A DNA stretch of 64,000 nucleotides, taken from contig NC_047019.1 of assembly GCF_902652985.1 (NCBI RefSeq), forward strand, positions 33,108,001 through 33,172,000, given 5' to 3'. This document shows, one piece after another, positions 1-64,000 of this stretch (positions within the stretch are counted from its first letter, which is position 1; every line of letters starts with the position of its first letter). Below the pieces are notes generated by a model, which was not told the DNA's origin, did not search any database, and saw only the letters and a list, made by a program, of their open reading frames with translations. The translations under genes and the position numbers were made by a program. This DNA is from Pecten maximus (lineage: Eukaryota).

Positions 1-1
1 A

Positions 2-1135
2 TACCAGAGACGACCGCAACCAATTCCAGGGAGACAACAAGGATTTTATGATCTGCGTGGGTCAGAAAACTTTGGCAATGTAAGTGTAGGAGCAGTTGAC
101 TCTGGAATGAGGCATACTATGCAGAATATTCAACAAGACACAAGAGCGTGTAACGAACCGTTTTTCTCTGGGAGTAGTGGTAGGCATTTGAATGTTGAGC
201 ATGCCACACTTGCCAGGATGCAGAGCGCACCGGAAGTCCCTCAACTTCGAAGTGCTGCAGCTGCACCACCGATCGCGAGAATGGTTCGTCAAAACAGCAA
301 CTCGGACACACAATTACATATCATAGGTGGGGAAATGGAACAAACTGACTATAACTTCTCTGAATTCCAAGGCGGAAGGTCTGATTATCAACAGGGAGAC
401 GGGTTTTCTTCTAGTTATGTTCCACGTGGCCCCGGTTTTGAAGTTCATCATCAGCCTGTAGCACATCAGTTTAATCGAGGGTTTACCCACGGTGTTCCGA
501 GTTATCCACATAGTCAAGGATACACACAACCACAAAAACACCATGCTGGAAACACCACGTGGTCTTTTAGCGACCAAGGATTTGCTCCTGGACAAATAAA
601 ACAACCTGCACAATTTCCAGGGTTTCATCGACACGCACCGATACAACATTCACGTTCGTATCAAATGATGCAGTCTCGGCCTTCACAACCAAACGAATCG
701 TATACAGAGCGGGATCCTAATTTCCACACGGGAATCCTCACAAAACGGGAGGACGACATTTGGGGACCATCCGTTGCTTCAACTTCGTCGTCATCGGTGT
801 TTTCTCAAAATTATGCTCAAGGAGATAATCGCTATGGTGACATTCCAAGAAGTCGGTCAGGGATGGCCTCTCCAGTTTCCGAACAAAACCGGGGTCATGT
901 TGGCCAATCAAATACGTCCTCAAATAGTCACACTCGGTCGACGGTCGAGACACCTAGCGCGCCTTCACCACTAATTGCTGAGGATGCTCCAATACACCGC
1001 AATGACTCCCGATATAGTCTATACTACCACCTGTGTGGACTGTTCCCGGAACAAAAAGTTAGGACTGTCATGAACGAACACCCAGACCAGACTGATCCAC
1101 AGGAACTTTGTGCTTATATAATTGGAGCAAAATGA
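2..1135 (+). CDS. ZC3H12: Terminal coding exon (5'-partial) of a Regnase-1/ZC3H12-family endoribonuclease
   Basis: The frame is open from base 2 (YQRRPQP...DSGMRH...) to TGA at 1133-1135. A low-complexity Q/S/P/G-rich tail ends in RYSLYYHLCGLFPEQKVRTVMNEHPDQTDPQELCAYII, resembling the Regnase-1 C-terminal domain. The NYN/PIN and CCCH domains would lie upstream of the window. Confidence 0.75.
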   Translation, partial: YQRRPQPIPGRQQGFYDLRGSENFGNVSVGAVDSGMRHTMQNIQQDTRACNEPFFSGSSGRHLNVEHATLARMQSAPEVPQLRSAAAAPPIARMVRQNSNSDTQLHIIGGEMEQTDYNFSEFQGGRSDYQQGDGFSSSYVPRGPGFEVHHQPVAHQFNRGFTHGVPSYPHSQGYTQPQKHHAGNTTWSFSDQGFAPGQIKQPAQFPGFHRHAPIQHSRSYQMMQSRPSQPNESYTERDPNFHTGILTKREDDIWGPSVASTSSSSVFSQNYAQGDNRYGDIPRSRSGMASPVSEQNRGHVGQSNTSSNSHTRSTVETPSAPSPLIAEDAPIHRNDSRYSLYYHLCGLFPEQKVRTVMNEHPDQTDPQELCAYIIGAK

Positions 1136-1548
1136 GAGAAAGATTTTGATCCGTAAGCAGTGCTTACATCATAAGGGCCAGTAGGGCGAAGGAATTTTGT
1201 GATTACACTATAAAGTGTATAGTCATACCGGTTACTGAAAGTGCCGGACAGACCACAGATCGTTTTTGTAAGTTAAATGTCAAAGTACATTGTCGTTGTT
1301 AACGATCATTTTCAAATATATTGCACACATGTAAGTTCAGTGAAGTAAAAGGTATCGATTTAGTTTTTATCATCAAATCTTATCGAAATAATTAATAGAC
1401 GAAGAAGGTTTCTCATGATTGCTATATTGTTATCATCCATATAATTTGATCTACATATGTCAGTGTATTAATATAGGAAAATATCTAATCAGAGGAGCCG
1501 CCAGGACATCACTATAGTCCGCACTACAGCCACATACTTGAAGCGTTC

Positions 1549-1843
1549 CTATTACAACAATGAGTGATCTAGCGGTCGGAGCCTGGGATTAAGTTTTCAC
1601 TTTGGGTCAAAGGAACGCGTCCCTATTACAATATTAAGTAATCTAGCGGTCGGAGCCTGGGATTAAGTTTTCACTTTGGGTCAAAGGAACGCGTCCCTAT
1701 TACAATATTAAGTGATCTAGCGGAAGGAGCCTGGTATTCAGTTTTCACTTTGGGTCAAAGGAACGCGTCCCTATTACAATATTAAGTGATCTAGCGGTCG
1801 GAGCCTGGGATTCAGTTTTCACTTTGGGCCATAGGAACGCGTC
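1549..1843. repeat. 74-bp tandem repeat x4, probably in the Regnase 3' UTR
   Basis: Unit ctattacaatattaagtgatctagcggtcggagcctggga...aaggaacgcgtcc starts at 1549, 1623, 1697 and 1771. Confidence 0.95.
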
Positions 1844-4479
1844 AAGTCCATGTTTCTACACCAATATTATCCCTAACAACCAGACAAAACCAGAGGATAT
1901 CTTAACGACGTTTATGCTCGTTAGTTACATGTAGTGTTCAGGAATACAGTTTCAATTCACATACCTTCACGGCCAAATAATTAAGATTTGAACCCATTTC
2001 TCAGATATTATGACACTTTCTGGGAATCGTTAATCTAACTAGATTCTAAAAAAAGTTTGTGCTAGTGCTGGTGCTGGTGCTGGTAGCCATTTTCGGTTCA
2101 GGGTCTATTGCTATTCGTCAATAAAGTGATAGCTGTTATATACGGTATGCACGGGTTCTTTACTAAATTCATATGATTAAATGACATTAGCTGTTAAAAA
2201 GACGTTAAGCAATGACAAACACACACCCTTATTATAACTTTGAAACATCGTTCTATGCAAAATGCATAGCAATATAACCATAACTTAGGTTATAGATAAA
2301 CGAAACCTGTTTGTTTTTCGTGACAGTGCAGTCTTAATTAAATGTATTGCTATGAAGTGATACACACAACATTACCAACTTGATACAAGACTCGAGAGTT
2401 GTGAAAGAGAAATGCCTTTCCTTCGTGAAAAATAATTTATGATTACAACAGAAGGAGCATATACAAATGTCAAATCTGATTTTAGGAGTTTTGGCTGGAC
2501 TTTATAGATCTTCTAATAAATTCGTATAATATTGACCCAGAAGTAAGTAATACAGAAATGAACAAAATAATTAATCGGTCGAGATTTGGGGAAATTGTGT
2601 TTAATCTAGGATTTGTGTACTGAAGTTAAATCTGTACGACCGCCCTTCTGACAGAGTGTGGTTAGACTAAGTGAAGTTTCGGTCTATGGTCTTTGGCAAA
2701 CGAGGACCTTGAATTAAGGCTCTAAAAAGAAATCGGTAAAGATGTGATGACACATTTGTGTGTATACTTATCAGAGGTTGTTGCATATTATTTTGTTAAT
2801 ATTGACATAAGTAAATTGATGTTTTTAAAACCATCATTCAAAAACCTATATAAATTTTTACTCTTTTTTTTCGCGTTTTCAAGTATGTTCAATGCATATT
2901 GCATGTACTTCCGTATATATTTGTATTTCGTCCAGCATTTCTTTTAAGAATTGATGTTTTACTGCTATTGCGTTGCTGGCGTTAATTGTAACATTGCGTT
3001 CTCCATTCATTAGTGTACATTGCCAAATTATTGTATCATGTTTTGTAAGATCTGTTTTTACTCCAACAAACTATCAGCTGTTATACAAAATCTCTTTGAA
3101 GTCGGGTGTGATGCACTGTTGGTAGAGCTCGGGTCTTTGGAACCCAGTGTGACATAAGACTACGCAGGAAATAGAGAGAGCACATTTGTTATACTGACCC
3201 AGTGTTAAGGAAGGTCATTGGTGATGCTAACAGGAGTTTAAGTTCGTTTCGTGTGAAGGGATTGAGAGTGATGAAAGGTTGTGCCAAAATCTGATGAGAG
3301 GATTATGGGAGAAACAATATGCATACCAAGATAATCGTGAGGGAAAAACAAAACCTTGTCATATCGTTACCTTCACAGCAAACGATATTGTAGTCATGTT
3401 TTCTATCATGTGGTTGTTTTAAAAATTGCTTCAGCAGTAAGTTGGAGTGATATATTGACTTATGTAGTACCACGTGGTACGGACATTCCTCTGACTCTCC
3501 CCAGCGTTTGACACCTTTAAGTTTTAGAATAAGGCGTTGTAAAACACCGGGGAGAATCTGAAGAATGGTAATAAGGTTTTTAATTGAACGCATCAAAAGG
3601 TTTTGATACGTCGCCAAATGTTTGATACAGATACAGTGTGTCATGTCAAGTCACCAGTTAGGTGAACAATAATCGGTACCTCTTTTTGAGGCAATATATT
3701 TTTATGAATATCATATAACATTTATCGTTTTAGGTGTATTATATGGAATAACTATAATTCACATGTTGTAAGTTCGCTATCTGTCACTCACATACTATAC
3801 AAAATGGAGTTGTTTTTTTGTAAAGTGGATTTTTTTCTGAGTTGGGTTAGTTTTCGTACGTGCAAATATTCCACACAAGAGCATCAATCAACCAGTCAGT
3901 TTCAACAGAGAGCATTTCCACGCCACGAACCTGTCCACTCTATACCCCATTTTCCTTCACGGTCCTGACTACTGCCTTGTGGGCACAGTCCGAGGACGTA
4001 ATCTATGGTATTGTTGTATTGTTGTACTCGAATATTCTGCTTATAGCGAAATATTAAAGGGTTGACAAGTAACATATATTGCGTTATTTTTGTGCTTTGT
4101 GAATCCTGAATTTACACAAACTATTACGTGGTCGGACTGTCATGCAAATCTGTTGTGTACAAACCGTGATCGGTAAACTCAACATTTAGTCAGTACATAA
4201 TGATAACGAAGAAGACGTACGAGACTTTAACACGAAACCAGGTGTCGGTCAACCTCAGAAAATAAGGTCACCATGTCTTCACATTAGATAAAGTATCCCT
4301 GACTGAAAATTGATTAACAGGTGACGTTATCTTGTGGGAACTCCTTTGCAAAAGCGAGTCGAGAAGAAATACAGGTTCATTGTTTCGAACTATATATACT
4401 GGAACGTATTTCGCGAAATACACGACCTAGAAGAAATGAGTAAAGAGAGAAGAGTGTGAATGTTGTGACAAGAATTTGA

Positions 4480-4740
4480 AGCAGATTATTGACATACCCA
4501 TAGAAACAATCTGCCTCTCATTTGGTAGATAAACTTCTGTTTTCATACGAAGGTGACATAATCAAATCTATCTCTACAAGATGTATCGGTGATAAACTAT
4601 CCTTTTTAAACGAAAATTTAGTAACCATTTCGAACGGATATACCCTAAAGAAGAAGCACTACGAAGTCTTCAACATCAGCCGCCTACCTCAATCTTTATT
4701 GACACCAATTTACCAACAGACACCTTACTAGCAATTTCCC
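4480..4740 (+). mobile_element. Highly degenerate Penelope-like reverse transcriptase fragment
   Basis: Frameshifted QIIDIPIET...LVDKLLFSYEGD and RIYPK...STSAAYL resemble the GIPMGTNCAPLLADLFLYSYE and IYP..L...ASYLD blocks of Penelope-like RTs. Confidence 0.5.
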
Positions 4741-5054
4741 TATTGGAATAATGCTTGCTGCAGAAGTAAATTAATCGGGTGTGGATTTCGAAGAAGTACA
4801 AAAAGCTTTAAATCAATCCTGAATATTCGCTCCTAAAAACGTTTTTTTCTATCGAAACATTTTCCCGCAATTTGTGAGACGTAAGCTAAGGCAGACGGCG
4901 CTATAAATACATGGTTTTGAGCCGTACTAGCATTTTTCGATAAACATACAACAATTCGTTAAATATACGGCAATGGTCCAAAATATTCACTGAAGATAAA
5001 ATCCTGTGAATGATTGAATTTCTGATCGACAACTCTTCCAATAAACAATTGATA

Positions 5055-5585
5055 ACCTAAACTGGGACTCCCTGTTGACCGACTTGTTTTGTTTGATACG
5101 AGGCTGATTATATTAAAGAGCTTGTCTGACCATGTAACAAAGACGGTGACCTTACAAAGTCCTTCATTTTCACCTATAGATATATTGACGATGTATTTAA
5201 ATAACTTAATTCATCAGCGTCAATCGGATATACCATATAGAATTTGAAATTGACAAAATACACTTTATACCAGCCGCTTACCTCGCTCTTCACTGACAAG
5301 GTAACTAACAGGGACAGCCTACAACTAAGCTGTATGATTTCAATTTCACCATAGCTAATTTTCCTTTTCTAGATAGTAACATACCTACTTCGCCTACCTG
5401 CAGAGTTTGCACATCCCAGTTGGTTCGATGTTTAAGGACGTATTCCCATTATCACGATTTCCGTGACAAATGTCGACTTTTGACAGAAAAAATTCTAAAA
5501 TGTTTCGATAAATGCTGGTTGATGAAGATCATGGGAAAGTTCTATGGTCAAGATCATGATCTTATTTTGAAATATTATATATTAC
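5055..5585 (+). mobile_element. Degenerate Penelope-like reverse transcriptase C-terminal fragment
   Basis: FTYRYIDDV (YxDD motif, ~5170-5195), then TKLYD-FNFTIANFPFLDSNIPTSP..V..SQLVR...DF..KC.LLT.KIL...KFYG..HDL..KY, the typical PLE RT thumb/C-terminus, with indels. Confidence 0.75.
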
Positions 5586-6101
5586 GCGATATTCAGTTCG
5601 AAGTGTTCATTATTTTTTAATATGTCTGGTGGTTCCGTTGCCATCACTCTAGTTCTCACTTCAACAACATCTGGTATTATTCTCCTGCTACTCTTTCTTC
5701 TCTTCCTGACTTGCCCTTGTTTTATAAATGCGGAGATATAATTACGGTATCATTTTAATGTCGGAATCATTCCATGTTGTTTTGGATTTGTTAACAGATA
5801 AATTAATTCTCTCTGACATCTGGGATAAGTACTGTTTATTATCACATTAATACCTTGCCCTGAACAACTTACTGTAAAAGAGCTGGAGAAATGGCACTGC
5901 TACGTAGAATAAGATCAGCATTCGACAACATTTCTTCTGTCTTCCTGGTGTCTATCACCAAATAAAATATAAAACAGATCTGGATATGGTCAGATTCCGA
6001 AATCCGTAAATTACCCATCATCACAATACTACCGAGATACATTTAAATTCATTCCTAGCGATTTTACTCCCCCGTCCCTGGACTTATTCGGGGTAAGTGA
6101 T

Positions 6102-7155
6102 AACAAGAGGCCCAAAGGGCCTTAACGGTCACCTGAGATTTGAAATATTTCGGCCAACTAAATTGAGCCTTTTTGGCCCCACCCATCAGTCCTAATGGGG
6201 TCAGTCTATGAAGAGTATTTGATTCTAACATATAGTTGATAAGACGATTTTGGAAATTTCAGTCAATTTGACCCTTTTTGGCCCCGCCCACCAGCCCCTG
6301 GGGGTCAACCAGGGCCAACATGTACATACCATCAAACTGTCATCCCATGCTGATAATTTGAACCAAGTTAGAATGAATTCCAATACAAATCCAACAAATA
6401 ATAGTCAAAAATGTGATTTCCCTATATAAACTATAGTAAAGTTTACCCCCTCCCCAGGGGCAAACGTGAGACCCCAGGGTCATGAAATTCACAATTTTGG
6501 TAAAGCACCTTAAGACCCTTCCATCTATGAAGAGTATTTGATTCTACCACATCTGAGAGTAGAGAAGAAGATTTTTGAAATTTTAGTCAATTTGACCCTT
6601 TTTGGCCCCGCCAACCAGCCCCTGGGGGTCAATTAGGGCCAACATGTACATAACATCAAACTGTCATCCCATGCTGATAATTTGATACAAGTTAGAATGA
6701 ATTCCAATACAAATCCAACAAATAATAGTCAAAAATGTGATTTCCCTATATAAACTATAGTAAAGTTTACCCCCTCCCCAGGGGCAAACGTGAGACCCCA
6801 GGGTCATGAAATTCACAATTTTGGTAAAGCACCTTAAGACCCTTCCATCTATGAAGAGTGTTTGACTCCACCATATCTGAGAGTAGAGAAGAAGATTTTT
6901 GAAGTTTTAGTCAATTTGACCCTTTTTGGCCCCACCCCTCAGGCCCCTGGGGGGTGGGGACCATATAATTCACAATTTTGGTTGACCTTCAGCCATAGAA
7001 ACTTTCTGCCAAATTTCATTGAATTTTGTTAAGTGGTTTTGGAGAAGAAGTCGAAAATGTAAAAAGTTTACGGACGCACGACGGACGACGGACGACGACG
7101 GACAAAAGGCGATTAGAATAGGTCACTTGAGACTTCGTCTCAGGTGACCTAAAAA
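6102..7155 (+). mobile_element. Non-autonomous Helentron-associated (HINE/pearl-like) element with ~324-bp internal tandem units
   Basis: Subterminal inverted repeat ggtcacctgaga (6127-6138) / tctcaggtgacc (7138-7149), 3' hairpin at 7120-7150, a ggac/gac microsatellite at ~7070-7103, and internal units with a 324-bp period (6268, 6592, 6916). Confidence 0.8.
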
Positions 7156-8219
7156 CAGCAGTCATATTTTTCAAATATTATTATCAACGATTACTTAGAT
7201 GGAATCCTGTTATATTTTCCTTGTTTATCATAAAACTAATTTTGTACATTGATTGTACCAAGTACGATTATGTGTGGTCGAATTGGTTTGATTGCCATCT
7301 CGTACCATGTATATCTTGGTATACATAATTTGTCTAAACTTTCCATTGTTGCCTTCCTTTTTATTTTCCTGACTCCCCTTCTAGATTTTCACATTTTTGA
7401 CAACTAGCATCAGTGACGGGTCCTAAAAGGACGAAACCAAAGTATGATGACATTCGTCATTCGGTGCATCGTGTCCTGGCTTTTCCTCGCTGGCATTCCG
7501 TCCTAGCGCTATGAATGAATGGTCGGCTATGCCTCACATCCAGACCTCCAAAGATGTTACTGCATGTTAGAAAAATCAACATAGACTCCTTAAATGTGAA
7601 GCTTTATTGTCAAGATTTATTTACTATTATCCTCTGTTTATTACAGGTCTAAACTGAACTCATATCCGTAAGATACTATCAAATTGTATGTCTTCTGTAC
7701 AAACCTATAATATCAAATAATGTTTTCTTGTATTGATTTCCGTTGATAACACACCAAAACATCTACCTTGAAACTGGCTTAACTCGCCTAATAAGTTTGT
7801 TCTACGACTCCGACGACTTCTGAGTTAACGAGATTTGACTGTAAATACAAATGTTCAATATCGCCCAACAAAAAACTTTTATCAAGACGACAAGAAGTAA
7901 ATGTTCATTCGATTTATTGCTGCTGACAGTGGACATACAAAAATGTGCTCGATTGCCCATTCTTAAGCGGAAGTAACTTGACATTTGACAGGAAATGAAA
8001 TATAGCTTGTCTATAACGTGTTGCAATGTTTCATGAATTATTTGTGCAGTGTGGGGCACGCCCTTTCGTGACATCAGTAGCAAGGTAACTTCACGGTTCG
8101 TAATAAGCAGTCTGTCACGTTCTCTCTAGCAGCTGTAGTCAGAGAGATTTGCCATTTCTTTATCTCTTCTATTAAGCAGACGTCTTTATCTTTTCTTTAG
8201 TCCCTTTTACCCGACCGAG

Positions 8220-11200
8220 AAGACACTATAACATAAATCTAAGAAAAAGACACTATAACATAAATCTAAGAAAAAGACACTATAACATATATCTGGGGGA
8301 AAGATACTATAACATATATCTGAGGGGTAAGACACTATAACATATATCTGAGGGGAAAGACACTATAACATATATCTGAGGGGAAAGACACTATAACATA
8401 TATCTGAGGGGAAAGATACTATAACATATATCTGAGGGGAAAGATACTATAACATATATCTGAGGGGGAAGACACTACAATATATATCTGAGGGGGAAGA
8501 TACTATAACATATATCTGGGGGGAAAGATACTATAACATATACCTGAGGGGAAAGATACTATAACATATATCTGAGGGGGAAAGATACTGTAACATATAT
8601 CTGAGGGGAAAGATACTATAACATATATCTGAGGGGAAAGATACTATAACATATATCTGAGGGGAAAGATACTATAACATATATCTGAGGGGAAAGATAC
8701 TATAACATATATCTGAGGGGAAAGATACTATAACATATATCTGAGGGGGAAGACACTACAATATATATCTGAGGGGAAAGACACTATAACATATATCTGA
8801 GGGGAAGACACTACAACATATATCTGAGGGGAAAGACACTATAACATATATCTGAGGGGAAGACACTACAACATATATCTGAGGGGAAAGACACTATAAC
8901 ATATATCTGAGGGGGAAGATACTATAACATATATCTGGGGGGAAAGATACTATAACATATACCTGAGGGGAAAGATACTATAACATATATCTGAGGGGAA
9001 AGATACTATAACATATATCTGAGGGGAAAGATACTATAACATATATCTGAGGGGAAAGATACTATAAACATATATCTGAGGGGGAAGACACTACAATATA
9101 TATCTGAGGGGAAAGAACACTATAACATATATCTGAGGGGAAAGACACTATAACATATATCTGAGGGGAAAGACACTATAACATATATCTGAGGGGAAAG
9201 ACACTATAACATATATCTGAGGGGAAAGACACTATAACATATCTGAGGGGGAAGACACTATAACTTATATCTGAGGGGAAAGACACTATAACATATATCT
9301 GGGGGAAAGATACTATAACATATATCTGAGGGGAAAGACACTATAACATATATCTGAGGGGAAGACACTATAACATATATCTGAGGGGAAAGACACTTTA
9401 ACATATATCTGGGGGGAAGATACTATAACATATATCTGAGGGGAAAGATACTATAACATATATCTGAGGGGTAAGACACTATAACATATATCTGAGGGGT
9501 AAGACACTATAACATATATCTGAGGGGAAAAACACTTTAACATATATCTGAGGGGAAAGACACTATAACATATATCTGAGGGGAAAGATACTATAACATA
9601 TATCTGAGGGGAAAGACATTATAACATATATCTGAGTGGAAAGACACTATAACATATATCTGAGGGGAAAGACACTTTAACATATATCTGAGGGGAAAGA
9701 CACTTTAACATATATCTGAGGGGAAAGATACTATAACATATATCTGAGGGGAAGACACTATAACATATATCTGAGGGGGAAAGATACTATAACATATATC
9801 TGAGGGGGAAAGATACTATAACATATATCTGAGGGGGAAAGATACTATAACATATATCTGAGGGGAAAGACACTATAACATATCTCTGAGGGGAAAGACA
9901 TTATAACATATATCTGGGGGAAAGATACTATAACATATATCTGAGGGGAAAGACACTATAACATATCTCTGAGGGGAAAGACACTATAACATATATCTGA
10001 GGGGAAAGATACTATAACATATATATGAGGGGAAAGATACTATAACATATATCTGAGGGGAAAGACACTATAACATATATCTGGGGGAAAGATACTATAA
10101 CATATATATGAGGGGAAGATACTATAACATATATCTGGGGGAAAGATACTATAACATATATCTGAGGGGAAAGATACTATAACATATATCTGAGGGGTAA
10201 GACACTATAACATATATCTGAGGGGAAAGACACTATAACATATATCTGAGGGGAAAGACACTATAACATATATCTGAGGGGAAAGATACTATAACATATA
10301 TCTGAGGGGAAAGACACTATAACATATATCTGAGGGGTAAGACACTATAACATATATCTGGGGGGAAAGACACTATAACATATATCTGAGGGGAAAGATA
10401 CTATAACATATATCTGAGGGGTAAGACACTATAACATATATCTGAGGGGAAAGACACTATAACATATATCTGAGGGGGAAAGACACTATAACATATATCT
10501 GAGGGGAAAGACACTATAACATATATCTGAGGGGAAAGACACTATAACATATATCTGAGGGGAAAGATACTATAACATATATCTGAGGGGAAAGACACTA
10601 TAACATATATCTGAGGGGAAAGATACTATAACATATATCTGAGGGGAAGACACTATAACATATATCTGAGGGGGAAAGACACTATAACATATATCTGAGG
10701 GGAAAGACACTATAACATATATCTGAGGGGAAAGACACTATAACATATCTGAGGGGAAGACACTATAACATATATCTGAGGGGAAAGACACTATAACATA
10801 TATCTGAGGGGAAGACACTATAACATATATCTGAGGGGGAAAGACACTATAACATATATCTGAGGGGAAAGATACTATAACATATATCTGAGGGGAAGAC
10901 ACTATAACATATATCTGAGGGGAAAGACACTATAACATATATCTGAGGGGAAGACACTATAACATATATCTGAGGGGAAAGACATTATAACATATATCTG
11001 AGGGGTAAGACACTATAACATATATCTGAGGGGAAAGATACTATAACATATATCTGAGGGGAAAGACACTATAACATATATCTGAGGGGGAAGACACTAT
11101 AACATATATCTGGGGAAAGATACTATAACATATATCTGAGGGGAAAGATACTATAACATATATCTGAGGGGAAAGACACTATAACATATATCTGAGGGGA

Positions 11201-14053
11201 AAGACACTATAACATATATCTGAGGGGAAAGACACTATAACATATATCTGAGGGGAAAGATACTATAACATATATCTGAGGGGTAAGACACTATAACATA
11301 TATCTGAGGGGAAAGACACTATAACATATATCTGAGGGGTAAGACACTATAACATATATCTGAGGGGAAAGACATTATAACATATATCTGAGGGGAAAGA
11401 CACTATAACATATATCTGAGGGGAAAGATACTGTAACATATATCTGAGGGGAAAGACACTATAACATATATCTGAGGGGGAAGACACTTTAACATTTATC
11501 TGGGGAAAGATACTATAACATATATCTGAGGGGAAAGATACTATAACATATATCTGAGGGGAAAGATACTATAACATATATCTGAGGGGAAAGACACTAT
11601 AACATATATCTGAGGGGAAGATACTATAACATATATCTGAGGGGTAAGACACTATAACATATATCTGAGGGGAAAGATACTATAACATATATCTGAGGGG
11701 AAAGACACTATAACATATATCTGAGGGGAAGATACTATAACATGTATCTGAGGGGAAAGATATTATAACATGTATCTGAGGGGAAGACACTATAACATAT
11801 ATCTGGGGGGGGGGGGGGGGGGGGGAAGACACTATAACATATATCTGGGGGTAAGACACTTTAACATATATCTGAGGGGAAATACACTATAACATATATC
11901 TGAGGGGAAAGACACTTTAACATATATCTGAGGGGTAAGACGCTATAACATATATCTGAGGGGTAAGACACTATAACATATATCTGAGGGGAAGACACTA
12001 TAACATATATCTGAGGGGGAAGACACTATAACATATATCTGAGGGGGAAAGACACTATAACATATATCTGAGGGGAAAGATACTATAACGTATATCTGAG
12101 GGGAAAGACACTATAACATATATCTGAGGGGAAAGACACTATAACATATATCTGAGGGGGAAAGACACTATAACATATATCTGAGGGGAAAGACACTATA
12201 ACATATATCTGAGGGGAAGACACTATAACATATATCTGAGGGGAAAGATACTATAACATATATCTGAGGGGAAAGACACTATAACATATATCTGAGGGGA
12301 AAGACACTATAACATATATCTGAGGGGGAAAGACACTATAACATATATCTGAGGGGAAAGACACCTTAACATATATCTGAGGGGAAAGATACTATAACAT
12401 ATATCTGAGGGGAAGACACTATAACATATATCTGAGGGGAAAGATACTATAACATATATCTGAGGGGGAAAGATACTATAACATATATCTGAGGGGGAAA
12501 GACACTATAACATATATCTGAGGGGAAAGACACTATAACATATATCTGAGGGGAAAGACACTATAACATATATCTGAGGGGAAGACACTATAACATATAT
12601 CTGAGGGGAAAGACACTATAACATATATCTGGGGGAAGACACTATAACATATATCTGAGGGGGAGAAGACACTATAACATATATCTGAGGGGAAAGACAC
12701 TATAACATATATCTGAGGGGAAGACACTATAACATATATCTGAGGGGAAAGACACTATAACATATATCTGGGGGGAAGACACTATAACATATATCTGAGG
12801 GGAAAGACACTATAACATATATCTGGGGGAAAGACACTATAACATATATCTGAGGGGAAAGACACTATAACATATATCTGAGGGGAAGACACTATAACAT
12901 ATATCTGAGGGGAAAGACACTATAACATATATCTGGGGGAAGACACTATAACATATATCTAGGGGGAAAGACACAATAACATATATCTGAGGGGAAAGAC
13001 ATTATAACATATATCTGAGGGGAAAGATACTATAACATATATCTGAGGGGAAAGACACTATAACATATATCTGAGGGGAAAGATACTATAACATATATCT
13101 GAGGGGAAAGACACTATAACATATATCTGAGGGGAAAGACACTATAACATATATCTGAGGGGAAAGATACTATAACATATATCTGAGGGGAAAGACACTA
13201 TAACATATATCTGAGGGGAAAGACACTATAACATATATCTGAGGGGAAAGACACTATAACATATATCTGAGGGGAAAGACACTATAACATATATCTGAGG
13301 GGAAGACACTATAACATATATCTGAGGGGAAAGATACTATAACATATATCTGAGGGGGAAAGATACTATAACATATATCTGAGGGGGAAAGACACTATAA
13401 CATATATCTGAGGGGAAAGACACTATAACATATATCTGAGGGGAAGATACTATAACATATATCTGAGGGGTAAGACACTATAACATATATCTGAGGGGAA
13501 AGACACTATAACATATATCTGAGTGGAAAGACACTATAACATATATCTGAGGGGTAAGACACTATAACATATATCTGAGGGGAAAGACACTATAACATAT
13601 ATCTGAGGGGAAAGACACTATAACATATATCTGAGGGGAAAGACACTATAACATATATCTGAGGGGAAAGACACTATAACATATATCTGAGGGGTAAGAC
13701 ACTATAACATATATCTGAGGGGGAAAGACACTATAACATATATCTGAGGGGAAAGACACTATAACATATATCTGAGGGGAAAGACACTATAACATATATC
13801 TGAGGGGTAAGACACTATAACATATATCTGAGGGGTAAGACACTATAACATATATCTGAGGGGAAGACACTATAACATATATCTGAGGGGAAAGATACTA
13901 TAACATATATCTGAGGGGAAAGATACTATAACATATATCTGAGGGGAAAGATACTATAACATATATCTGAGGGGAAGACACTATAACATATATCTGGGGG
14001 GAAGACACTATAACATATATCTGAGGGGTAAGACACTATAACATATATCTGAG
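8220..14053. repeat. 28-bp satellite array (~5.8 kb, ~205-210 copies)
   Basis: Consensus aagacactataacatatatctgagggga; variation is mainly C/T at one site and in G-run length. Confidence 0.98.
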
Positions 14054-14189
14054 GTGTTGCGCTTGTGATAACCAATTGCTTCTTCAACTCGGCGTGAAAA
14101 TGATTCCAGAACTGAGAAACTTGCTTTGGTTTGTAAACTTTATTTGTTTTACAACAATTGCGAAACAAGTTATATCAACTTAAATTAGT

Positions 14190-14300
14190 CAACTCTTGTT
14201 GACCCGGATGGAAGTGCGAGATGGGTCCTACTGTGGAAGGAAACAGCCCACGTTGTCGAGCAGGTGACCCTAAACCTTTCACGTCCGATCTCGCAGGGAT
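14190..14300 (-). mobile_element. SINE fragment (V-SINE-like core)
   Basis: The reverse complement reads gacgtgaaagg...ggtcacctgctcgacaacgtgggc..tttccttccacag, similar to the V-domain core of mollusc tRNA-derived SINEs (recognised from memory, not aligned). Confidence 0.4.
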
Positions 14301-15896
14301 GTCAGTTGGACCATTGTTCCCGTTATATTGGTTTCGTTAAAAGCCAAGTATGTTGCTTCCAGCTTCATGTGTTACAGTGAGGTACCCAGCCTTGGTTACC
14401 ATCCCGTCCATGTACTTCTCTCCTTTCGCGTTCCTATCAAATGGTATTCCAATTGGAACTGTATGTTTTTTCATGCAGCTATACGTTGCTATACGAAATC
14501 TGCAAAACAAGAATGCTTAAAGCGAGTATAACTATATTTCATGTTCATTAAACAGTGATTTCTTCTCATAAATCATGAAATTGGTTGAAGGACTATTGGA
14601 ACGGCCATCTTGAATGAGTGCACTCTGATCATGTCAGCGTATGAAAATTGCAAATTTATCAAGCGGTGATGTTTCACAAATTGTCTAGGTACTGATTTTA
14701 AAGATATTCATGAAAAACATTACTTAGTGTGAAAATAAAAAAATTCATTAACAAATAAAGTGTTAATACTTACTGTTAGATAAAAAGATAAACTCGGGGA
14801 ATGCACGAAAACCTTCTTTCTTGCATTTCTGGACGATTTTCGCAGTGTTAAACATAATTTGCTAATGAATTTATTTTGTATTATCTAAAGGCGTTATCTT
14901 TACTAAACGAAATATCACTTTTATCACACGTTTACTTTGTAGTAGCTAAACCACTTCCTTGTAATAACATTCGAATGCTATTTTTTCATAGAAATTTATT
15001 AAATATTATACATACGATATACAGACTGTGTTTAAATCTACATCTAATTGCAGAGATTTTAATTCCTTTGGGATTTACAAATGGAAAATATGAAGTGGGG
15101 TGTGACACCAGTTTTCAAGGAAGTCCTAGACTTAGGGGAATTTTATCGATTCTAAACTATGTGAGAGAAGTATTAATGTTTTAATTTTCTGTATTTTGCG
15201 TTATATGTAGTTAAATATAAATATAATTAAATGATTGGTTGAATGTGGGTTAGTCAGCCTTTGATATGCGTCCGTTCGTGGAAGTAATTCGGACTTGATG
15301 ACGTCAGAAGAGGATATCTTGATATCGTATGTATTCGTTAAACATACATACCACCGCTAGGATCAATAATAGATCCGTCACTGTCCTGACGTAATTCGTA
15401 TTATCCCGATATAAAATAAGCACGTCGTCATCCAAATAAGCTGGGCTTCCTGATACATCGCCATGTTGTACTACACCACAGAATAGCAATCGTAGTTAAT
15501 ACTAAAGATAAGGTGACCTGGAAACAAGCAATAAACAAATACCCCTATAATAAACAAGTCATTATAGAAATACATGTACAATACAAGAAACGGGAATGTT
15601 GAAAACAAATAGGACAGGAAGCGGAAGGTATAAAAACATGGAATGTTATGTTGTTGTTATTGGGGGTTTTTTTTGGTTTTTTTTGGTTTTGTTCTGTTTT
15701 TTTTTTTTAATTACTACAGTCGAAACCACACGTATAGGATTTACGATATTTCCTCACAAACACATAGTCCGTTTATATAATAAGTATAAAAGTTTCTTTT
15801 TCTTTAAATATTACGCGATAAATGCGATTTTTGTATGTTAAAAATCGGAAGGTAATTATAATCGGTACGATAATAATGACTTGGCGGGAAACAGTA

Positions 15897-16709
15897 TCAC
15901 CTTGATTACTATTGTCACAGTGAACACCAAACATCACCTTGGTTACTATTGTCACAGTGAACACCAAACATCACCTTGATTACTATTGTCACAGTGAACA
16001 CCAAACATCACCTTGGTTACTATTGTCACAGTGAACACCAAACATCACCTTGGTTACTATTGTCACAGTGAACACCAAACATTACCTTGATTACTATTGT
16101 CACAGTGAACACAAAACATCACCTTGGTTACTATTGTCACAGTGAACACCAAACATCACCTTGGTTACTATTGTCACAGTGAACACCAAACATCACCTTG
16201 GTTACTATTGTCACAGTGAACACAAAACATCACCATGATTACTATTGTCATAGTGAACACAAAACATCACCATGATTACTATTGTCACAGTGAACACAAA
16301 ACATCACCATGATTACTATTATCACAGTGAAAATAAAACATCACCATGATTACTATTGTCACAGTGAACACAAAACATCACCATAATTACTAGTCACAGT
16401 GAACACAAAGCATCATATGATTACTATTGTCACAGTGAACACAAAACATCACATGATTACTATTGTCACAGTGAACACAAAACATCACCATGATTACTAT
16501 TGTCACAGTGAAAATAACACGAAACATCACCATGGTTACTATTGTCACAGTGAACACAAAACATCACCATGATTACTATTGTCACAGTGAACACAAAACA
16601 TCACATGATTACTATTGTCACAGTGAAAATAAAACATCACCATGATTACTATTGTCACAGTGAACACAAAACATCACCATGATTACTATTGTCACAGTGA
16701 AAATAAAAA
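15897..16709. repeat. 37-bp minisatellite (~22 copies)
   Basis: Unit tcaccttggttactattgtcacagtgaacaccaaaca, grading into a ...catg...acaaaa variant along the array. Confidence 0.97.
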
Positions 16710-18262
16710 CAATGTACATCAAGCCAGAGACATGTGTCTCTGATAAAACAATGTAAAATTCTCATTAATTTTTTAACTTGAAACTGGTTTCCCTGGAAAC
16801 TGTAGATATATATTTTTCACGTGAATGTGGTAGTTGATAAGATCCGAAGACTTCAATGTTTTTTACTGATCTAAAGAGAAGGGGCTCAGCTATAAATATA
16901 TTCTGGGGTTAGACTTTAGTAGTGAAATCACGCATGATGAGAGGTAGACGTACAGTTACGGGTTAAATCTGAATTCATATTGTGACATAACACCTAGAAA
17001 CACACGATATTGAAATGTGCCTGCCAATGACCGATATTAAACACACAAAGCCAATACACAAAAATGACGTCAATATGTACGTAAGGGCATACCTCGATTT
17101 ACAATAAATACTGCATACAGATACAGAGGCTTACATAGCATCGTTATGTGTATCGGACGCTCGATCAATACTGTAATTAATGAGATCGTGACTTATTGTA
17201 ATGACCCGTCCATGTCCTAGTGTTTCACTGTCACGACATGAAGGACTCGACATACACACTACCGACCTATAATTACCACATCACAATGAGAGGTGGTCAA
17301 GAGGACATCGACCTCCATCATATTCTCACTAAAACACAGATTTTATTATAAAATCGTTTTTTTCTAAAACAGTGTCACATGATTCCCGATAAAGTCATAT
17401 TGATCGGCCCGATATCCAGACATGCCCATAGTGACAAACTGCCTACTATATGATATGAATACCTGGATCGCAATGTATTTACACACACGCATATGGATGC
17501 ATATTACATACATTCAACACGTTACAATTCCGACAGAAAAGTCAAACAATAAACCTTCGGATTAACAAAACATGGTTAGATTTTCGGCCGTTTCCGTGAT
17601 AGGACCCCGTTCCTAGGGGCGTGGTCAGATCACGCGCCAATCCTAGTTGTTTTCGGGTTCTTCTGTCGGTGTGATTTCAACCAAATTACTCATGTAAAGC
17701 AACTAACCGAAATCCAGTCCAATATCTAACCCGAGTAAGAAAATGATATGAAATGTTATCCTTTCCTTTTCCTGTCTGTACAAAATTTCATAAGTCGCCG
17801 AAATTACATGGTAACATATTTTGTGAATGATAGAGAATGCTATGGTTCATTACGTTATAGATAAATAATAGATGATATTGCCAAGGAAATTCGTATTAAT
17901 ATAACGTTCATGTAAATAGTCAATCCAGTGATCATATAACTAGCAAATCCAGTGATTTTACAAGCATATAAATCACTATTCTGGTGCAAAGGAATAGATG
18001 TAACTTGATGTATCATGGTTATCCACGAGTCTTGATTTTGACATTTAATTTGTTAATTTCGGCAAAACAGGCGTAAAATGCTCATGTGGATCAGACATAT
18101 TGCGCAAAATAACCAAGTCTAGGTTAATCACGTGATATCTTTCTATATACAGTTCCCTGTCGTGTTCAGACAGAAGCAACTAGGGGTGTTCAACCAAAAA
18201 CACCCGTGTGCAGACCGAAGCAACATGTGTTCAGACTGAAGCAACCTAGAGAGTAGTGTTAT

Positions 18263-21150
18263 AACTAGAACTGTCGCCAGGATGGCTGACTAATACCCCC
18301 GCAATCTGCACGAGTCAATGGTGAATTGAAACGGTTGGAACTGGAAATAGAGGCTAACTAAGATAACCCAGTAATATAGTGACCAGTTTCCATAGCAACC
18401 ATAATTTTGAGAAAAAGAAAGTGGCATGCACATCTACACATGGTCCTCTATATTTGTGTGAAGTTTCATTGAAATCGGCCATTCGGTTTAGGAGGAGTTG
18501 TCCGGACAAACTTAAAGTTATGGTTCTTAACGGAAAACCTGTTCATAGTGACCAGTTGCCATAGCAACCATAATTTTGAGAAAAAGAAAGTGGCATGCAC
18601 ATCTACACATGGTCATCTATATTTGTGTGAAGTTTCATTGAAATCGGTCATTCGGTTTAGGAGGCAAACTTAAAGTTATGGTTCTTATCGGAAAACCTGT
18701 TCATAGAGACCAGTTGCCATAGCAACCATAATTTTGAGAAAAAGAAAGTAGCATGCACATCTACGCATGGTCCTCTATATTTGTGTTAAGTTTCATTGAA
18801 ATCGGCCCTTCGGTTTAGGAGGAGTTGTCCGGACAAACTTAAAGTTATGGTTCTTATCTGAAAACCTGTTTATAGTGACCAGTTGCCATAGCAACCATAC
18901 TTTTGAGAAAAAGAAAGTGGCATGCACATCTTCACATGTTCCTCTATATTTGTGTGAAGTTTCATTGAAATCAGCCCTTCGGTTTAGGCAGCAAACTTAA
19001 AGTTATGGTTCTTAACGGAAAACCTGTTCATAGAGACCAGTTGCCGTAGCAACCATAATTTTGAGAAAAAGAAAGTGGCATGCACATCTACACATGGTCC
19101 TCTATATTTGTGTGAAGTTTCATTGAAATTGGCCATTCAGTTTAGGAGGCAAACTTAAAGTTATGGTTCTTATCGGAAAACATGTTCATAAAGACCAGTT
19201 GCTGTAGCAACCATAATTTTGAGAAAAAGAAAGTGGCATGCACATCTACACATGGTCCTCTATATTTGTGTGAAGTTTCATTGAAATTGGCCATTCGGTT
19301 TAGGAGGCAAACTTAAAGTTATGGTTCTTATCGGAAAACCTGTTCATAGAGACCAGTTGCCATAGCAACCATAATTTTGAGAAAAAGAAAGTGGCATGCA
19401 CATCTACACATGGTCCTCTATATTTGTGTGAAGTTTCATTGAAATTGGCCATTCGGTTTAGGAGGCAAACTTAAAGTTATGGTTCTTATTGGAAAACTGT
19501 TCATAGTGACCAGTTTCTATAGCAACCATAATTTTGAGAAAAAGGAAGTGGCATGCAAATCTACACATGGTCCTCTATATTTGTGTGAAGTTTCATTGAA
19601 ATCAGCCCTTCGGTTTAGGCAGCAAACTTAAAGTTATGGTTCTTAACGGAAAACCTGTTCATAGAGACCAGTTGCCGTAGCAACCATAATTTTGAGAAAA
19701 AGAAAGTGGCATGCACATCTACACATGGTCCTCTATATTTGTGTGAAGTTTCATTGAAATTGGCCATTCAGTTTAGGAGGCAAACTTAAAGTTATGGTTC
19801 TTATCGGAAAACATGTTCATAAAGACCAGTTGCTGTAGCAACCATAATTTTGAGAAAAAGAAAGTGGCATGCACATCTACACATGGTCCTCTATATTTGT
19901 GTGAAGTTTCATTGAAATTGGCCATTCAGTTTAGGAGGCAAACTTAAAGTTATGGTTCTTATCGGAAAACCTGTTCATAGAGACCAGTTGCCATAGCAAC
20001 CATAATTTTGAGAAAAAGAAAGTGGCATGCACATCTACACATGGTCCTCTATATTTGTGTGAAGTTTCATTGAAATTGGCCATTCGGTTTAGGAGGCAAA
20101 CTTAAAGTTATGGTTCTTATTGGAAAACTGTTCATAGTGACCAGTTTCTATAGCAACCATAATTTTGAGAAAAAGGAAGTGGCATGCACATCTACACATG
20201 GTCCTCTATATTTGTGTGACGTTTCATTGAAATCGGCCATTCGGTTTAGGAGGCAAACTTAAAAGTTATGGTTCTTATCGGAAAACCTGTTCATAAAGAC
20301 CAGTTGCCGTAGCAACCATAATTTTGAGAAAAAGAAAGTGGCATGCACATCTACACATGGTCCTCTATATTTGTGTGACGTTTCATTGAAATTGGCCATT
20401 CAGTTTAGGAGGCAAACTTAAAGTTATGGTTCTTATCGGAAAACCTATTCATAGTGACCAGTTTCCATAGCAACCATAATTTTGAGAAAAAGAAAGTGGC
20501 ATGCACATCTACACATGGTCCTCTATATTTGTGTGACGTTTCATTGAAATCGGGCATTCGGTTTAGGAGGCAAACTTGAAGTTATGGTTCTTATCGGAAA
20601 ACCTGTTCATAGTGACCAGTTTCTATAGCAACCATAATTTTGAGAAAAAGAAAGTGGCATGCACATCTACACATGGTCCTCTATATTTGTGTGACATTTC
20701 ATTGAAATCGGGCATTCGGTTTAGGAGGCAAACTTGAAGTTATGGTTCTTATCGGAAAACCTGTTCATAGTGACTAGTTGCCATAGCAACCATAATTTTG
20801 AGAGAAAGAAAGTGGCATGCACATCTACATATGGTCCTCTATATTTGTGATAAGTTTCATTGAAATCGGCCATTCGGTTTAGGAGGAGTTGTCCGGACAA
20901 ACTTAAAGTTATGGTTCTTATCGGAAAACCTGTTCATAGTGACCAGTTGCCATAGCAACCATAATTTTGAAAAAAAGAAAGTGGCATGCATATCTACACA
21001 TGGTCCTCTATATTTGTGCGAAGTTTCATTGAAATCGGCCCTTCGGTTTAGGAGGAGTTGTCCGGACAAATGCGTCTACAGACAGACGGACGGACGGACG
21101 GACAACCTGATTCCAGTATACCCCCCTAACTTTGTTGCGGGGGTATAATA
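18263..21150 (+). mobile_element. HINE/pearl-like Helentron-associated element carrying a ~17-copy 158/169-bp satellite array
   Basis: Inverted repeat tacccccgcaa (18294-18304) / ttgcgggggta (21135-21145), 3' hairpin, (acag)(ggac)n microsatellite at ~21078-21104. Internal monomers are 169 bp, or 158 bp when lacking agttgtccgga. Confidence 0.88.
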
Positions 21151-22129
21151 AGTCCTGATTATATACGGAGTGGTTAGTAAGGCCATGGTGTATCTTCATT
21201 GTAAACACCTTAGTGAGGACCATATTCCATACAAAACAAGTGAGAAAATATTAACACAGCCAATTTATCTTTTCGTTTACTGGTACCAGTGACTGAAGAT
21301 GGAATCCGCTTATCAGATTTGCTTTCGAAACAAAATAAAAGTGAGTATTGATGTAGCGAGATCGCCAGAACACTGATTTCACACACTACTGTGGGAAAAG
21401 AGAGCATTTGTGATCTTCACTACAATGATAAAAGTAATGCTAACTACATCAACAAATCGTAATTTTCGTTTGATCAAAGACTTAATTTATTTTAATCAAA
21501 TTCACCTAGCATAACATAGCGATGTGCATCCTATATTTGATAAGCATAACATATTGTTTCGCATTAGTATCACAAAAGTCGGACACCACGTTTTATTTTG
21601 GCCATCTGTTGGGAGGTCCACGTGGAGCTCGGGACAGTTCCTTTATCTGGATGGCAAGTCTCTTCAGAACTGAAAAGAAATGAAATGATAATCAATTGTC
21701 AGAACTAAAAACTACAATGCTTAAAACTAATATCACAAAACTGAAATTGGGACACCTTTTATAGCAAGGTGCATGTACATGTATTATCAATTCATATTCT
21801 GATAATTTGGTATTAATGTTTTTGCTATAATTAAATAAAAATATTATTTCTTTACTGAATTTATGCGATAGCTGATGCACTTTAACTAAGTTTATCTGTA
21901 GAGGGCCTTCAAAGTGGATTTCCTAGCCATGTATGAAAATAGATAACATTAAAAATGTATTTTTCTTGATTAATCTTCTGTCATTAATCAAATATTCATT
22001 TTCAGTATGATTTGTTAATGTTTCGATCAGAGACCTATATAGGTCTCTGGTTTTGATGTATGACATGATATCTTTGCTGTCAACTCTGCCGTGCGCAGTC
22101 ATAATCGCGTATAAGATAAGAAAGGTTTT

Positions 22130-23045
22130 AGAAATATGTAGGACATCAGGACATCACACGCTCTACCCAGGAAGATCTGGTGATCATCACAGTGCGGGAC
22201 TGGTCATATTTAAAACAACAGAGGCACTCGTGCGCCTGACAGAGCTGAAGCTCATAAATGAAAGGCTGGTAAAAAAAAGAAATGACTTATATGATATGGC
22301 GGTAAAACGAGGAGCAGGCATTAATAGCGAGCACTTGTTAGTAGCTGAAACTTGGAACAGCGAACAAGAAACACATGAGCCCAACCACTTGATGTTGCCA
22401 AACTAAAGGATCAGGCATTTCAAACCGGTCTTACAAGACTAAGACAAACTGAATTTTCAAACTGGTCTTTCAAGACTAGGACAAACAGAATTAAGACAGC
22501 TTTAATCACGCATTATTAGAATGTGGGGAAATCGGATCAAGGAAACAAAGAAAAGATGAATTGCCACACTGGAAGAGAAAGAAAGAAAGGCAAACAGATG
22601 ATAACCGTCACCACATCCGAGTCTCAAGAACAAACGGAGAGGAGAATACAAAGATCTCGACATGCTAGTCAATACCAAGCTGACGAAAGAGCATATACAA
22701 AAAGACAGCATATGAACCAGAAAAGGCAGCTTCCAAGCAGGACATCCAACACTATTGACCAAACACTAACTGGGAAGCTCCAAAAAAACAACCATTTGTT
22801 TGAAGAGGGAAATCCTACTTCTTATTTAAGTCATGGAAAGAACATTTTGAGACGGTACTTAACGCAGATGAACCAGGCAACAATATCACCACCCGTGGGA
22901 TATCAACATTGAACCAGCTAGTGTTGATGATATCAGGAAAGTTATAAAAAGATCTATGGTTGAATAAAGGAAAAGCAACAGTAGCAAATAGAATCCAACC
23001 CGAGATATTAAAGAAATATCTGACACCTACACTATGAATATATAG
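22130..23045 (+). mobile_element. Degenerate RTE-like non-LTR retrotransposon fragment (APE endonuclease and linker)
   Basis: SGHHTLYPGRSGDHHSAGLV...LINERL, VKRGAGINSEHLLVA (SDH-like block), WKEHFETVLN and KGKAT..I.PEILK, with many frameshifts. Confidence 0.7.
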
Positions 23046-23129
23046 CAAGATAAAACATTATTGTTACTCATCCTTCGGAGATTTTTCATGACTGGTCTGG
23101 TTTTGAATTATTCAACATCCTATCATCTG

Positions 23130-23990
23130 CTTAGGCGATTTACGGACAGCCTCCATTAGCTTGTGTGTGGGACTCATACGTGTAGTGTATGTGTGCGTGC
23201 TTTAAGAGGCTGCGGTATGTTTGTGTTTGTCTCCTTGTGATAGCGCAAAACTGATGCCGACATTATAGTGCTACCACACAGAAGCATATTTTTGCAGACA
23301 CCTCACAGGATACGCCACCCAGTAACAATTTACAAACCAGTTGTTGATTCCACTCCCTACAAGAGGCTCATAGGCCTTAACGGTCACGTGTGCTTTGAAA
23401 TATTTTAGTTAATTTAACCTTTTTTGGTCCTGCCGATAAGCCAATGTGGGCCAATTATTGCCAAAGTTCATACCATCAAGCTGTCACCCAATGTTGATAA
23501 TGTTAACAATGTTAGAATAGATTCCAAATTAAATCAAACAAATGATAGACAAAAATGTTATTTGTTGGAACATAAACTATATTAAAGTCTACGCCATCCT
23601 CAGGGGCAAATTTGTGACCCCAGGATCATGACATTCACAATTTTAATAAAACACCTTAAGACCCTTCCATCTATGAAGAGTATTTGATTCTAACTTATTT
23701 GGATCTTGAGAAGAAGTTTTTTCAGTTAATTTGACCTTTACTGGCCCTGCCTATAAGCCCCTGGGTGCCAGTCAGTGCCAACATGTGCATACCATCAAGC
23801 TGTCATCCAATGCTGATAATGTTAACAAAGAATGAACTCAAATATTCAAACAAATGACTTTGTCTCAGGTGACCTAAAATGCAGAGTACTGAACTACCAT
23901 TTGTATAGACTCGCAGGGAGACTGTTCAACTAAGGCCGAAAGTGATGAATAAAGTTGCTAGAAAAAAGAGAAAAGTTAAGATCTCAAACG
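23130..23990 (-). mobile_element. Degenerate SINE interrupted by a HINE-like element
   Basis: ~23215-23345 matches the copy at 56570-56700 (gtatgtttgtgtttgtctccttgtga...gacattatagtgctacc). Similarity resumes after 23880 (aactaccat...agactc...aggcc.aaagtga...aagagaaaag). Confidence 0.6.
23359..23880 (+). mobile_element. Older, diverged copy of the 6102-7155 HINE-like family
   Basis: Starts acaagaggctcataggccttaacggtcac, ends gtctcaggtgacctaaaa, and shares internal unit sequence (ccttaagacccttccatctatgaagagtatttgattcta). Confidence 0.8.
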
Positions 23991-24047
23991 GCTGTCAAAA
24001 GTAATACAACTTTTGATACATGGTTTAACACAACATTGATTCCTTAG

Positions 24048-27000
24048 TTATATATTAAAATCAAACACTGACCATGTTATTTCCTTATTCGTATCTTCTT
24101 CACCACTTGACTCTTCATTGTCATCAAAATCTTCATCGACGGTCATTGATATGTCGTTAGAGAAACTTTCCTCAATATTTGTTGATAGGTCGAGGGTCAA
24201 GTAATCCAAAGATTGGCCAGGAAGTATTCCAATCGGAATCTGTGACCAATCCACTTCATCTGCAAAGGAATCATCAGTTCAAGTACCTATTTAGCTTGTA
24301 TACATTAATCATACATTAGAGCTAACACTGAACTTCAGTGTCACCAATGTCCTTAATATTAGCTTGTATACATTAATGGATTACAGCTAACACTGAACTT
24401 CAGTGTCACTAATGTCCCTGTTAGCTTGTATACATTAATCATTCGTTTAAGCTAACCCAGAACTTCAGTATCACCATTAATCATATATTAGAGCTAACAC
24501 TGAACTTCAGTGTCACACCAATGTCTCTGTTAGCTTGTATACATTAACGGATTACAGCTAACACTGAACTTCAGTGTCACACCAATGTCTCTGTTAGCTT
24601 GTATACATTAACAGATTAGAGCTAATACTGAACTTCAGTGTCACCATTAATTATACATTAGAGCTAACCCAGAACTTCAGTATCACCATTAATCATATAT
24701 TAGAGCTAACCCAGAACTTCAGTATCGCCATTAATCATATATTAGAGCTAAAACTGAATTTCACACACATTCGTTTAAGCTAACCCAGAACTTCAGTATC
24801 ACCAATGTCCTTGTTAGCTTATTTTAAGAACTGCCCAAAATTGTGACCTCATCCCTTTATTTGTATTTCTTTCATTTCTATTGTACTTACAAATCAGCAT
24901 GAACTAAGGACAAGCACCCTTTATGGTTTATGAAATATAAAGTGTTTTGCCTTAAGTTGTCAGATGCAATACATCTCTGTATCTATCAAGAGTTACATAT
25001 GTAAGGATATCATAAGAAAAAAACAGAGTACGGTATTCAGAACATAAATACCTTCATAGAACTGCCAGTTTAAATGGGCACAAACATTCCGTGATGCCAC
25101 TTTTACAGGAATGTCATCTTCTGAAGCTTCTAATTTCCTTTTCCGGGATTTTAAATCTGAAAAATATTAAGATATCATTTTCAGAATGTGTATTTTGTAC
25201 AGCATTTGCTTCTTTTTGAGCATGTACGACATAATAATATTCAGTATGAAACTCTAGATGGTGGTCAGAAACAGACTAAAGCAGACTTATTTTCTGTCAA
25301 GTTTTCACCAAGAAACATATTGAGATTAAACTGTGTCAGAAAATATTAAGCAAGAAACCAATGGGCCTTAATCGTCGCCTAGGTTCTGATATACATTATA
25401 TCAATACAACAAGAAACCCATGGGCCTTAATCGTCGCCTAGGTTCTGATATACATTACATCAATACAACAAGATGCCAATGGGCCAAAATGGTGACCTGG
25501 GTTGTGATTTCCTTATATAAACTACAATAAAGTAAAAATCCCTCCCCAGGGGCAAACATGAGACCCCAGGGTCATGAAATTCACAGTTTTGGTAAATCAC
25601 CTTAGACCCTTCCATCTACGAAGAGTAAGTTTAACTCAAGCGTATCTGGCATGGGTACTGAGAAGAAGATTTTTTTTTTTTTACCATATCCCTCAAATGT
25701 AAGTTAATACAGACAAAAGAATTATTTTGGTGATTATATAAAAGATGAAATTTATAAGGAGATTAAATGTTACTATTGTAACGGAAAGCGAAAGTAGGTC
25801 TTTTGGCGGGAAATAGAAAACGAAACTAGACCTCGTCCGGCAGAAGCTTCAACGTTACGTCCCAGTAAAACATGTAATAGACATAGATATCTGTAATCAC
25901 GTGGTACTTTCGTTAGTATAAATACAGGTGAGCTGAGCTGCTCGGGTTTCATTCTGATTCTGATTTCGACGAGTGAAGATCAGGGAACACTAGTAACGTT
26001 ATACTATAGAATTGCATAGCATTACCATATACATAGGAAACAGTGTGGGCCTGAATAAGGCTGGAATACTAACACACTGTGGGGTTAGCGGATTGACAGG
26101 GTTACGGTACTGTACTTATATTATCACAGCGGTGATAGGGAGCCTGACAGTTGACTGTTGGCAGTGCACTGTTGGCAGGTTAGTGTACAGGTAACTCTGG
26201 GAGGCTGACCGACGTATAGCTAGCGGTCGGGTTGTTGTGTATATATGTGCGCATACAGGAGCTCGCTGCAAACAGCAGTGAGAACGGCGGTCTGACGGAC
26301 TGGTGCTGTATGCGTGGTTAACATATACACAGGCTCTAGCAGAGTGCGTATTGCAGCGGTTTTACTAGTAACGCGGTAGCGGCATTCAGAATCCCTGTTG
26401 TTAGTAGTATAGATAATTACGTAGTGGTCAGACAACCACTGGATACAATCATACTCATTGTTTTTACGCCCGGGCGGCGTTACGCTCTTATAGCAGAACA
26501 CATATATGTATATATTGTACTTAGGGTAATATGTAGTAAATATCTCGAATCCCAAGACGTGACTTGGTAACGAACCCCTTACACGTCACAAGATTTTGGT
26601 GGCAGCGGTGGGGATCCGATAATCTATGTATTTTTTACCCTTGGCTTTAGATAAAAGCTGTACTTTATATATAATAACAGTGTTTTGCTGTATTGCTAAT
26701 TGTTGTTAAAATGGCTGAAGGAGGGTACGATAGTAAAGCTGTTGAGGCTGAGATAGAGAAACTTCGTGGGGAGCTTTCTCAAATACTGGATAGCGGTGTA
26801 GCAACCAACACAGCGCTCACTACTTCTACACCTTATGGCCCCCGGACCGGAGATGGGTGTAGACAGGATATGGATAACTCGGGCAGTGGTCGGAAGGACT
26901 ATACCGACTATTATAGTAGCCCGAATTTCGGAAATTACGATAGGGATGGAGCGCGTGCTGGCCAGTATGATAAGGAAATGTATCAAGGAGTTGGTCCTGC

Positions 27001-30000
27001 ACCACAGGATAGCTATCGTAATAACAGTCCTAGCAGGGGCTACCGTGTAGAGCAGCGTACGGATACCGGGAGAAAAACTGTTAATATAAAACCCGCGACG
27101 TACGATGGCTCCGGCTCATGGCGCGATTACCAGTCACATTTTGAGGCGTGTGCCAGTATTAACCAATGGACTATGGAACAGAAAGGATTGTTCTTGGCAG
27201 TATCATTGAGAGGACAAGCACAGGGAGTACTGGGTAATTTGCCTGATGACCGGCAGCAACATTACTCTGTCCTGATTAAGTCTCTAGAGGACAGATTTGC
27301 GCCACCTCACCAGACGGAATTGTACCGTGCCCAATTACGGTCAAAAAGACAAAAAGCTGGGGAAACGTTGCCAGAGTTAGGACAGACAATACGCAGATTA
27401 ACGACACTTGCGTATTCTACAGCACCAGCGGATGTGCTTGAAACACTGGCCAAAGAGCAGTTTATTGATGCTTTAAGTGACGGGGATTCGCGTATCAGAA
27501 TAAAGCAATGCCGACCAAAGACCCTGAATGAAGCTGTACAGCTGGCGGTAGAGCTAGAGACATTTAAGCGGGCAGAAAAACGTAAGGATGACGGTACTGG
27601 TTTTCTGCGTCAAACTCTTACCGAAAATAACGAGAATGAGGACAGTACGGCTGGTAGCGAGCTGAAGTCCATGATAAAGACATTGACGGAACAGATGGAA
27701 TCATTGCAGAAGGATGTCTCTAACCTGAAGTCTGGCACCGCTTCTGGAGAACGTAAGCGACCAAGGAAAGAGAACGGTGGTACTAAAGGCACCCAAACAT
27801 TCCGTTGCTACTATTGCAACAAGGAGGGGCATATCAAGCGCAATTGTCCCAAGTTAAAGAAAAACTCCAACAAACAGGTCCCCGCCACGACCAGTGATAG
27901 CGATGATGCACGTCCAGTTGGAGCTGCCTCTTGTACTAAGGAGGCTGGTATGTTCATAAATGTGTCCATTCAAGGCAGTAAGGCTAACCTACTACTGGAC
28001 ACTGGGGCAACCGTTACGCTTATCTCGACCTCACTTTATGAGAAAATGATGGCTAGGCCAGCATTACACCAAGTTTCCCAGACAATCATTACAGCCAGCG
28101 GAGAGCCTTTAGATGTTAAAGGCAAAGGTAGATTCTCGCTGAACTTTGGCAACAACGAGAGGATGACAGATGCGGTTGTAGCCAAGATCAACGTTGATGG
28201 AATCCTGGGGTTGGATTTTCTCATGGATAATCGTTGCAGTGTAGACATGGACAAGAGTCAGATGATGATGGACGGCGTTATTGTGCCTACCCAATTTCGA
28301 GGAAAAGTAGGTTGTTACCGAGTGAGTGTGACTTCTAAAGTGGAACTCCCAGCGCGCAGCGAATTAATAATTCCTGGGCGTATCATAGTGCCCGATGGCA
28401 CGTTGGAACCAACAAATGATCTCGTTCTTGAGGCATCAGAAAGTTTCCTGAAGTCAGATAGAGCACTAGTAGCCAGGTCTCTGGTCAAATACCAGCCTAC
28501 TGTTCCGATCCGTATATTGAATACGGCTGATACACCACAGACAATCTACCCGGGTACTTGTGTTGCTAAGGCGACAGAGGGGGAATGCTTACAACAGAAG
28601 ACAGGCCCGGAGGAAATGGATGAGCAGCGACCAGACATCAAGCAATTGCTGGAACGATCAAAGACTCATTTAAGCGCAGAGGAAACAAGCCAGGCGGAGG
28701 AATTATTATTCCGGTACAGAGGTGTTTTTGCCGCCACAAACGCTGACTTCGGACGTACTGACAAAGTCAAACACCAAATAGACACAGGTATCGCGCGGCC
28801 TCTCAAACAACCAATGAGGCGCATTCCTGTGCATCAGTCAGAGGAAGTAGACAAACATGTAGAGGATATGTTGGAAAAGGGAGTCATTGAACACTCAACC
28901 AGCCCATGGTCCTCTGGTGTGGTATTGGTCAAAAAGAAAGATGGAACCACTCGTTTCTGCGTCGACTATCGTCGCCTTAACGATGTGACTGTCAAGGACG
29001 CATATCCGCTGCCGCGGATTGACGACTCGCTTGATAAGTTAGCAGGTTGCCATTGGTTCTCTACGCTGGATCTTTGCTCAGGCTATTGGCAGGTTGCAAT
29101 GGACCCTAGAGATAAGCCAAAAACAGCATTTACCACCAGAAAGGGCTTGTTTCAATTTCGGGTGATGCCGTTTGGCTTATGCTGCGCACCAGCCACGTTT
29201 GAAAGGCTGATGGAATCTGTCTTGGCCGGGTTACAATGGGACATATGTCTGGTTTATTTAGACGATGTGATTGTTTTAGGTAAAACATTCAATGAGATGC
29301 TGTTGAACCTGGAGAGAGTGTTTGATAGATTTCAGGCAGCAGGGCTAAAGTTGAAAACCAAGAAGTGTCATCTGTTTGCCAAACGGGTTGAGTTTCTTGG
29401 CCACATAATTTCCGACAAGGGGGTAGAGACAGACCCCAAGAAAACAGAGATCGTGAAGAAATGGCCAGAACCCTCAAGTGTAACGGAACTTCGGTCATTT
29501 CTGGGCCTGTGCAGTTACTATAGAAGGTTTATTGAAAACTTTGCGGGTATTGCCAAATGCTTGCATAAGCTCACTGAGAAGGGCAAGGCGTTTGACTGGA
29601 GCAAGGAATGCCAAGACGCATTTGATACCTTAAAGAACAGATTGGTGACAGCTCCGATTCTTGCACATCCACACTTTGACAAAGAATTTATTCTGGATAC
29701 TGATGCCAGTAACAATGCTCTGGGAGCCGTATTGTCGCAGCGTGTTGATGGTAAGGAAATGGTCCTTGCATACGCCAGCCGCACATTGACCAAGAGTGAG
29801 AGACGGTACTGCGTCACAAGGAAAGAGCTTTTGGCAGTAGTACACTTCGTGAAGTATTTCAGACACTATCTGTACGGTCGAACATTCCTTGTGCGCACGG
29901 ACCATAGCTCTTTACGGTGGCTGCTTAACTTCAAAGATCCGGAGGGCCAACTTGCCCGATGGCTAGAAGTGTTGAGCACCTACGACATGAGAATCGAACA

Positions 30001-33000
30001 TCGACGTGGAGTCCATCATGGCAATGCTGACGCCCTTAGCCGTATCCCATGCAAGCAGTGTGGGTATCGTTCGGATTGGGAGAAACAGTCCCGGGGTGTC
30101 GTAAATACCGCAGTAGCTGCCAACAGCAAGAACATTGGACCTCAGTCATCAGAAACATCTTCCGTCATACAACAGCGACAGGCATCCGACAAAGACCTGT
30201 GTGTTGTAATAGAATGGCTTAAAGATGGCAAGAAACCATCCTTTGAGGATATCCAGAATCAGAACTTCGTGATCAAATCCCTGTGGTCACAATGGAATCA
30301 GCTCGTGTTGGATAAAGGTGTTTTATACAGAAGATGGGTCTCAGACAAATCCAATACAACGCTTCAAGCGGTAGTACCACTTGGTGAGAGAAGGGACATA
30401 CTTCAACAATACCATGACGGTAGAACGGCAGGGCATTTGGGAGTTCGTAAGACTCTCTGTAAGATAAGGCAGGGGTATTACTGGCCTGGTCTGCAAGGGG
30501 ATACTAGGAGGTATGTTGCCGGCTGTGAAATTTGCACCAGGCGCAAAAATCCAGTTCGGAAGAATAGAGCGCCAATGCAAATAGTCCAGTCAGGTTTCCC
30601 GATGGAGCGTATAGCCGTTGATATACTGACTGACTTACCTGAAACAGGAAACGGCAACCGGCATGTGTTAGTAGTTGGTGACTACTATACGAAATGGATG
30701 GAATGTTTCGCAATGCCTAACATGGAGACAACCACTATTGCGACTCTGATAGTGGAGGAGGTCATATCAAGGTTCGGCATGCCATACGCGATCCATTCTG
30801 ACCAAGGCGCTCAGTTTGAGAGCAGGTTATTTGCAGAGATGTGCCAACTCCTTGGTACGAGAAAAACACGTACTTCACCGTATCATCCTCAGAGTGATGG
30901 TATGGTGGAAAGGTTCAATAAAACCTTGGTGACAATGCTTAGTGCATTTGTCAACGAACATCACACAGACTGGGATGAAATGCTGCCGTACGTGACCATG
31001 GCATATCGCTCGGTGGAACAAGAAACCACGGGTTGCACTCCAAATTACCTGATGTTGGGGCGAGAGGTAACAACACCACTCGACATACAATATGAGATGC
31101 CAGTAGACGACAAATCCATACCTCAGAATGAATGGGTGTGGACACTTCAAGAACGCATGGAAGAGGCACATCGTTTTGTGAGGTTGCATACCGATGGCGA
31201 GATGAGGAGGCAGAAGAAATACCATGACCAAAAGGCTTACTGGAACCAGTACAAACCAAATGACAGTGTTTTTGTCTTCTTTCCAAGAGTCAAACCAGGC
31301 AAATCTAGGAAACTAACGTCCATGTGGCAGGGACCATTCAAGGTGATGGGGAAATGCACAGACGTTACATACAAGATACCTTGTGGGTACCGCGGAAAGC
31401 CGCAGGTTATACACGTGGACCGTATGAGGCGTCATCGGTCACAAGTACTACGCGGCGAGGAGAAAGTTGAAACTTCAAAGCACCAGGCAGATGAGGCCGG
31501 GCTTGAGTTATCGGAACACAAAATCGTTCCAGAATGCCAGGACTTAGCGGAGGACACTGATGTCGATACAGCCGTTGACTCGGGACTAGGACCAGAACAT
31601 GGTCGCCCGCGTCGCAGCAGACATCCTCCGAGCTGGCACCGCGACTTTGTAGTATAGTCAGCTTATCAGAATATGCTCTCAACAAGAAGTCGGGAGTTCA
31701 GATCCAGTAACAGTAACATAAGACAGTTCTTTAAGGAGCAAGTAGTCCTTGTAGTTAGTTATTAAGATATTGTACAATGAAACGTTCACTTATTCATAAT
31801 TGGTATGTGGGGACACTGATACCCGGAGGCGTGGGTAATGTAACGGAAAGCGAAAGTAGGTCTTTTGGCGGGAAATAGAAAACGAAACTAGACCTCGTCC
31901 GGCAGAAGCTTCAACGTTACGTCCCAGTAAAACATGTAATAGACATAGATATCTGTAATCACGTGGTACTTTCGTTAGTATAAATACAGGTGAGCTGAGC
32001 TGCTCGGGTTTCATTCTGATTCTGATTTCGACGAGTGAAGATCAGGGAACACTAGTAACGTTATACTATAGAATTGCATAGCATTACCATATACATAGGA
32101 AACAGTGTGGGCCTGAATAAGGCTGGAATACTAACACACTGTGGGGTTAGCGGATTGACAGGGTTACGGTACTGTACTTATATTATCACAGCGGTGATAG
32201 GGAGCCTGACAGTTGACTGTTGGCAGTGCACTGTTGGCAGGTTAGTGTACAGGTAACTCTGGGAGGCTGACCGACGTATAGCTAGCGGTCGGGTTGTTGT
32301 GTATATATGTGCGCATACAGGAGCTCGCTGCAAACAGCAGTGAGAACGGCGGTCTGACGGACTGGTGCTGTATGCGTGGTTAACATATACACAGGCTCTA
32401 GCAGAGTGCGTATTGCAGCGGTTTTACTAGTAACGCGGTAGCGGCATTCAGAATCCCTGTTGTTAGTAGTATAGATAATTACGTAGTGGTCAGACAACCA
32501 CTGGATACAATCATACTCATTGTTTTTACGCCCGGGCGGCGTTACGCTCTTATAGCAGAACACATATATGTATATATTGTACTTAGGGTAATATGTAGTA
32601 AATATCTCGAATCCCAAGACGTGACTTGGTAACGAACCCCTTACACGTCACACTATACAGGAATACTGTAACGTTACTATACAGGAATACTGTAACGTTA
32701 CTATACAGGAATACTGTAACGTTACTATACAGGAATACTGTAACGTTACTATACAGGAATACTGTAATGTTACTATACAGGAATACTGTAATGTTACTAT
32801 ACAGGAATACTGTAATGTTACTATACAGGAATACTGTAATGTTACTAAACAGGAGTACTGTAATGTTACTATACAGGAATACTGTAATGTTACTATACAG
32901 GAATACTGTAATGTTATACTATACAGGAATACTGTAATGTTACTATACAGGAATACTGTAATGTTACTATACAGGAGTACTGTAATGTTACTATACAGGA

Positions 33001-36000
33001 ATACTGTAATGTTACTATACAGGAATACTGTAACGTTACTATACAGGAATACTGTAATGTTACTATACAGGAATACTGTAATGTTACTATACAGGAATAC
33101 TGTAATGTTACTATACAGGAATACTGTAATGTTACTATACAGGAGTACTGTACAAACCTTGCACCCTGTATATAGCTTTATCCCGGTCCTCCTGTGTATT
33201 TGTTCCTCCCTGTCCTCCAGGTGAAACCATATCAGTTCCATCCTGCACCAAAGGTAAAGTTTGTTCGAGATTGTCACTTTCTCCCTGCCCTGTGGAGAGA
33301 GTCTGGTCCAGATCATCACTTTCTCCATCCCCGGAGTATACAGCCTCCAGATCTTCAGTCTCTCCCTCCCTTGTGAATACTGTCTGATCCAAATCATCAC
33401 TTTCTCCTTCCCCTATGAATAGTGACTGTCCTTTAGGTGAAGATGGCTTCAGTTTGTTTATAAGAGTATTTAACATTGTAACCTGGGTCTGTGAATACTC
33501 TCCTTTCTCTTTTCCAAGGTCTAATAATCTAGAAAGTAAAAACATAAAAATCAAAGATGAAGGAAGAGGGTACCACCACTCAGTGCTGTATATCTAACAA
33601 AGAAGATATCTAACTTATTACACTCTCTCCTAATAGGTTTTGTTTCCCCATTTGCAGGTACCTGTCTATAATGAACTTGTGTTGTAGTTTTCTAAATACT
33701 TATAGTGTTCAGGTACCTCTCTATTATGGCCTGACGTTGTTGTTTTCTATATAGTGCCCAAATACCTCTCTATTATGGCCTGACGTTGTTGTTTTCTATA
33801 TAGTGCCCAAGTAACTATCTATAATGCCCTGATGTTGTAGTTTTCTATAGAGTACCCAAGTACCTCTCTATAGTGACCTTGTGTTGCAGTTTTGTTTATA
33901 GTGCCCAGGTATCTAGAATACCCTGATGTTTTTTTCTATAAAGTACCCAGGTACTTCTCTATAATGACCTTGTGTTGCAGTTTTCTATACAGTGCCCAAA
34001 TACCTCTCTATAATGCCCTGATGTTGTAGTTTTCTCCAGGTATTGATATAGTAGCAATATATTTCTCTATAATGCCCTCATGTACCATTACCTGACTTAC
34101 CTTTTGATTAAGGGGATGGTATGGCCACACAAATTATTGAGGAGTGACCGCAGTAGAGGACGAAAAGTCAAGGATACTGACTGCTGATACAGTCTTGTCG
34201 GAGTTTGACTTAAATTCTTGGCACCTACAGATACAAACAACAAATGTAATGGTATGCGCATGAAAACAAAAGGTTGAATTATGAGTTTGATTTACATATC
34301 ATAAGTTGGTGATGCATCACATGGGAATCTAAGTGGCCTTTAACCATCACAATTTTGTCCAGATATACTTATCAGTGACCAAATATTATATTTTCAGTGA
34401 AACATGATTACATGATAATCTAAAGTCCATAAATCCCAGGTGCTGGAAAGGATTAAAGTGTTTGTATAAGGATATAACAGATCAATTATCTAATTACAAA
34501 AAATGTATTATCCCACGTACCAGCTTGTCCATTGGCTGTAACTATAGTGTTAATCCAACGACACATTGTGTAGTTCCGTCTACAGGATTCTGTTGATATT
34601 TCTGATGTCAACTTTATCAAGAGACTGTTAGTGAGATTAACTTGATGAAGGAATTGAAGGACAGGTTTCCAGAATGATATAATCATGTGTGGAAGAGTAT
34701 AGCCTGGCTTGTCCAACTCTGTAAAAACATAATCAGATTTGACAGGTAATCAGATGGCAGGTATCTACACCTATAATGTACTAAGTTCAACCAAGCAAAT
34801 CTATATATAGACATGATCTTCAGGTTGGAAAGTAAATGTGTGAATAGATCTTCATATATCACAATGAGTTTTTCATTTTATGTATGGAATCCCCTTGATT
34901 ACTCTATTGTAATTTTCTTTCTGTTAAATCTATGTACACTGAGGTATGAATGTATACAAAACTTTTATCAATGGACAGGTTGTTATACAGTATTCTCAAA
35001 TGAAATGGCATTTTCAGCTGCACTATCTACAATCTTGTGGGCATACAAAGAACAAAGATACCCAAGCTCACCAAGGTATACAAAGATACCCAAGCTCACC
35101 AAGGTATACAAAGATACCCAAGCTCACCAAGGTATACAAAAATATCCAAGCTCACCAAGGTATACAAAGATACCCAAGCTCACCAAGGTATACAAAAATA
35201 TCCAAGCTCACCAAGGTATACAAAGATACCCAAGCTCACCAAGGTATACAAAGATACCTAAGCTCACCAAGGTATACAAAGATACCTAAGCTCACCAAGG
35301 TATACAAAGATACCCAAGCTCACCAGGGTATACAAAAATATCCAAGCTCACCAAGGTATACAAAGATACCCAAGCTCACAAGGGTATCCAAAGATACCCA
35401 AGCTCACCAAGGTATACAAAGATACCCTGGTGAGCTTTGGTATCTTTGTATACCATGGTGAGCTTTGGTATCTTTGCATACTCTAGTGAACTTGGGTTAC
35501 CCAAGCTCACCAAGGTATACAAAGATACCCTGGTGAGCTTTGGTATCTTTGTATACCATGGTGAGCTTTGGTATCTTTGTATACTCTAGTGAGCTTGGGT
35601 ATCTTTGTATACCCTGGTGAGCTTGGGTATCTTTGTTCTTTGTATACCCTGGTGAGCTTTGGTATCTTTGTATACCCTGGTGAGCTTGGGTATCTTTGTA
35701 TACCCTGATGAGCTTTGGTTTCTTTGTATACCATGGTGAGCTTTGGTATCTTTGTATACTCTAGTGAGCTTGGGTATATTTGTATACCCTGGTGAGCTTT
35801 GGTATCTTTGTATACTCTAGTGAGCTTGGGTATCTTTGTATACCCTGGTAACCTAAGGTATCTTTGTATACCCTGGTGAGCTTGGTATCGTTTTATATAC
35901 CCTAGTGAGATTGGCTATATTTGTGTACCCTGGTGAGCTCTATTTTACCCTCTCCTTCTCATCCCTCCAGGTAAGCTAAAAACATTATTCTTACAACTAC

Positions 36001-39000
36001 ATCTAAAGTGTTTGTCTAGTTAACTACAGCAAGAGAAACAACACCTCTTAAATTGTTACAGTATGTCGATACATTTATTTTATTTTAAAATCATATGTAC
36101 TAAAGACATCTCTGAAATTATTACAGAAGATACATTTATTAATCCCCTGCTATTTGAAAAACGGGGGGGACTATAGGTTTACCGTCAGTCCGTCCGTCTG
36201 TCTGTCTGTCTGTCATGCAACAGTTGTCAGGACAACTCCTTCTAAAGTACTAATCCGATTTTAACTAAACTTGGTATACATGATCAGTATAACATGTAGT
36301 TGTGCATCCCACACTTTTTTTCCGAAAAAACATTTTTCAAAATGGCTGCCGGCTTCTCATTGGTTGAGGCTTGGCCGGACAACTCCTCCTAAAGTATTAC
36401 TCCGATTTTAACAAAACTTGGTATACATGATCAGTATAACATGTAGTTGTGCATCTCATTCTTTTTTCGGAGTAAAAATTCTGAAATGCGAGTAGAAATG
36501 GATATATCTCGCACCTGGTGAGTAAAATAGCTCAAAGTCATAGATCATTTGAGGTCTAATGTCACTTTTTTTCTAAATTAGAGCTTGTCCGGGGCATAAC
36601 TTCCATGTTATTTCACCTACGTTTAACCAACTAGGTATACTTATGTATTTTTGTTTTTGTTTTTTTTTTTAAATATTTGTTGTCCGCAACCTGAAATATT
36701 CTTCCTGTTGTTCTTTTGGGAAAACTAGTTTAATATATCTATTGAAGTTCTGTCGAAAATAAATGGGAAATAAATAGGTGCACTCCTAGGTCAGGCAGGG
36801 GACTTTGTATTGCTGTTGCAATACTGTCCATCCTTGTTTTATTTTAAAATTAAATGTACATTTATTTTATTTTAAAATTAAATGTACTAAGAACATCTCT
36901 TAAATTGATAAAGTAGATATTTTAAAACAGTGTGTACTTACTGGAAGGAGGAATCCTTAAAGCTTGTAGCTGCTCACGAGTAGGTATCATAAAGCCATCT
37001 TCTACCAGGCAGGCCACTAACTCCTGTCTATACAAAACAAATTATTAAACATTTTACTAGCAGCATCATGTTGAGAAATTCTCCACAAGCAAATACATTA
37101 CTAACATCTTACATTTGTACTTCTTTTCCAGTACTTCAGGATTAACTTGACTATATTTTTTTATGTTATGGAGATAAACACAAATAAAGGGAGTGTACTC
37201 TAAATATATTTTAAAGTGTGAAGCTGTGAGAGTACACTCTATAACATAAAAATCATTTAAGTTAATCCTTATAATATAGTCTACTGTACACAATCCATGT
37301 GGAAATTCACTTTAATTGACCATCTCTTCTCTTAAAAATTTTCACCCAGCAAAAGCGACACTACAAACAGCGTCATTTTCTTATAAATGGGCTGATTACA
37401 TAGTACATTTTCAAGCCAATGAAAATGCTTGTTACAAGCCATATTAGATAATAAATTATCATGGTGAGGAAAGGTAAATTAACATAGCTCAATGAACAAG
37501 AGATGATATTCTGATACTGCTGTGTATACTTGTTGGCCCTACATATCTACAGAGATAAATTATCTACCAGTGTAGGCTTCACATACAGGTACCTCGGACA
37601 TCCTAAATATAACAGATATTTCTAACAAACCGTAGCATTACCAATGATCTCAGATGAACAGATAACAGCACAAACATAAAACCTACCTATTTTCAATGGG
37701 AAATTTTTCCAAGTCTTTTACAATTTTCCAGGAATTGTCTTTGTTTGTTTTCTGAAATGAAATAGTACAACTATTGTTTTATTAATGTGTCAATAATAAT
37801 TATGTATTCATACTTCACGAAACATTCTTATATGTTGTTGAAATGTTGTCGAGCTAAACCTCCAACTTTAAATAATCCCTAAGATCTAGAGGGTAGCCAG
37901 GGTAATACACAAGTGTATGGTCATGGTATCACAATTCCATTGCATCATAAGACTAATTTCTTGTTGATTGTATAATGTACACAAATATTTCATTTTATGT
38001 TGCATGGATAGACAGCATTATACCATGACACCCCAGTATTTTAAAGTTGAAGAGAAAACAAAAAATACTTAACAAACTTTAAACTTGACAAATGAAAATG
38101 AGAAATATTGGGTGTGTTCAAGCACTAATCAATAAAAAAAATGTAGCTGACAGGAAAAAAAATTCAATTCAAATATGAATTCCTTTTATTTGTAATACTA
38201 ATTCCAAACCTGTTGGTAAGGTTACAAAACGTCATGACAGAATCTAAAGGAAGAGCGTGTATCTCTCAAACATTTTACATATCTCCCTCACACATGTCAA
38301 CATCACTGTAAATTTTACACAATAGTTATAACACCGCTGTTCTTTATTGTTGGTATGGTGATGGCTGCTAGTTAAGCACTTGCTTTACCTGAAACTTCTG
38401 CTGCTCATAGTTTTCCAGGAGCCCTTTAACATCAAATTTATCAGCAGAGTTTTCAGTATTCTTCCTCTCAACTTTCTGTGCCATGGAACTCAGCTGCTTT
38501 TTCCAAAATTCATTCTGAAAGATTATTGATTCATCCTATATTTATAACAGAACTGATTTTTATCAAATACTAACAAAATCACATTATACTTTGCCAAATA
38601 AAACCTGCCAAGTTATGAAGGAATCAATTTAAAAACATGTTGAAACAAATCTATGTCCAAGTCTAACTTCAATATGATTAAAATTGAAAGAAATTAATTT
38701 ACATTCACAGGGCTTGTCCTAGTTTAGGTGATGATACAGATCAAGAGATATACACCTGTACATGTATATAGTATTGCATTATAATTTACTTATTTTGTGA
38801 GAAGGAAAACAACTGGAATATTTCCTAAATTTTATAGTTCATTGTATCATGAGTCATTTCTATTTTATTGCAGATATATAATTCAGAGGGTTAAACAGAT
38901 GTTAATATTGATCTAGATTAGTACCTCATATAAGTACTAATACAAATAAAGCAAGTTTCCAATAATATACTTTGTCAGGCTACGAGATAACTTGAGCCAG

Positions 39001-42000
39001 GAAGATGCAGTATCCTGAACTAAAATACATGTATATGAGGTACCTTGAGCCAGGAAAGTGCCCAATCACATGCTGAAACAAGCATGGGAAGAGGTGGCAG
39101 GTGTCGATGGGTGGCATCATGTCGCAGTTCTACAATCCACTCAGGCACACCAACCTTTACAATAAATCAACCTTTACAATAAATCAAAGTGTAACATCAG
39201 TTCTACAATCCACCCAGGCACACCAACCTTTACAATAAATCAACCTTTACAATAAATCAAAGTGTAACATCAGTTCTACAATCCACCCAGGCACACCAAC
39301 CTTTACAATAAATCAAAGTGTAACATCAGTTCTACAATCCACTCAGGCACACCAACCTTTACAATAAATCAACCTTTACAATAAATCAAAGTGTAACATC
39401 AGTTCTACAATCCACCCAGGCACACCAACCTTTACAATAAATCAAAGTGTAACATCAGTTCTACAATCCACCCAGGCAAACCAACCTTTACAATAAATCA
39501 AAGTGTAACATCAGTTCTACAATCCACCCAGGCACACCAACCTTTACAAATAAATCAAAGTGTTACATCAGTTCTACAATCCACTCAGGCACACCAACCT
39601 TTACAATAAACCAACCTATAAAATAAATCAAAGTGTAACATCAGTTCTACAATCCACTCAGGCACACCAACCTTTACAATAAATCAAAGTGTAACATCAG
39701 TTCTACAATCCACTCAGGCACACCAACCTTTACAATAAATCAAAGTGTATCATCAGTTCTGCAATCCACTCAGGCACACCAACCTTTACAATAAATCAAA
39801 GTGTAACATCAGCTCTACAATCCACTCAGGCACACCAACCTTTACAATAAATCAAAGTGTAACATCAGTTCTACAATCCACTCAGGCACACCAACCTTTA
39901 CAATAAACCAACCTTTACAATAAATCAAAGTGTAACATCAGTTCTACAATCCACCCAGGCACACCAACCTTTACAATAAACCAACCTTTACAATAAATCA
40001 AAGTGTAACATCAGTTCTACAATCCACCCAGGCAAACCAACCTTTACAATAAATCAAAGTGTAACATCAGTTCTACAATCCACCCAGGCACACCAACCTT
40101 TACAAATAAATCAAAGTGTTACATCAGTTCTACAATCCACTCAGGCACACCAACCTTTACAATAAACCAACCTATAAAATAAATCAAAGTGTAACATCAG
40201 TTCTACAATCCACTCAGGCACACCAACCTTTACAATAAATCAAAGTGTAACATCAGTTCTACAATCCACTCAGGCACACCAACCTTTACAATAAATCAAA
40301 GTGTATCATCAGTTCTGCAATCCACTCAGGCACACCAACCTTTACAATAAATCAAAGTGTAACATCAGCTCTACAATCCACTCAGGCACACCAACCTTTA
40401 CAATAAATCAAAGTGTAACATCAGTTCTACAATCCACTCAGGCACACCAACCTTTACAATAAACCAACCTTTACAATAAATCAAAGTGTAACATCAGTTC
40501 TACAATCCACCCAGGCACACCAACCTTTACAATAAACCAACCTTTACAATAAATCAAAGTGTAACATCAGTTCTACAATCCACCCAGGCACACCAACCTT
40601 TACAATAAATCAAAGTGTTACATCAGTTCTACAATCCACCCAGGCACACCAACCTTTACAATAAACCAACCTTTACAATAAATCAAAGTCTTACATAAGA
40701 ATGACAATGTTAAATACAGTGGAACTTCGTTAACTGGAACTCAACGGGGCCACAAGAAAACTTTGAGTTATCTGAGTGTTCGAATTAAGCAAGTTGTCAT
40801 TTTTGGTGCAAAGTTTGGTCAATATTTGTCAACATTATATAATCATTATAACTCCGCTCTGTCGCTCATCAGTTAAGTGTAAAGACTGTTCAATACATGT
40901 AAATATGTAATATTTCGTTCTGTCACTCGTAGTTTGGTGTAGTTTTGCTGATATACAGTCTCGATAAAGTTTCTTTCGCTTAGTCAATTCAATAACGATC
41001 TGATGTAAATAACATATGTGTGTATGTCATGTTTGCAAAAGGAATAACGATAAAATGGAATTCAACCGAATAACAATTTATTAATGTTATATCAAATAAC
41101 TGTTTAAATTTAACACAGATTATATGTAAAACGTAACAGAACCATTACCTTATATTGGACATATAAAATACTGTTTGATAGTCCTACCTACGTTTTACCG
41201 ACAACCACGCCATTTCTATGTGTATTAGCACAGGAAGTTGGGCTGTGCATGTGCGTATAAAATGTTACTGTTACTGAGTTGGTGTGTTATCCGATTTAAT
41301 AGACAGCGCTGACCGTTACAGTCATACTCTGAACACCTCAGCAGTTATTAGGCTATTGTTTCAGCAGTTTAAATATCTAATAGGCACCAGTGACTGTTTC
41401 ATTTCTACACCTGTAAAAACATCAGCCGAGTAGATCTACCGGTGTGTCAGAGATTAGTTCCGCTTAAGAGAGCGGGTAGATGAGTTGTTGCTATCATGTG
41501 TACTATTATCGGCGACCACCTTAGGAAATTACCTGATATAAGTAAACAGTACTTTTTATCACCGACAGTTATTGTTATAAGATTCCACCGATTTCTGGAT
41601 ATCTGTCCGTGACTGTTATATACACAGACTGGATATCTGTCCGTGACTGATATAATAGGTACAGATCGGTCAGGTGTATCCCCTTACCTTGCTAGCCAGC
41701 ACATGGACAGGCTGGGCATACTCCCCTATCTGTCTTTTTTCAGTTATGTGATTGACAAATCTGCAAAGAAATCAAAGTTTAATCCAACCTATCTGTTACT
41801 GATATAAGCAATGGATGCATGTTTGACATTTGAAGGGTTACTATTTGATCCAAAAACTTTAGTTTCTATCAAAAATAGAATGAAAAACTAAATATGAAGC
41901 TGCCAGTGAAAAATCTGACCAGAAACTTTTTGTTTTTCTTTCTTGTTTTCCTCAATCAAAGTAAGGGTCATCATGTAAATATAATATTCTATTACATATT

Positions 42001-45000
42001 TGTTTATGTTAACTGTAGTGTGTGTACCTTAAGTGTCAGGTTAACTGTGTGTACTGTACCTGATAAGTGCCAGGTTAACTGTATGTACCTGATAAGTGTC
42101 AGGTTATCTGTGTACCTGATAAGTGCCAGGTTAACTGTATGTACCTGATAAGTGTCAGGTTATCTGTGTACCTGATAAGTGCCAGGTTAACTGTATGTAC
42201 CTGATAAGTGTCAGGTTATCTGTGTACCTGATAAGTGTCAGGTTAACTGTGTGTACCTGATAAGTGTCAGGTTAACTGTGTGTACCTGATAAGTGTCAGG
42301 TTAACTGTGTGTACCTGATAAGTGTCATTATCTGTGTGTACTCGATAAGTGTCAGGTTAACTGTGTGTACCTGGTAAGTGTCAGGTTATATGTGTGTACC
42401 TGATAAATGTCAGGTTATCTGTGTGTACCTGGTAAGCATCAGGTTAACTGTGTGTACCAGATAAGTACCAGGTTAACTGTGTACCTGATAAGTACCAGGT
42501 TAACTGTGTGTACCTGATAAGTACCAGGTTAACTGTGTGTACCTGATATGTGCCAGGTTAACTGTGTGTACCTGATAAGTGTCAGGTTAACTGTGTGTAC
42601 CTGATAAGTGTAAGGTTAAGTGTGTACCTGATAAGTGCCAGGTTAACTGTGTACCTGATAAGTGTCAGGTTAATTGTGTGTATCTGATAAGTGCCAGGTT
42701 AACTGTGTACCTGATAAGTGCCAGGTTAACTGTGTACTTGATACATGTAAGTGCCAGAGTAACTATATGTACCTGATAAGTGCCAGGTTAACTGTGTGTA
42801 CCGGATATGTGTCAGGTTAACTGTGTACCTTATAAGTTTTAAGTTTATTATGTACCTGATAAGTGCCAGGCTGTATGAAGAGCGTATCTCATTATCTTGT
42901 TGCCGATCTTGTTTTGACTGAACTGCCTTCTGGTGATAAAGCTTGGCATGAACGATGGCTGCTGTGCTGTCAATGGCTACTGGAATTTTGTGTAAAGCCC
43001 TAGGAGAAAGAAAAAGTTCAACTTTAAACTAATACTACATCAGCAAATATGTTCAATGTTGTTAGATCTCAAAATGCATGGGAATATTATATACAACCTG
43101 GAGAATACATGTATTAAATGAGATGATACTGCTTCTACCTTTTTCGACATAACCATTTGACTTTCTGACCTTGAAATTTTAGTTTTCAATAATTTCATTT
43201 ATTACATGAAGGTGCAACATAAATGAATAAATATCCTAGCAAATATTTTCAACTACTGAGAGTTAAAAAAATGAATGTAATAATTTCCTTTTTTGTTCGT
43301 TTGTTTGATGAACCTTTCACATTTCAGAGTTGTTGCAATACACAACTACAGAATTGCAGTCACCTGCTTCTCCAGACATCAATCCTCCCAACAGCATGTG
43401 TCTGTAGCTGGGAATTATCACCAAAAATCTCATTGTAGACACACTCAAACTCGTTCCTACAAAAACAAAAAATATATTTATTAACTAAAAGTTCATGCTG
43501 CAACCATTGATGTATGATGCATTTCTGTAATAAACACATTTGGTGGAAATTTCAAATGCTTTCATATTACACCAACAGCATTAGAGGATTACTTGGGACA
43601 GTCGACCTGTAACATCGCAGCTGGCACAGTAATGTCAGATAATAAATCAGATGAGCAGTAGATTTTATGTCAAATAAGTAGAGTATCATCATTTACTTTG
43701 TAACAGAAAAAAATTGCGGAAAATCTCATTTAACAAATTGCTGCCTTGCTGGGCGTGCAAAATTTTGTATATCTTTTTTTTGTGCTTATTTTTTTGAAAC
43801 AATGAAATATATCTTTAAACCTTGAAAAATGTGAACTTTACAACAACTGATGCTCCTTTTCGACATTTTCCAAGTCCTTTTCGGCTATTCTGCCACTTTT
43901 GGACACTTTGCTTTTACCAATACTGTTATTTATCCGGAGATGAAATCTAGCAAATGGTGGAGTTATACATGTACATGAGATAAACCACTAGATAACTTAT
44001 CTATCCTTATCCACTATAGCCTCTTCTGACTGTGTATTGACACCAACACACTAGAATGGATATTCATACCCTGCCTATATTACTCTCCAATGACCATCTG
44101 TCAGAAATGGTCAATCCGTCGTCCAGAGCTGTATCATTTATTTCTCGCAGTTATGAGTTTTAATCGCTGTTTAATTTTGAAACAGTTGATTTCACTCTGT
44201 GACATTAATTTTTTTCCTCGCTTGACATTTGGACAAGTGATCTCAGAATTTTAATAGTTTGACCCTGAATTTACTAGTCCAAATGAATTGGACTACTAAC
44301 TTCTGGAACCAAATCTCATTCATTGAAATGAAATGAATGCACTATTTTACAATAGGATTTACATTGTGCAAAATACAATTAATTATTTTTCCATTATTTT
44401 GAGGAAAATTAATATGTATACCCTAGAAAGAGATTAATTCCTTTACTTTTAAAGTCACCACAATGCCTACTTGGAAAATGTAAATGGATGTTGTTTTGTG
44501 TAAGAATTTTTTATATATTATGTAGTGATGTGTCGATGATCGGGAATGATCGATTAACGGTTGATTATTGTCAACCGTTTACGATCATCGATCATGTTTT
44601 GTATAATCGATTAATCGAGTCCCTATGTTTATATACATATGCCATCAGAATTTTTATTGTAATTGTTAACTAATTATATTTCTTAAGACACTATTCAGTT
44701 AAAATTCAATATTCTTTATTCACATGAGTATGGCATCTTTAGCTCTAATCTTTAAGCCCCTCAGTCTTGAAAAATCATTGAGGCAATGTAGTTGTCTAGT
44801 TGATACTCATAGGAGTCATAGCTCAGTGAACCATGATATTACTGAAATATATTTTTTTAAATGTATATACACGCTGTATGTTACATCAAAACAAAACAAA
44901 ACGATAATAAGTGTTAACTTACAAGCTGCAATCATGTGTGTATTTTCTTGTCATAATAAACTTGTAAAGTTTTATAATCACTAGTTTGTTAATTTTAATT

Positions 45001-46179
45001 TCAATAGGATGTTTTAATGGCATTATACATTCTTTGACACATAGATATAAATAGCAAATGAATAAGTAAGTGTCAGTTGCCTTCTCTGGCTCAATTTTGT
45101 TTGCATTTTTAATTTCAAACAGACTAATCAATAACAACCGATAATAATCGTATAATCGGTTACAGAGATCATCCGATTACAACCGATCATCGGTTGCCGT
45201 GTTCAACCGATTACCCAACACTAATATTATGATAAAATATAAATTATTTGCACAAAATTGTTGAAAATGTTTACAGTAAGTCAGTTATGAGGTAATACAA
45301 AACAACTTCAGTCATTGTCAACTACCAACATTATTTCTAAAACAACAGAAAGCTGTGATTATAAGTGGGATTAGGCCTACTCTCACCATAATGGCTTAGA
45401 CGATTCTCACACTTGTAACATCGCGGCCGGAATCTTATGATAGTGACAAACAGCCTGGGCGTTGATTGGCTATTGACAGACAGGTAAAATCAGCCAGTTT
45501 TGACAACTTACATCTCGGGACAGAGAAGGCAGTTTTCAATTAATTTTTTTCGATAGCTTCTGATGTTCAAGCTTATAAAGCTGTGGTTAAGATATCAAAA
45601 CTCATTCAGGCTACACTTTAATACTGCCGGTAAAGTTGACAATAAGTATATCAAAGTTGTCTTAGACCGACGGTCTACATGTAATATATTGACATGTACT
45701 ACATGTATAGTCTAATCACATGGGCACGTCTAGTTTGACATTATAAAAATAGTCAGAAATACCTACGTATTTATTTAAATAGCTATTTTTTGTAAACAGC
45801 TAATAGTAAAGTGTAGCGGAACTGGACCGGATCGATCGTCCTACTACAAAATGTAAATCTAGACATAACCCTGTGGTCTGGTACTACATATATACTCCAA
45901 CAATGTTACAGTTTGACATGTCACAGTAACGTCAGACAATAAATCGGCTTATCAGCGGCCTCTTGTGTTATAGTAATAAGCATGCAGTGATCAGCTTTTT
46001 GGCTAGCAGGTGATGTCGCAGTTCGTGGCAAGGATACGATTTTAGTACATATGAATCTATTTGTATATCGGTTATCGAAATTGTCAGTATCAGAGACATG
46101 GGTACTATATACACAGTAAATATCCTGTATTTTACCTGTTTTTCCACGGCACAACTCTTCTTTTGGTGTGATCACTCAT
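24048..46179 (-). CDS. LAS1L: LAS1L ribosome-biogenesis HEPN endoribonuclease, 13 coding exons, ~583 aa
   Basis: Exons in transcript order: 46136-46179, 43364-43456, 42856-42999, 41688-41760, 39044-39154, 38389-38514, 37687-37751, 36942-37027, 34521-34718, 34101-34224, 33158-33528, 25052-25156, 24048-24259. All introns are GT-AG with consistent phases; total 1752 nt. Las1 hallmarks: RVVPW, WRSR...PVAIDSTA, YSLALIRFVN, GVPEWIVELRHDATH (HEPN RHxxxH), WLKNEFW, EDGFMIPTREQL, FWKPVL and C-terminal WQ...VDWSQIPIGILPGQ. Confidence 0.93.
24290..24822. repeat. Degenerate intronic tandem repeat
   Basis: Recurring gagctaacactgaacttcagtgtcacc and ttagcttgtatacattaa modules just inside the last LAS1L intron. 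Confidence 0.85.
25351..25680 (+). mobile_element. Truncated HINE-like fragment with a tandemly repeated 5' end
   Basis: caagaaacc.atgggccttaatcgtcgcctagg occurs twice at a ~59-bp period with a diverged third copy, followed by ccctccccaggggcaaac.tgagaccccagggtcatgaaattcaca shared with the 6102 family. Confidence 0.65.
25777..26590 (+). repeat. 5' LTR
   Basis: tgtaacgg...gtcaca; direct repeat of 31839-32652 at an offset of 6062; TATAAATA at 25917-25924. Confidence 0.97.
26597..26614 (+). promoter_or_regulatory. Primer-binding site, tRNA-Leu
   Basis: TGGTGGCAGCGGTGGGAT is complementary to the 3' end of tRNA-Leu(AAG/TAG), ...ATCCCACCGCTGCCACCA, and lies 6 nt after the LTR. Confidence 0.85.
26711..31657 (+). 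CDS. Gag-Pol polyprotein (single uninterrupted ORF, 1648 aa from the ATG)
   Basis: Capsid-like region (KPATYDGSGSWRDY), CCHC knuckle CYYCNKEGHIKRNC, protease LLDTGA, RT YLDD, RNase H DTDAS/TDH, integrase HHCC plus DDE (DIL, SDQG, GMVERFN) and GPF module. Confidence 0.97.
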   Translation: MAEGGYDSKAVEAEIEKLRGELSQILDSGVATNTALTTSTPYGPRTGDGCRQDMDNSGSGRKDYTDYYSSPNFGNYDRDGARAGQYDKEMYQGVGPAPQDSYRNNSPSRGYRVEQRTDTGRKTVNIKPATYDGSGSWRDYQSHFEACASINQWTMEQKGLFLAVSLRGQAQGVLGNLPDDRQQHYSVLIKSLEDRFAPPHQTELYRAQLRSKRQKAGETLPELGQTIRRLTTLAYSTAPADVLETLAKEQFIDALSDGDSRIRIKQCRPKTLNEAVQLAVELETFKRAEKRKDDGTGFLRQTLTENNENEDSTAGSELKSMIKTLTEQMESLQKDVSNLKSGTASGERKRPRKENGGTKGTQTFRCYYCNKEGHIKRNCPKLKKNSNKQVPATTSDSDDARPVGAASCTKEAGMFINVSIQGSKANLLLDTGATVTLISTSLYEKMMARPALHQVSQTIITASGEPLDVKGKGRFSLNFGNNERMTDAVVAKINVDGILGLDFLMDNRCSVDMDKSQMMMDGVIVPTQFRGKVGCYRVSVTSKVELPARSELIIPGRIIVPDGTLEPTNDLVLEASESFLKSDRALVARSLVKYQPTVPIRILNTADTPQTIYPGTCVAKATEGECLQQKTGPEEMDEQRPDIKQLLERSKTHLSAEETSQAEELLFRYRGVFAATNADFGRTDKVKHQIDTGIARPLKQPMRRIPVHQSEEVDKHVEDMLEKGVIEHSTSPWSSGVVLVKKKDGTTRFCVDYRRLNDVTVKDAYPLPRIDDSLDKLAGCHWFSTLDLCSGYWQVAMDPRDKPKTAFTTRKGLFQFRVMPFGLCCAPATFERLMESVLAGLQWDICLVYLDDVIVLGKTFNEMLLNLERVFDRFQAAGLKLKTKKCHLFAKRVEFLGHIISDKGVETDPKKTEIVKKWPEPSSVTELRSFLGLCSYYRRFIENFAGIAKCLHKLTEKGKAFDWSKECQDAFDTLKNRLVTAPILAHPHFDKEFILDTDASNNALGAVLSQRVDGKEMVLAYASRTLTKSERRYCVTRKELLAVVHFVKYFRHYLYGRTFLVRTDHSSLRWLLNFKDPEGQLARWLEVLSTYDMRIEHRRGVHHGNADALSRIPCKQCGYRSDWEKQSRGVVNTAVAANSKNIGPQSSETSSVIQQRQASDKDLCVVIEWLKDGKKPSFEDIQNQNFVIKSLWSQWNQLVLDKGVLYRRWVSDKSNTTLQAVVPLGERRDILQQYHDGRTAGHLGVRKTLCKIRQGYYWPGLQGDTRRYVAGCEICTRRKNPVRKNRAPMQIVQSGFPMERIAVDILTDLPETGNGNRHVLVVGDYYTKWMECFAMPNMETTTIATLIVEEVISRFGMPYAIHSDQGAQFESRLFAEMCQLLGTRKTRTSPYHPQSDGMVERFNKTLVTMLSAFVNEHHTDWDEMLPYVTMAYRSVEQETTGCTPNYLMLGREVTTPLDIQYEMPVDDKSIPQNEWVWTLQERMEEAHRFVRLHTDGEMRRQKKYHDQKAYWNQYKPNDSVFVFFPRVKPGKSRKLTSMWQGPFKVMGKCTDVTYKIPCGYRGKPQVIHVDRMRRHRSQVLRGEEKVETSKHQADEAGLELSEHKIVPECQDLAEDTDVDTAVDSGLGPEHGRPRRSRHPPSWHRDFVV
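31839..32652 (+). repeat. 3' LTR
   Basis: Direct repeat of the 5' LTR; the ORF translations within both copies are identical. Confidence 0.97.
32653..33152. repeat. 24-bp minisatellite (~21 copies) next to the exon 11 donor
   Basis: Unit ctatacaggaatactgtaatgtta. The remainder of its terminal unit (aatgttactat) sits on the far side of the LTR element. Confidence 0.96.
33655..34080. repeat. Degenerate ~50-55-bp intronic tandem repeat
   Basis: Recurring tacctctctataatg.cct..tgttgtagttttctata.agtgccca. Confidence 0.8.
35044..35940. repeat. 28-bp minisatellite in inverted (fold-back) arrangement
   Basis: caaagatacccaagctcaccaaggtata runs forward at ~35053-35425, reverse-complemented at ~35426-35497, briefly forward at ~35499-35529, then reverse at ~35530-35940. 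Confidence 0.95.
36138..36840 (-). mobile_element. HINE-like element in reverse orientation
   Basis: Inverted repeat tcccctgc (36143-36150) / gcagggga (36795-36802), (gtcc)(gtct)n microsatellite, and two to three ~150-bp internal units containing ggacaactcct.ctaaa, related to the 18263 family. Confidence 0.75.
39126..40695. repeat. ~56-bp minisatellite made of the LAS1L exon 5 acceptor plus the first 30 coding nt
   Basis: Minus-strand unit atgttacactttgatttattgtaaag|GTTGGTGTGCCTGAGTGGATTGTAGAACTG, ~26 copies, some carrying an extra 17-nt acceptor duplication. Confidence 0.96.
40718..40800 (+). mobile_element. Tc1/mariner (pogo-like) MITE terminus, other end not found
   Basis: TA followed by CAGTGGAACTTCGTTAACTGGAACTC. 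A related opposite-orientation terminus (gagttaacgagatttgactgta) occurs at ~7822-7843. Confidence 0.4.
42008..42870. repeat. ~27-29-bp minisatellite made of the LAS1L exon 3 3' end plus donor
   Basis: Minus-strand unit CCTG(G/A)CACTTATCAG|gtacacacagttaa, ~30 copies, contiguous with the real donor at 42855. Confidence 0.95.
44523..45223. mobile_element. Non-autonomous hAT-type MITE in LAS1L intron 1
   Basis: Termini TAGTGATG...CAACACTA, perfect 8-bp TSD ATATTATG (44515-44522 / 45224-45231), and clustered ATCG/AACCGAT subterminal motifs. Confidence 0.88.
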
Positions 46180-46189
46180 TTCTGAAGCG

Positions 46190-46285
46190 ATCACACGTGT
46201 GTATGTGTATGTGGATTTAGTACGGAAGTTTTGAAGAAGCGACAGTATTAGGTTCGTAGCTGGACAAAACTTCCGGATTTATCAC
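46190..46285 (-). promoter_or_regulatory. Putative LAS1L promoter / 5' region
   Basis: E-box CACGTG at ~46194-46199 and ETS-like motifs (CGGAAGT ~46223, ACTTCCGG ~46269) immediately upstream of the start codon. Confidence 0.4.
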
Positions 46286-46756
46286 GACACTGCATTATAA
46301 TTAATTGTTTGGGTGCGAAATAGACATACATGCATATATGTCTTAAGAGGAATCATAACTTGCTTAAAAACAACAACAACAAAATTCGTAGCTATTGTAC
46401 TGAAAATAATTAATAAATTGAACACTGCATACATACATGTATCAATTTCACGGTACTCATTATAATGTCACAGATGTTGTTAGAGCGTGTTTTATGTTTT
46501 TTTTTCTTATATTTTCAAGGTTTAAGTGGAAAGTGTAATTTTATTTTCGTTTTTGTGTAGATTTTTTTCTCGAAATTTCTTTCGAAATTCACATCATCAT
46601 AATATATCAATATAGCATGCCTCACCAATACACCAATACATACATTCCTTTCAGTTTGATTTTGGAAAGTCAAAAGGAACCCGTAATCTACTATCTTATC
46701 TTACACTACATGTGTACCCAGGTCGGCATGCCACAAGAAAACTCATTTTCCTCAAT

Positions 46757-46794
<38 letters not shown>

Positions 46795-47509
46795 CCCCCT
46801 TTTTTTTTTCTTTTTTTTATTATTTCATTAAACCTTTTCAAAATGTGTGTGTGCGCATGTGTGCATTTTTTCTTTGTCATCTGCGTTCACCATCTTATTA
46901 AGATTGTTCGCAATTTTTAACCAGTTTAATACATGCTCTGTGTATCTTCTTACTCTGGTGAACTTTCAAAAATTGCATATCAAGAAAATATTGTCATTAG
47001 CAAAAAGTCGCAAAGTCATAAATAAGGCGACCTTGAAACACAATACCTCTCATGGAAACCATATTTTTGTTTCTCACTTAAAGGGAATCAAATATTTAAC
47101 TTTTGTTTGTTTGTTTGTTTTTGTTTAACGTCCTATTGACCTAGGGTCAAATATTTAACATTTCAAAATATTTAGCTGACTTTTTAATATTTACCAAGAG
47201 GTCCAGTGACCTGATACTGCCCCAGTAATTGCTAGTATTAACAATGATTTCTAAGAATAGCAACGGTGACCTTGACCCAACAACCTTGAAAATCGAACCT
47301 TTCCGAGATATCACTGGTATCTGTAATTGAAGTTTCAGCATATATTATATACTAATAATACTTTTGTACTAAAATACTGAAAAGTTTGAAAGAAATATGC
47401 GGGTTGATTAATTTTGAAACTCCAACTTTCTCCATTACCTTGTAACATAATATAGTTTATTAAAACATTCTAGAAGGTATATTTATGTTTCTAGTCTCAA
47501 AGAAATGTT

Positions 47510-47789
47510 AAGTCCTGATGACCTTCGTATGTAGTACCCTATCACTTAGTAACCCGGTGAAATGTCAAGTCCTGGTGACATTTGTAGGTATTACCCTATC
47601 ACTTAGTAACCCGGTGAAATGTCAAGTCCTGGTGACATTTGTAGGTATTACCCTATCACTTAGTAACCCGGTGAAATGTCAAGTCCTGGTGACATTTGTA
47701 GGTATTACCCTATCACTTAGTAACCCGGTGAAATGTCAAGTCCTGGTGACATTTGTAGGTATTACCATATCACTTAGTAACCCGGTGAA
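47510..47789. repeat. 57-bp tandem repeat x5
   Basis: Unit aagtcctggtgacatttgtaggtattaccctatcacttagtaacccggtgaaatgtc. Confidence 0.95.
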
Positions 47790-49657
47790 CTATGACTTTA
47801 AATGCTATAGCTCTGTCTTTCATCGTGATATCACGTCTAACATTACGTTTTAGTTACAGTCACTCACTGTGACAAATTATCTCCAGTTCATTGTAATTTT
47901 ATCAGATATTTTTGTGAGGACACATTAAACCCAATAAACCAAAAGAGCGAAACTCCAAGATCAGTCACAACACCAGTACAGCTAACATGAAAGTTATTCC
48001 AAAGGATTGTACAAACTGTTGAAGGACAAATTTACCTACGGATTTAATCCATTAAACTGCATTTGAAGACTTTTCTCGTAATCTTTTATTTCAGAAAATA
48101 ACCGTTGCATACTGTAAACATTGACATCAGTCCCAAGTCAAGCCTCTTTTATACCGTCTGTTATATATATATTGTATTTCACTATTTCTTAACTACATGA
48201 ACCTGTCTATTTTAGTATCATATTCAAGGCGATATCGACAGTGCGTGATTAACATTTCTTTCCAATTTACTACCCCAAACGAAATGTTTCCAAGTAAAGA
48301 ATATATATATCAAAAGTTATATCACAAAATATCCCCTTTGATCTCCTATATTGTTCCCCTGACAACATTTCATGTCGCGTCTGAGTTCATATCAATATGT
48401 CATTGATCAGAAACACGTACTAAAGTATTTAATGTTTCAAAAATTACTGGATGTCACAATTTTACAAAACATTGATTAAGGCTTATTTTGATTTGTGTTT
48501 CCTTTGCCTTCTCTTGTCGATTTCACTTCGGGGCTTACATCACTGATTGGTTCTTAGACAGAGTAGTAATATCACACAGCATTAGTATTTGGCATATCTT
48601 TACACCATTCACTATAGGGCATTTCTTTCTTTGATTAAAGAGTTATGACGTACATGTTACAAAATTCCTCTGATTCATACCCTTTAAGAACTCTTTCTAT
48701 TGACATTTAAAACAATCGTCAGCATCATAATGTCTTTCCTGTGGTTAATTAAGAAAAGTAGCTTGTGCTAAATATATATATAATGATGCAACGATCCATA
48801 TATATCAGTAGGTAAAACACGTTTGTGTGCCTATCAGACCCAGAACCCTCGCCATTCACACTATTTTGTAGTTGAGCATGTTTTAAATGTACATATTCAT
48901 TCACAGGGAACTATATGATGTTAGAATCGATATGGTACAGTGCTATCAAACTGAAATCAGACGTGAGTGGCGTTTTTGTGTTCCTGTAAGATATGTCATG
49001 TTTACTGACCCACCTGCTCGAGTATTGAGATGGGTTTACCACCCAGGCTGGGCACGAGACGGAGTCACGAGAAATGTGTTATCATACTGATAATAAGTGT
49101 CAACGTAAAATCACGATGATAGTAGCCGTGCATGATCACGCTTGTCACGTTCTGCTCAAATCAATGATCAGATTCATTTTGCTTAATTGTTATCAATATT
49201 ACATGAAAACCGTGCCTCATTCATTGTCTGGGTTTTAATTGTACATATAGTGATATTATCGCCTTCTAGCTTCGCGCTAGGGGGAATTTCCCTTAAAATA
49301 GCTCAGTCGGTACCACTTGTAAACAAAATGTATCTTACAACACACACTATGCATTTGTGGCACTGTAAGATGACATGCAATTTACCGATTTGATATAAAC
49401 TTTTATTTATTCCATTAGATATGCACATAATACAAAAATTAATTGAACATCATTATTTAAACACCATTCTCGTTTTCATCCATTCCATTTTATCCGTGTA
49501 AGTGTAAATCAGTATTTATAGCATAAAACGTTATATGATAACGACATATTGATGTCATAATATCTAAACGAAAACACAACTCTAAAAAATAATTGATTTT
49601 CAGCGATTCCTGTTGTTCATTGCTTTATAACCATGCTGTTTTCCCAAGTTGTCGCGG

Positions 49658-52600
49658 TTACTTTGGAGACAGAGACAGATTATGTATGTGTCGGAGGTTT
49701 GTAAGCCTAGAGAAGGTAGTAGTCCTCCCTCTGACGTCGACACTGACAATGACGTCAGCCACCGTATCGGCCACTCTGAGTACATGATACAAAACACCAT
49801 TGGTCTGGTCAAATCCATTAAATATTGATCCTCCATAGTATCGCTCAAATACACCTGGAACAAGCATACAAAATGTTGTGATACTGCTGCTGGGAAATTC
49901 GTTAAAATAAAAAAGAAACTTAATCCATTGCATAGAGACATTAACGCATTTGTCCTATGTCTGTGCCTACCTGGTGGGGAGATCTGGAAGAGTGGCATCA
50001 CTGTACCTAACACAGGGTCGATCCTAATCAGACTCCATGCTGGCCTCTTCTCGGAGTACGAACCCTCAGGTGCCACAGCATATAAAAAGGCTGTAGATAG
50101 ATATATACAAATATGATTATTGGAGTTCCTACCTTGAGAGTCATACACAACGGGGAGTCATACAAACATTGGAGTCATACACAACATGGAGTCATACACA
50201 ACGGGGAGTCATACACAACGGGGAGTCATACACAACGGAGAGTCATACACAACATGGAGTCATACACAACGGGGAGTCATACACAACGGGGAGTCAAACA
50301 CAACGGGGAGTCATACACAACGGAGAGTCATACACAACATGGAGTCACACACAACGGAGAGTCATACACAACAGGGAGTCATACACAACGGAGAGTCATA
50401 CACAACATGGAGTCATACACAACGGGGAGTCATACACAACGGGGAGTCATACACAACGGAGAGTCATACACAACATGGAGTCACACACAACGGAGAGTCA
50501 TACACAACGGGGAGTCATACACAACGGGGAGTCAAACACAACGGGGAGTCATACACAACAGGGAGTCATACACAACGGGGAGTCATACACAACAGTGTCT
50601 ACCAGAATTAACCTATTATCAACGACATCAATGAACGCTGTGTGGAGAGGGCGAGGGGTGAGAGTGGACAGGGGAGGGGTCGATGGGGGGGGGGGGGGGG
50701 GGGGATGGGTTAGAGGGGGGGGGATAGAGAGGGGGGAGGTAGAGAGGGCATGGGTTCTCCTGTTTCTTATGTCTCCTTTGTTGGCGCTCGGGCACAAGCA
50801 ACATTCATTGGAGCATTGGAATCGAGCATATCTTATTCGAGGTTTCTCCAATTATGTAAGCAAACACTTGAAGAACCCATTTTCTTCAGGCCATGATGTG
50901 CCAGAAGCATGCTATTCATATAATAATAGGCCTTCAGATAAGAAATTGGCTGCAATTTCAACAATCCTCTATTGTAAGATGCATTTATGTCAAAATTAAA
51001 GTCTTCGGTGCTTTATCAAAATTGTGAATTTCATTAAATTACCATGGGCTTCACCTTAACTGAGGTAACCGTTCAGACCATTGTTACTATTAACTCCTGG
51101 TTCGATATAACAGAAGCGGTAAACATCTATGATATAAAACACACCGACAGGTAACACGAATATAACATTTCATTGTCCTTCTTCATCCAATAAAGTGATT
51201 CATCAGTGTTCATGTATTACATTATGTAGTATAATAATACTGTAGTTTGTATACTCGGATGTCCTTTCTGAAGTTAAAGGTAAAGCTTTATTGATGTTAA
51301 CGCGGAAACAGACACCATTAAACGACTAGAATGATATGACTGTATCAGAAATAAGAGTGCTACTCTATACTCACGTGTCTGTGGTCCAGGACGGTAGACG
51401 TGGATCGACATAAACGTGTAGTCTGATTTTTGAACTGGCACCATTTTGATAAAAGATCTGAAGCAAATACAATAAATCATCAATATCCCTCGCCAAATCT
51501 ATTCATATCTTATTTTCTTCAAATGAAGGTCTAGGCAAAGCAAACTTTAAAAGATATGGCAAATACAACAACCATAGCAAAAACGAAGGTTAGTTGGTTC
51601 ATATATCTATCAAAATGCTTCAGGAAGCAAAAATAACAGACATCCGGGCTGATACCTGCCCTATATTTTACAGCCGATTAGATTTACTTTTGTGCCGCCA
51701 AAGGGCTTCTTTTATGTCTAAAATTACAAAGATATTGGATATCTGCTATATTTCATAATTATTTCCAGAAAAATGCGCCAGCTATTCGTATACAGCTTTC
51801 GATTTTATGATAATATATCTGAAAAATAGAGAATAAATGTGGGTGAAACCCCAAAATTTAAATGACGCTTCAGCTGTATTTAATTAACAGTTGTATGAAA
51901 CGAGATTACACGTACTGGTTGAAGAAGTTGTAGACATATATTCTGGCGTCCAAAGTATCGGGGGTATTTTCGTTACCCATCAGAACAAACAACTCTCCCG
52001 AGACTCGGTCCATGCTTGCCCACTGGAAGTTCACGAACAGGTTTTCAGTGTCCGGACTCCTGTAAATCTGTTTGTACACCAAGCCAGTTCCTGGTACGTA
52101 TGTTATCTGACCAAGGATGAAGTGGAATGTGCCTAACACAAAAATAGCAATAATGATAGGCGAGTTAATACCCAATTATGTTAAATGGTCAACCGTTAAA
52201 TCGTGTATGAAATTTAAATTATTTGCATGACATAATTAGAAATTTTAAAACATTTTTAATAACGTTTTTTTAATCTATAGTTAAACGTCATACGGGTAAA
52301 TAAAGTTCACAGGAACAGTTCGGCAACGCAGGATTGTAATATTGGGTACATTGGTAACGGTCAGTCGGTCTGAATCTTAACTTTCATTAAAAAACATTGA
52401 AGTTGAAAACAATTGGTGACTCATCATATCTGGGATCAGATTGGTCGTTGTGACATGTGTTTGACCTACCTGGTTTCTCCTTATTCTCTTGGATGCCAAA
52501 AGAGACGTATGTTCGTGGTTTTACATATTCTAGGGCATTGATTGGGACGCCGTCAAAGCCGTGGAGGGCCGTGGTGAGTTCCAGCTTTCCATTATTTGTG

Positions 52601-55600
52601 AATATCACCATGACTTCACTAGCTACATTATCCATGGAACCACCATGATGATAAATTGTCAGCATTTCCGATTGTGTAGGATTAAGAGCCGCAATGCCAT
52701 CCATAAGAAAATTTGGCTGCTGGAATGCGGCTCGTCTTGAGGAACGTGTTAAGTCAACTCCAATATTAAACTCGTTTAGCGGCTGTACTACTCCTAAGTC
52801 CAATGATACATTGACAAAGTGCAAACGATCCGGTTCAAATTCGTTATAGGCAAGTCCTTGTAGATTAAAAGAAGCATCAGCGTATTCATGCATTGGATAC
52901 TCCATTTGAAGTTCTGTTGCCTTCTGCAGTGTTCTGAAGTTTGGATCAAATGGAGCCGACATCCTGGTTTTGTGGAATGGACCACTGGATTTGGTGATTT
53001 TAACATCAGCACATTGATAGAAAATTGTCTCTCCGGCTTTATGAGATTGATAGCGGGCTCGTATGACGCAGTGGTCACATTGGATGTTTGGTGCCGTCTG
53101 CAAGACAATCCGATTAAAAATATGAAAATAGACACAAGCTGAGACAAAAGCACTTCGCCGAATAAAAATGTTACCTCAGCAGTACTTGTTGTTTTATCAA
53201 TTCGATTATCAAATATCCATTACGACGTAACGACTGTCGTTCTAACTCAGTTAATGATACCCTAACACATACCAACGATACGGAAACCAAACAAATATAA
53301 CAAATATCCATTACGTCGTAACGGCTGTCGTTCTAATTCAGTTAATGATACCCTAACACATACCAACGATACGGAAACCAAACACATATAACAAATATCC
53401 ATTACGCCGTAACGACTGTCGTTCTAATTCAGTTAATGATACCCTAACACATACCAACGATACGGAAACCAAACACATATAAAAAAAGTTATCAATTAAT
53501 TAACCAAATCTTATCAGATATCCTATGTAATCTTATAGGATATATCATCTAAATCATAAGATAATCATATAATAAACAAGATATCTTAGTAGTATCTAAT
53601 TTGGTTCAGGACTGAATCAACATAGCTCCATGGACAACTTGGTTTGCCATACATATTGGTTAAGGCGATTTTATTACACAGAAAAGGAAAGATGATAGCC
53701 TTTAAATCAAATTGGCGTTTGTCGCGAAAATTGGTTGTCATAAGAATATTGTGCTTACTGAAGCTAAATATCAAGAAGGAAAAGGAAATGTTTCACCCTG
53801 CTGTCCTTATACGTTCCAAATGAGTATGGTCCCGCTGGACACATATTTACTTCTGATCTATTATGGCGTGAAGCTACATGAACTTTTCATAACGGATTCA
53901 AAAGAACACACTTTTACTTTGAAGTTAGATGAACAACATGGCCAATAGTCTTTGTTTAGTTATATAGATTACCGGAAATTCCATGAGAACAAATCATGTC
54001 ATTCCATTGGCCGACCTGTTTTCTCTTCTAACGAGGCTGAATCTATTGAAGTCATTCATTTTCTATTTAGAATTTATCTGTGCTTATTTCAAAATTTATT
54101 TACACGGGATGATTATTACCAAGCCTTATAAACTATTTACTAGTAACAAGATAGTAATATCACCATTTCTGTATTAGATACTCAAGGGCTTAATTAAATA
54201 TCACGACTTCAGCTTAGATACTCAAGGGCTTAATTAATCCGTTTAGATACTCAAGGTCTTACTTAGATATCACAACTTCGTTTAGATACTCAAGGGCTTA
54301 ATTAGATATCACAACTTCCGTTTAATAGCACAACTTCCGTTTAGATACTCCAGGGCTGAGTTATATAAAATAGCTTCCGTTAGATACTCAATGGCTCAAT
54401 TAAAAATATTACGACTTCCGTTTAGATACTCCAGGGCTTAACTAGATGTCACAACTTCAGTTTAATATCACAACTTCCGTTTAGATACTCCAGGGCTGAG
54501 TTAGATATAATAGCTTCCGTTAGATACTCAATGGCTTAATTAAAAATATTACGACTTCCGTTTAGATAATCCAGGGCTTAACTAGATATAATGGCTTCAG
54601 ACAAGATAATATAGAGCATACTAGAATGTCACAAGACCTGGGTATTAAATACATAGATGGTGCATATACAGTCAAATTGTCCTAACGAGACACTCAGTAG
54701 AACCAAGCAAAAAGTGTCTTAATAAATAAATGTCTAATATAGAGATTATCAATTTGGACCAAGTAGAGTGGATGTTGTTAAATATGGGCCAAGCTGAAGT
54801 AAATACCAAGTTACGGTCATATTGATATTCAACTCAATTATTATAATGTATTCAGCACATTACATACCATTGTACTTTAGCAATTGAAGTGTAATGTATA
54901 ACTTTAATGTTGTAGACTTACAATGACTGCTGTGTAGTTTTGTTGGTGATCCTGTGCGAAGACGTATTTGTCAGGGACAAACGACAGGAGGGTGAAGTTG
55001 TCACTGTCTACTGGTGCAATGCTGATGTCCATAAACCCTGAAGTAGATATTCGAAATGACTAAAATTTGATCAGACACTACGTGCAATTATGTACTAGTG
55101 GCTAGAACATAGATTAAAACATTAGTCTACAATCGCCATCAAATATAACCAAACACCAACTCAATCATATTATTCCTTCGATTTTAATTGAGGACTTCAA
55201 GCTAGAGATATTATCATAGAAAACAAACTAAGAAAACCTAGCAATCATCGTCTGCACTTAATAGGATAATTTAATAACTAATCTGAAGTTTTCTGATGTT
55301 TTATATGGGTTAGTCGGCTTACAGAAGGTTTTTCATAAAAGACCCAATAAAACTCAGGAATTTTCGGATTATTCTTCGACCTACCTGGGTACCCGACTTC
55401 GTAGTGGTTAAAATTCTGTTGCCATTTTATAAACATTTGTTGCCCTCCCGCAATTATCTGTAGATTGCTGGTCTCTGCTGGCATCCCTCCGCACGGGGCA
55501 CCGTGTCGAAAACATGTGTGGCTTCCCGCCTAGAGAATGTGCATGTAATGAATATTATATTATTTTGTACGATGTAAAGTTAGTTATGTCCTATTTCCAC

Positions 55601-55890
55601 TAGTCTGATTTATATTCTGAGGATGACCTTTATTTGACATATGAAGCAGGGTACCTTTTGATATTCTCCGTTGTATCTAATAAATATGAATTGAATGCTA
55701 AGTCATACGTCAGTGCTTGAGACAGAACGTAATGTATCAAATAGGAGTATTCTTAAAATGTAACGATAAATATTCTTACCGATGTGATGTCCATATCACC
55801 CCGTTGACGCGGTGAGATCAGACATAGGTGAGACTGACAGGTGTTTAGGAGGCACAGTAGTAGTAGCAGCTGGACACACAGCATCTTCAT
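49658..55890 (-). CDS. Secreted protein with an N-terminal His-brace LPMO-like domain and probable C-terminal beta-propeller, 8 exons, ~538 aa
   Basis: Exons in transcript order: 55780-55890, 55385-55529, 54922-55037, 52470-53097, 51916-52132, 51375-51457, 49971-50090, 49658-49854. All introns are GT-AG and phase-consistent; total 1617 nt. Signal peptide MKMLCVQLLLLLCLLNTCQS is followed by HLCLISPRQRG...PCGG...WQQNFNHY...PNIQCDHCVIRARY...IFYQCADVKI. Minus-strand AATAAA at ~49402-49407. The gene model is well supported; the function is inferred. Confidence 0.85.
50137..50593. repeat. 17-bp intronic minisatellite (~27 copies)
   Basis: Unit ggagtcatacacaac(gg/at). Confidence 0.96.
53210..53481. 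repeat. 91-bp tandem repeat x3
   Basis: aaatatccattacg... starts at 53211, 53302 and 53393. Confidence 0.95.
54174..54600. repeat. Degenerate ~40-bp intronic tandem repeat
   Basis: Recurring ttagatactcaagggcttaattagatatcacaacttccgt. Confidence 0.85.
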
Positions 55891-56551
55891 CGTGTAGACT
55901 CAATGTGTATGTACAGGTGTTATAGTAACTGTATTACTATGCCGTACAAGTCATTACCTGAATCACATGATGTACTACATTATATCAACGTTCTTTATCA
56001 GACTTGCCTTGGCCTTATCACGAGACAAGGAGAGGATGACCAGATACCGCCATTACTAGGGCATATATTTAATAACGTCAATATCCAAATATCTCCTTGC
56101 CATGTAATATCATGTGTTATTGATATTAATATTAAACTATAATAACAGACGCTAATCGGCTGTCGCTGCAATACGAACAAAAATAACAATTGGTAAAGTG
56201 CAAATTGCTTATAGATAGGCGAGAATCTATGTTATCAATCTTGTTAGAAAAGTAAAATTAAAAGTAATGGTGGTATCAATAATAACCCAAATATCACCTC
56301 GTATACTGCTCCCCGCCATTAAAGCTAATTTGTTTACTTGCATAGCTACTTCTACATCTCTAGCTAATCCGTACAGTTTTAATGAAAAACCACAGCCTTC
56401 ATTAACACTTGACAGTTTGGTTTTATTTTGTTTTGTTTTGTATGTGAGATGTGTGCGCGCGTGTGTGTATGTTTGTGTGAGGGTGTGTGTGATTAGTCCT
56501 TAAAAGACCCCGGCTGTTAATAGGACTTTAAACAAAATAAACCAAACTAAA

Positions 56552-56890
56552 TCGGGAAACTGTGATACGTATGTTTGTGTTTGTCTCCTTGTGAAAGCGC
56601 GAAACTGATGTCGACATTATAGTGCTACCTCACTGAAGCATGTTGACAAAAACATCAAAAAGAACACCTCATCCGGTCATATACGGGCGAACCAGTCGTC
56701 ACACTCTTGAAATGCTGAACGCTAACCAGGTGTAGCAACTACAATTTTAGAGACTCTGGCACGTCTCGGTCAGGGGACGTAACTCGAACTTCCTCACAGG
56801 GGTGAACACTCAAAAAGGCCAAAAGTGACGTAGTATTATGGGAGGCATTAGGAAGAAGAACGTTGTTAAGAAAGAAGAGAAAAGATTATG
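56552..56890 (-). mobile_element. tRNA-derived SINE (Meta/CORE-like body)
   Basis: The reverse complement contains actggttcgcccg...tgaccgg and cagtgagg.agcactataa blocks, and the sequence is homologous to the 23130-23990 copy. SINE-type tails occur at 56505-56550 and 47100-47140. Confidence 0.6.
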
Positions 56891-57141
56891 GGGAAAACAA
56901 AATAAAACTCATGTCAAAGCATAGTTGTAAGTATTATTGCTAATGAAATGACGCGAATTATTCAAGGAACATTTAAATTACAAACTGTTTTATCAAACAA
57001 CACATACATGACCAATCAAATCTAAATACCATGTATAATATCGTCACACTATAAAGTATATTTTGTGAATAGCATTTTAGTTTTACACCTAACGATTCTA
57101 ATGAAAATCGGTTGCTCAGATCAATCTATCATTTCATAATT

Positions 57142-57655
57142 TACAACTACACAAGCTGGATCTTCTACAACAACCACACAAACTGGATCTTCTACAACAA
57201 CTACACAAACTGGATCTTCTACAACAACTACACAAACTGGATCTTCTACAACAACTACACAAGCGGGATCTTCTACAACAACCACACAAGCTGGATCTTC
57301 TACAACAACCACACAAACTGGATCTTCTACAACAACACACAAGCTGGATCTTCTACAACAACCACACAAACTGGATCTTCTACAACAACCACACAAACTG
57401 GATCTTCTACAACAACACACAAGCTGGATCTTCTACACCAACCACACAAGCTGGATCTTCTACAACAACACACAAGCGGGATCTTCTACAACAACCACAC
57501 AAACTGGATCTTCTACAACAACCACACAAGCTGGATCTTCTACAACAACCACACAAACTGGATCTTCTACAACAACAACAACACAAACTGGATCTTCTAC
57601 AACAACTACACAAACTGGATCTTCTACAACAACAACAACACAAACTGGATCTTCT
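57142..57655. repeat. ~27-bp minisatellite (~19 copies)
   Basis: Unit acacaaactggatcttctacaacaacc. Confidence 0.96.
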
Positions 57656-58922
57656 CATCCAAACAATCAATGGTATGTCACATCTTGCAATCAACCAAAC
57701 ACACAAGGAGTGTTTTGGACGATTCGTTCTGATCGATTTGGGAAGAATTTCAAATGTTCATTGGTTATTCTCTGAAGATAAGGCATCATTTATAATAACT
57801 GTATAGCAATTTCCAAAACCAACCGACAATGTTTTATGAATACAATATGAATGTCATACAAACGTTTGGCAGTTTACATTGACATAGCGCCGCCATCTTT
57901 ATTCTTCCTTACTGTAGAGATGGTATGACATTCCTGTTCTGCAAATGTTCTGTACTTCTGTACTCGATGCTATGGCGACAATGTGGCAGTGTTGTTTTTA
58001 ATGTTTCATTGACATATATTATATATCATTATGTTATATGCACAACGTATGTGTAACGTTTGTTATTTTTATATACCTGTTCTTGTACTCGTCCAACCGG
58101 TTTGTCTTGTCCACGTGTCTTAGCTATTTGTTACCTGTGTTATGTGTTGTCCTTGTCACGTGATTGCATGTTCGTACGTGCACCTGTACGTATCTCGCAC
58201 CGTCACTCGCGCACTGGACAGCGAACTATACAGACCTCTAATATAGATTTTGATTACAATGCTAACGACAGATTTGAAACAGGACTTGTTGAAAAGTAAG
58301 TGTCTGGAACGTTATTAGTTTTTGGTTTAATTTCTAAATGTATGTTACCTTGATTCAAAGTAATCTTTATAGATTATTTGGAATATTGATATAAGTTAAA
58401 AATCTTTAATTTGGTAAACGTATTATCGGGCGTGGTTCCCGTTTTGCTATTACGGAAACTGTCATTAATGAATAATTTTATAAGTCGTTTGTTAAATATC
58501 ATATTTAGTTTTGTTGCTTCATTTTTTCAACAGAACCATAATATGTAGCAGAAAACTATTTGTCGCTGTATGTGTCTAAAGACCCCTGTCAGAGTGAAAG
58601 GTAGGTACGATTGTATTTTTAATACTTGTTATTTTTCTCACTCTAATATATTAATGAATTCTGTCATTTATCATGTCAACTGGTTTATAATGTAATCAAG
58701 TTCGTAATGTTACTTATAACCGTTACGGGTGGTACATTTTATGTAAGTTCAGTATATGTCCAGTGTAATGTATAGCGTTGATCTTTTATCATGTATCGTA
58801 GTATTCTTATGTTTTATTTATGTTATAACAGGGTCTTCTTCTGTTGTTCCCGTCGAATAAAGGGATTGAACCGAGAATCGGATCTGTGATGTTTTCATGT
58901 AGCATTGAACCCGGCTACATTT

Positions 58923-58940
58923 TGGCGCCCATGTAGGGAC
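58923..58940 (+). promoter_or_regulatory. Primer-binding site, tRNA-Lys-like
   Basis: TGGCGCCCATGTAGGGAC versus the canonical Lys PBS TGGCGCCCGAACAGGGAC (14/18 match), 3 nt after ...CTACA. Confidence 0.7.
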
Positions 58941-60074
58941 ACACATGCACGATTCAGGATGTTCCCGCCAAATTTCGGAGCCTCGCTCTCGCATTGGATC
59001 ATCGTCTGTGTGTCCTTGACCTGCGAGGTCAGCAACTAGAGCTTCCGGTACAGCTTCCGGTACAGAACGTGTTGTGATTATTCGTCGAGTGATATGTGTG
59101 TATGCTGTTTTGGAACTTGACACAGGTAAATTTCATCTGTGTTCTCAGTAACGACCATGTCGTGGCTGAAAGAACTGTAGCTGTCATGAGTGTTTCGTGT
59201 TCCATAGACTTTTACTCATGAACTTTTGTACTTTCGTTTTGCTGATGTGAATTCGCGTTCTGACTTTTATAACAATTTCATTGTGATATTTTCTTGTAGA
59301 CCAATATATGTTTAATAGTTTAATCATATGTGAACTTTGAATTTTAGGAAGTTGAGTAATTTCTGTTTTTTTTTTCTCACTTGATTTATTTCCGGTTTTG
59401 TATTACTTTACATTGGTTTTTTTTTAAACTTTATTTTGGCACTGATTTTTGGGTTTTGATAAATTGGTTAATTTGATTGCATTTATTCCTGGGTTTTTTT
59501 CAGTATCATTTTATCATTTACTTGGTATCTGCCGTCTATGGTTCTAACTTATTTTTGGTAGTATAGATCCATTGATTAACTCGTCTATTTTTTTTCTTTT
59601 TTTTTTCTTTGATTATTTTTATTTTTTTCTTATGTAATTTATTTTTCATACTTAACTTTTTTTTTTTGACCTAATCTACGGTGACTAGACCCAACAGTTA
59701 CAGATATTTGTGACATATCTATGTTTCACATTGCACTTTTATGTTATACATGTTGCATGTTATACGTTTGTGTTGACTTTGTTGAGTCAGTGTTTTGTAT
59801 TATTTCTTGTGTATCATCCGTTTTTTTACAGCAATTTGATAATTTGGATATCCTTGAGGACTGAGTCAGGTAAACACCCAGTGGTCAATATATATATACA
59901 AATCAGTTACTTTTGGTATTGCATATTATCTATTCACAGCTGGTGTCCAATTTAGTACAAATGTACTGGTAGGTTGGTAACTTGACCCATATGTTTATAA
60001 GATCGTGTTTATTTCCAGGTTTACTGTTTGCAATCATACTTTTAGTTTGTCATTTATTAATTGGTTTGTTCAGC

Positions 60075-61193
60075 ATGTCACTGGAAAAAGCATTTCCGGG
60101 TAAGTCATTTTCAAACCAGGATATTGAGATCATTACAAGTACTCTGTTAGCCATGGGTTATAAGCCACAGGAGGGTCATCTGAAGTCTGAAGAACTTCGT
60201 TCATGGATAAAGTCCAAAGGAGATGGTACCTCCAACTCTGATGTGAAGCGTGAGCCAGAAGATGGAGCTTGTGCTTTGCCAATTCCCAAGGTAACAGTTA
60301 CTCCACCCGTTAGGATTTCTACCTTCTCTGGGGAGGAAAAAGACACGTCCTACGATTTGTGGAAACACGAAGTAGAGTCCTTACTGCTTTCTCATGGGGA
60401 AGATCTTGTGGCCCACGCACTTAGAAGATCACTGAAGGGAAGAGCTGGAACAGTGGTAATGCATCTTGGGTTGACAGTCTCTGTGAGGGATATCCTTACT
60501 AAGATGGACAGCATCTTCGGCACCGTTGAGAAGGGAGAGGCACTGTTGGCCCAATTTTATAGTGCACGCCAGAAGGAGGGCGAGGACGTTGCATCCTGGA
60601 GTTGCAGGTAGGAAGATATATTGAACAAGGCTGTGAAGAGGAGAGAAGTAGCACATACAGGAGATATGCTGCGGACCATGTTCTGGACGGGTTTGAGGAG
60701 GGATTTGAAGGACATAACCGGACACAAGTATGATGCTATACAGAATTTTGATCACCTGGTAATAGCAGTACGCCAGGTAGAGCAAGACCTCAAGAAAAGA
60801 GAAGAGGAAACCCAGAAGACTCCTCAAACAGAAGCATTGAAGAAGCCCAATCCATCTTGCATGGTAACTCCCAGTGTTGAAGCATCAGATGATATCAAGG
60901 AGATGAAAGGCATGATCAAACAGCTGACTACTGATATGGCTAAGATGAAAAAGACTACGAAGCAGTTTCAGAAGTTCAGCTCAAAGCCTGGAGCTACTAA
61001 GTCTTGGTCAAGCCAACAGGAACAACCTCAACAGCGACAACACTTTAACAGTCAACAGTCTGAATCAACACAACCCCATGCCGATGGCCCGCTGTGTTGG
61101 CGCTGTGGACAGAGAGGTCATATCAAGCTTGGATGTCGTGTCAGGATCGACCATTTAAACGCACAGAAGCCTATGAAGAAGGGCAGTTCGTAG
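60075..61193 (+). pseudogene. PNMA-like gag with an in-frame premature stop
   Basis: RISTFSGE...SYDLWKHEV...LRRSLKGRA...FYSARQKEGE, TAG at 60609-60611 in a CR*EDIL context, and CCHC knuckle CWRCGQRGHIKLGC. Confidence 0.85.
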
Positions 61194-64000
61194 GCTATGA
61201 GACGAGAGCACAGAGCTTTCAAGCTCAGAACGGAAGAAAGCAGGTACCTGGAGAGTTGGTGGGTTCACCAAATGAGGCATCGGTATTTCTTGCCAAGAGT
61301 AACATTCAGGCCCTTCTAGACACAGGATCTACTGTTTCGACGATTTCGGAACAGTATTACCGAAGATTCCTATCAGATACCTGCGAACTTATGCCTGTGA
61401 CAGATTTCCTAAACGTAGAGTGTGCGGACGGAAACCTCTAGCAGTATGCTGGCTATATAGAGACGGACGTAACTATACCTGGTCTTTGTGGCGAGACACT
61501 AGCCTGTTTATTATTGGTCGTACCAGACAGTAGCTATAACTCTGCAGTTCCTTTGCTGCTTGGTACCAACGTTCTGTTCCCGTTGATGTATGCTTGTAGA
61601 GGTAAGTATGGGGCAAGGTTCCTGCAGCAGGCTGATCTTCATTCCCCCTGGTACCTCACTTTTAGATGTTTGTCATTAAGGGAACGGGAATTGGCGAGGA
61701 ATGACAACCGACTAGGTTTGGTTAGGTGTGCAGAAACTAACAGCATCATAATGAGACCGAACAGTTTTGTCACACTGAAAGGTTACATCGATAAAGGGAT
61801 CAGCTATTCTCGGACTTGTGCTATGCTACAACCATCGAGGTTGGCCACTATATCGACATTGTTGGATTTGACACCAGGGGTCATTGACTTCGATGATAAC
61901 CACAAGTCAGTTTTGGTGCAGCTGTCTAACGTAACCAGCAGGACATTGACCGTTCATCCAAGAGCAGTGATATGCGAACTTCAACCTGTCACCATGGAGA
62001 AACCACCACCTTCATTGAAGATCCAGGGAAAACCTAGTGTCTTGGATATTCTAGACTTTACTTCCTCAAAGGATACGCCTTTATCACCGTATCAACTCAG
62101 CGAGGGACTTGAGCTTATTAAAAAGTATGAGGATATTTTCTCTAAACATGATGAGGATATTGGTCATTCTACCATGGTCCAACACCGAATAGAGCTGGAG
62201 AATGAAACGCCTTTCAAACAACGTCACAGACGAATCCCACCGTCTATGCTGGATGAAGTGAAAGGACATCTCCAACAACTTCTGTCTGGAGGAATTATCA
62301 GGAAATCTTATTCACCATGGACATCCAATGTAGTGTTGGTAAGGAAGAAAGATGGAAGTCTACGAATGTGTGTAGATTATCGACAACTAAATAATCGCAC
62401 CATTAAAGATTCCTACGCGTTGCCTAGGATAGAGGACATTTTGGATTGCTTAGGCGGTAACAAGTTCTTCACTGTCCTAGATATGAAGAGCGGATATCAC
62501 CAGGTGGAAATAGACGAAGCACATAAGGAGCGGACGGCATTTACCGTTGTGGCATTGGGATTTTACGAATTTAATAGGATGCCATTTGGATTGACCAACG
62601 CTCCAGCGACGTACCAACGGCTTATGGAGGAATGCCTCGGAGATTTACACTTGAAAATATGTCTTATTTATCTTGATGATCTCATCATATTCTCTGATAC
62701 TTATGAGGAACATCTTCGTCGGTTGGACCAAGTTTTCCAGCGACTCAGAGAATGTAATCTCAAGCTTTCCCCAAAGAAATGTTGTTTCTTCAAGAATCGG
62801 GTGAAATATGTTGGACATATTGTTTCTGAAGCAGGCGTAGAAGCGGATCCCGATAAGGTAGCCAAGATTAGAGACTGGCCTACACCAACAACACCTGAAG
62901 ATGTCAGAAAATTCTTAGGATTTGCAGGATATTACCGCAAATTTGTACAGAACTTTGCTCGGATCGCACGACCGCTCACTAATTTGCTTCCATCTACTCA
63001 AACGAAGCAGAAGACAAAGAAACAAGAGAAGGTTCAGTGGAAGTGGGGAGATGAGGAAAGAAAGTCATTTGGAGACTTGAAGGATGTGTTGTCATCACCA
63101 CCTGTTCTTGTGTTCGCAGATTACACAAAACCGTTTGAACTCCATACAGATGCCAGTGCGATGGGGCTAGGTGCTGTTCTATACCAGGATCACCAAGGGG
63201 AATGTCGTCCAGTAGCCTATGCCAGTCGTGGACTTACTAAAGCGGAAAGGAATTATCCAGCCCATAAGCTAGAATTTCTAGCTATGAAATGGTCCATCAC
63301 CGACAAATTCCATGACTACTTGTACGGGAACCGCTTTACGGTCTACACAGACAACAATCCTTTGACCTATGTTCTTTCTAAGGCAAAGTTGGATGCAGTA
63401 GGTCACCGTTGGTTGTCATCTTTAGCGGCATATGACTATGATATACGCTACAAGCCTGGAAGGAGCAACTTAGATGCGGATACTTTGTCAAGGTACCCAG
63501 GAGTCGAGAGTTATCATACCACGGATATTCGACACATCACTAGGGAATGTGTAGATGCTGTATGCAACGCCGTTATTACGGACTCGCCATATATGGAAAC
63601 CATGTGCATGTCTGCCGACATTTTGGATGATTTTGACTTTGGACGTGACCTGGGACAGTACACCCCTGCTCAGATCAGGAAACTTCAGAGTGAGGATGAA
63701 GCAATTGCCGATATATTATCCTATGTCAGGAATCATCAAAGACCCAAGAAGCATGTGAACAAGTCTAGCGAGTTCCGGATTTATGCTAAGAACTTTGACA
63801 ACTTTGCTCTGGTAAGGGGAGTCCTGTACAAGAATGCAACAGGTGACAAGCGCCAGTTGGTGTTACCGATACCATTGAGGCGAGGGGTACTGAAGGCTTT
63901 GCACGACGATGTAGGACACCCTGGGCGTGATAGAACAACGTCAAGCATTCAGGATAGGTTTTATTGGCCAGGAATGTGCAAAGACGCGGAGGAGTGGGTC
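61154..64000 (+). pseudogene. pol (protease, RT, RNase H, start of integrase) with one premature stop, 3'-partial
   Basis: Lies in the -1 frame relative to gag. ALLDTGS, TAG at 61439-61441, then the same frame continues through YLDD (62669), HTDAS, TDN and LHDDVGHPG...FYWPGM to the window end. Confidence 0.88.

What the first reader, a model, noticed from the sequence alone, without database searches (positions are those of the whole stretch)
39044..40695. Splice acceptor of the catalytic LAS1L exon amplified ~26-fold into a minisatellite
Each ~56-bp unit holds the real 3' splice site (ttgatttattgtaaag) plus the first 10 codons (VGVPEWIVEL) of the exon carrying the HEPN RHDATH motif. Only the last copy continues into the catalytic motif. 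Splicing to an upstream copy reads VGVP(E/G)WIVELMLHFDLL then TAA, a premature stop. An essential gene therefore has to skip ~25 near-identical decoy acceptors. That makes it a natural test of exon definition and possibly a copy-number-tunable route to nonsense-mediated decay (inference).
Basis: partly seen in the sequence, partly recalled or inferred. Interest (0 to 1): 0.7.

Follow-up and report, generated by a model that had tools for sequence, protein, structure and literature searches.

The report
Decoy splice-acceptor repeat in scallop LAS1L
The end of one intron and the first 30 bases of the next exon of the scallop ribosome-maturation gene LAS1L are repeated 25 times in a row, yet the spliced RNA seen joins to the last, genuine copy, so this is likely a tolerated repeat of a kind ('mirage') already described in lancelets and common in this genome.

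Summary
The array is real. LAS1L intron 4 (king scallop, minus strand) ends in 25 units of 56, 57 or 73 bp, each holding 26 intron bases and the first 30 bases of exon 5. There are 34 decoy AG sites, all leading to a stop; only the last copy reaches RHDATH. Contigs of three RNA runs from three studies join exon 4 to that copy; no decoy joint was listed, though contigs drop rare forms. A DNA run also holds the repeat. This is a 'mirage' minisatellite as described in lancelet globin BflGb6, and this scan has noted many on other DNA. They are common here: 15 more in 1.8 Mb, plus a second one at this gene's exon 3 donor. Likely mechanism: exon definition picks the acceptor nearest the exon 5 donor. 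Every decoy is AG|GT, so recursive re-splicing could rescue errors, but 3 of 5 other acceptor mirages lack GT, so it is not required. Tunable NMD has no support. Side result: array ends span splice sites about 3-7 times more densely than they lie 61-180 nt away (small sample).

The parts
39125..40696 (-). Acceptor mirage array: 25 units (26 intron nt + first 30 nt of exon 5), 10 with an internal 17-bp acceptor duplication; 34 decoy AG|GTTG sites
39044..39154 (-). LAS1L exon 5 (111 nt, in frame), carries the HEPN motif RHDATH; only AAG acceptor of the gene's 13
   Evidence: RNA contigs
39424..40590 (-). Higher-order duplication inside the array: a 611-nt exact repeat at an offset of 556 bp (nine units)
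41688..41760 (-). LAS1L exon 4 (73 nt), ends AAG, phase 0; joined to exon 5 in RNA contigs
42019..42870 (-). Second mirage: 27-29-bp array made of the exon 3 end and its donor, about 30 copies, 23 with AG|GT intact
   Evidence: X11 contig uses the first donor
42856..42999 (-). LAS1L exon 3
38389..38514 (-). LAS1L exon 6, joined to exon 5 in three runs
40700..41600 (.). Rest of intron 4: mostly high-copy dispersed repeat sequence
   Evidence: summed contig depth in the thousands to tens of thousands in DNA run X10 against about 5-10 for unique DNA
21570..46179 (-). Whole LAS1L gene, 14 coding exons, 608 aa

Best explanation
A 56-bp piece spanning the LAS1L intron 4/exon 5 border is repeated 25 times, the spliced RNA seen uses the last copy, and the array is likely a tolerated, near-neutral 'mirage' minisatellite whose decoys are likely passed over by exon definition. 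Shown: the anatomy, the stops, the joint to the last copy, the repeat in a DNA run, many like arrays in the genome. Inferred: birth by one local tandem duplication, growth by slippage and unequal exchange (17-bp and 556-bp nested duplications); intron 4 was about 1 kb before and is 2.5 kb now, long enough for splice sites to be paired across the exon; only the last acceptor has the full 111-nt exon and its GTACCT donor behind it, whereas each decoy has 30 exon bases; rare mis-splices would carry a premature stop and be removed by NMD without a regulatory role.
For: Exon 4 joined to the genuine copy in X11 (loose end reads on into the RHDATH codons), X14 (one 1215-nt contig over exons 4-5-6) and X9 (one 564-nt contig): three studies. 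No joint to the first decoy AG at 40670 or to the AG at 39171 was listed. DNA run X10 holds head-to-tail unit contigs at depth 124 and 181 against 9.74 for the unique flank. Precedent: BflGb6 acceptor mirage with normal RT-PCR product (PMC3087553, passages). Exon-centric proximity rule for introns over about 200-250 nt (PMC9225289, passages; human data). Base rate: 15 further splice-site-spanning arrays beside Pfam-matched exons in 1.8 Mb (11 donor, 4 acceptor), one acceptor array with 22 intact AG|TA decoys and no GT (L113).
Against: Only assembled contigs were available, which drop rare forms, and NMD would hide decoy products; decoy use of several percent is not excluded. X14 shows extra depth of about 7.6 on the first unit that the exon 4-5 contig does not explain; the record was cut from the tables, exon 4 shows no matching excess, and it did not appear. 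Decoys look as competent as the real site: 34 of 34 keep AG, and all carry a branch-point-like yTnAy 26-30 nt upstream except the first AG, which has them at 13 and 40 (motif recalled). Each decoy is also followed by an AG|GTTGGT donor-like site 56-73 nt on, which is nearer than the real donor is to the real acceptor, so simple exon definition does not by itself exclude decoy exons. In human donor-side cases one or two pseudo-sites are used (6-16, CBS; PMC1557585 introduction).
Confidence: 0.7

Rival explanations
1. Recursive-splicing ladder. Exon 4 is often spliced first to an upstream copy; the joint regenerates AAG|GTTGGT, which is re-used as a donor to a later acceptor, so the decoys act as zero-length exons and the final mRNA is correct.
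For: 34 of 34 decoys are AG|GTTG. The regenerated 9-mer scores 6.5 of 9 against the recalled donor consensus, inside the range of the gene's real donors (6-8), above the exon 5 donor (6), and resembles the exon 11 donor AAG|GTTTGT. BflGb6's acceptor mirage is also AG|GT (supplement 4 of PMC3087553). In L071, 63 of 69 decoys read AG|GT although the genuine site reads AG|GC. The route is invisible in mature mRNA (PMC8605326 introduction).
Against: GT is not needed for such arrays to persist: the genuine exon starts GT in 2 of 6 acceptor mirages of this genome and decoys in 3 of 6, against 4 of 20 non-mirage acceptors (Fisher p 0.60 and 0.29). The GT is simply a Val codon and is not kept in Mizuhopecten (Phe). 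The same donor forms at the genuine joint, where its use would delete the catalytic exon in frame, so it must be largely silent there. Described ratchet points are conserved and lie in long introns; this intron is 2.5 kb.
Confidence: 0.15
2. One reading: a measurable share of transcripts is spliced to decoys and destroyed by NMD, so array length tunes LAS1L dose.
For: All 34 decoy routes give a premature stop with nine or more introns downstream; decoys keep full acceptor signals; X10 suggests another array make-up than the assembly (G:E unit depth 18.6:12.7 against 8.8:9.6 word counts), so length probably varies; unexplained extra depth on the first unit in X14.
Against: No decoy joint listed in the five non-DNA runs; main contigs run unbroken across the junction; mirages occur at many unrelated genes, some with 60 or more decoys, with nothing singling out LAS1L; published mirages leave splicing normal.
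Confidence: 0.12
3. The array, or its 556-bp exact inner duplication, is an assembly artefact.
For: A 611-nt exact repeat inside the array could be a mis-join.
Against: Unit-to-unit contigs at 13-19 times unique depth in X10 call for at least as many units as the assembly has; ten or so unit variants recur in order. X10 may be the source of the assembly or another animal (3 differences in exon 6); no listed piece spans the array.
Confidence: 0.03

Closest known systems
Amphioxus 'mirage' minisatellites, above all globin BflGb6 (PMC3087553; seen: passages and supplement 4); also PGBD5, Adh3, troponin C (PMC3902484, passages; the Adh3 and troponin papers not seen)
   Same: Tandem copies of an intron 3' end plus exon 5' part upstream of the genuine exon; copies keep splice signals; normal mRNA is made; BflGb6 is also AG|GT.
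   Different: 25 short units against 3-6 of 150-160 bp; a mollusc; a single-copy gene whose yeast ortholog needs this motif for viability; a donor mirage one intron upstream.
Human F7 intron 7 37-bp VNTR, and 6-16, CBS, LAMIN B2, PDGF arrays (PMC1557585; seen: abstract and introduction)
   Same: Minisatellite whose end unit spans an exon border and repeats a splice site; the authentic site dominates. Direct match for the exon 3 donor array.
   Different: Those are donor-side, where 5'-to-3' scanning favours the real site; here the real acceptor is the last of 35.
Recursive splice sites / ratchet points and RS-exons (PMC8605326; seen: abstract line and introduction)
   Same: Acceptor directly followed by a donor-like GT; a roughly 50-nt out-of-frame cryptic exon behind each.
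   Different: Not conserved, not in a long intron, donor weak and identical at both ends of each unit, no intermediates shown.
Poison exons / splicing-coupled NMD (as described in the introduction of PMC8605326)
   Same: Inclusion would give a premature stop.
   Different: No use seen, no conservation shown, arose by recent local duplication.

Membership tests
Mirage minisatellite | Tandem unit spans an intron-exon boundary | tested here: met
   26 intron + 30 exon nt per unit
Mirage minisatellite | The end copy is part of the genuine exon | tested here: met
Mirage minisatellite | Copies carry splice signals | tested here: met
   34 of 34 decoys keep AG
Mirage minisatellite | Normal splicing persists | tested here: met
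   Correct joint in X11, X14, X9; shows presence of the normal form, not absence of others
Mirage minisatellite | Length differs between haplotypes | tested here: inconclusive
   X10 unit depths differ from assembly word counts; depth is no copy number
Mirage minisatellite | Somatic instability (reported for Adh3) | not testable with these tools
   No long reads from tissues
Recursive splice site | Acceptor directly followed by a usable donor | tested here: inconclusive
   AG|GT in all copies; consensus match within the range of real donors, use not shown
Recursive splice site | Conserved site in a long intron | tested here: not met
   Intron 2533 nt; exon 5 starts with Phe in Mizuhopecten
Recursive splice site | Recursive intermediates, lariats or sawtooth coverage | not testable with these tools
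   Only assembled contigs offered
Poison exon / regulated NMD | Alternative form carries a premature stop | tested here: met
   34 of 34 by sequence
Poison exon / regulated NMD | Alternative form is actually made | tested here: inconclusive
   None listed in five runs; contigs drop rare forms; extra depth in X14 unassigned
Poison exon / regulated NMD | Conserved in orthologous introns | not testable with these tools
   No related genomes held
LAS1L / Las1 HEPN nuclease | Las1 domain with RHxhTH motif | tested here: met
   Pfam PF04031; RHDATH fits RHxhTH (10.1101/760058, passages)

The most novel reading that the evidence does not exclude
The array is a self-correcting ladder of 34 recursive splice sites: exon 4 is spliced to upstream copies, each joint rebuilds the donor AAG|GTTGGT, and re-splicing steps down to the genuine acceptor, so a recent minisatellite has made a working ratchet array in a 2.5-kb intron of an essential gene.
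Probability: 0.15. Interest if true: 0.6.

Novelty: new member of a known kind. Interest (0 to 1): 0.27.

Why it matters
On the best reading it is one more clean example of how well splicing ignores near-perfect decoy acceptors. Its use is as a test object: 34 decoys, nine of them identical to the real site over the whole 30-nt exon head, in front of a catalytic exon, let exon definition and recursive rescue be told apart with one minigene. The wider point is the survey: such arrays may number in the thousands in this genome (about 8 per Mb found with a method that sees only Pfam-matched exons), and array ends seem to pile up across splice sites. If that holds genome-wide it would bear on how minisatellites are born or kept and on the tandem-duplication model of intron gain.

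Tried and rejected
AG|GT as a requirement for acceptor mirages: rejected (2 of 6 genuine sites, 3 of 6 decoy sets). Loss of decoy AGs as a mark of selection: none lost, but with about ten variant sites in 56 positions the test has no power. RNA structure hiding the decoys: two folds gave loose, G-U-rich structures, no shuffle control was run, not used. A dispersed-repeat origin of the unit: all 16 listed matches lie in this array (the tool scores only best candidates). A paralogous Las1 exon: none. An exon-centred survey: dropped because the coding model ranked known exons 237th to 20,013th of 43,508. The loose end of an X10 contig inside exon 5 at 39094 has no exact match in the genome; unexplained, perhaps a chimeric tip. 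No cover of the array's intron part in X14, X9, X6 is not taken as evidence of absence. Zhuo et al. 2007 (PMC1783408) is not held. Literature searches: mirage+amphioxus+minisatellite gave 2 papers; recursive splicing with tandem repeat terms listed no paper linking the two among 20 shown of 7,629; enrichment of tandem repeats at splice junctions, none on point among 15 shown of 23; scallop tandem repeats, no mention of splice-site arrays in the 12 listings of 28 seen (listings only). Supplements of these scallop papers were not read and may bear on repeat content.

Full report
1. Observation. The window is scallop DNA: exon 3 is identical to a protein labelled LAS1L-like of Pecten maximus, and a 14-exon model on the minus strand (46179-21570) gives that 608-aa protein exactly. 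Intron 4 ends in an array at 40696-39125. It has 25 units: 13 of 56 bp, 2 of 57 bp, 10 of 73 bp. The basic unit is the last 26 bases of the intron plus the first 30 of exon 5; the 73-bp form repeats 17 bases of the acceptor. That makes 24 decoys with a full exon head and 10 short ones, 34 in all. In frame from exon 4, 34 of 34 reach a stop within 4-28 codons. Only the last copy goes on into RHDATH, which fits the Las1 catalytic consensus RHxhTH (10.1101/760058, passages; loss of its key residues is lethal in yeast, essentiality in scallop is inferred). It is the only Las1 match in the genome. A nine-unit block is duplicated exactly.

2. Is it real DNA? All 16 listed matches to the last two units and the exon lie at this place. 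DNA run X10 holds unit-to-unit contigs at depth 124 (E type) and 181 (G type) against 9.74 for the unique flank, about 13 and 19 times, where the assembly has mean word counts of 9.6 and 8.8. Depth is no copy number, but inflation by the assembler is unlikely and the shift in make-up hints at length variation. X10 may or may not be the assembly's source.

3. What the RNA shows. The search offered 24 runs, all as assembled contigs; six were laid, X10 and X14 twice, on two stretches holding about one unit each. X14, X11 and X2 join exon 4 to an exon-5 head; X11's loose end runs on into the genuine exon; X2's continuation was not shown. X14 (1215 nt) and X9 (564 nt) are single contigs over exon 4, the genuine exon 5 and exon 6; X6 covers only the exon 5-6 joint. 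So three studies show the correct joint. No joint to the decoy AGs at 40670 or 39171 was listed. Against this: contigs drop rare forms, NMD would hide decoy products, and X14 has extra depth of about 7.6 on the first unit whose record was cut from the tables; exon 4 shows no matching excess and laid no such record, so I cannot assign it.

4. A second array. The 27-29-bp array at 42870-42019 begins with the last 15 bases of exon 3 and its donor; X11 uses the first donor. The gene has 10 merged arrays, two of which span one of its 26 splice sites.

5. How common is this? I took 1.8 Mb of the same genome in nine 200-kb blocks on eight contigs, two beside the window. With the window, tandem repeats cover 24% and 424 arrays have three or more copies. 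Of 460 acceptor-type and 478 donor-type open frames crossing an array end, 294 and 300 passed a coding-score cut and were scanned against Pfam; both LAS1L arrays were recovered as controls. Hits at E up to 0.001, plus two weaker ones, were read by eye; one hit at E 0.0002 (L073) and a transposase were not inspected. Outside the window, 11 donor-side and 4 acceptor-side arrays span a splice site, three more abut a donor, one was a coding repeat, and L142 looks like a diverged acceptor mirage. These splice sites are read from sequence, not from RNA. That is about 8 per Mb with a method blind to exons without a Pfam match. As controls I scanned 361 of 1164 frames 0-60 nt from array ends and 553 of 2268 at 61-180 nt. 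At equal score cut the counts are 13 spanning, 6 near, 7 far (transposases and one re-found exon dropped): 5-7 times denser at the junction by exon, 2.7-3.9 by gene. The sample is small, clustered in a few genes, and the control queries were shorter and filtered for splice signals, so it is a lead.

6. Mechanism. Birth: the unique intron just upstream still reads as the unit's intron half, so one local duplication seeded the array; nested 17-bp and 556-bp duplications point to slippage and unequal exchange (inference). Choice of acceptor: the decoys are not crippled. All keep AG, and nearly all have a branch-point-like motif 26-30 nt upstream (motif recalled); at the genuine site it lies at -30, 13 nt before the extra AG at -17, probably too near for that AG to be used (inference). 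What only the last copy has is the rest of the exon and its donor. In human data, splice sites flanked by introns over about 200-250 nt are paired across the exon, nearest pair first (PMC9225289, passages); intron 4 is 2533 nt, about 1034 before the array, intron 5 529 nt. I give this 0.7. One weakness: every unit also ends in AG|GTTGGT, a donor-like site, so 56-nt decoy exons could in principle be defined; they would carry the stop too.

7. The recursive rival. Exon 4 ends in AAG and every copy starts GTTG, so a mis-splice rebuilds AAG|GTTGGT, which matches the recalled donor consensus as well as several real donors of the gene and resembles the exon 11 donor. Re-splicing would give correct mRNA and leave no trace in contigs (PMC8605326, introduction). 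BflGb6 is AG|GT as well, and two notes of this scan on sea urchins say the same, though my search words selected for that. The survey does not support a rule: genuine exon starts are GT in 2 of 6 acceptor mirages, decoys in 3 of 6, against 4 of 20 other acceptors; L113 keeps 22 AG|TA decoys. Recursion may still happen at this locus: 0.15.

8. Known relatives. Tandem duplications of intron-exon borders are 'mirages', described for lancelet Adh3, globins, troponin C and PGBD5; BflGb6 is acceptor-side and RT-PCR was normal (PMC3087553, passages and supplement 4; PMC3902484, passages). Human F7, 6-16, CBS, LAMIN B2 and PDGF are donor-side cases (PMC1557585, abstract and introduction). PMC2812944 was seen as outline only. 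This scan's notes list donor mirages in this genome and acceptor mirages of up to 94 copies in urchin, annelid, mussel and abalone; they gave me the name and the paper, which I then read, and are otherwise unchecked.

9. Verdict. Observation confirmed with small corrections; interpretation partly supported. A new member of a known kind, neither the largest nor rare. Interest 0.27, held up by its value as a test object, the open recursive reading and the unexplained pile-up of array ends at splice sites.

Noticed in passing
G000 stretches L005-L184 (1.8 Mb): Array ends span splice sites of Pfam-matched exons more densely than they lie further off: 13 spanning (window about 31-44 nt) against 6 at 0-60 nt and 7 at 61-180 nt at the same coding-score cut; ratio 5-7, p about 0.0004 by exon; ratio 2.7-3.9, p 0.013-0.055 by gene. 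Small, clustered sample, and the control queries were cut and filtered differently. Cause unknown; an exon edge may stop creeping arrays or shield them from deletion (inference).
   Followed up: partly
window 42019-42870 (-): Donor-side mirage at LAS1L exon 3, about 30 copies of 27-29 bp; X11 contig uses the first donor.
   Followed up: yes
L069-L072 (G000:C2) and L036 (G000:C5): A Slo/BK potassium-channel gene region carries four mirages (up to about 95 copies, over 5 kb); an ABC-transporter gene carries three donor mirages within 10 kb.
   Followed up: partly
L071, array ending near 9314 (+): About 70 acceptor decoys, 63 reading AG|GT while the genuine site reads AG|GC: a better test of recursive rescue than LAS1L.
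   Followed up: partly
survey: Donor mirages outnumber acceptor mirages 11 to 4 (5 with the diverged L142) at near-equal numbers of frames scanned (300, 294); not significant (p 0.12-0.21).
   Followed up: partly
window 38991-39056 (-): The last 13 bases of exon 5 recur 53 nt into intron 5 without a GT behind them: perhaps a decayed two-copy donor duplication.
   Followed up: no
window 39094: An X10 DNA contig leaves exon 5 into 22 letters not found in the assembly: chimeric tip or an insertion allele.
   Followed up: partly
window about 26000-32000: GC-rich stretch in LAS1L intron 11 whose opposite strand looks by eye like an LTR-retrotransposon pol/integrase region (recalled likeness, not tested).
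   Followed up: no
window 35052-35939: A 28-bp array that switches orientation near 35420 with a 103-bp piece across the switch: an inverted minisatellite able to form a long hairpin.
   Followed up: no
window 8220-14054 and 18507-21055: Large arrays (209 x 28 bp; 16 x 158 bp); tandem repeats cover 24% of the 1.86 Mb examined.
   Followed up: no

Follow-up and report, generated by a model that had tools for sequence, protein, structure and literature searches.

The scallop gene LOC117327830 (Pecten maximus) raises two linked questions: what kind of secreted protein does it encode, and could a histidine at the start of the mature chain belong to a copper enzyme? Within the window (the whole stretch of 64,000 nucleotides that was analysed), rebuilding the locus from sequence gives an 8-exon gene on the minus strand at 49658-55890, with GT-AG boundaries at every intron and an open frame of 538 aa closed by one terminal stop; the translation agrees in every residue with P0056, annotated by NCBI as "uncharacterized protein LOC117327830 [Pecten maximus]". 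Spliced contigs from four runs in four studies (X1 is an RNA library by its record; the other three are taken as RNA on the tool's guess) match the six junctions of exons 1-7 exactly, and the seventh junction fits an RNA-contig loose end at 49969 that reads the first bases of exon 8. We conclude that the scallop locus is a real, expressed gene for a secreted, soluble two-domain protein.

Table 1. Exons, candidate site residues and domains of LOC117327830 in window coordinates.
Feature	Coordinates	Strand	Content	Support
Exon 1	55780..55890	-	ATG, predicted signal peptide (aa 1-20), His21 codon 55828-55830, start of putative His-brace domain	exon 1-2 junction in contigs of four runs
Exon 2	55385..55529	-	aa 38-86; Cys43, Cys50, PCGG, WQQNFNHY; His79 codon 55404-55406	RNA contigs
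Exon 3	54922..55037	-	aa 86-124; middle beta-sandwich strands; Asp108, Gln114, Asn119	RNA contigs
Exon 4	52470..53097	-	aa 125-334; end of putative His-brace domain, linker helix 176-190, first propeller blades	RNA contigs
Exon 4, motifs and candidate site residues	Glu147 codon 53029-53031; Phe150 codon 53020-53022	-	CDHC 131-134, His143, Glu147, Phe150, FYQCAD	
Exon 5	51916..52132	-	aa 334-406; propeller blades; conserved N368, W371, GNEN 386-389	RNA contigs
Exon 6	51375..51457	-	aa 406-434; propeller	RNA contigs
Exon 7	49971..50090	-	aa 434-474; propeller; aligned Ser-Pro-Gly positions (APEG in scallop protein), W452	RNA contigs
Exon 8	49658..49854	-	aa 474-538, TAA stop 49658-49660; last blade (YYGG, H-x-HNL)	contig loose end, identity to P0056
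Predicted mature, putative His-brace (LPMO-fold) domain	52990..55830 incl. introns	-	aa 21-160	structure model, fold search, sub-threshold Pfam/NCBIfam matches, hhalign to AA15
Modelled six-bladed beta-propeller	49661..52881 incl. introns	-	aa 197-538	AlphaFold model; Foldseek and VIA matches to YWTD, Kelch, NHL and TolB propellers

The original prediction placed a 20-aa signal peptide before a mature start at His21, and the sequence and its homologs support this reading. Residues 1-20 comprise a K-containing start and a Leu-rich core, with Cys at -3 and Ser at -1, immediately followed by His21; the -1 position is A, G, C or S in all 35 aligned homologs, the -3 position is S, A, C, V, T, I or G, and His21 itself is kept in 34/35. 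In the AlphaFold model residues 2-15 are helical and the fold begins at the His. From the (-3,-1) rule, to which the site conforms, together with this conservation, we infer that cleavage occurs between S20 and H21 and would leave His as residue 1.

The structure of the N-terminal domain was modelled for P0022, a family member 45% identical, over the equivalent of residues 21-160 of the window protein. The model (pLDDT 79) is a compact LPMO-type beta-sandwich containing the immunoglobulin-like core common to LPMOs. When it was compared by VIA-align with 48,161 chains, the 18 best rows were all LPMO or LPMO-like (Z 13.2-8.9), headed by TdAA15A (Z 13.2, rmsd 2.8, 131 aligned residues), LaX325 (Z 12.0), BtLPMO10A (Z 11.3) and AA11 (Z 11.1), and the post-signal His of the model aligns with chain residue 1 (His1) of the LPMO matches. 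Foldseek returned 45 matches at E <= 0.001, those listed being almost all LPMOs. The N-terminal ~140 aa, as modelled for this family member, are shown to fold in silico as an LPMO-type beta-sandwich remotely homologous to AA15 and AA10 enzymes, as had been proposed from the motifs.

These motifs are all present on the minus strand as originally quoted (PCGG 49-52, WQQNFNHY 73-80, CDHC 131-134, and IFYQCADVKI 149-158), and they lie far beyond chance, since the family is recovered at E values down to 1e-289 and its key residues are near-invariant from jakobids to amphioxus. The six cysteines 23, 43, 50, 131, 134, and 153 are invariant in the family, as are Asp108 and Asp155 in the aligned homologs. 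Like His21, His79 and Phe150 are each retained in 34/35 homologs; both histidines, whose conservation the original prediction had singled out for checking, are lost only together, in P0070, where His21, Asn76, His79, Gln114, Glu147, and Phe150 have all changed while the six cysteines, the other invariant residues and an intact open frame remain. By hhalign, the family profile pairs with the scallop's own canonical AA15 exons (94% probability, E 1.2e-7), placing His79 on the copper His of the AA15 'A-N-H' motif, CxxC on CxxC, and FYQCADV on FYGCADI; Phe150 falls on the F of the FY-x-C-x-D strand both in scallop AA15 and, by a weak HMM match, in AsLPMO10B, and we take this F to be the axial residue in AA10. 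Conservation and the modelled fold together suggest that the N-terminal domain of the scallop protein is probably copper-binding.

The probable beta-propeller that had been noted downstream emerges as a confident six-bladed propeller occupying the C-terminal ~340 aa. The AlphaFold model (pLDDT 86, pTM 0.84) has ~24 strands between residues 201 and 537, with pLDDT mostly >84 across the block and loop dips at 191-200 (68) and 241-250 (52). Six-bladed domains of the YWTD (ROS1/LDLR), Kelch, NHL, and TolB kinds head the structural comparison, with Z 18.6-14 across 245-295 residues and, for the Foldseek matches listed, E 4e-9 to 6e-7. The scallop domain shares their blade number and overall geometry, but the match list is flat, at 5-13% identity, with no family outstanding; no Pfam repeat matches the propeller of the scallop protein, and DUF6923 (PF21959), which has no match in the scallop protein itself, gives a marginal match in 2/35 members (threshold E <= 0.01), the better one reaching 6.2e-7 and falling a little short of 27 bits. 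The model thus shows residues 197-538 as a generic six-bladed beta-propeller. In the literature searched, we did not find an LPMO-type domain joined to a six-bladed propeller elsewhere.

To which known family does the protein belong? LPMO_10 (PF03067) has no match in the scallop protein at E <= 0.01; 16/35 relatives match at that threshold, and 2 of the 10 with scores listed pass the 23-bit cut-off. A genome-wide PF03067 scan of the scallop matched at least 29 canonical AA15 exons at other loci but not LOC117327830. The only Pfam match of the scallop protein is BIM1-like (PF20238; E 2.7e-5, residues 20-164 on profile positions 2-127), scoring 25.1 bits against a curated cut-off of 27; at E <= 0.01 the model matches 22/35 members, and P0017 (27.8 bits) is the only one of the ten with scores listed to edge past the cut-off. 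The model for SCE4755 (NCBIfam NF043005), a bacterial, uncharacterised family, matches all 35 members (best E 2e-12), including the scallop protein over residues 47-156 (E 1.2e-8; 35.1 bits against a curated cut-off of 75), and two SCE4755 clusters are among the protein-language-model neighbours; because ordinary AA15 exons of the scallop score the same with the SCE4755 model (29-40 bits), the match shows kinship at the clan level only. The scallop protein reaches no curated cut-off of the three models scored (LPMO_10, BIM1-like, and SCE4755), and the family is unclassified.

A closer comparison with AA15, represented by Thermobia domestica TdAA15A (PDB 5msz), reveals both likeness and difference. 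Both families are secreted, have His at the first mature position (predicted in the scallop protein), share the same beta-sandwich, and occur in invertebrates, including Pecten maximus. However, AA15 has a catalytic domain of ~195 aa with ten conserved cysteines (PMC5823890), whereas the scallop family has six and a domain of ~140 aa, without the long stretch that separates His1 from the core in AA15; C-terminal extensions in AA15 are mostly assigned as carbohydrate-binding modules (PMC5823890), in contrast to the propeller modelled here; and the candidate axial residue is Phe, where TdAA15A has Tyr.

The "unclassified animal family" of the original prediction must be divided: unclassified it is, no publication on the family having been found in a literature search, but animal-specific it is not. 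The same two-domain architecture occurs in Acanthamoeba, Andalucia, Gefionella, Ancoracysta, choanoflagellates (Salpingoeca), a sponge (Sycon), echinoderms (starfish), and amphioxus. A quick ML tree of the family follows the species tree, the pattern scan turned up no bacterial relative, and the family appears to be old and vertically inherited among eukaryotes. Its distribution in protists and choanoflagellates argues against a shell-specific role. Carriers with an assigned organism are free-living heterotrophic protists and marine invertebrates (16/35 aligned rows lack an organism name), and some of the protists are known phagotrophs.

What might such a protein do? We lean, with modest confidence, towards a secreted His-brace copper enzyme of the LPMO type, with a propeller partner domain, that handles ingested or matrix glycans. 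Specifically, i) signal-peptide cleavage would expose His21; ii) the amino group and side chain of His21, with His79, would coordinate a single copper ion as a histidine brace; iii) Phe150 would occupy the axial position of the copper site, and Glu147, with His143, Asn76, and Gln114, would form a second sphere; iv) O2 or H2O2 plus a reductant would allow this copper-dependent redox enzyme to oxidise a carbohydrate polymer; and v) the propeller would bind substrate or another ligand, a role that is a guess since the propeller has no specific relative. The protein would probably work outside the cell or in the endolysosome, on ingested prey or on matrix glycans, a setting favoured by the nature of the organism-assigned carriers, which are heterotrophic protists and marine invertebrates. 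More tentatively, and on balance doubtfully, the proteins could form a new family of auxiliary-activity-type copper enzymes as old as the early eukaryotes, in which a minimal LPMO domain is permanently coupled to a propeller whose part is either to orient a non-classical substrate or to deliver electrons or H2O2: a self-contained oxidative machine with which phagotrophs and filter feeders would process ingested or matrix glycans.

Several observations speak against LPMO catalysis. The domain lacks the long L2 region, to which AA10 and AA15 owe much of their flat substrate face; its size resembles that of the non-catalytic X325 proteins; and BIM1-like matches are slightly commoner in the family than LPMO_10 matches (22 vs 16 of 35). 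A His/Glu/Phe trio lies directly ahead of the last strand and is reminiscent of the second-sphere trios in active AA10s (PMC11137697). The Glu-to-Phe spacing is 3 residues in the scallop family against 2 in AA10 enzymes.

The protein might instead bind copper without catalysis, like fungal X325/Bim1 or bacterial CopC, capturing the metal or passing it on, either at the cell surface or within the endolysosome, with the propeller docking it to a partner, for example a transporter. We consider this unlikely, although LaX325 (PDB 6ibh), a small His-brace beta-sandwich of similar size (~140 aa in the scallop protein), is the second-best structure match (Foldseek TM 0.55-0.57), BIM1-like is the sole Pfam match, and X325/Bim1 proteins are tied to copper uptake in reviews that report no detected polysaccharide activity (PMC7924993, PMC10952591). 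That Pfam score nonetheless falls under its cut-off, and it is AA15 enzymes that rank first in the structure search and give the one significant profile-profile match. X325 is fungal and GPI-anchored (PMC10952591), whereas the scallop protein has no GPI-type tail, since it ends in a folded propeller blade (the last strand, 530-537, plus one residue, with no hydrophobic tail). In X325 an Asp carboxylate serves as fourth equatorial copper ligand; the scallop family has two invariant Asp residues, Asp108 and Asp155. Moreover, the conserved Glu near the candidate axial Phe is lost along with the brace, as expected of a catalytic second sphere.

Another reading, which seems to us improbable, is a copper protein that is redox-active but acts on no polysaccharide: an oxidase whose H2O2 or other reactive oxygen would serve antimicrobial defence or power other enzymes, with a propeller that binds microbes or a partner. 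The short domain without an extended binding face and the constant contact of the carrier organisms with bacteria are consistent with it, as is the AA16 LPMO-like structure 7ze9 among the good matches (Z 10.7; Foldseek E 7e-5), AA16 proteins being, reportedly, oxidoreductases that boost AA9 LPMOs (PMC10088020); yet the likeness to AA16 is no better than that to AA10, AA11, or AA13. Very improbable, finally, is a lectin- or adhesion-type binder whose N-terminal domain no longer holds metal and whose conserved histidines are structural. P0070 persists as an intact open frame after losing both histidines, many six-bladed propellers are pure binding modules, and LPMO-fold proteins that have lost catalysis exist; but the first mature His is retained in 34/35 homologs across eukaryotic supergroups and was lost only with His79, Phe150, and Glu147, a joint loss hard to explain by structural need because P0070 keeps the cysteines of the fold and the other invariant residues.

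To our knowledge there are few histidine-brace copper proteins, and most eukaryotic families described so far, AA15 apart, are fungal. If the His-brace reading is true, the copper centre would be pushed back towards early eukaryotes, the architecture being common to Amoebozoa, jakobids, malawimonads, choanoflagellates, sponges, and bilaterians; LPMOs would gain a domain combination that was not found among them in the literature searched; and the question of the uses of His-brace chemistry outside biomass decay would widen. Should the 140-aa domain prove active, so minimal a catalytic domain would be of practical interest. The natural loss-of-site variant, P0070, already defines the candidate site residues: His21, His79, Phe150, Glu147, Asn76, and Gln114.

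LOC117327830 is a single minus-strand gene at 49658-55890 of the window; its eight exons were rebuilt from the raw sequence and the ORF list, all seven introns between them have GT-AG borders, and the exons, joined in silico for a frame check and for comparison with P0056 (the NCBI uncharacterized protein LOC117327830), give a spliced frame of 1617 nt, or 538 codons and one terminal stop. A search of 1.84 billion proteins with exon 4 yielded a small family of 55 cluster representatives, and a search with the best exon-4 match recovered P0056, which is identical to the gene model across 538 of 538 residues; P0056 was the reference for whole-protein searches, and the window exons were the queries for exon searches. 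Two repeat-rich proteins from the exon 4 search were rejected as relatives: P0027, whose sole match was an autotransporter repeat (PATR), and P0048, which gave scattered sub-threshold families only.

Coordinates of the LOC117327830 exons and of related scallop genes
Feature	Sequence	Position	Strand
Exon 1	window	55890-55780	minus
Exon 2	window	55529-55385	minus
Exon 3	window	55037-54922	minus
Exon 4	window	53097-52470	minus
Exon 5	window	52132-51916	minus
Exon 6	window	51457-51375	minus
Exon 7	window	50090-49971	minus
Exon 8	window	49854-49658	minus
Tandem paralog (loci L002, L004, L006)	scallop genome G000, C5	33183238-33200687	minus
Single-exon His-brace gene	scallop locus L007	1998-2486	minus
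Single-exon His-brace gene	scallop locus L009	2058-2546	minus
Single-exon His-brace gene	scallop locus L008	2004-2489	minus
Single-exon His-brace gene	scallop locus L010	2004-2486	minus

The gene is expressed, and its splicing agrees with the model. Spliced contigs from four sequencing runs in four studies (one run recorded as an RNA library, three guessed to be RNA by the search tool) match the predicted exon borders at the six junctions joining exons 1-7, each at the exact model coordinates; the loose end of these contigs at 49969 consists of the opening bases of exon 8, which fits the seventh, and one contig of 1986 nt covers exons 1-7 and continues into apparent exon 8. Run X9 has an in-frame 12-nt deletion at window position 52729 (exon 4, about residues 247-251), within a loop modelled at low confidence in the first blades of the propeller, and run X10 has five single-base differences within exon 4; these are likely to be alleles.

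The encoded protein is a secreted two-domain protein. Residues 1-20 combine an early Lys with a Leu-rich core and carry Cys at -3 and, just before His21, Ser at -1; among 35 aligned full-length homologs, position -1 is always A, G, C, or S, position -3 is S, A, C, V, T, I, or G, and the residue after the predicted cleavage site is His in 34. Cleavage exposing His21 is thus predicted from the (-3,-1) rule together with homolog conservation. The motifs quoted in the original prediction are all present (PCGG at 49-52, WQQNFNHY at 73-80, CDHC at 131-134, and IFYQCADVKI at 149-158), and cysteines 23, 43, 50, 131, 134, and 153 are invariant in the 35 homologs.

A full-length AlphaFold2 model built from the 35-sequence alignment (mean pLDDT 86, pTM 0.84) consists of a signal helix, a beta-sandwich with strands within residues 22-159, a helix at 176-190, and about 24 strands at 201-537. 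Fold searches with the whole model were dominated by six-bladed propellers (ROS1 and LDLR-type YWTD, Kelch, NHL, and TolB), with Foldseek E values of 4e-9 to 6e-7 among the matches listed and VIA Z scores from 18.6 down to 14 over 245-295 residues; the match list is flat, at 5-13% identity, and a protein atlas search with the propeller gave scores of at most 0.87, which are leads only. By the model and these searches, the C-terminal strands, described from the sequence as blade-like, do form a six-bladed propeller, one with no specific relative.

Because the propeller fills the whole-protein fold lists, we tested the N-domain separately by way of P0022, a naturally truncated family member of 261 aa that is 45% identical and was modelled from the same alignment rows (pLDDT 79). 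Against 48,161 representative chains, the best 18 matches of the P0022 model were all LPMO or LPMO-like, among them TdAA15A (5msz, AA15; Z 13.2, rmsd 2.8, 131 aligned), LaX325 (6ibh, X325; Z 12.0), BtLPMO10A (AA10; Z 11.3), 7p3u (AA11; Z 11.1), JdLPMO10A (5aa7, a minimal AA10 of 142 aa; Z 10.8), 4opb (AA13; Z 10.7), and 7ze9 (AA16; Z 10.7). In most rows, including the top four, the alignment starts with the post-signal His of P0022 on chain residue 1, which in the matched LPMOs is the copper-binding His1. Foldseek agrees, and the LPMO-like N-domain proposed from the sequence is borne out at the level of fold.

Kinship to solved LPMOs is apparent by fold and hidden to plain sequence search. In Pfam, the window protein matches only BIM1-like_dom (PF20238), over residues 20-164 (E 2.7e-5; 25.1 bits, below the cut-off of 27); at E <= 0.01, BIM1-like is matched by 22 of the 35 members and LPMO_10 (PF03067) by 16, a few barely exceeding a cut-off, and an exon-by-exon scan gave a faint BIM1-like hint in exon 4 only, the exons being too short. 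The SCE4755 model (NCBIfam NF043005) matches all 35 members at about 35 bits, short of its cut-off of 75, but ordinary scallop AA15 exons score 29-40 bits on the same model, so we rejected SCE4755 membership and take the match as clan-level kinship only. A PDB sequence search with exon 4 alone found no match, and family profiles found only a marginal one to AsLPMO10B (E 0.55 and 0.041), whose weak alignment covers the last strand, as in the AA15 alignment. The AA15 alignment, obtained by profile-profile comparison with four scallop AA15 exons (94% probability, E 1.2e-7, residues 51-156), places His79 on the His of the AA15 "A-N-H", CxxC on CxxC, and FYQCADV on FYGCADI; TdAA15A binds copper through His1 and His91, and its Ala89 lies two residues upstream of the latter (PMC5823890). 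We conclude that the N-domain has an LPMO fold with remote homology to AA15. The scallop domain has about 140 residues whereas AA15 has 195, has six conserved cysteines rather than ten, and lacks the long region following His1, and these differences set it apart as a compact branch of its own within the AA10/AA15-type fold. Pecten maximus also has a large canonical AA15 family: an LPMO_10 scan of the genome gave at least 29 exon matches above cut-off elsewhere, several of them in local clusters, and none at LOC117327830; examples lie at C1:38507224-38507694, C8:27339085-27351998, and C2:52911911-52963063.

In the candidate copper site, His21 would bind one copper ion through its amino terminus and its side chain, with His79 as the second histidine ligand. 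Most N-domain deviations at near-invariant positions come from one member, P0070 (Logan assembly, 535 aa), which lies on a long branch within bivalves and has His21->Gln, Asn76->Gly, His79->Tyr, Gln114->Lys, Glu147->Gln, and Phe150->Leu; it retains an intact open frame, the six cysteines, and the remaining invariant residues. The two histidines whose conservation was in question are thus changed together in P0070 and in no other member, and the His/His/Phe/Glu set is both conserved and co-lost. An abandoned copper site would be expected to lose exactly this combination of the two putative brace histidines, the axial aromatic residue, and a Glu close by, and judging by its sequence P0070 has probably become copper-free and taken on a new role. 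The stretch His143-x3-Glu147-x2-Phe150 is reminiscent of second-sphere trios in active AA10 enzymes (His-Gln-Tyr in MaAA10B, Arg-Glu-Phe in ScAA10C; PMC11137697), although the spacing differs.

The family is of ancient origin. Relatives with an organism name belong to scallops, other bivalves, gastropods, the annelid Owenia, the starfish Acanthaster and Patiria, and amphioxus, and exact look-ups extend the list to the sponge Sycon, two Salpingoeca choanoflagellates, Acanthamoeba castellanii (ACA1_027500), Ancoracysta twista, the jakobid Andalucia godoyi, and the malawimonad Gefionella; all are of equal length with the same two domains. A quick maximum likelihood tree (SH-aLRT support only) places protists, choanoflagellates, sponges, deuterostomes, the annelid, and molluscs in order, which fits vertical descent with many losses. 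These searches gave no vertebrate, arthropod, fungal, or plant hits, which is not proof of absence; a pattern scan of 185,579 genomes confirmed no bacterial relative, and a word-index search returned eukaryotic proteins only. The tandem paralog, 11.2-28.7 kb past the window end, matches 8 of 8 exons at 71-94% identity (exon 4 at 91%, about 90% overall), so the family has been locally duplicated in scallop. Single-exon scallop genes of about 160 aa encode a signal peptide and His-brace domain only; they carry H-x-C-x-x-x-P-x-QRG, CGG, NLDH, and F-x-QCAD, have no CxxC pair, HKPGE motif, or propeller, and had orthologs only in other scallops and one marine metagenome protein.

With moderate confidence, we consider a redox-active LPMO-type enzyme acting on glycan the most likely function; the substrate would be bound or positioned by the propeller. 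A Bim1-like copper carrier would suit the small domain and the BIM1-like matches, but homology to AA15, conservation of the Glu, and the absence of a GPI tail weaken this reading, and we consider it unlikely. Likeness to AA16 proteins would accord with an oxidase that produces H2O2 without a substrate, a reading we regard as distinctly improbable; least probable is a metal-free binding protein in which the conserved histidines are structural.

As to what an LPMO-type enzyme might act on, the carriers with an organism name, which 16 of the 35 aligned rows lack, are free-living heterotrophic protists and marine invertebrates, and some of these protists are known phagotrophs. The lifestyle of the named carriers favors a part in processing ingested or matrix glycans over one in shell formation; shell-less carriers count against the shell-chitin role entertained in the original prediction, and we set aside a shell-specific role for a protein common to shell-less protists, a sponge, starfish, and amphioxus.

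The gene is annotated without a name. Literature searches with ten locus identifiers or accessions of family members, and with DUF6923 (PF21959), found no paper that names any of them; none was found that joins an LPMO-type domain to a propeller, and none of the papers listed pairs LPMO with the carrier taxa. The family in a 2017 HMM survey with bivalve matches is a different one, mostly fungal and marked by an S/T/A-rich linker (PMC5320794). We regard the scallop protein as belonging to a new LPMO-fold family that is compact, has a partner domain both new and fixed, and reaches unusually deep into the eukaryotes.

Two introns of LOC117327830 are rich in repeats. Intron 6 contains a minisatellite (50138-50593; 26.8 copies of the 17-bp unit GAGTCATACACAACGGG) followed by a G-rich tract (50644-50723), and intron 3 contains repeats at 53210-53486 and 54238-54598 (a 91-bp unit in three copies at 96% identity, and a nested 39/140-bp array). 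Also within intron 6, at 51007-51036, contigs of about 30 nt occur at very high depth in the three runs whose contig pieces are listed, X1 and X9 among them, and bin depth there is high in all four runs; these contigs are probably a common repeat word of another transcript from outside the gene.
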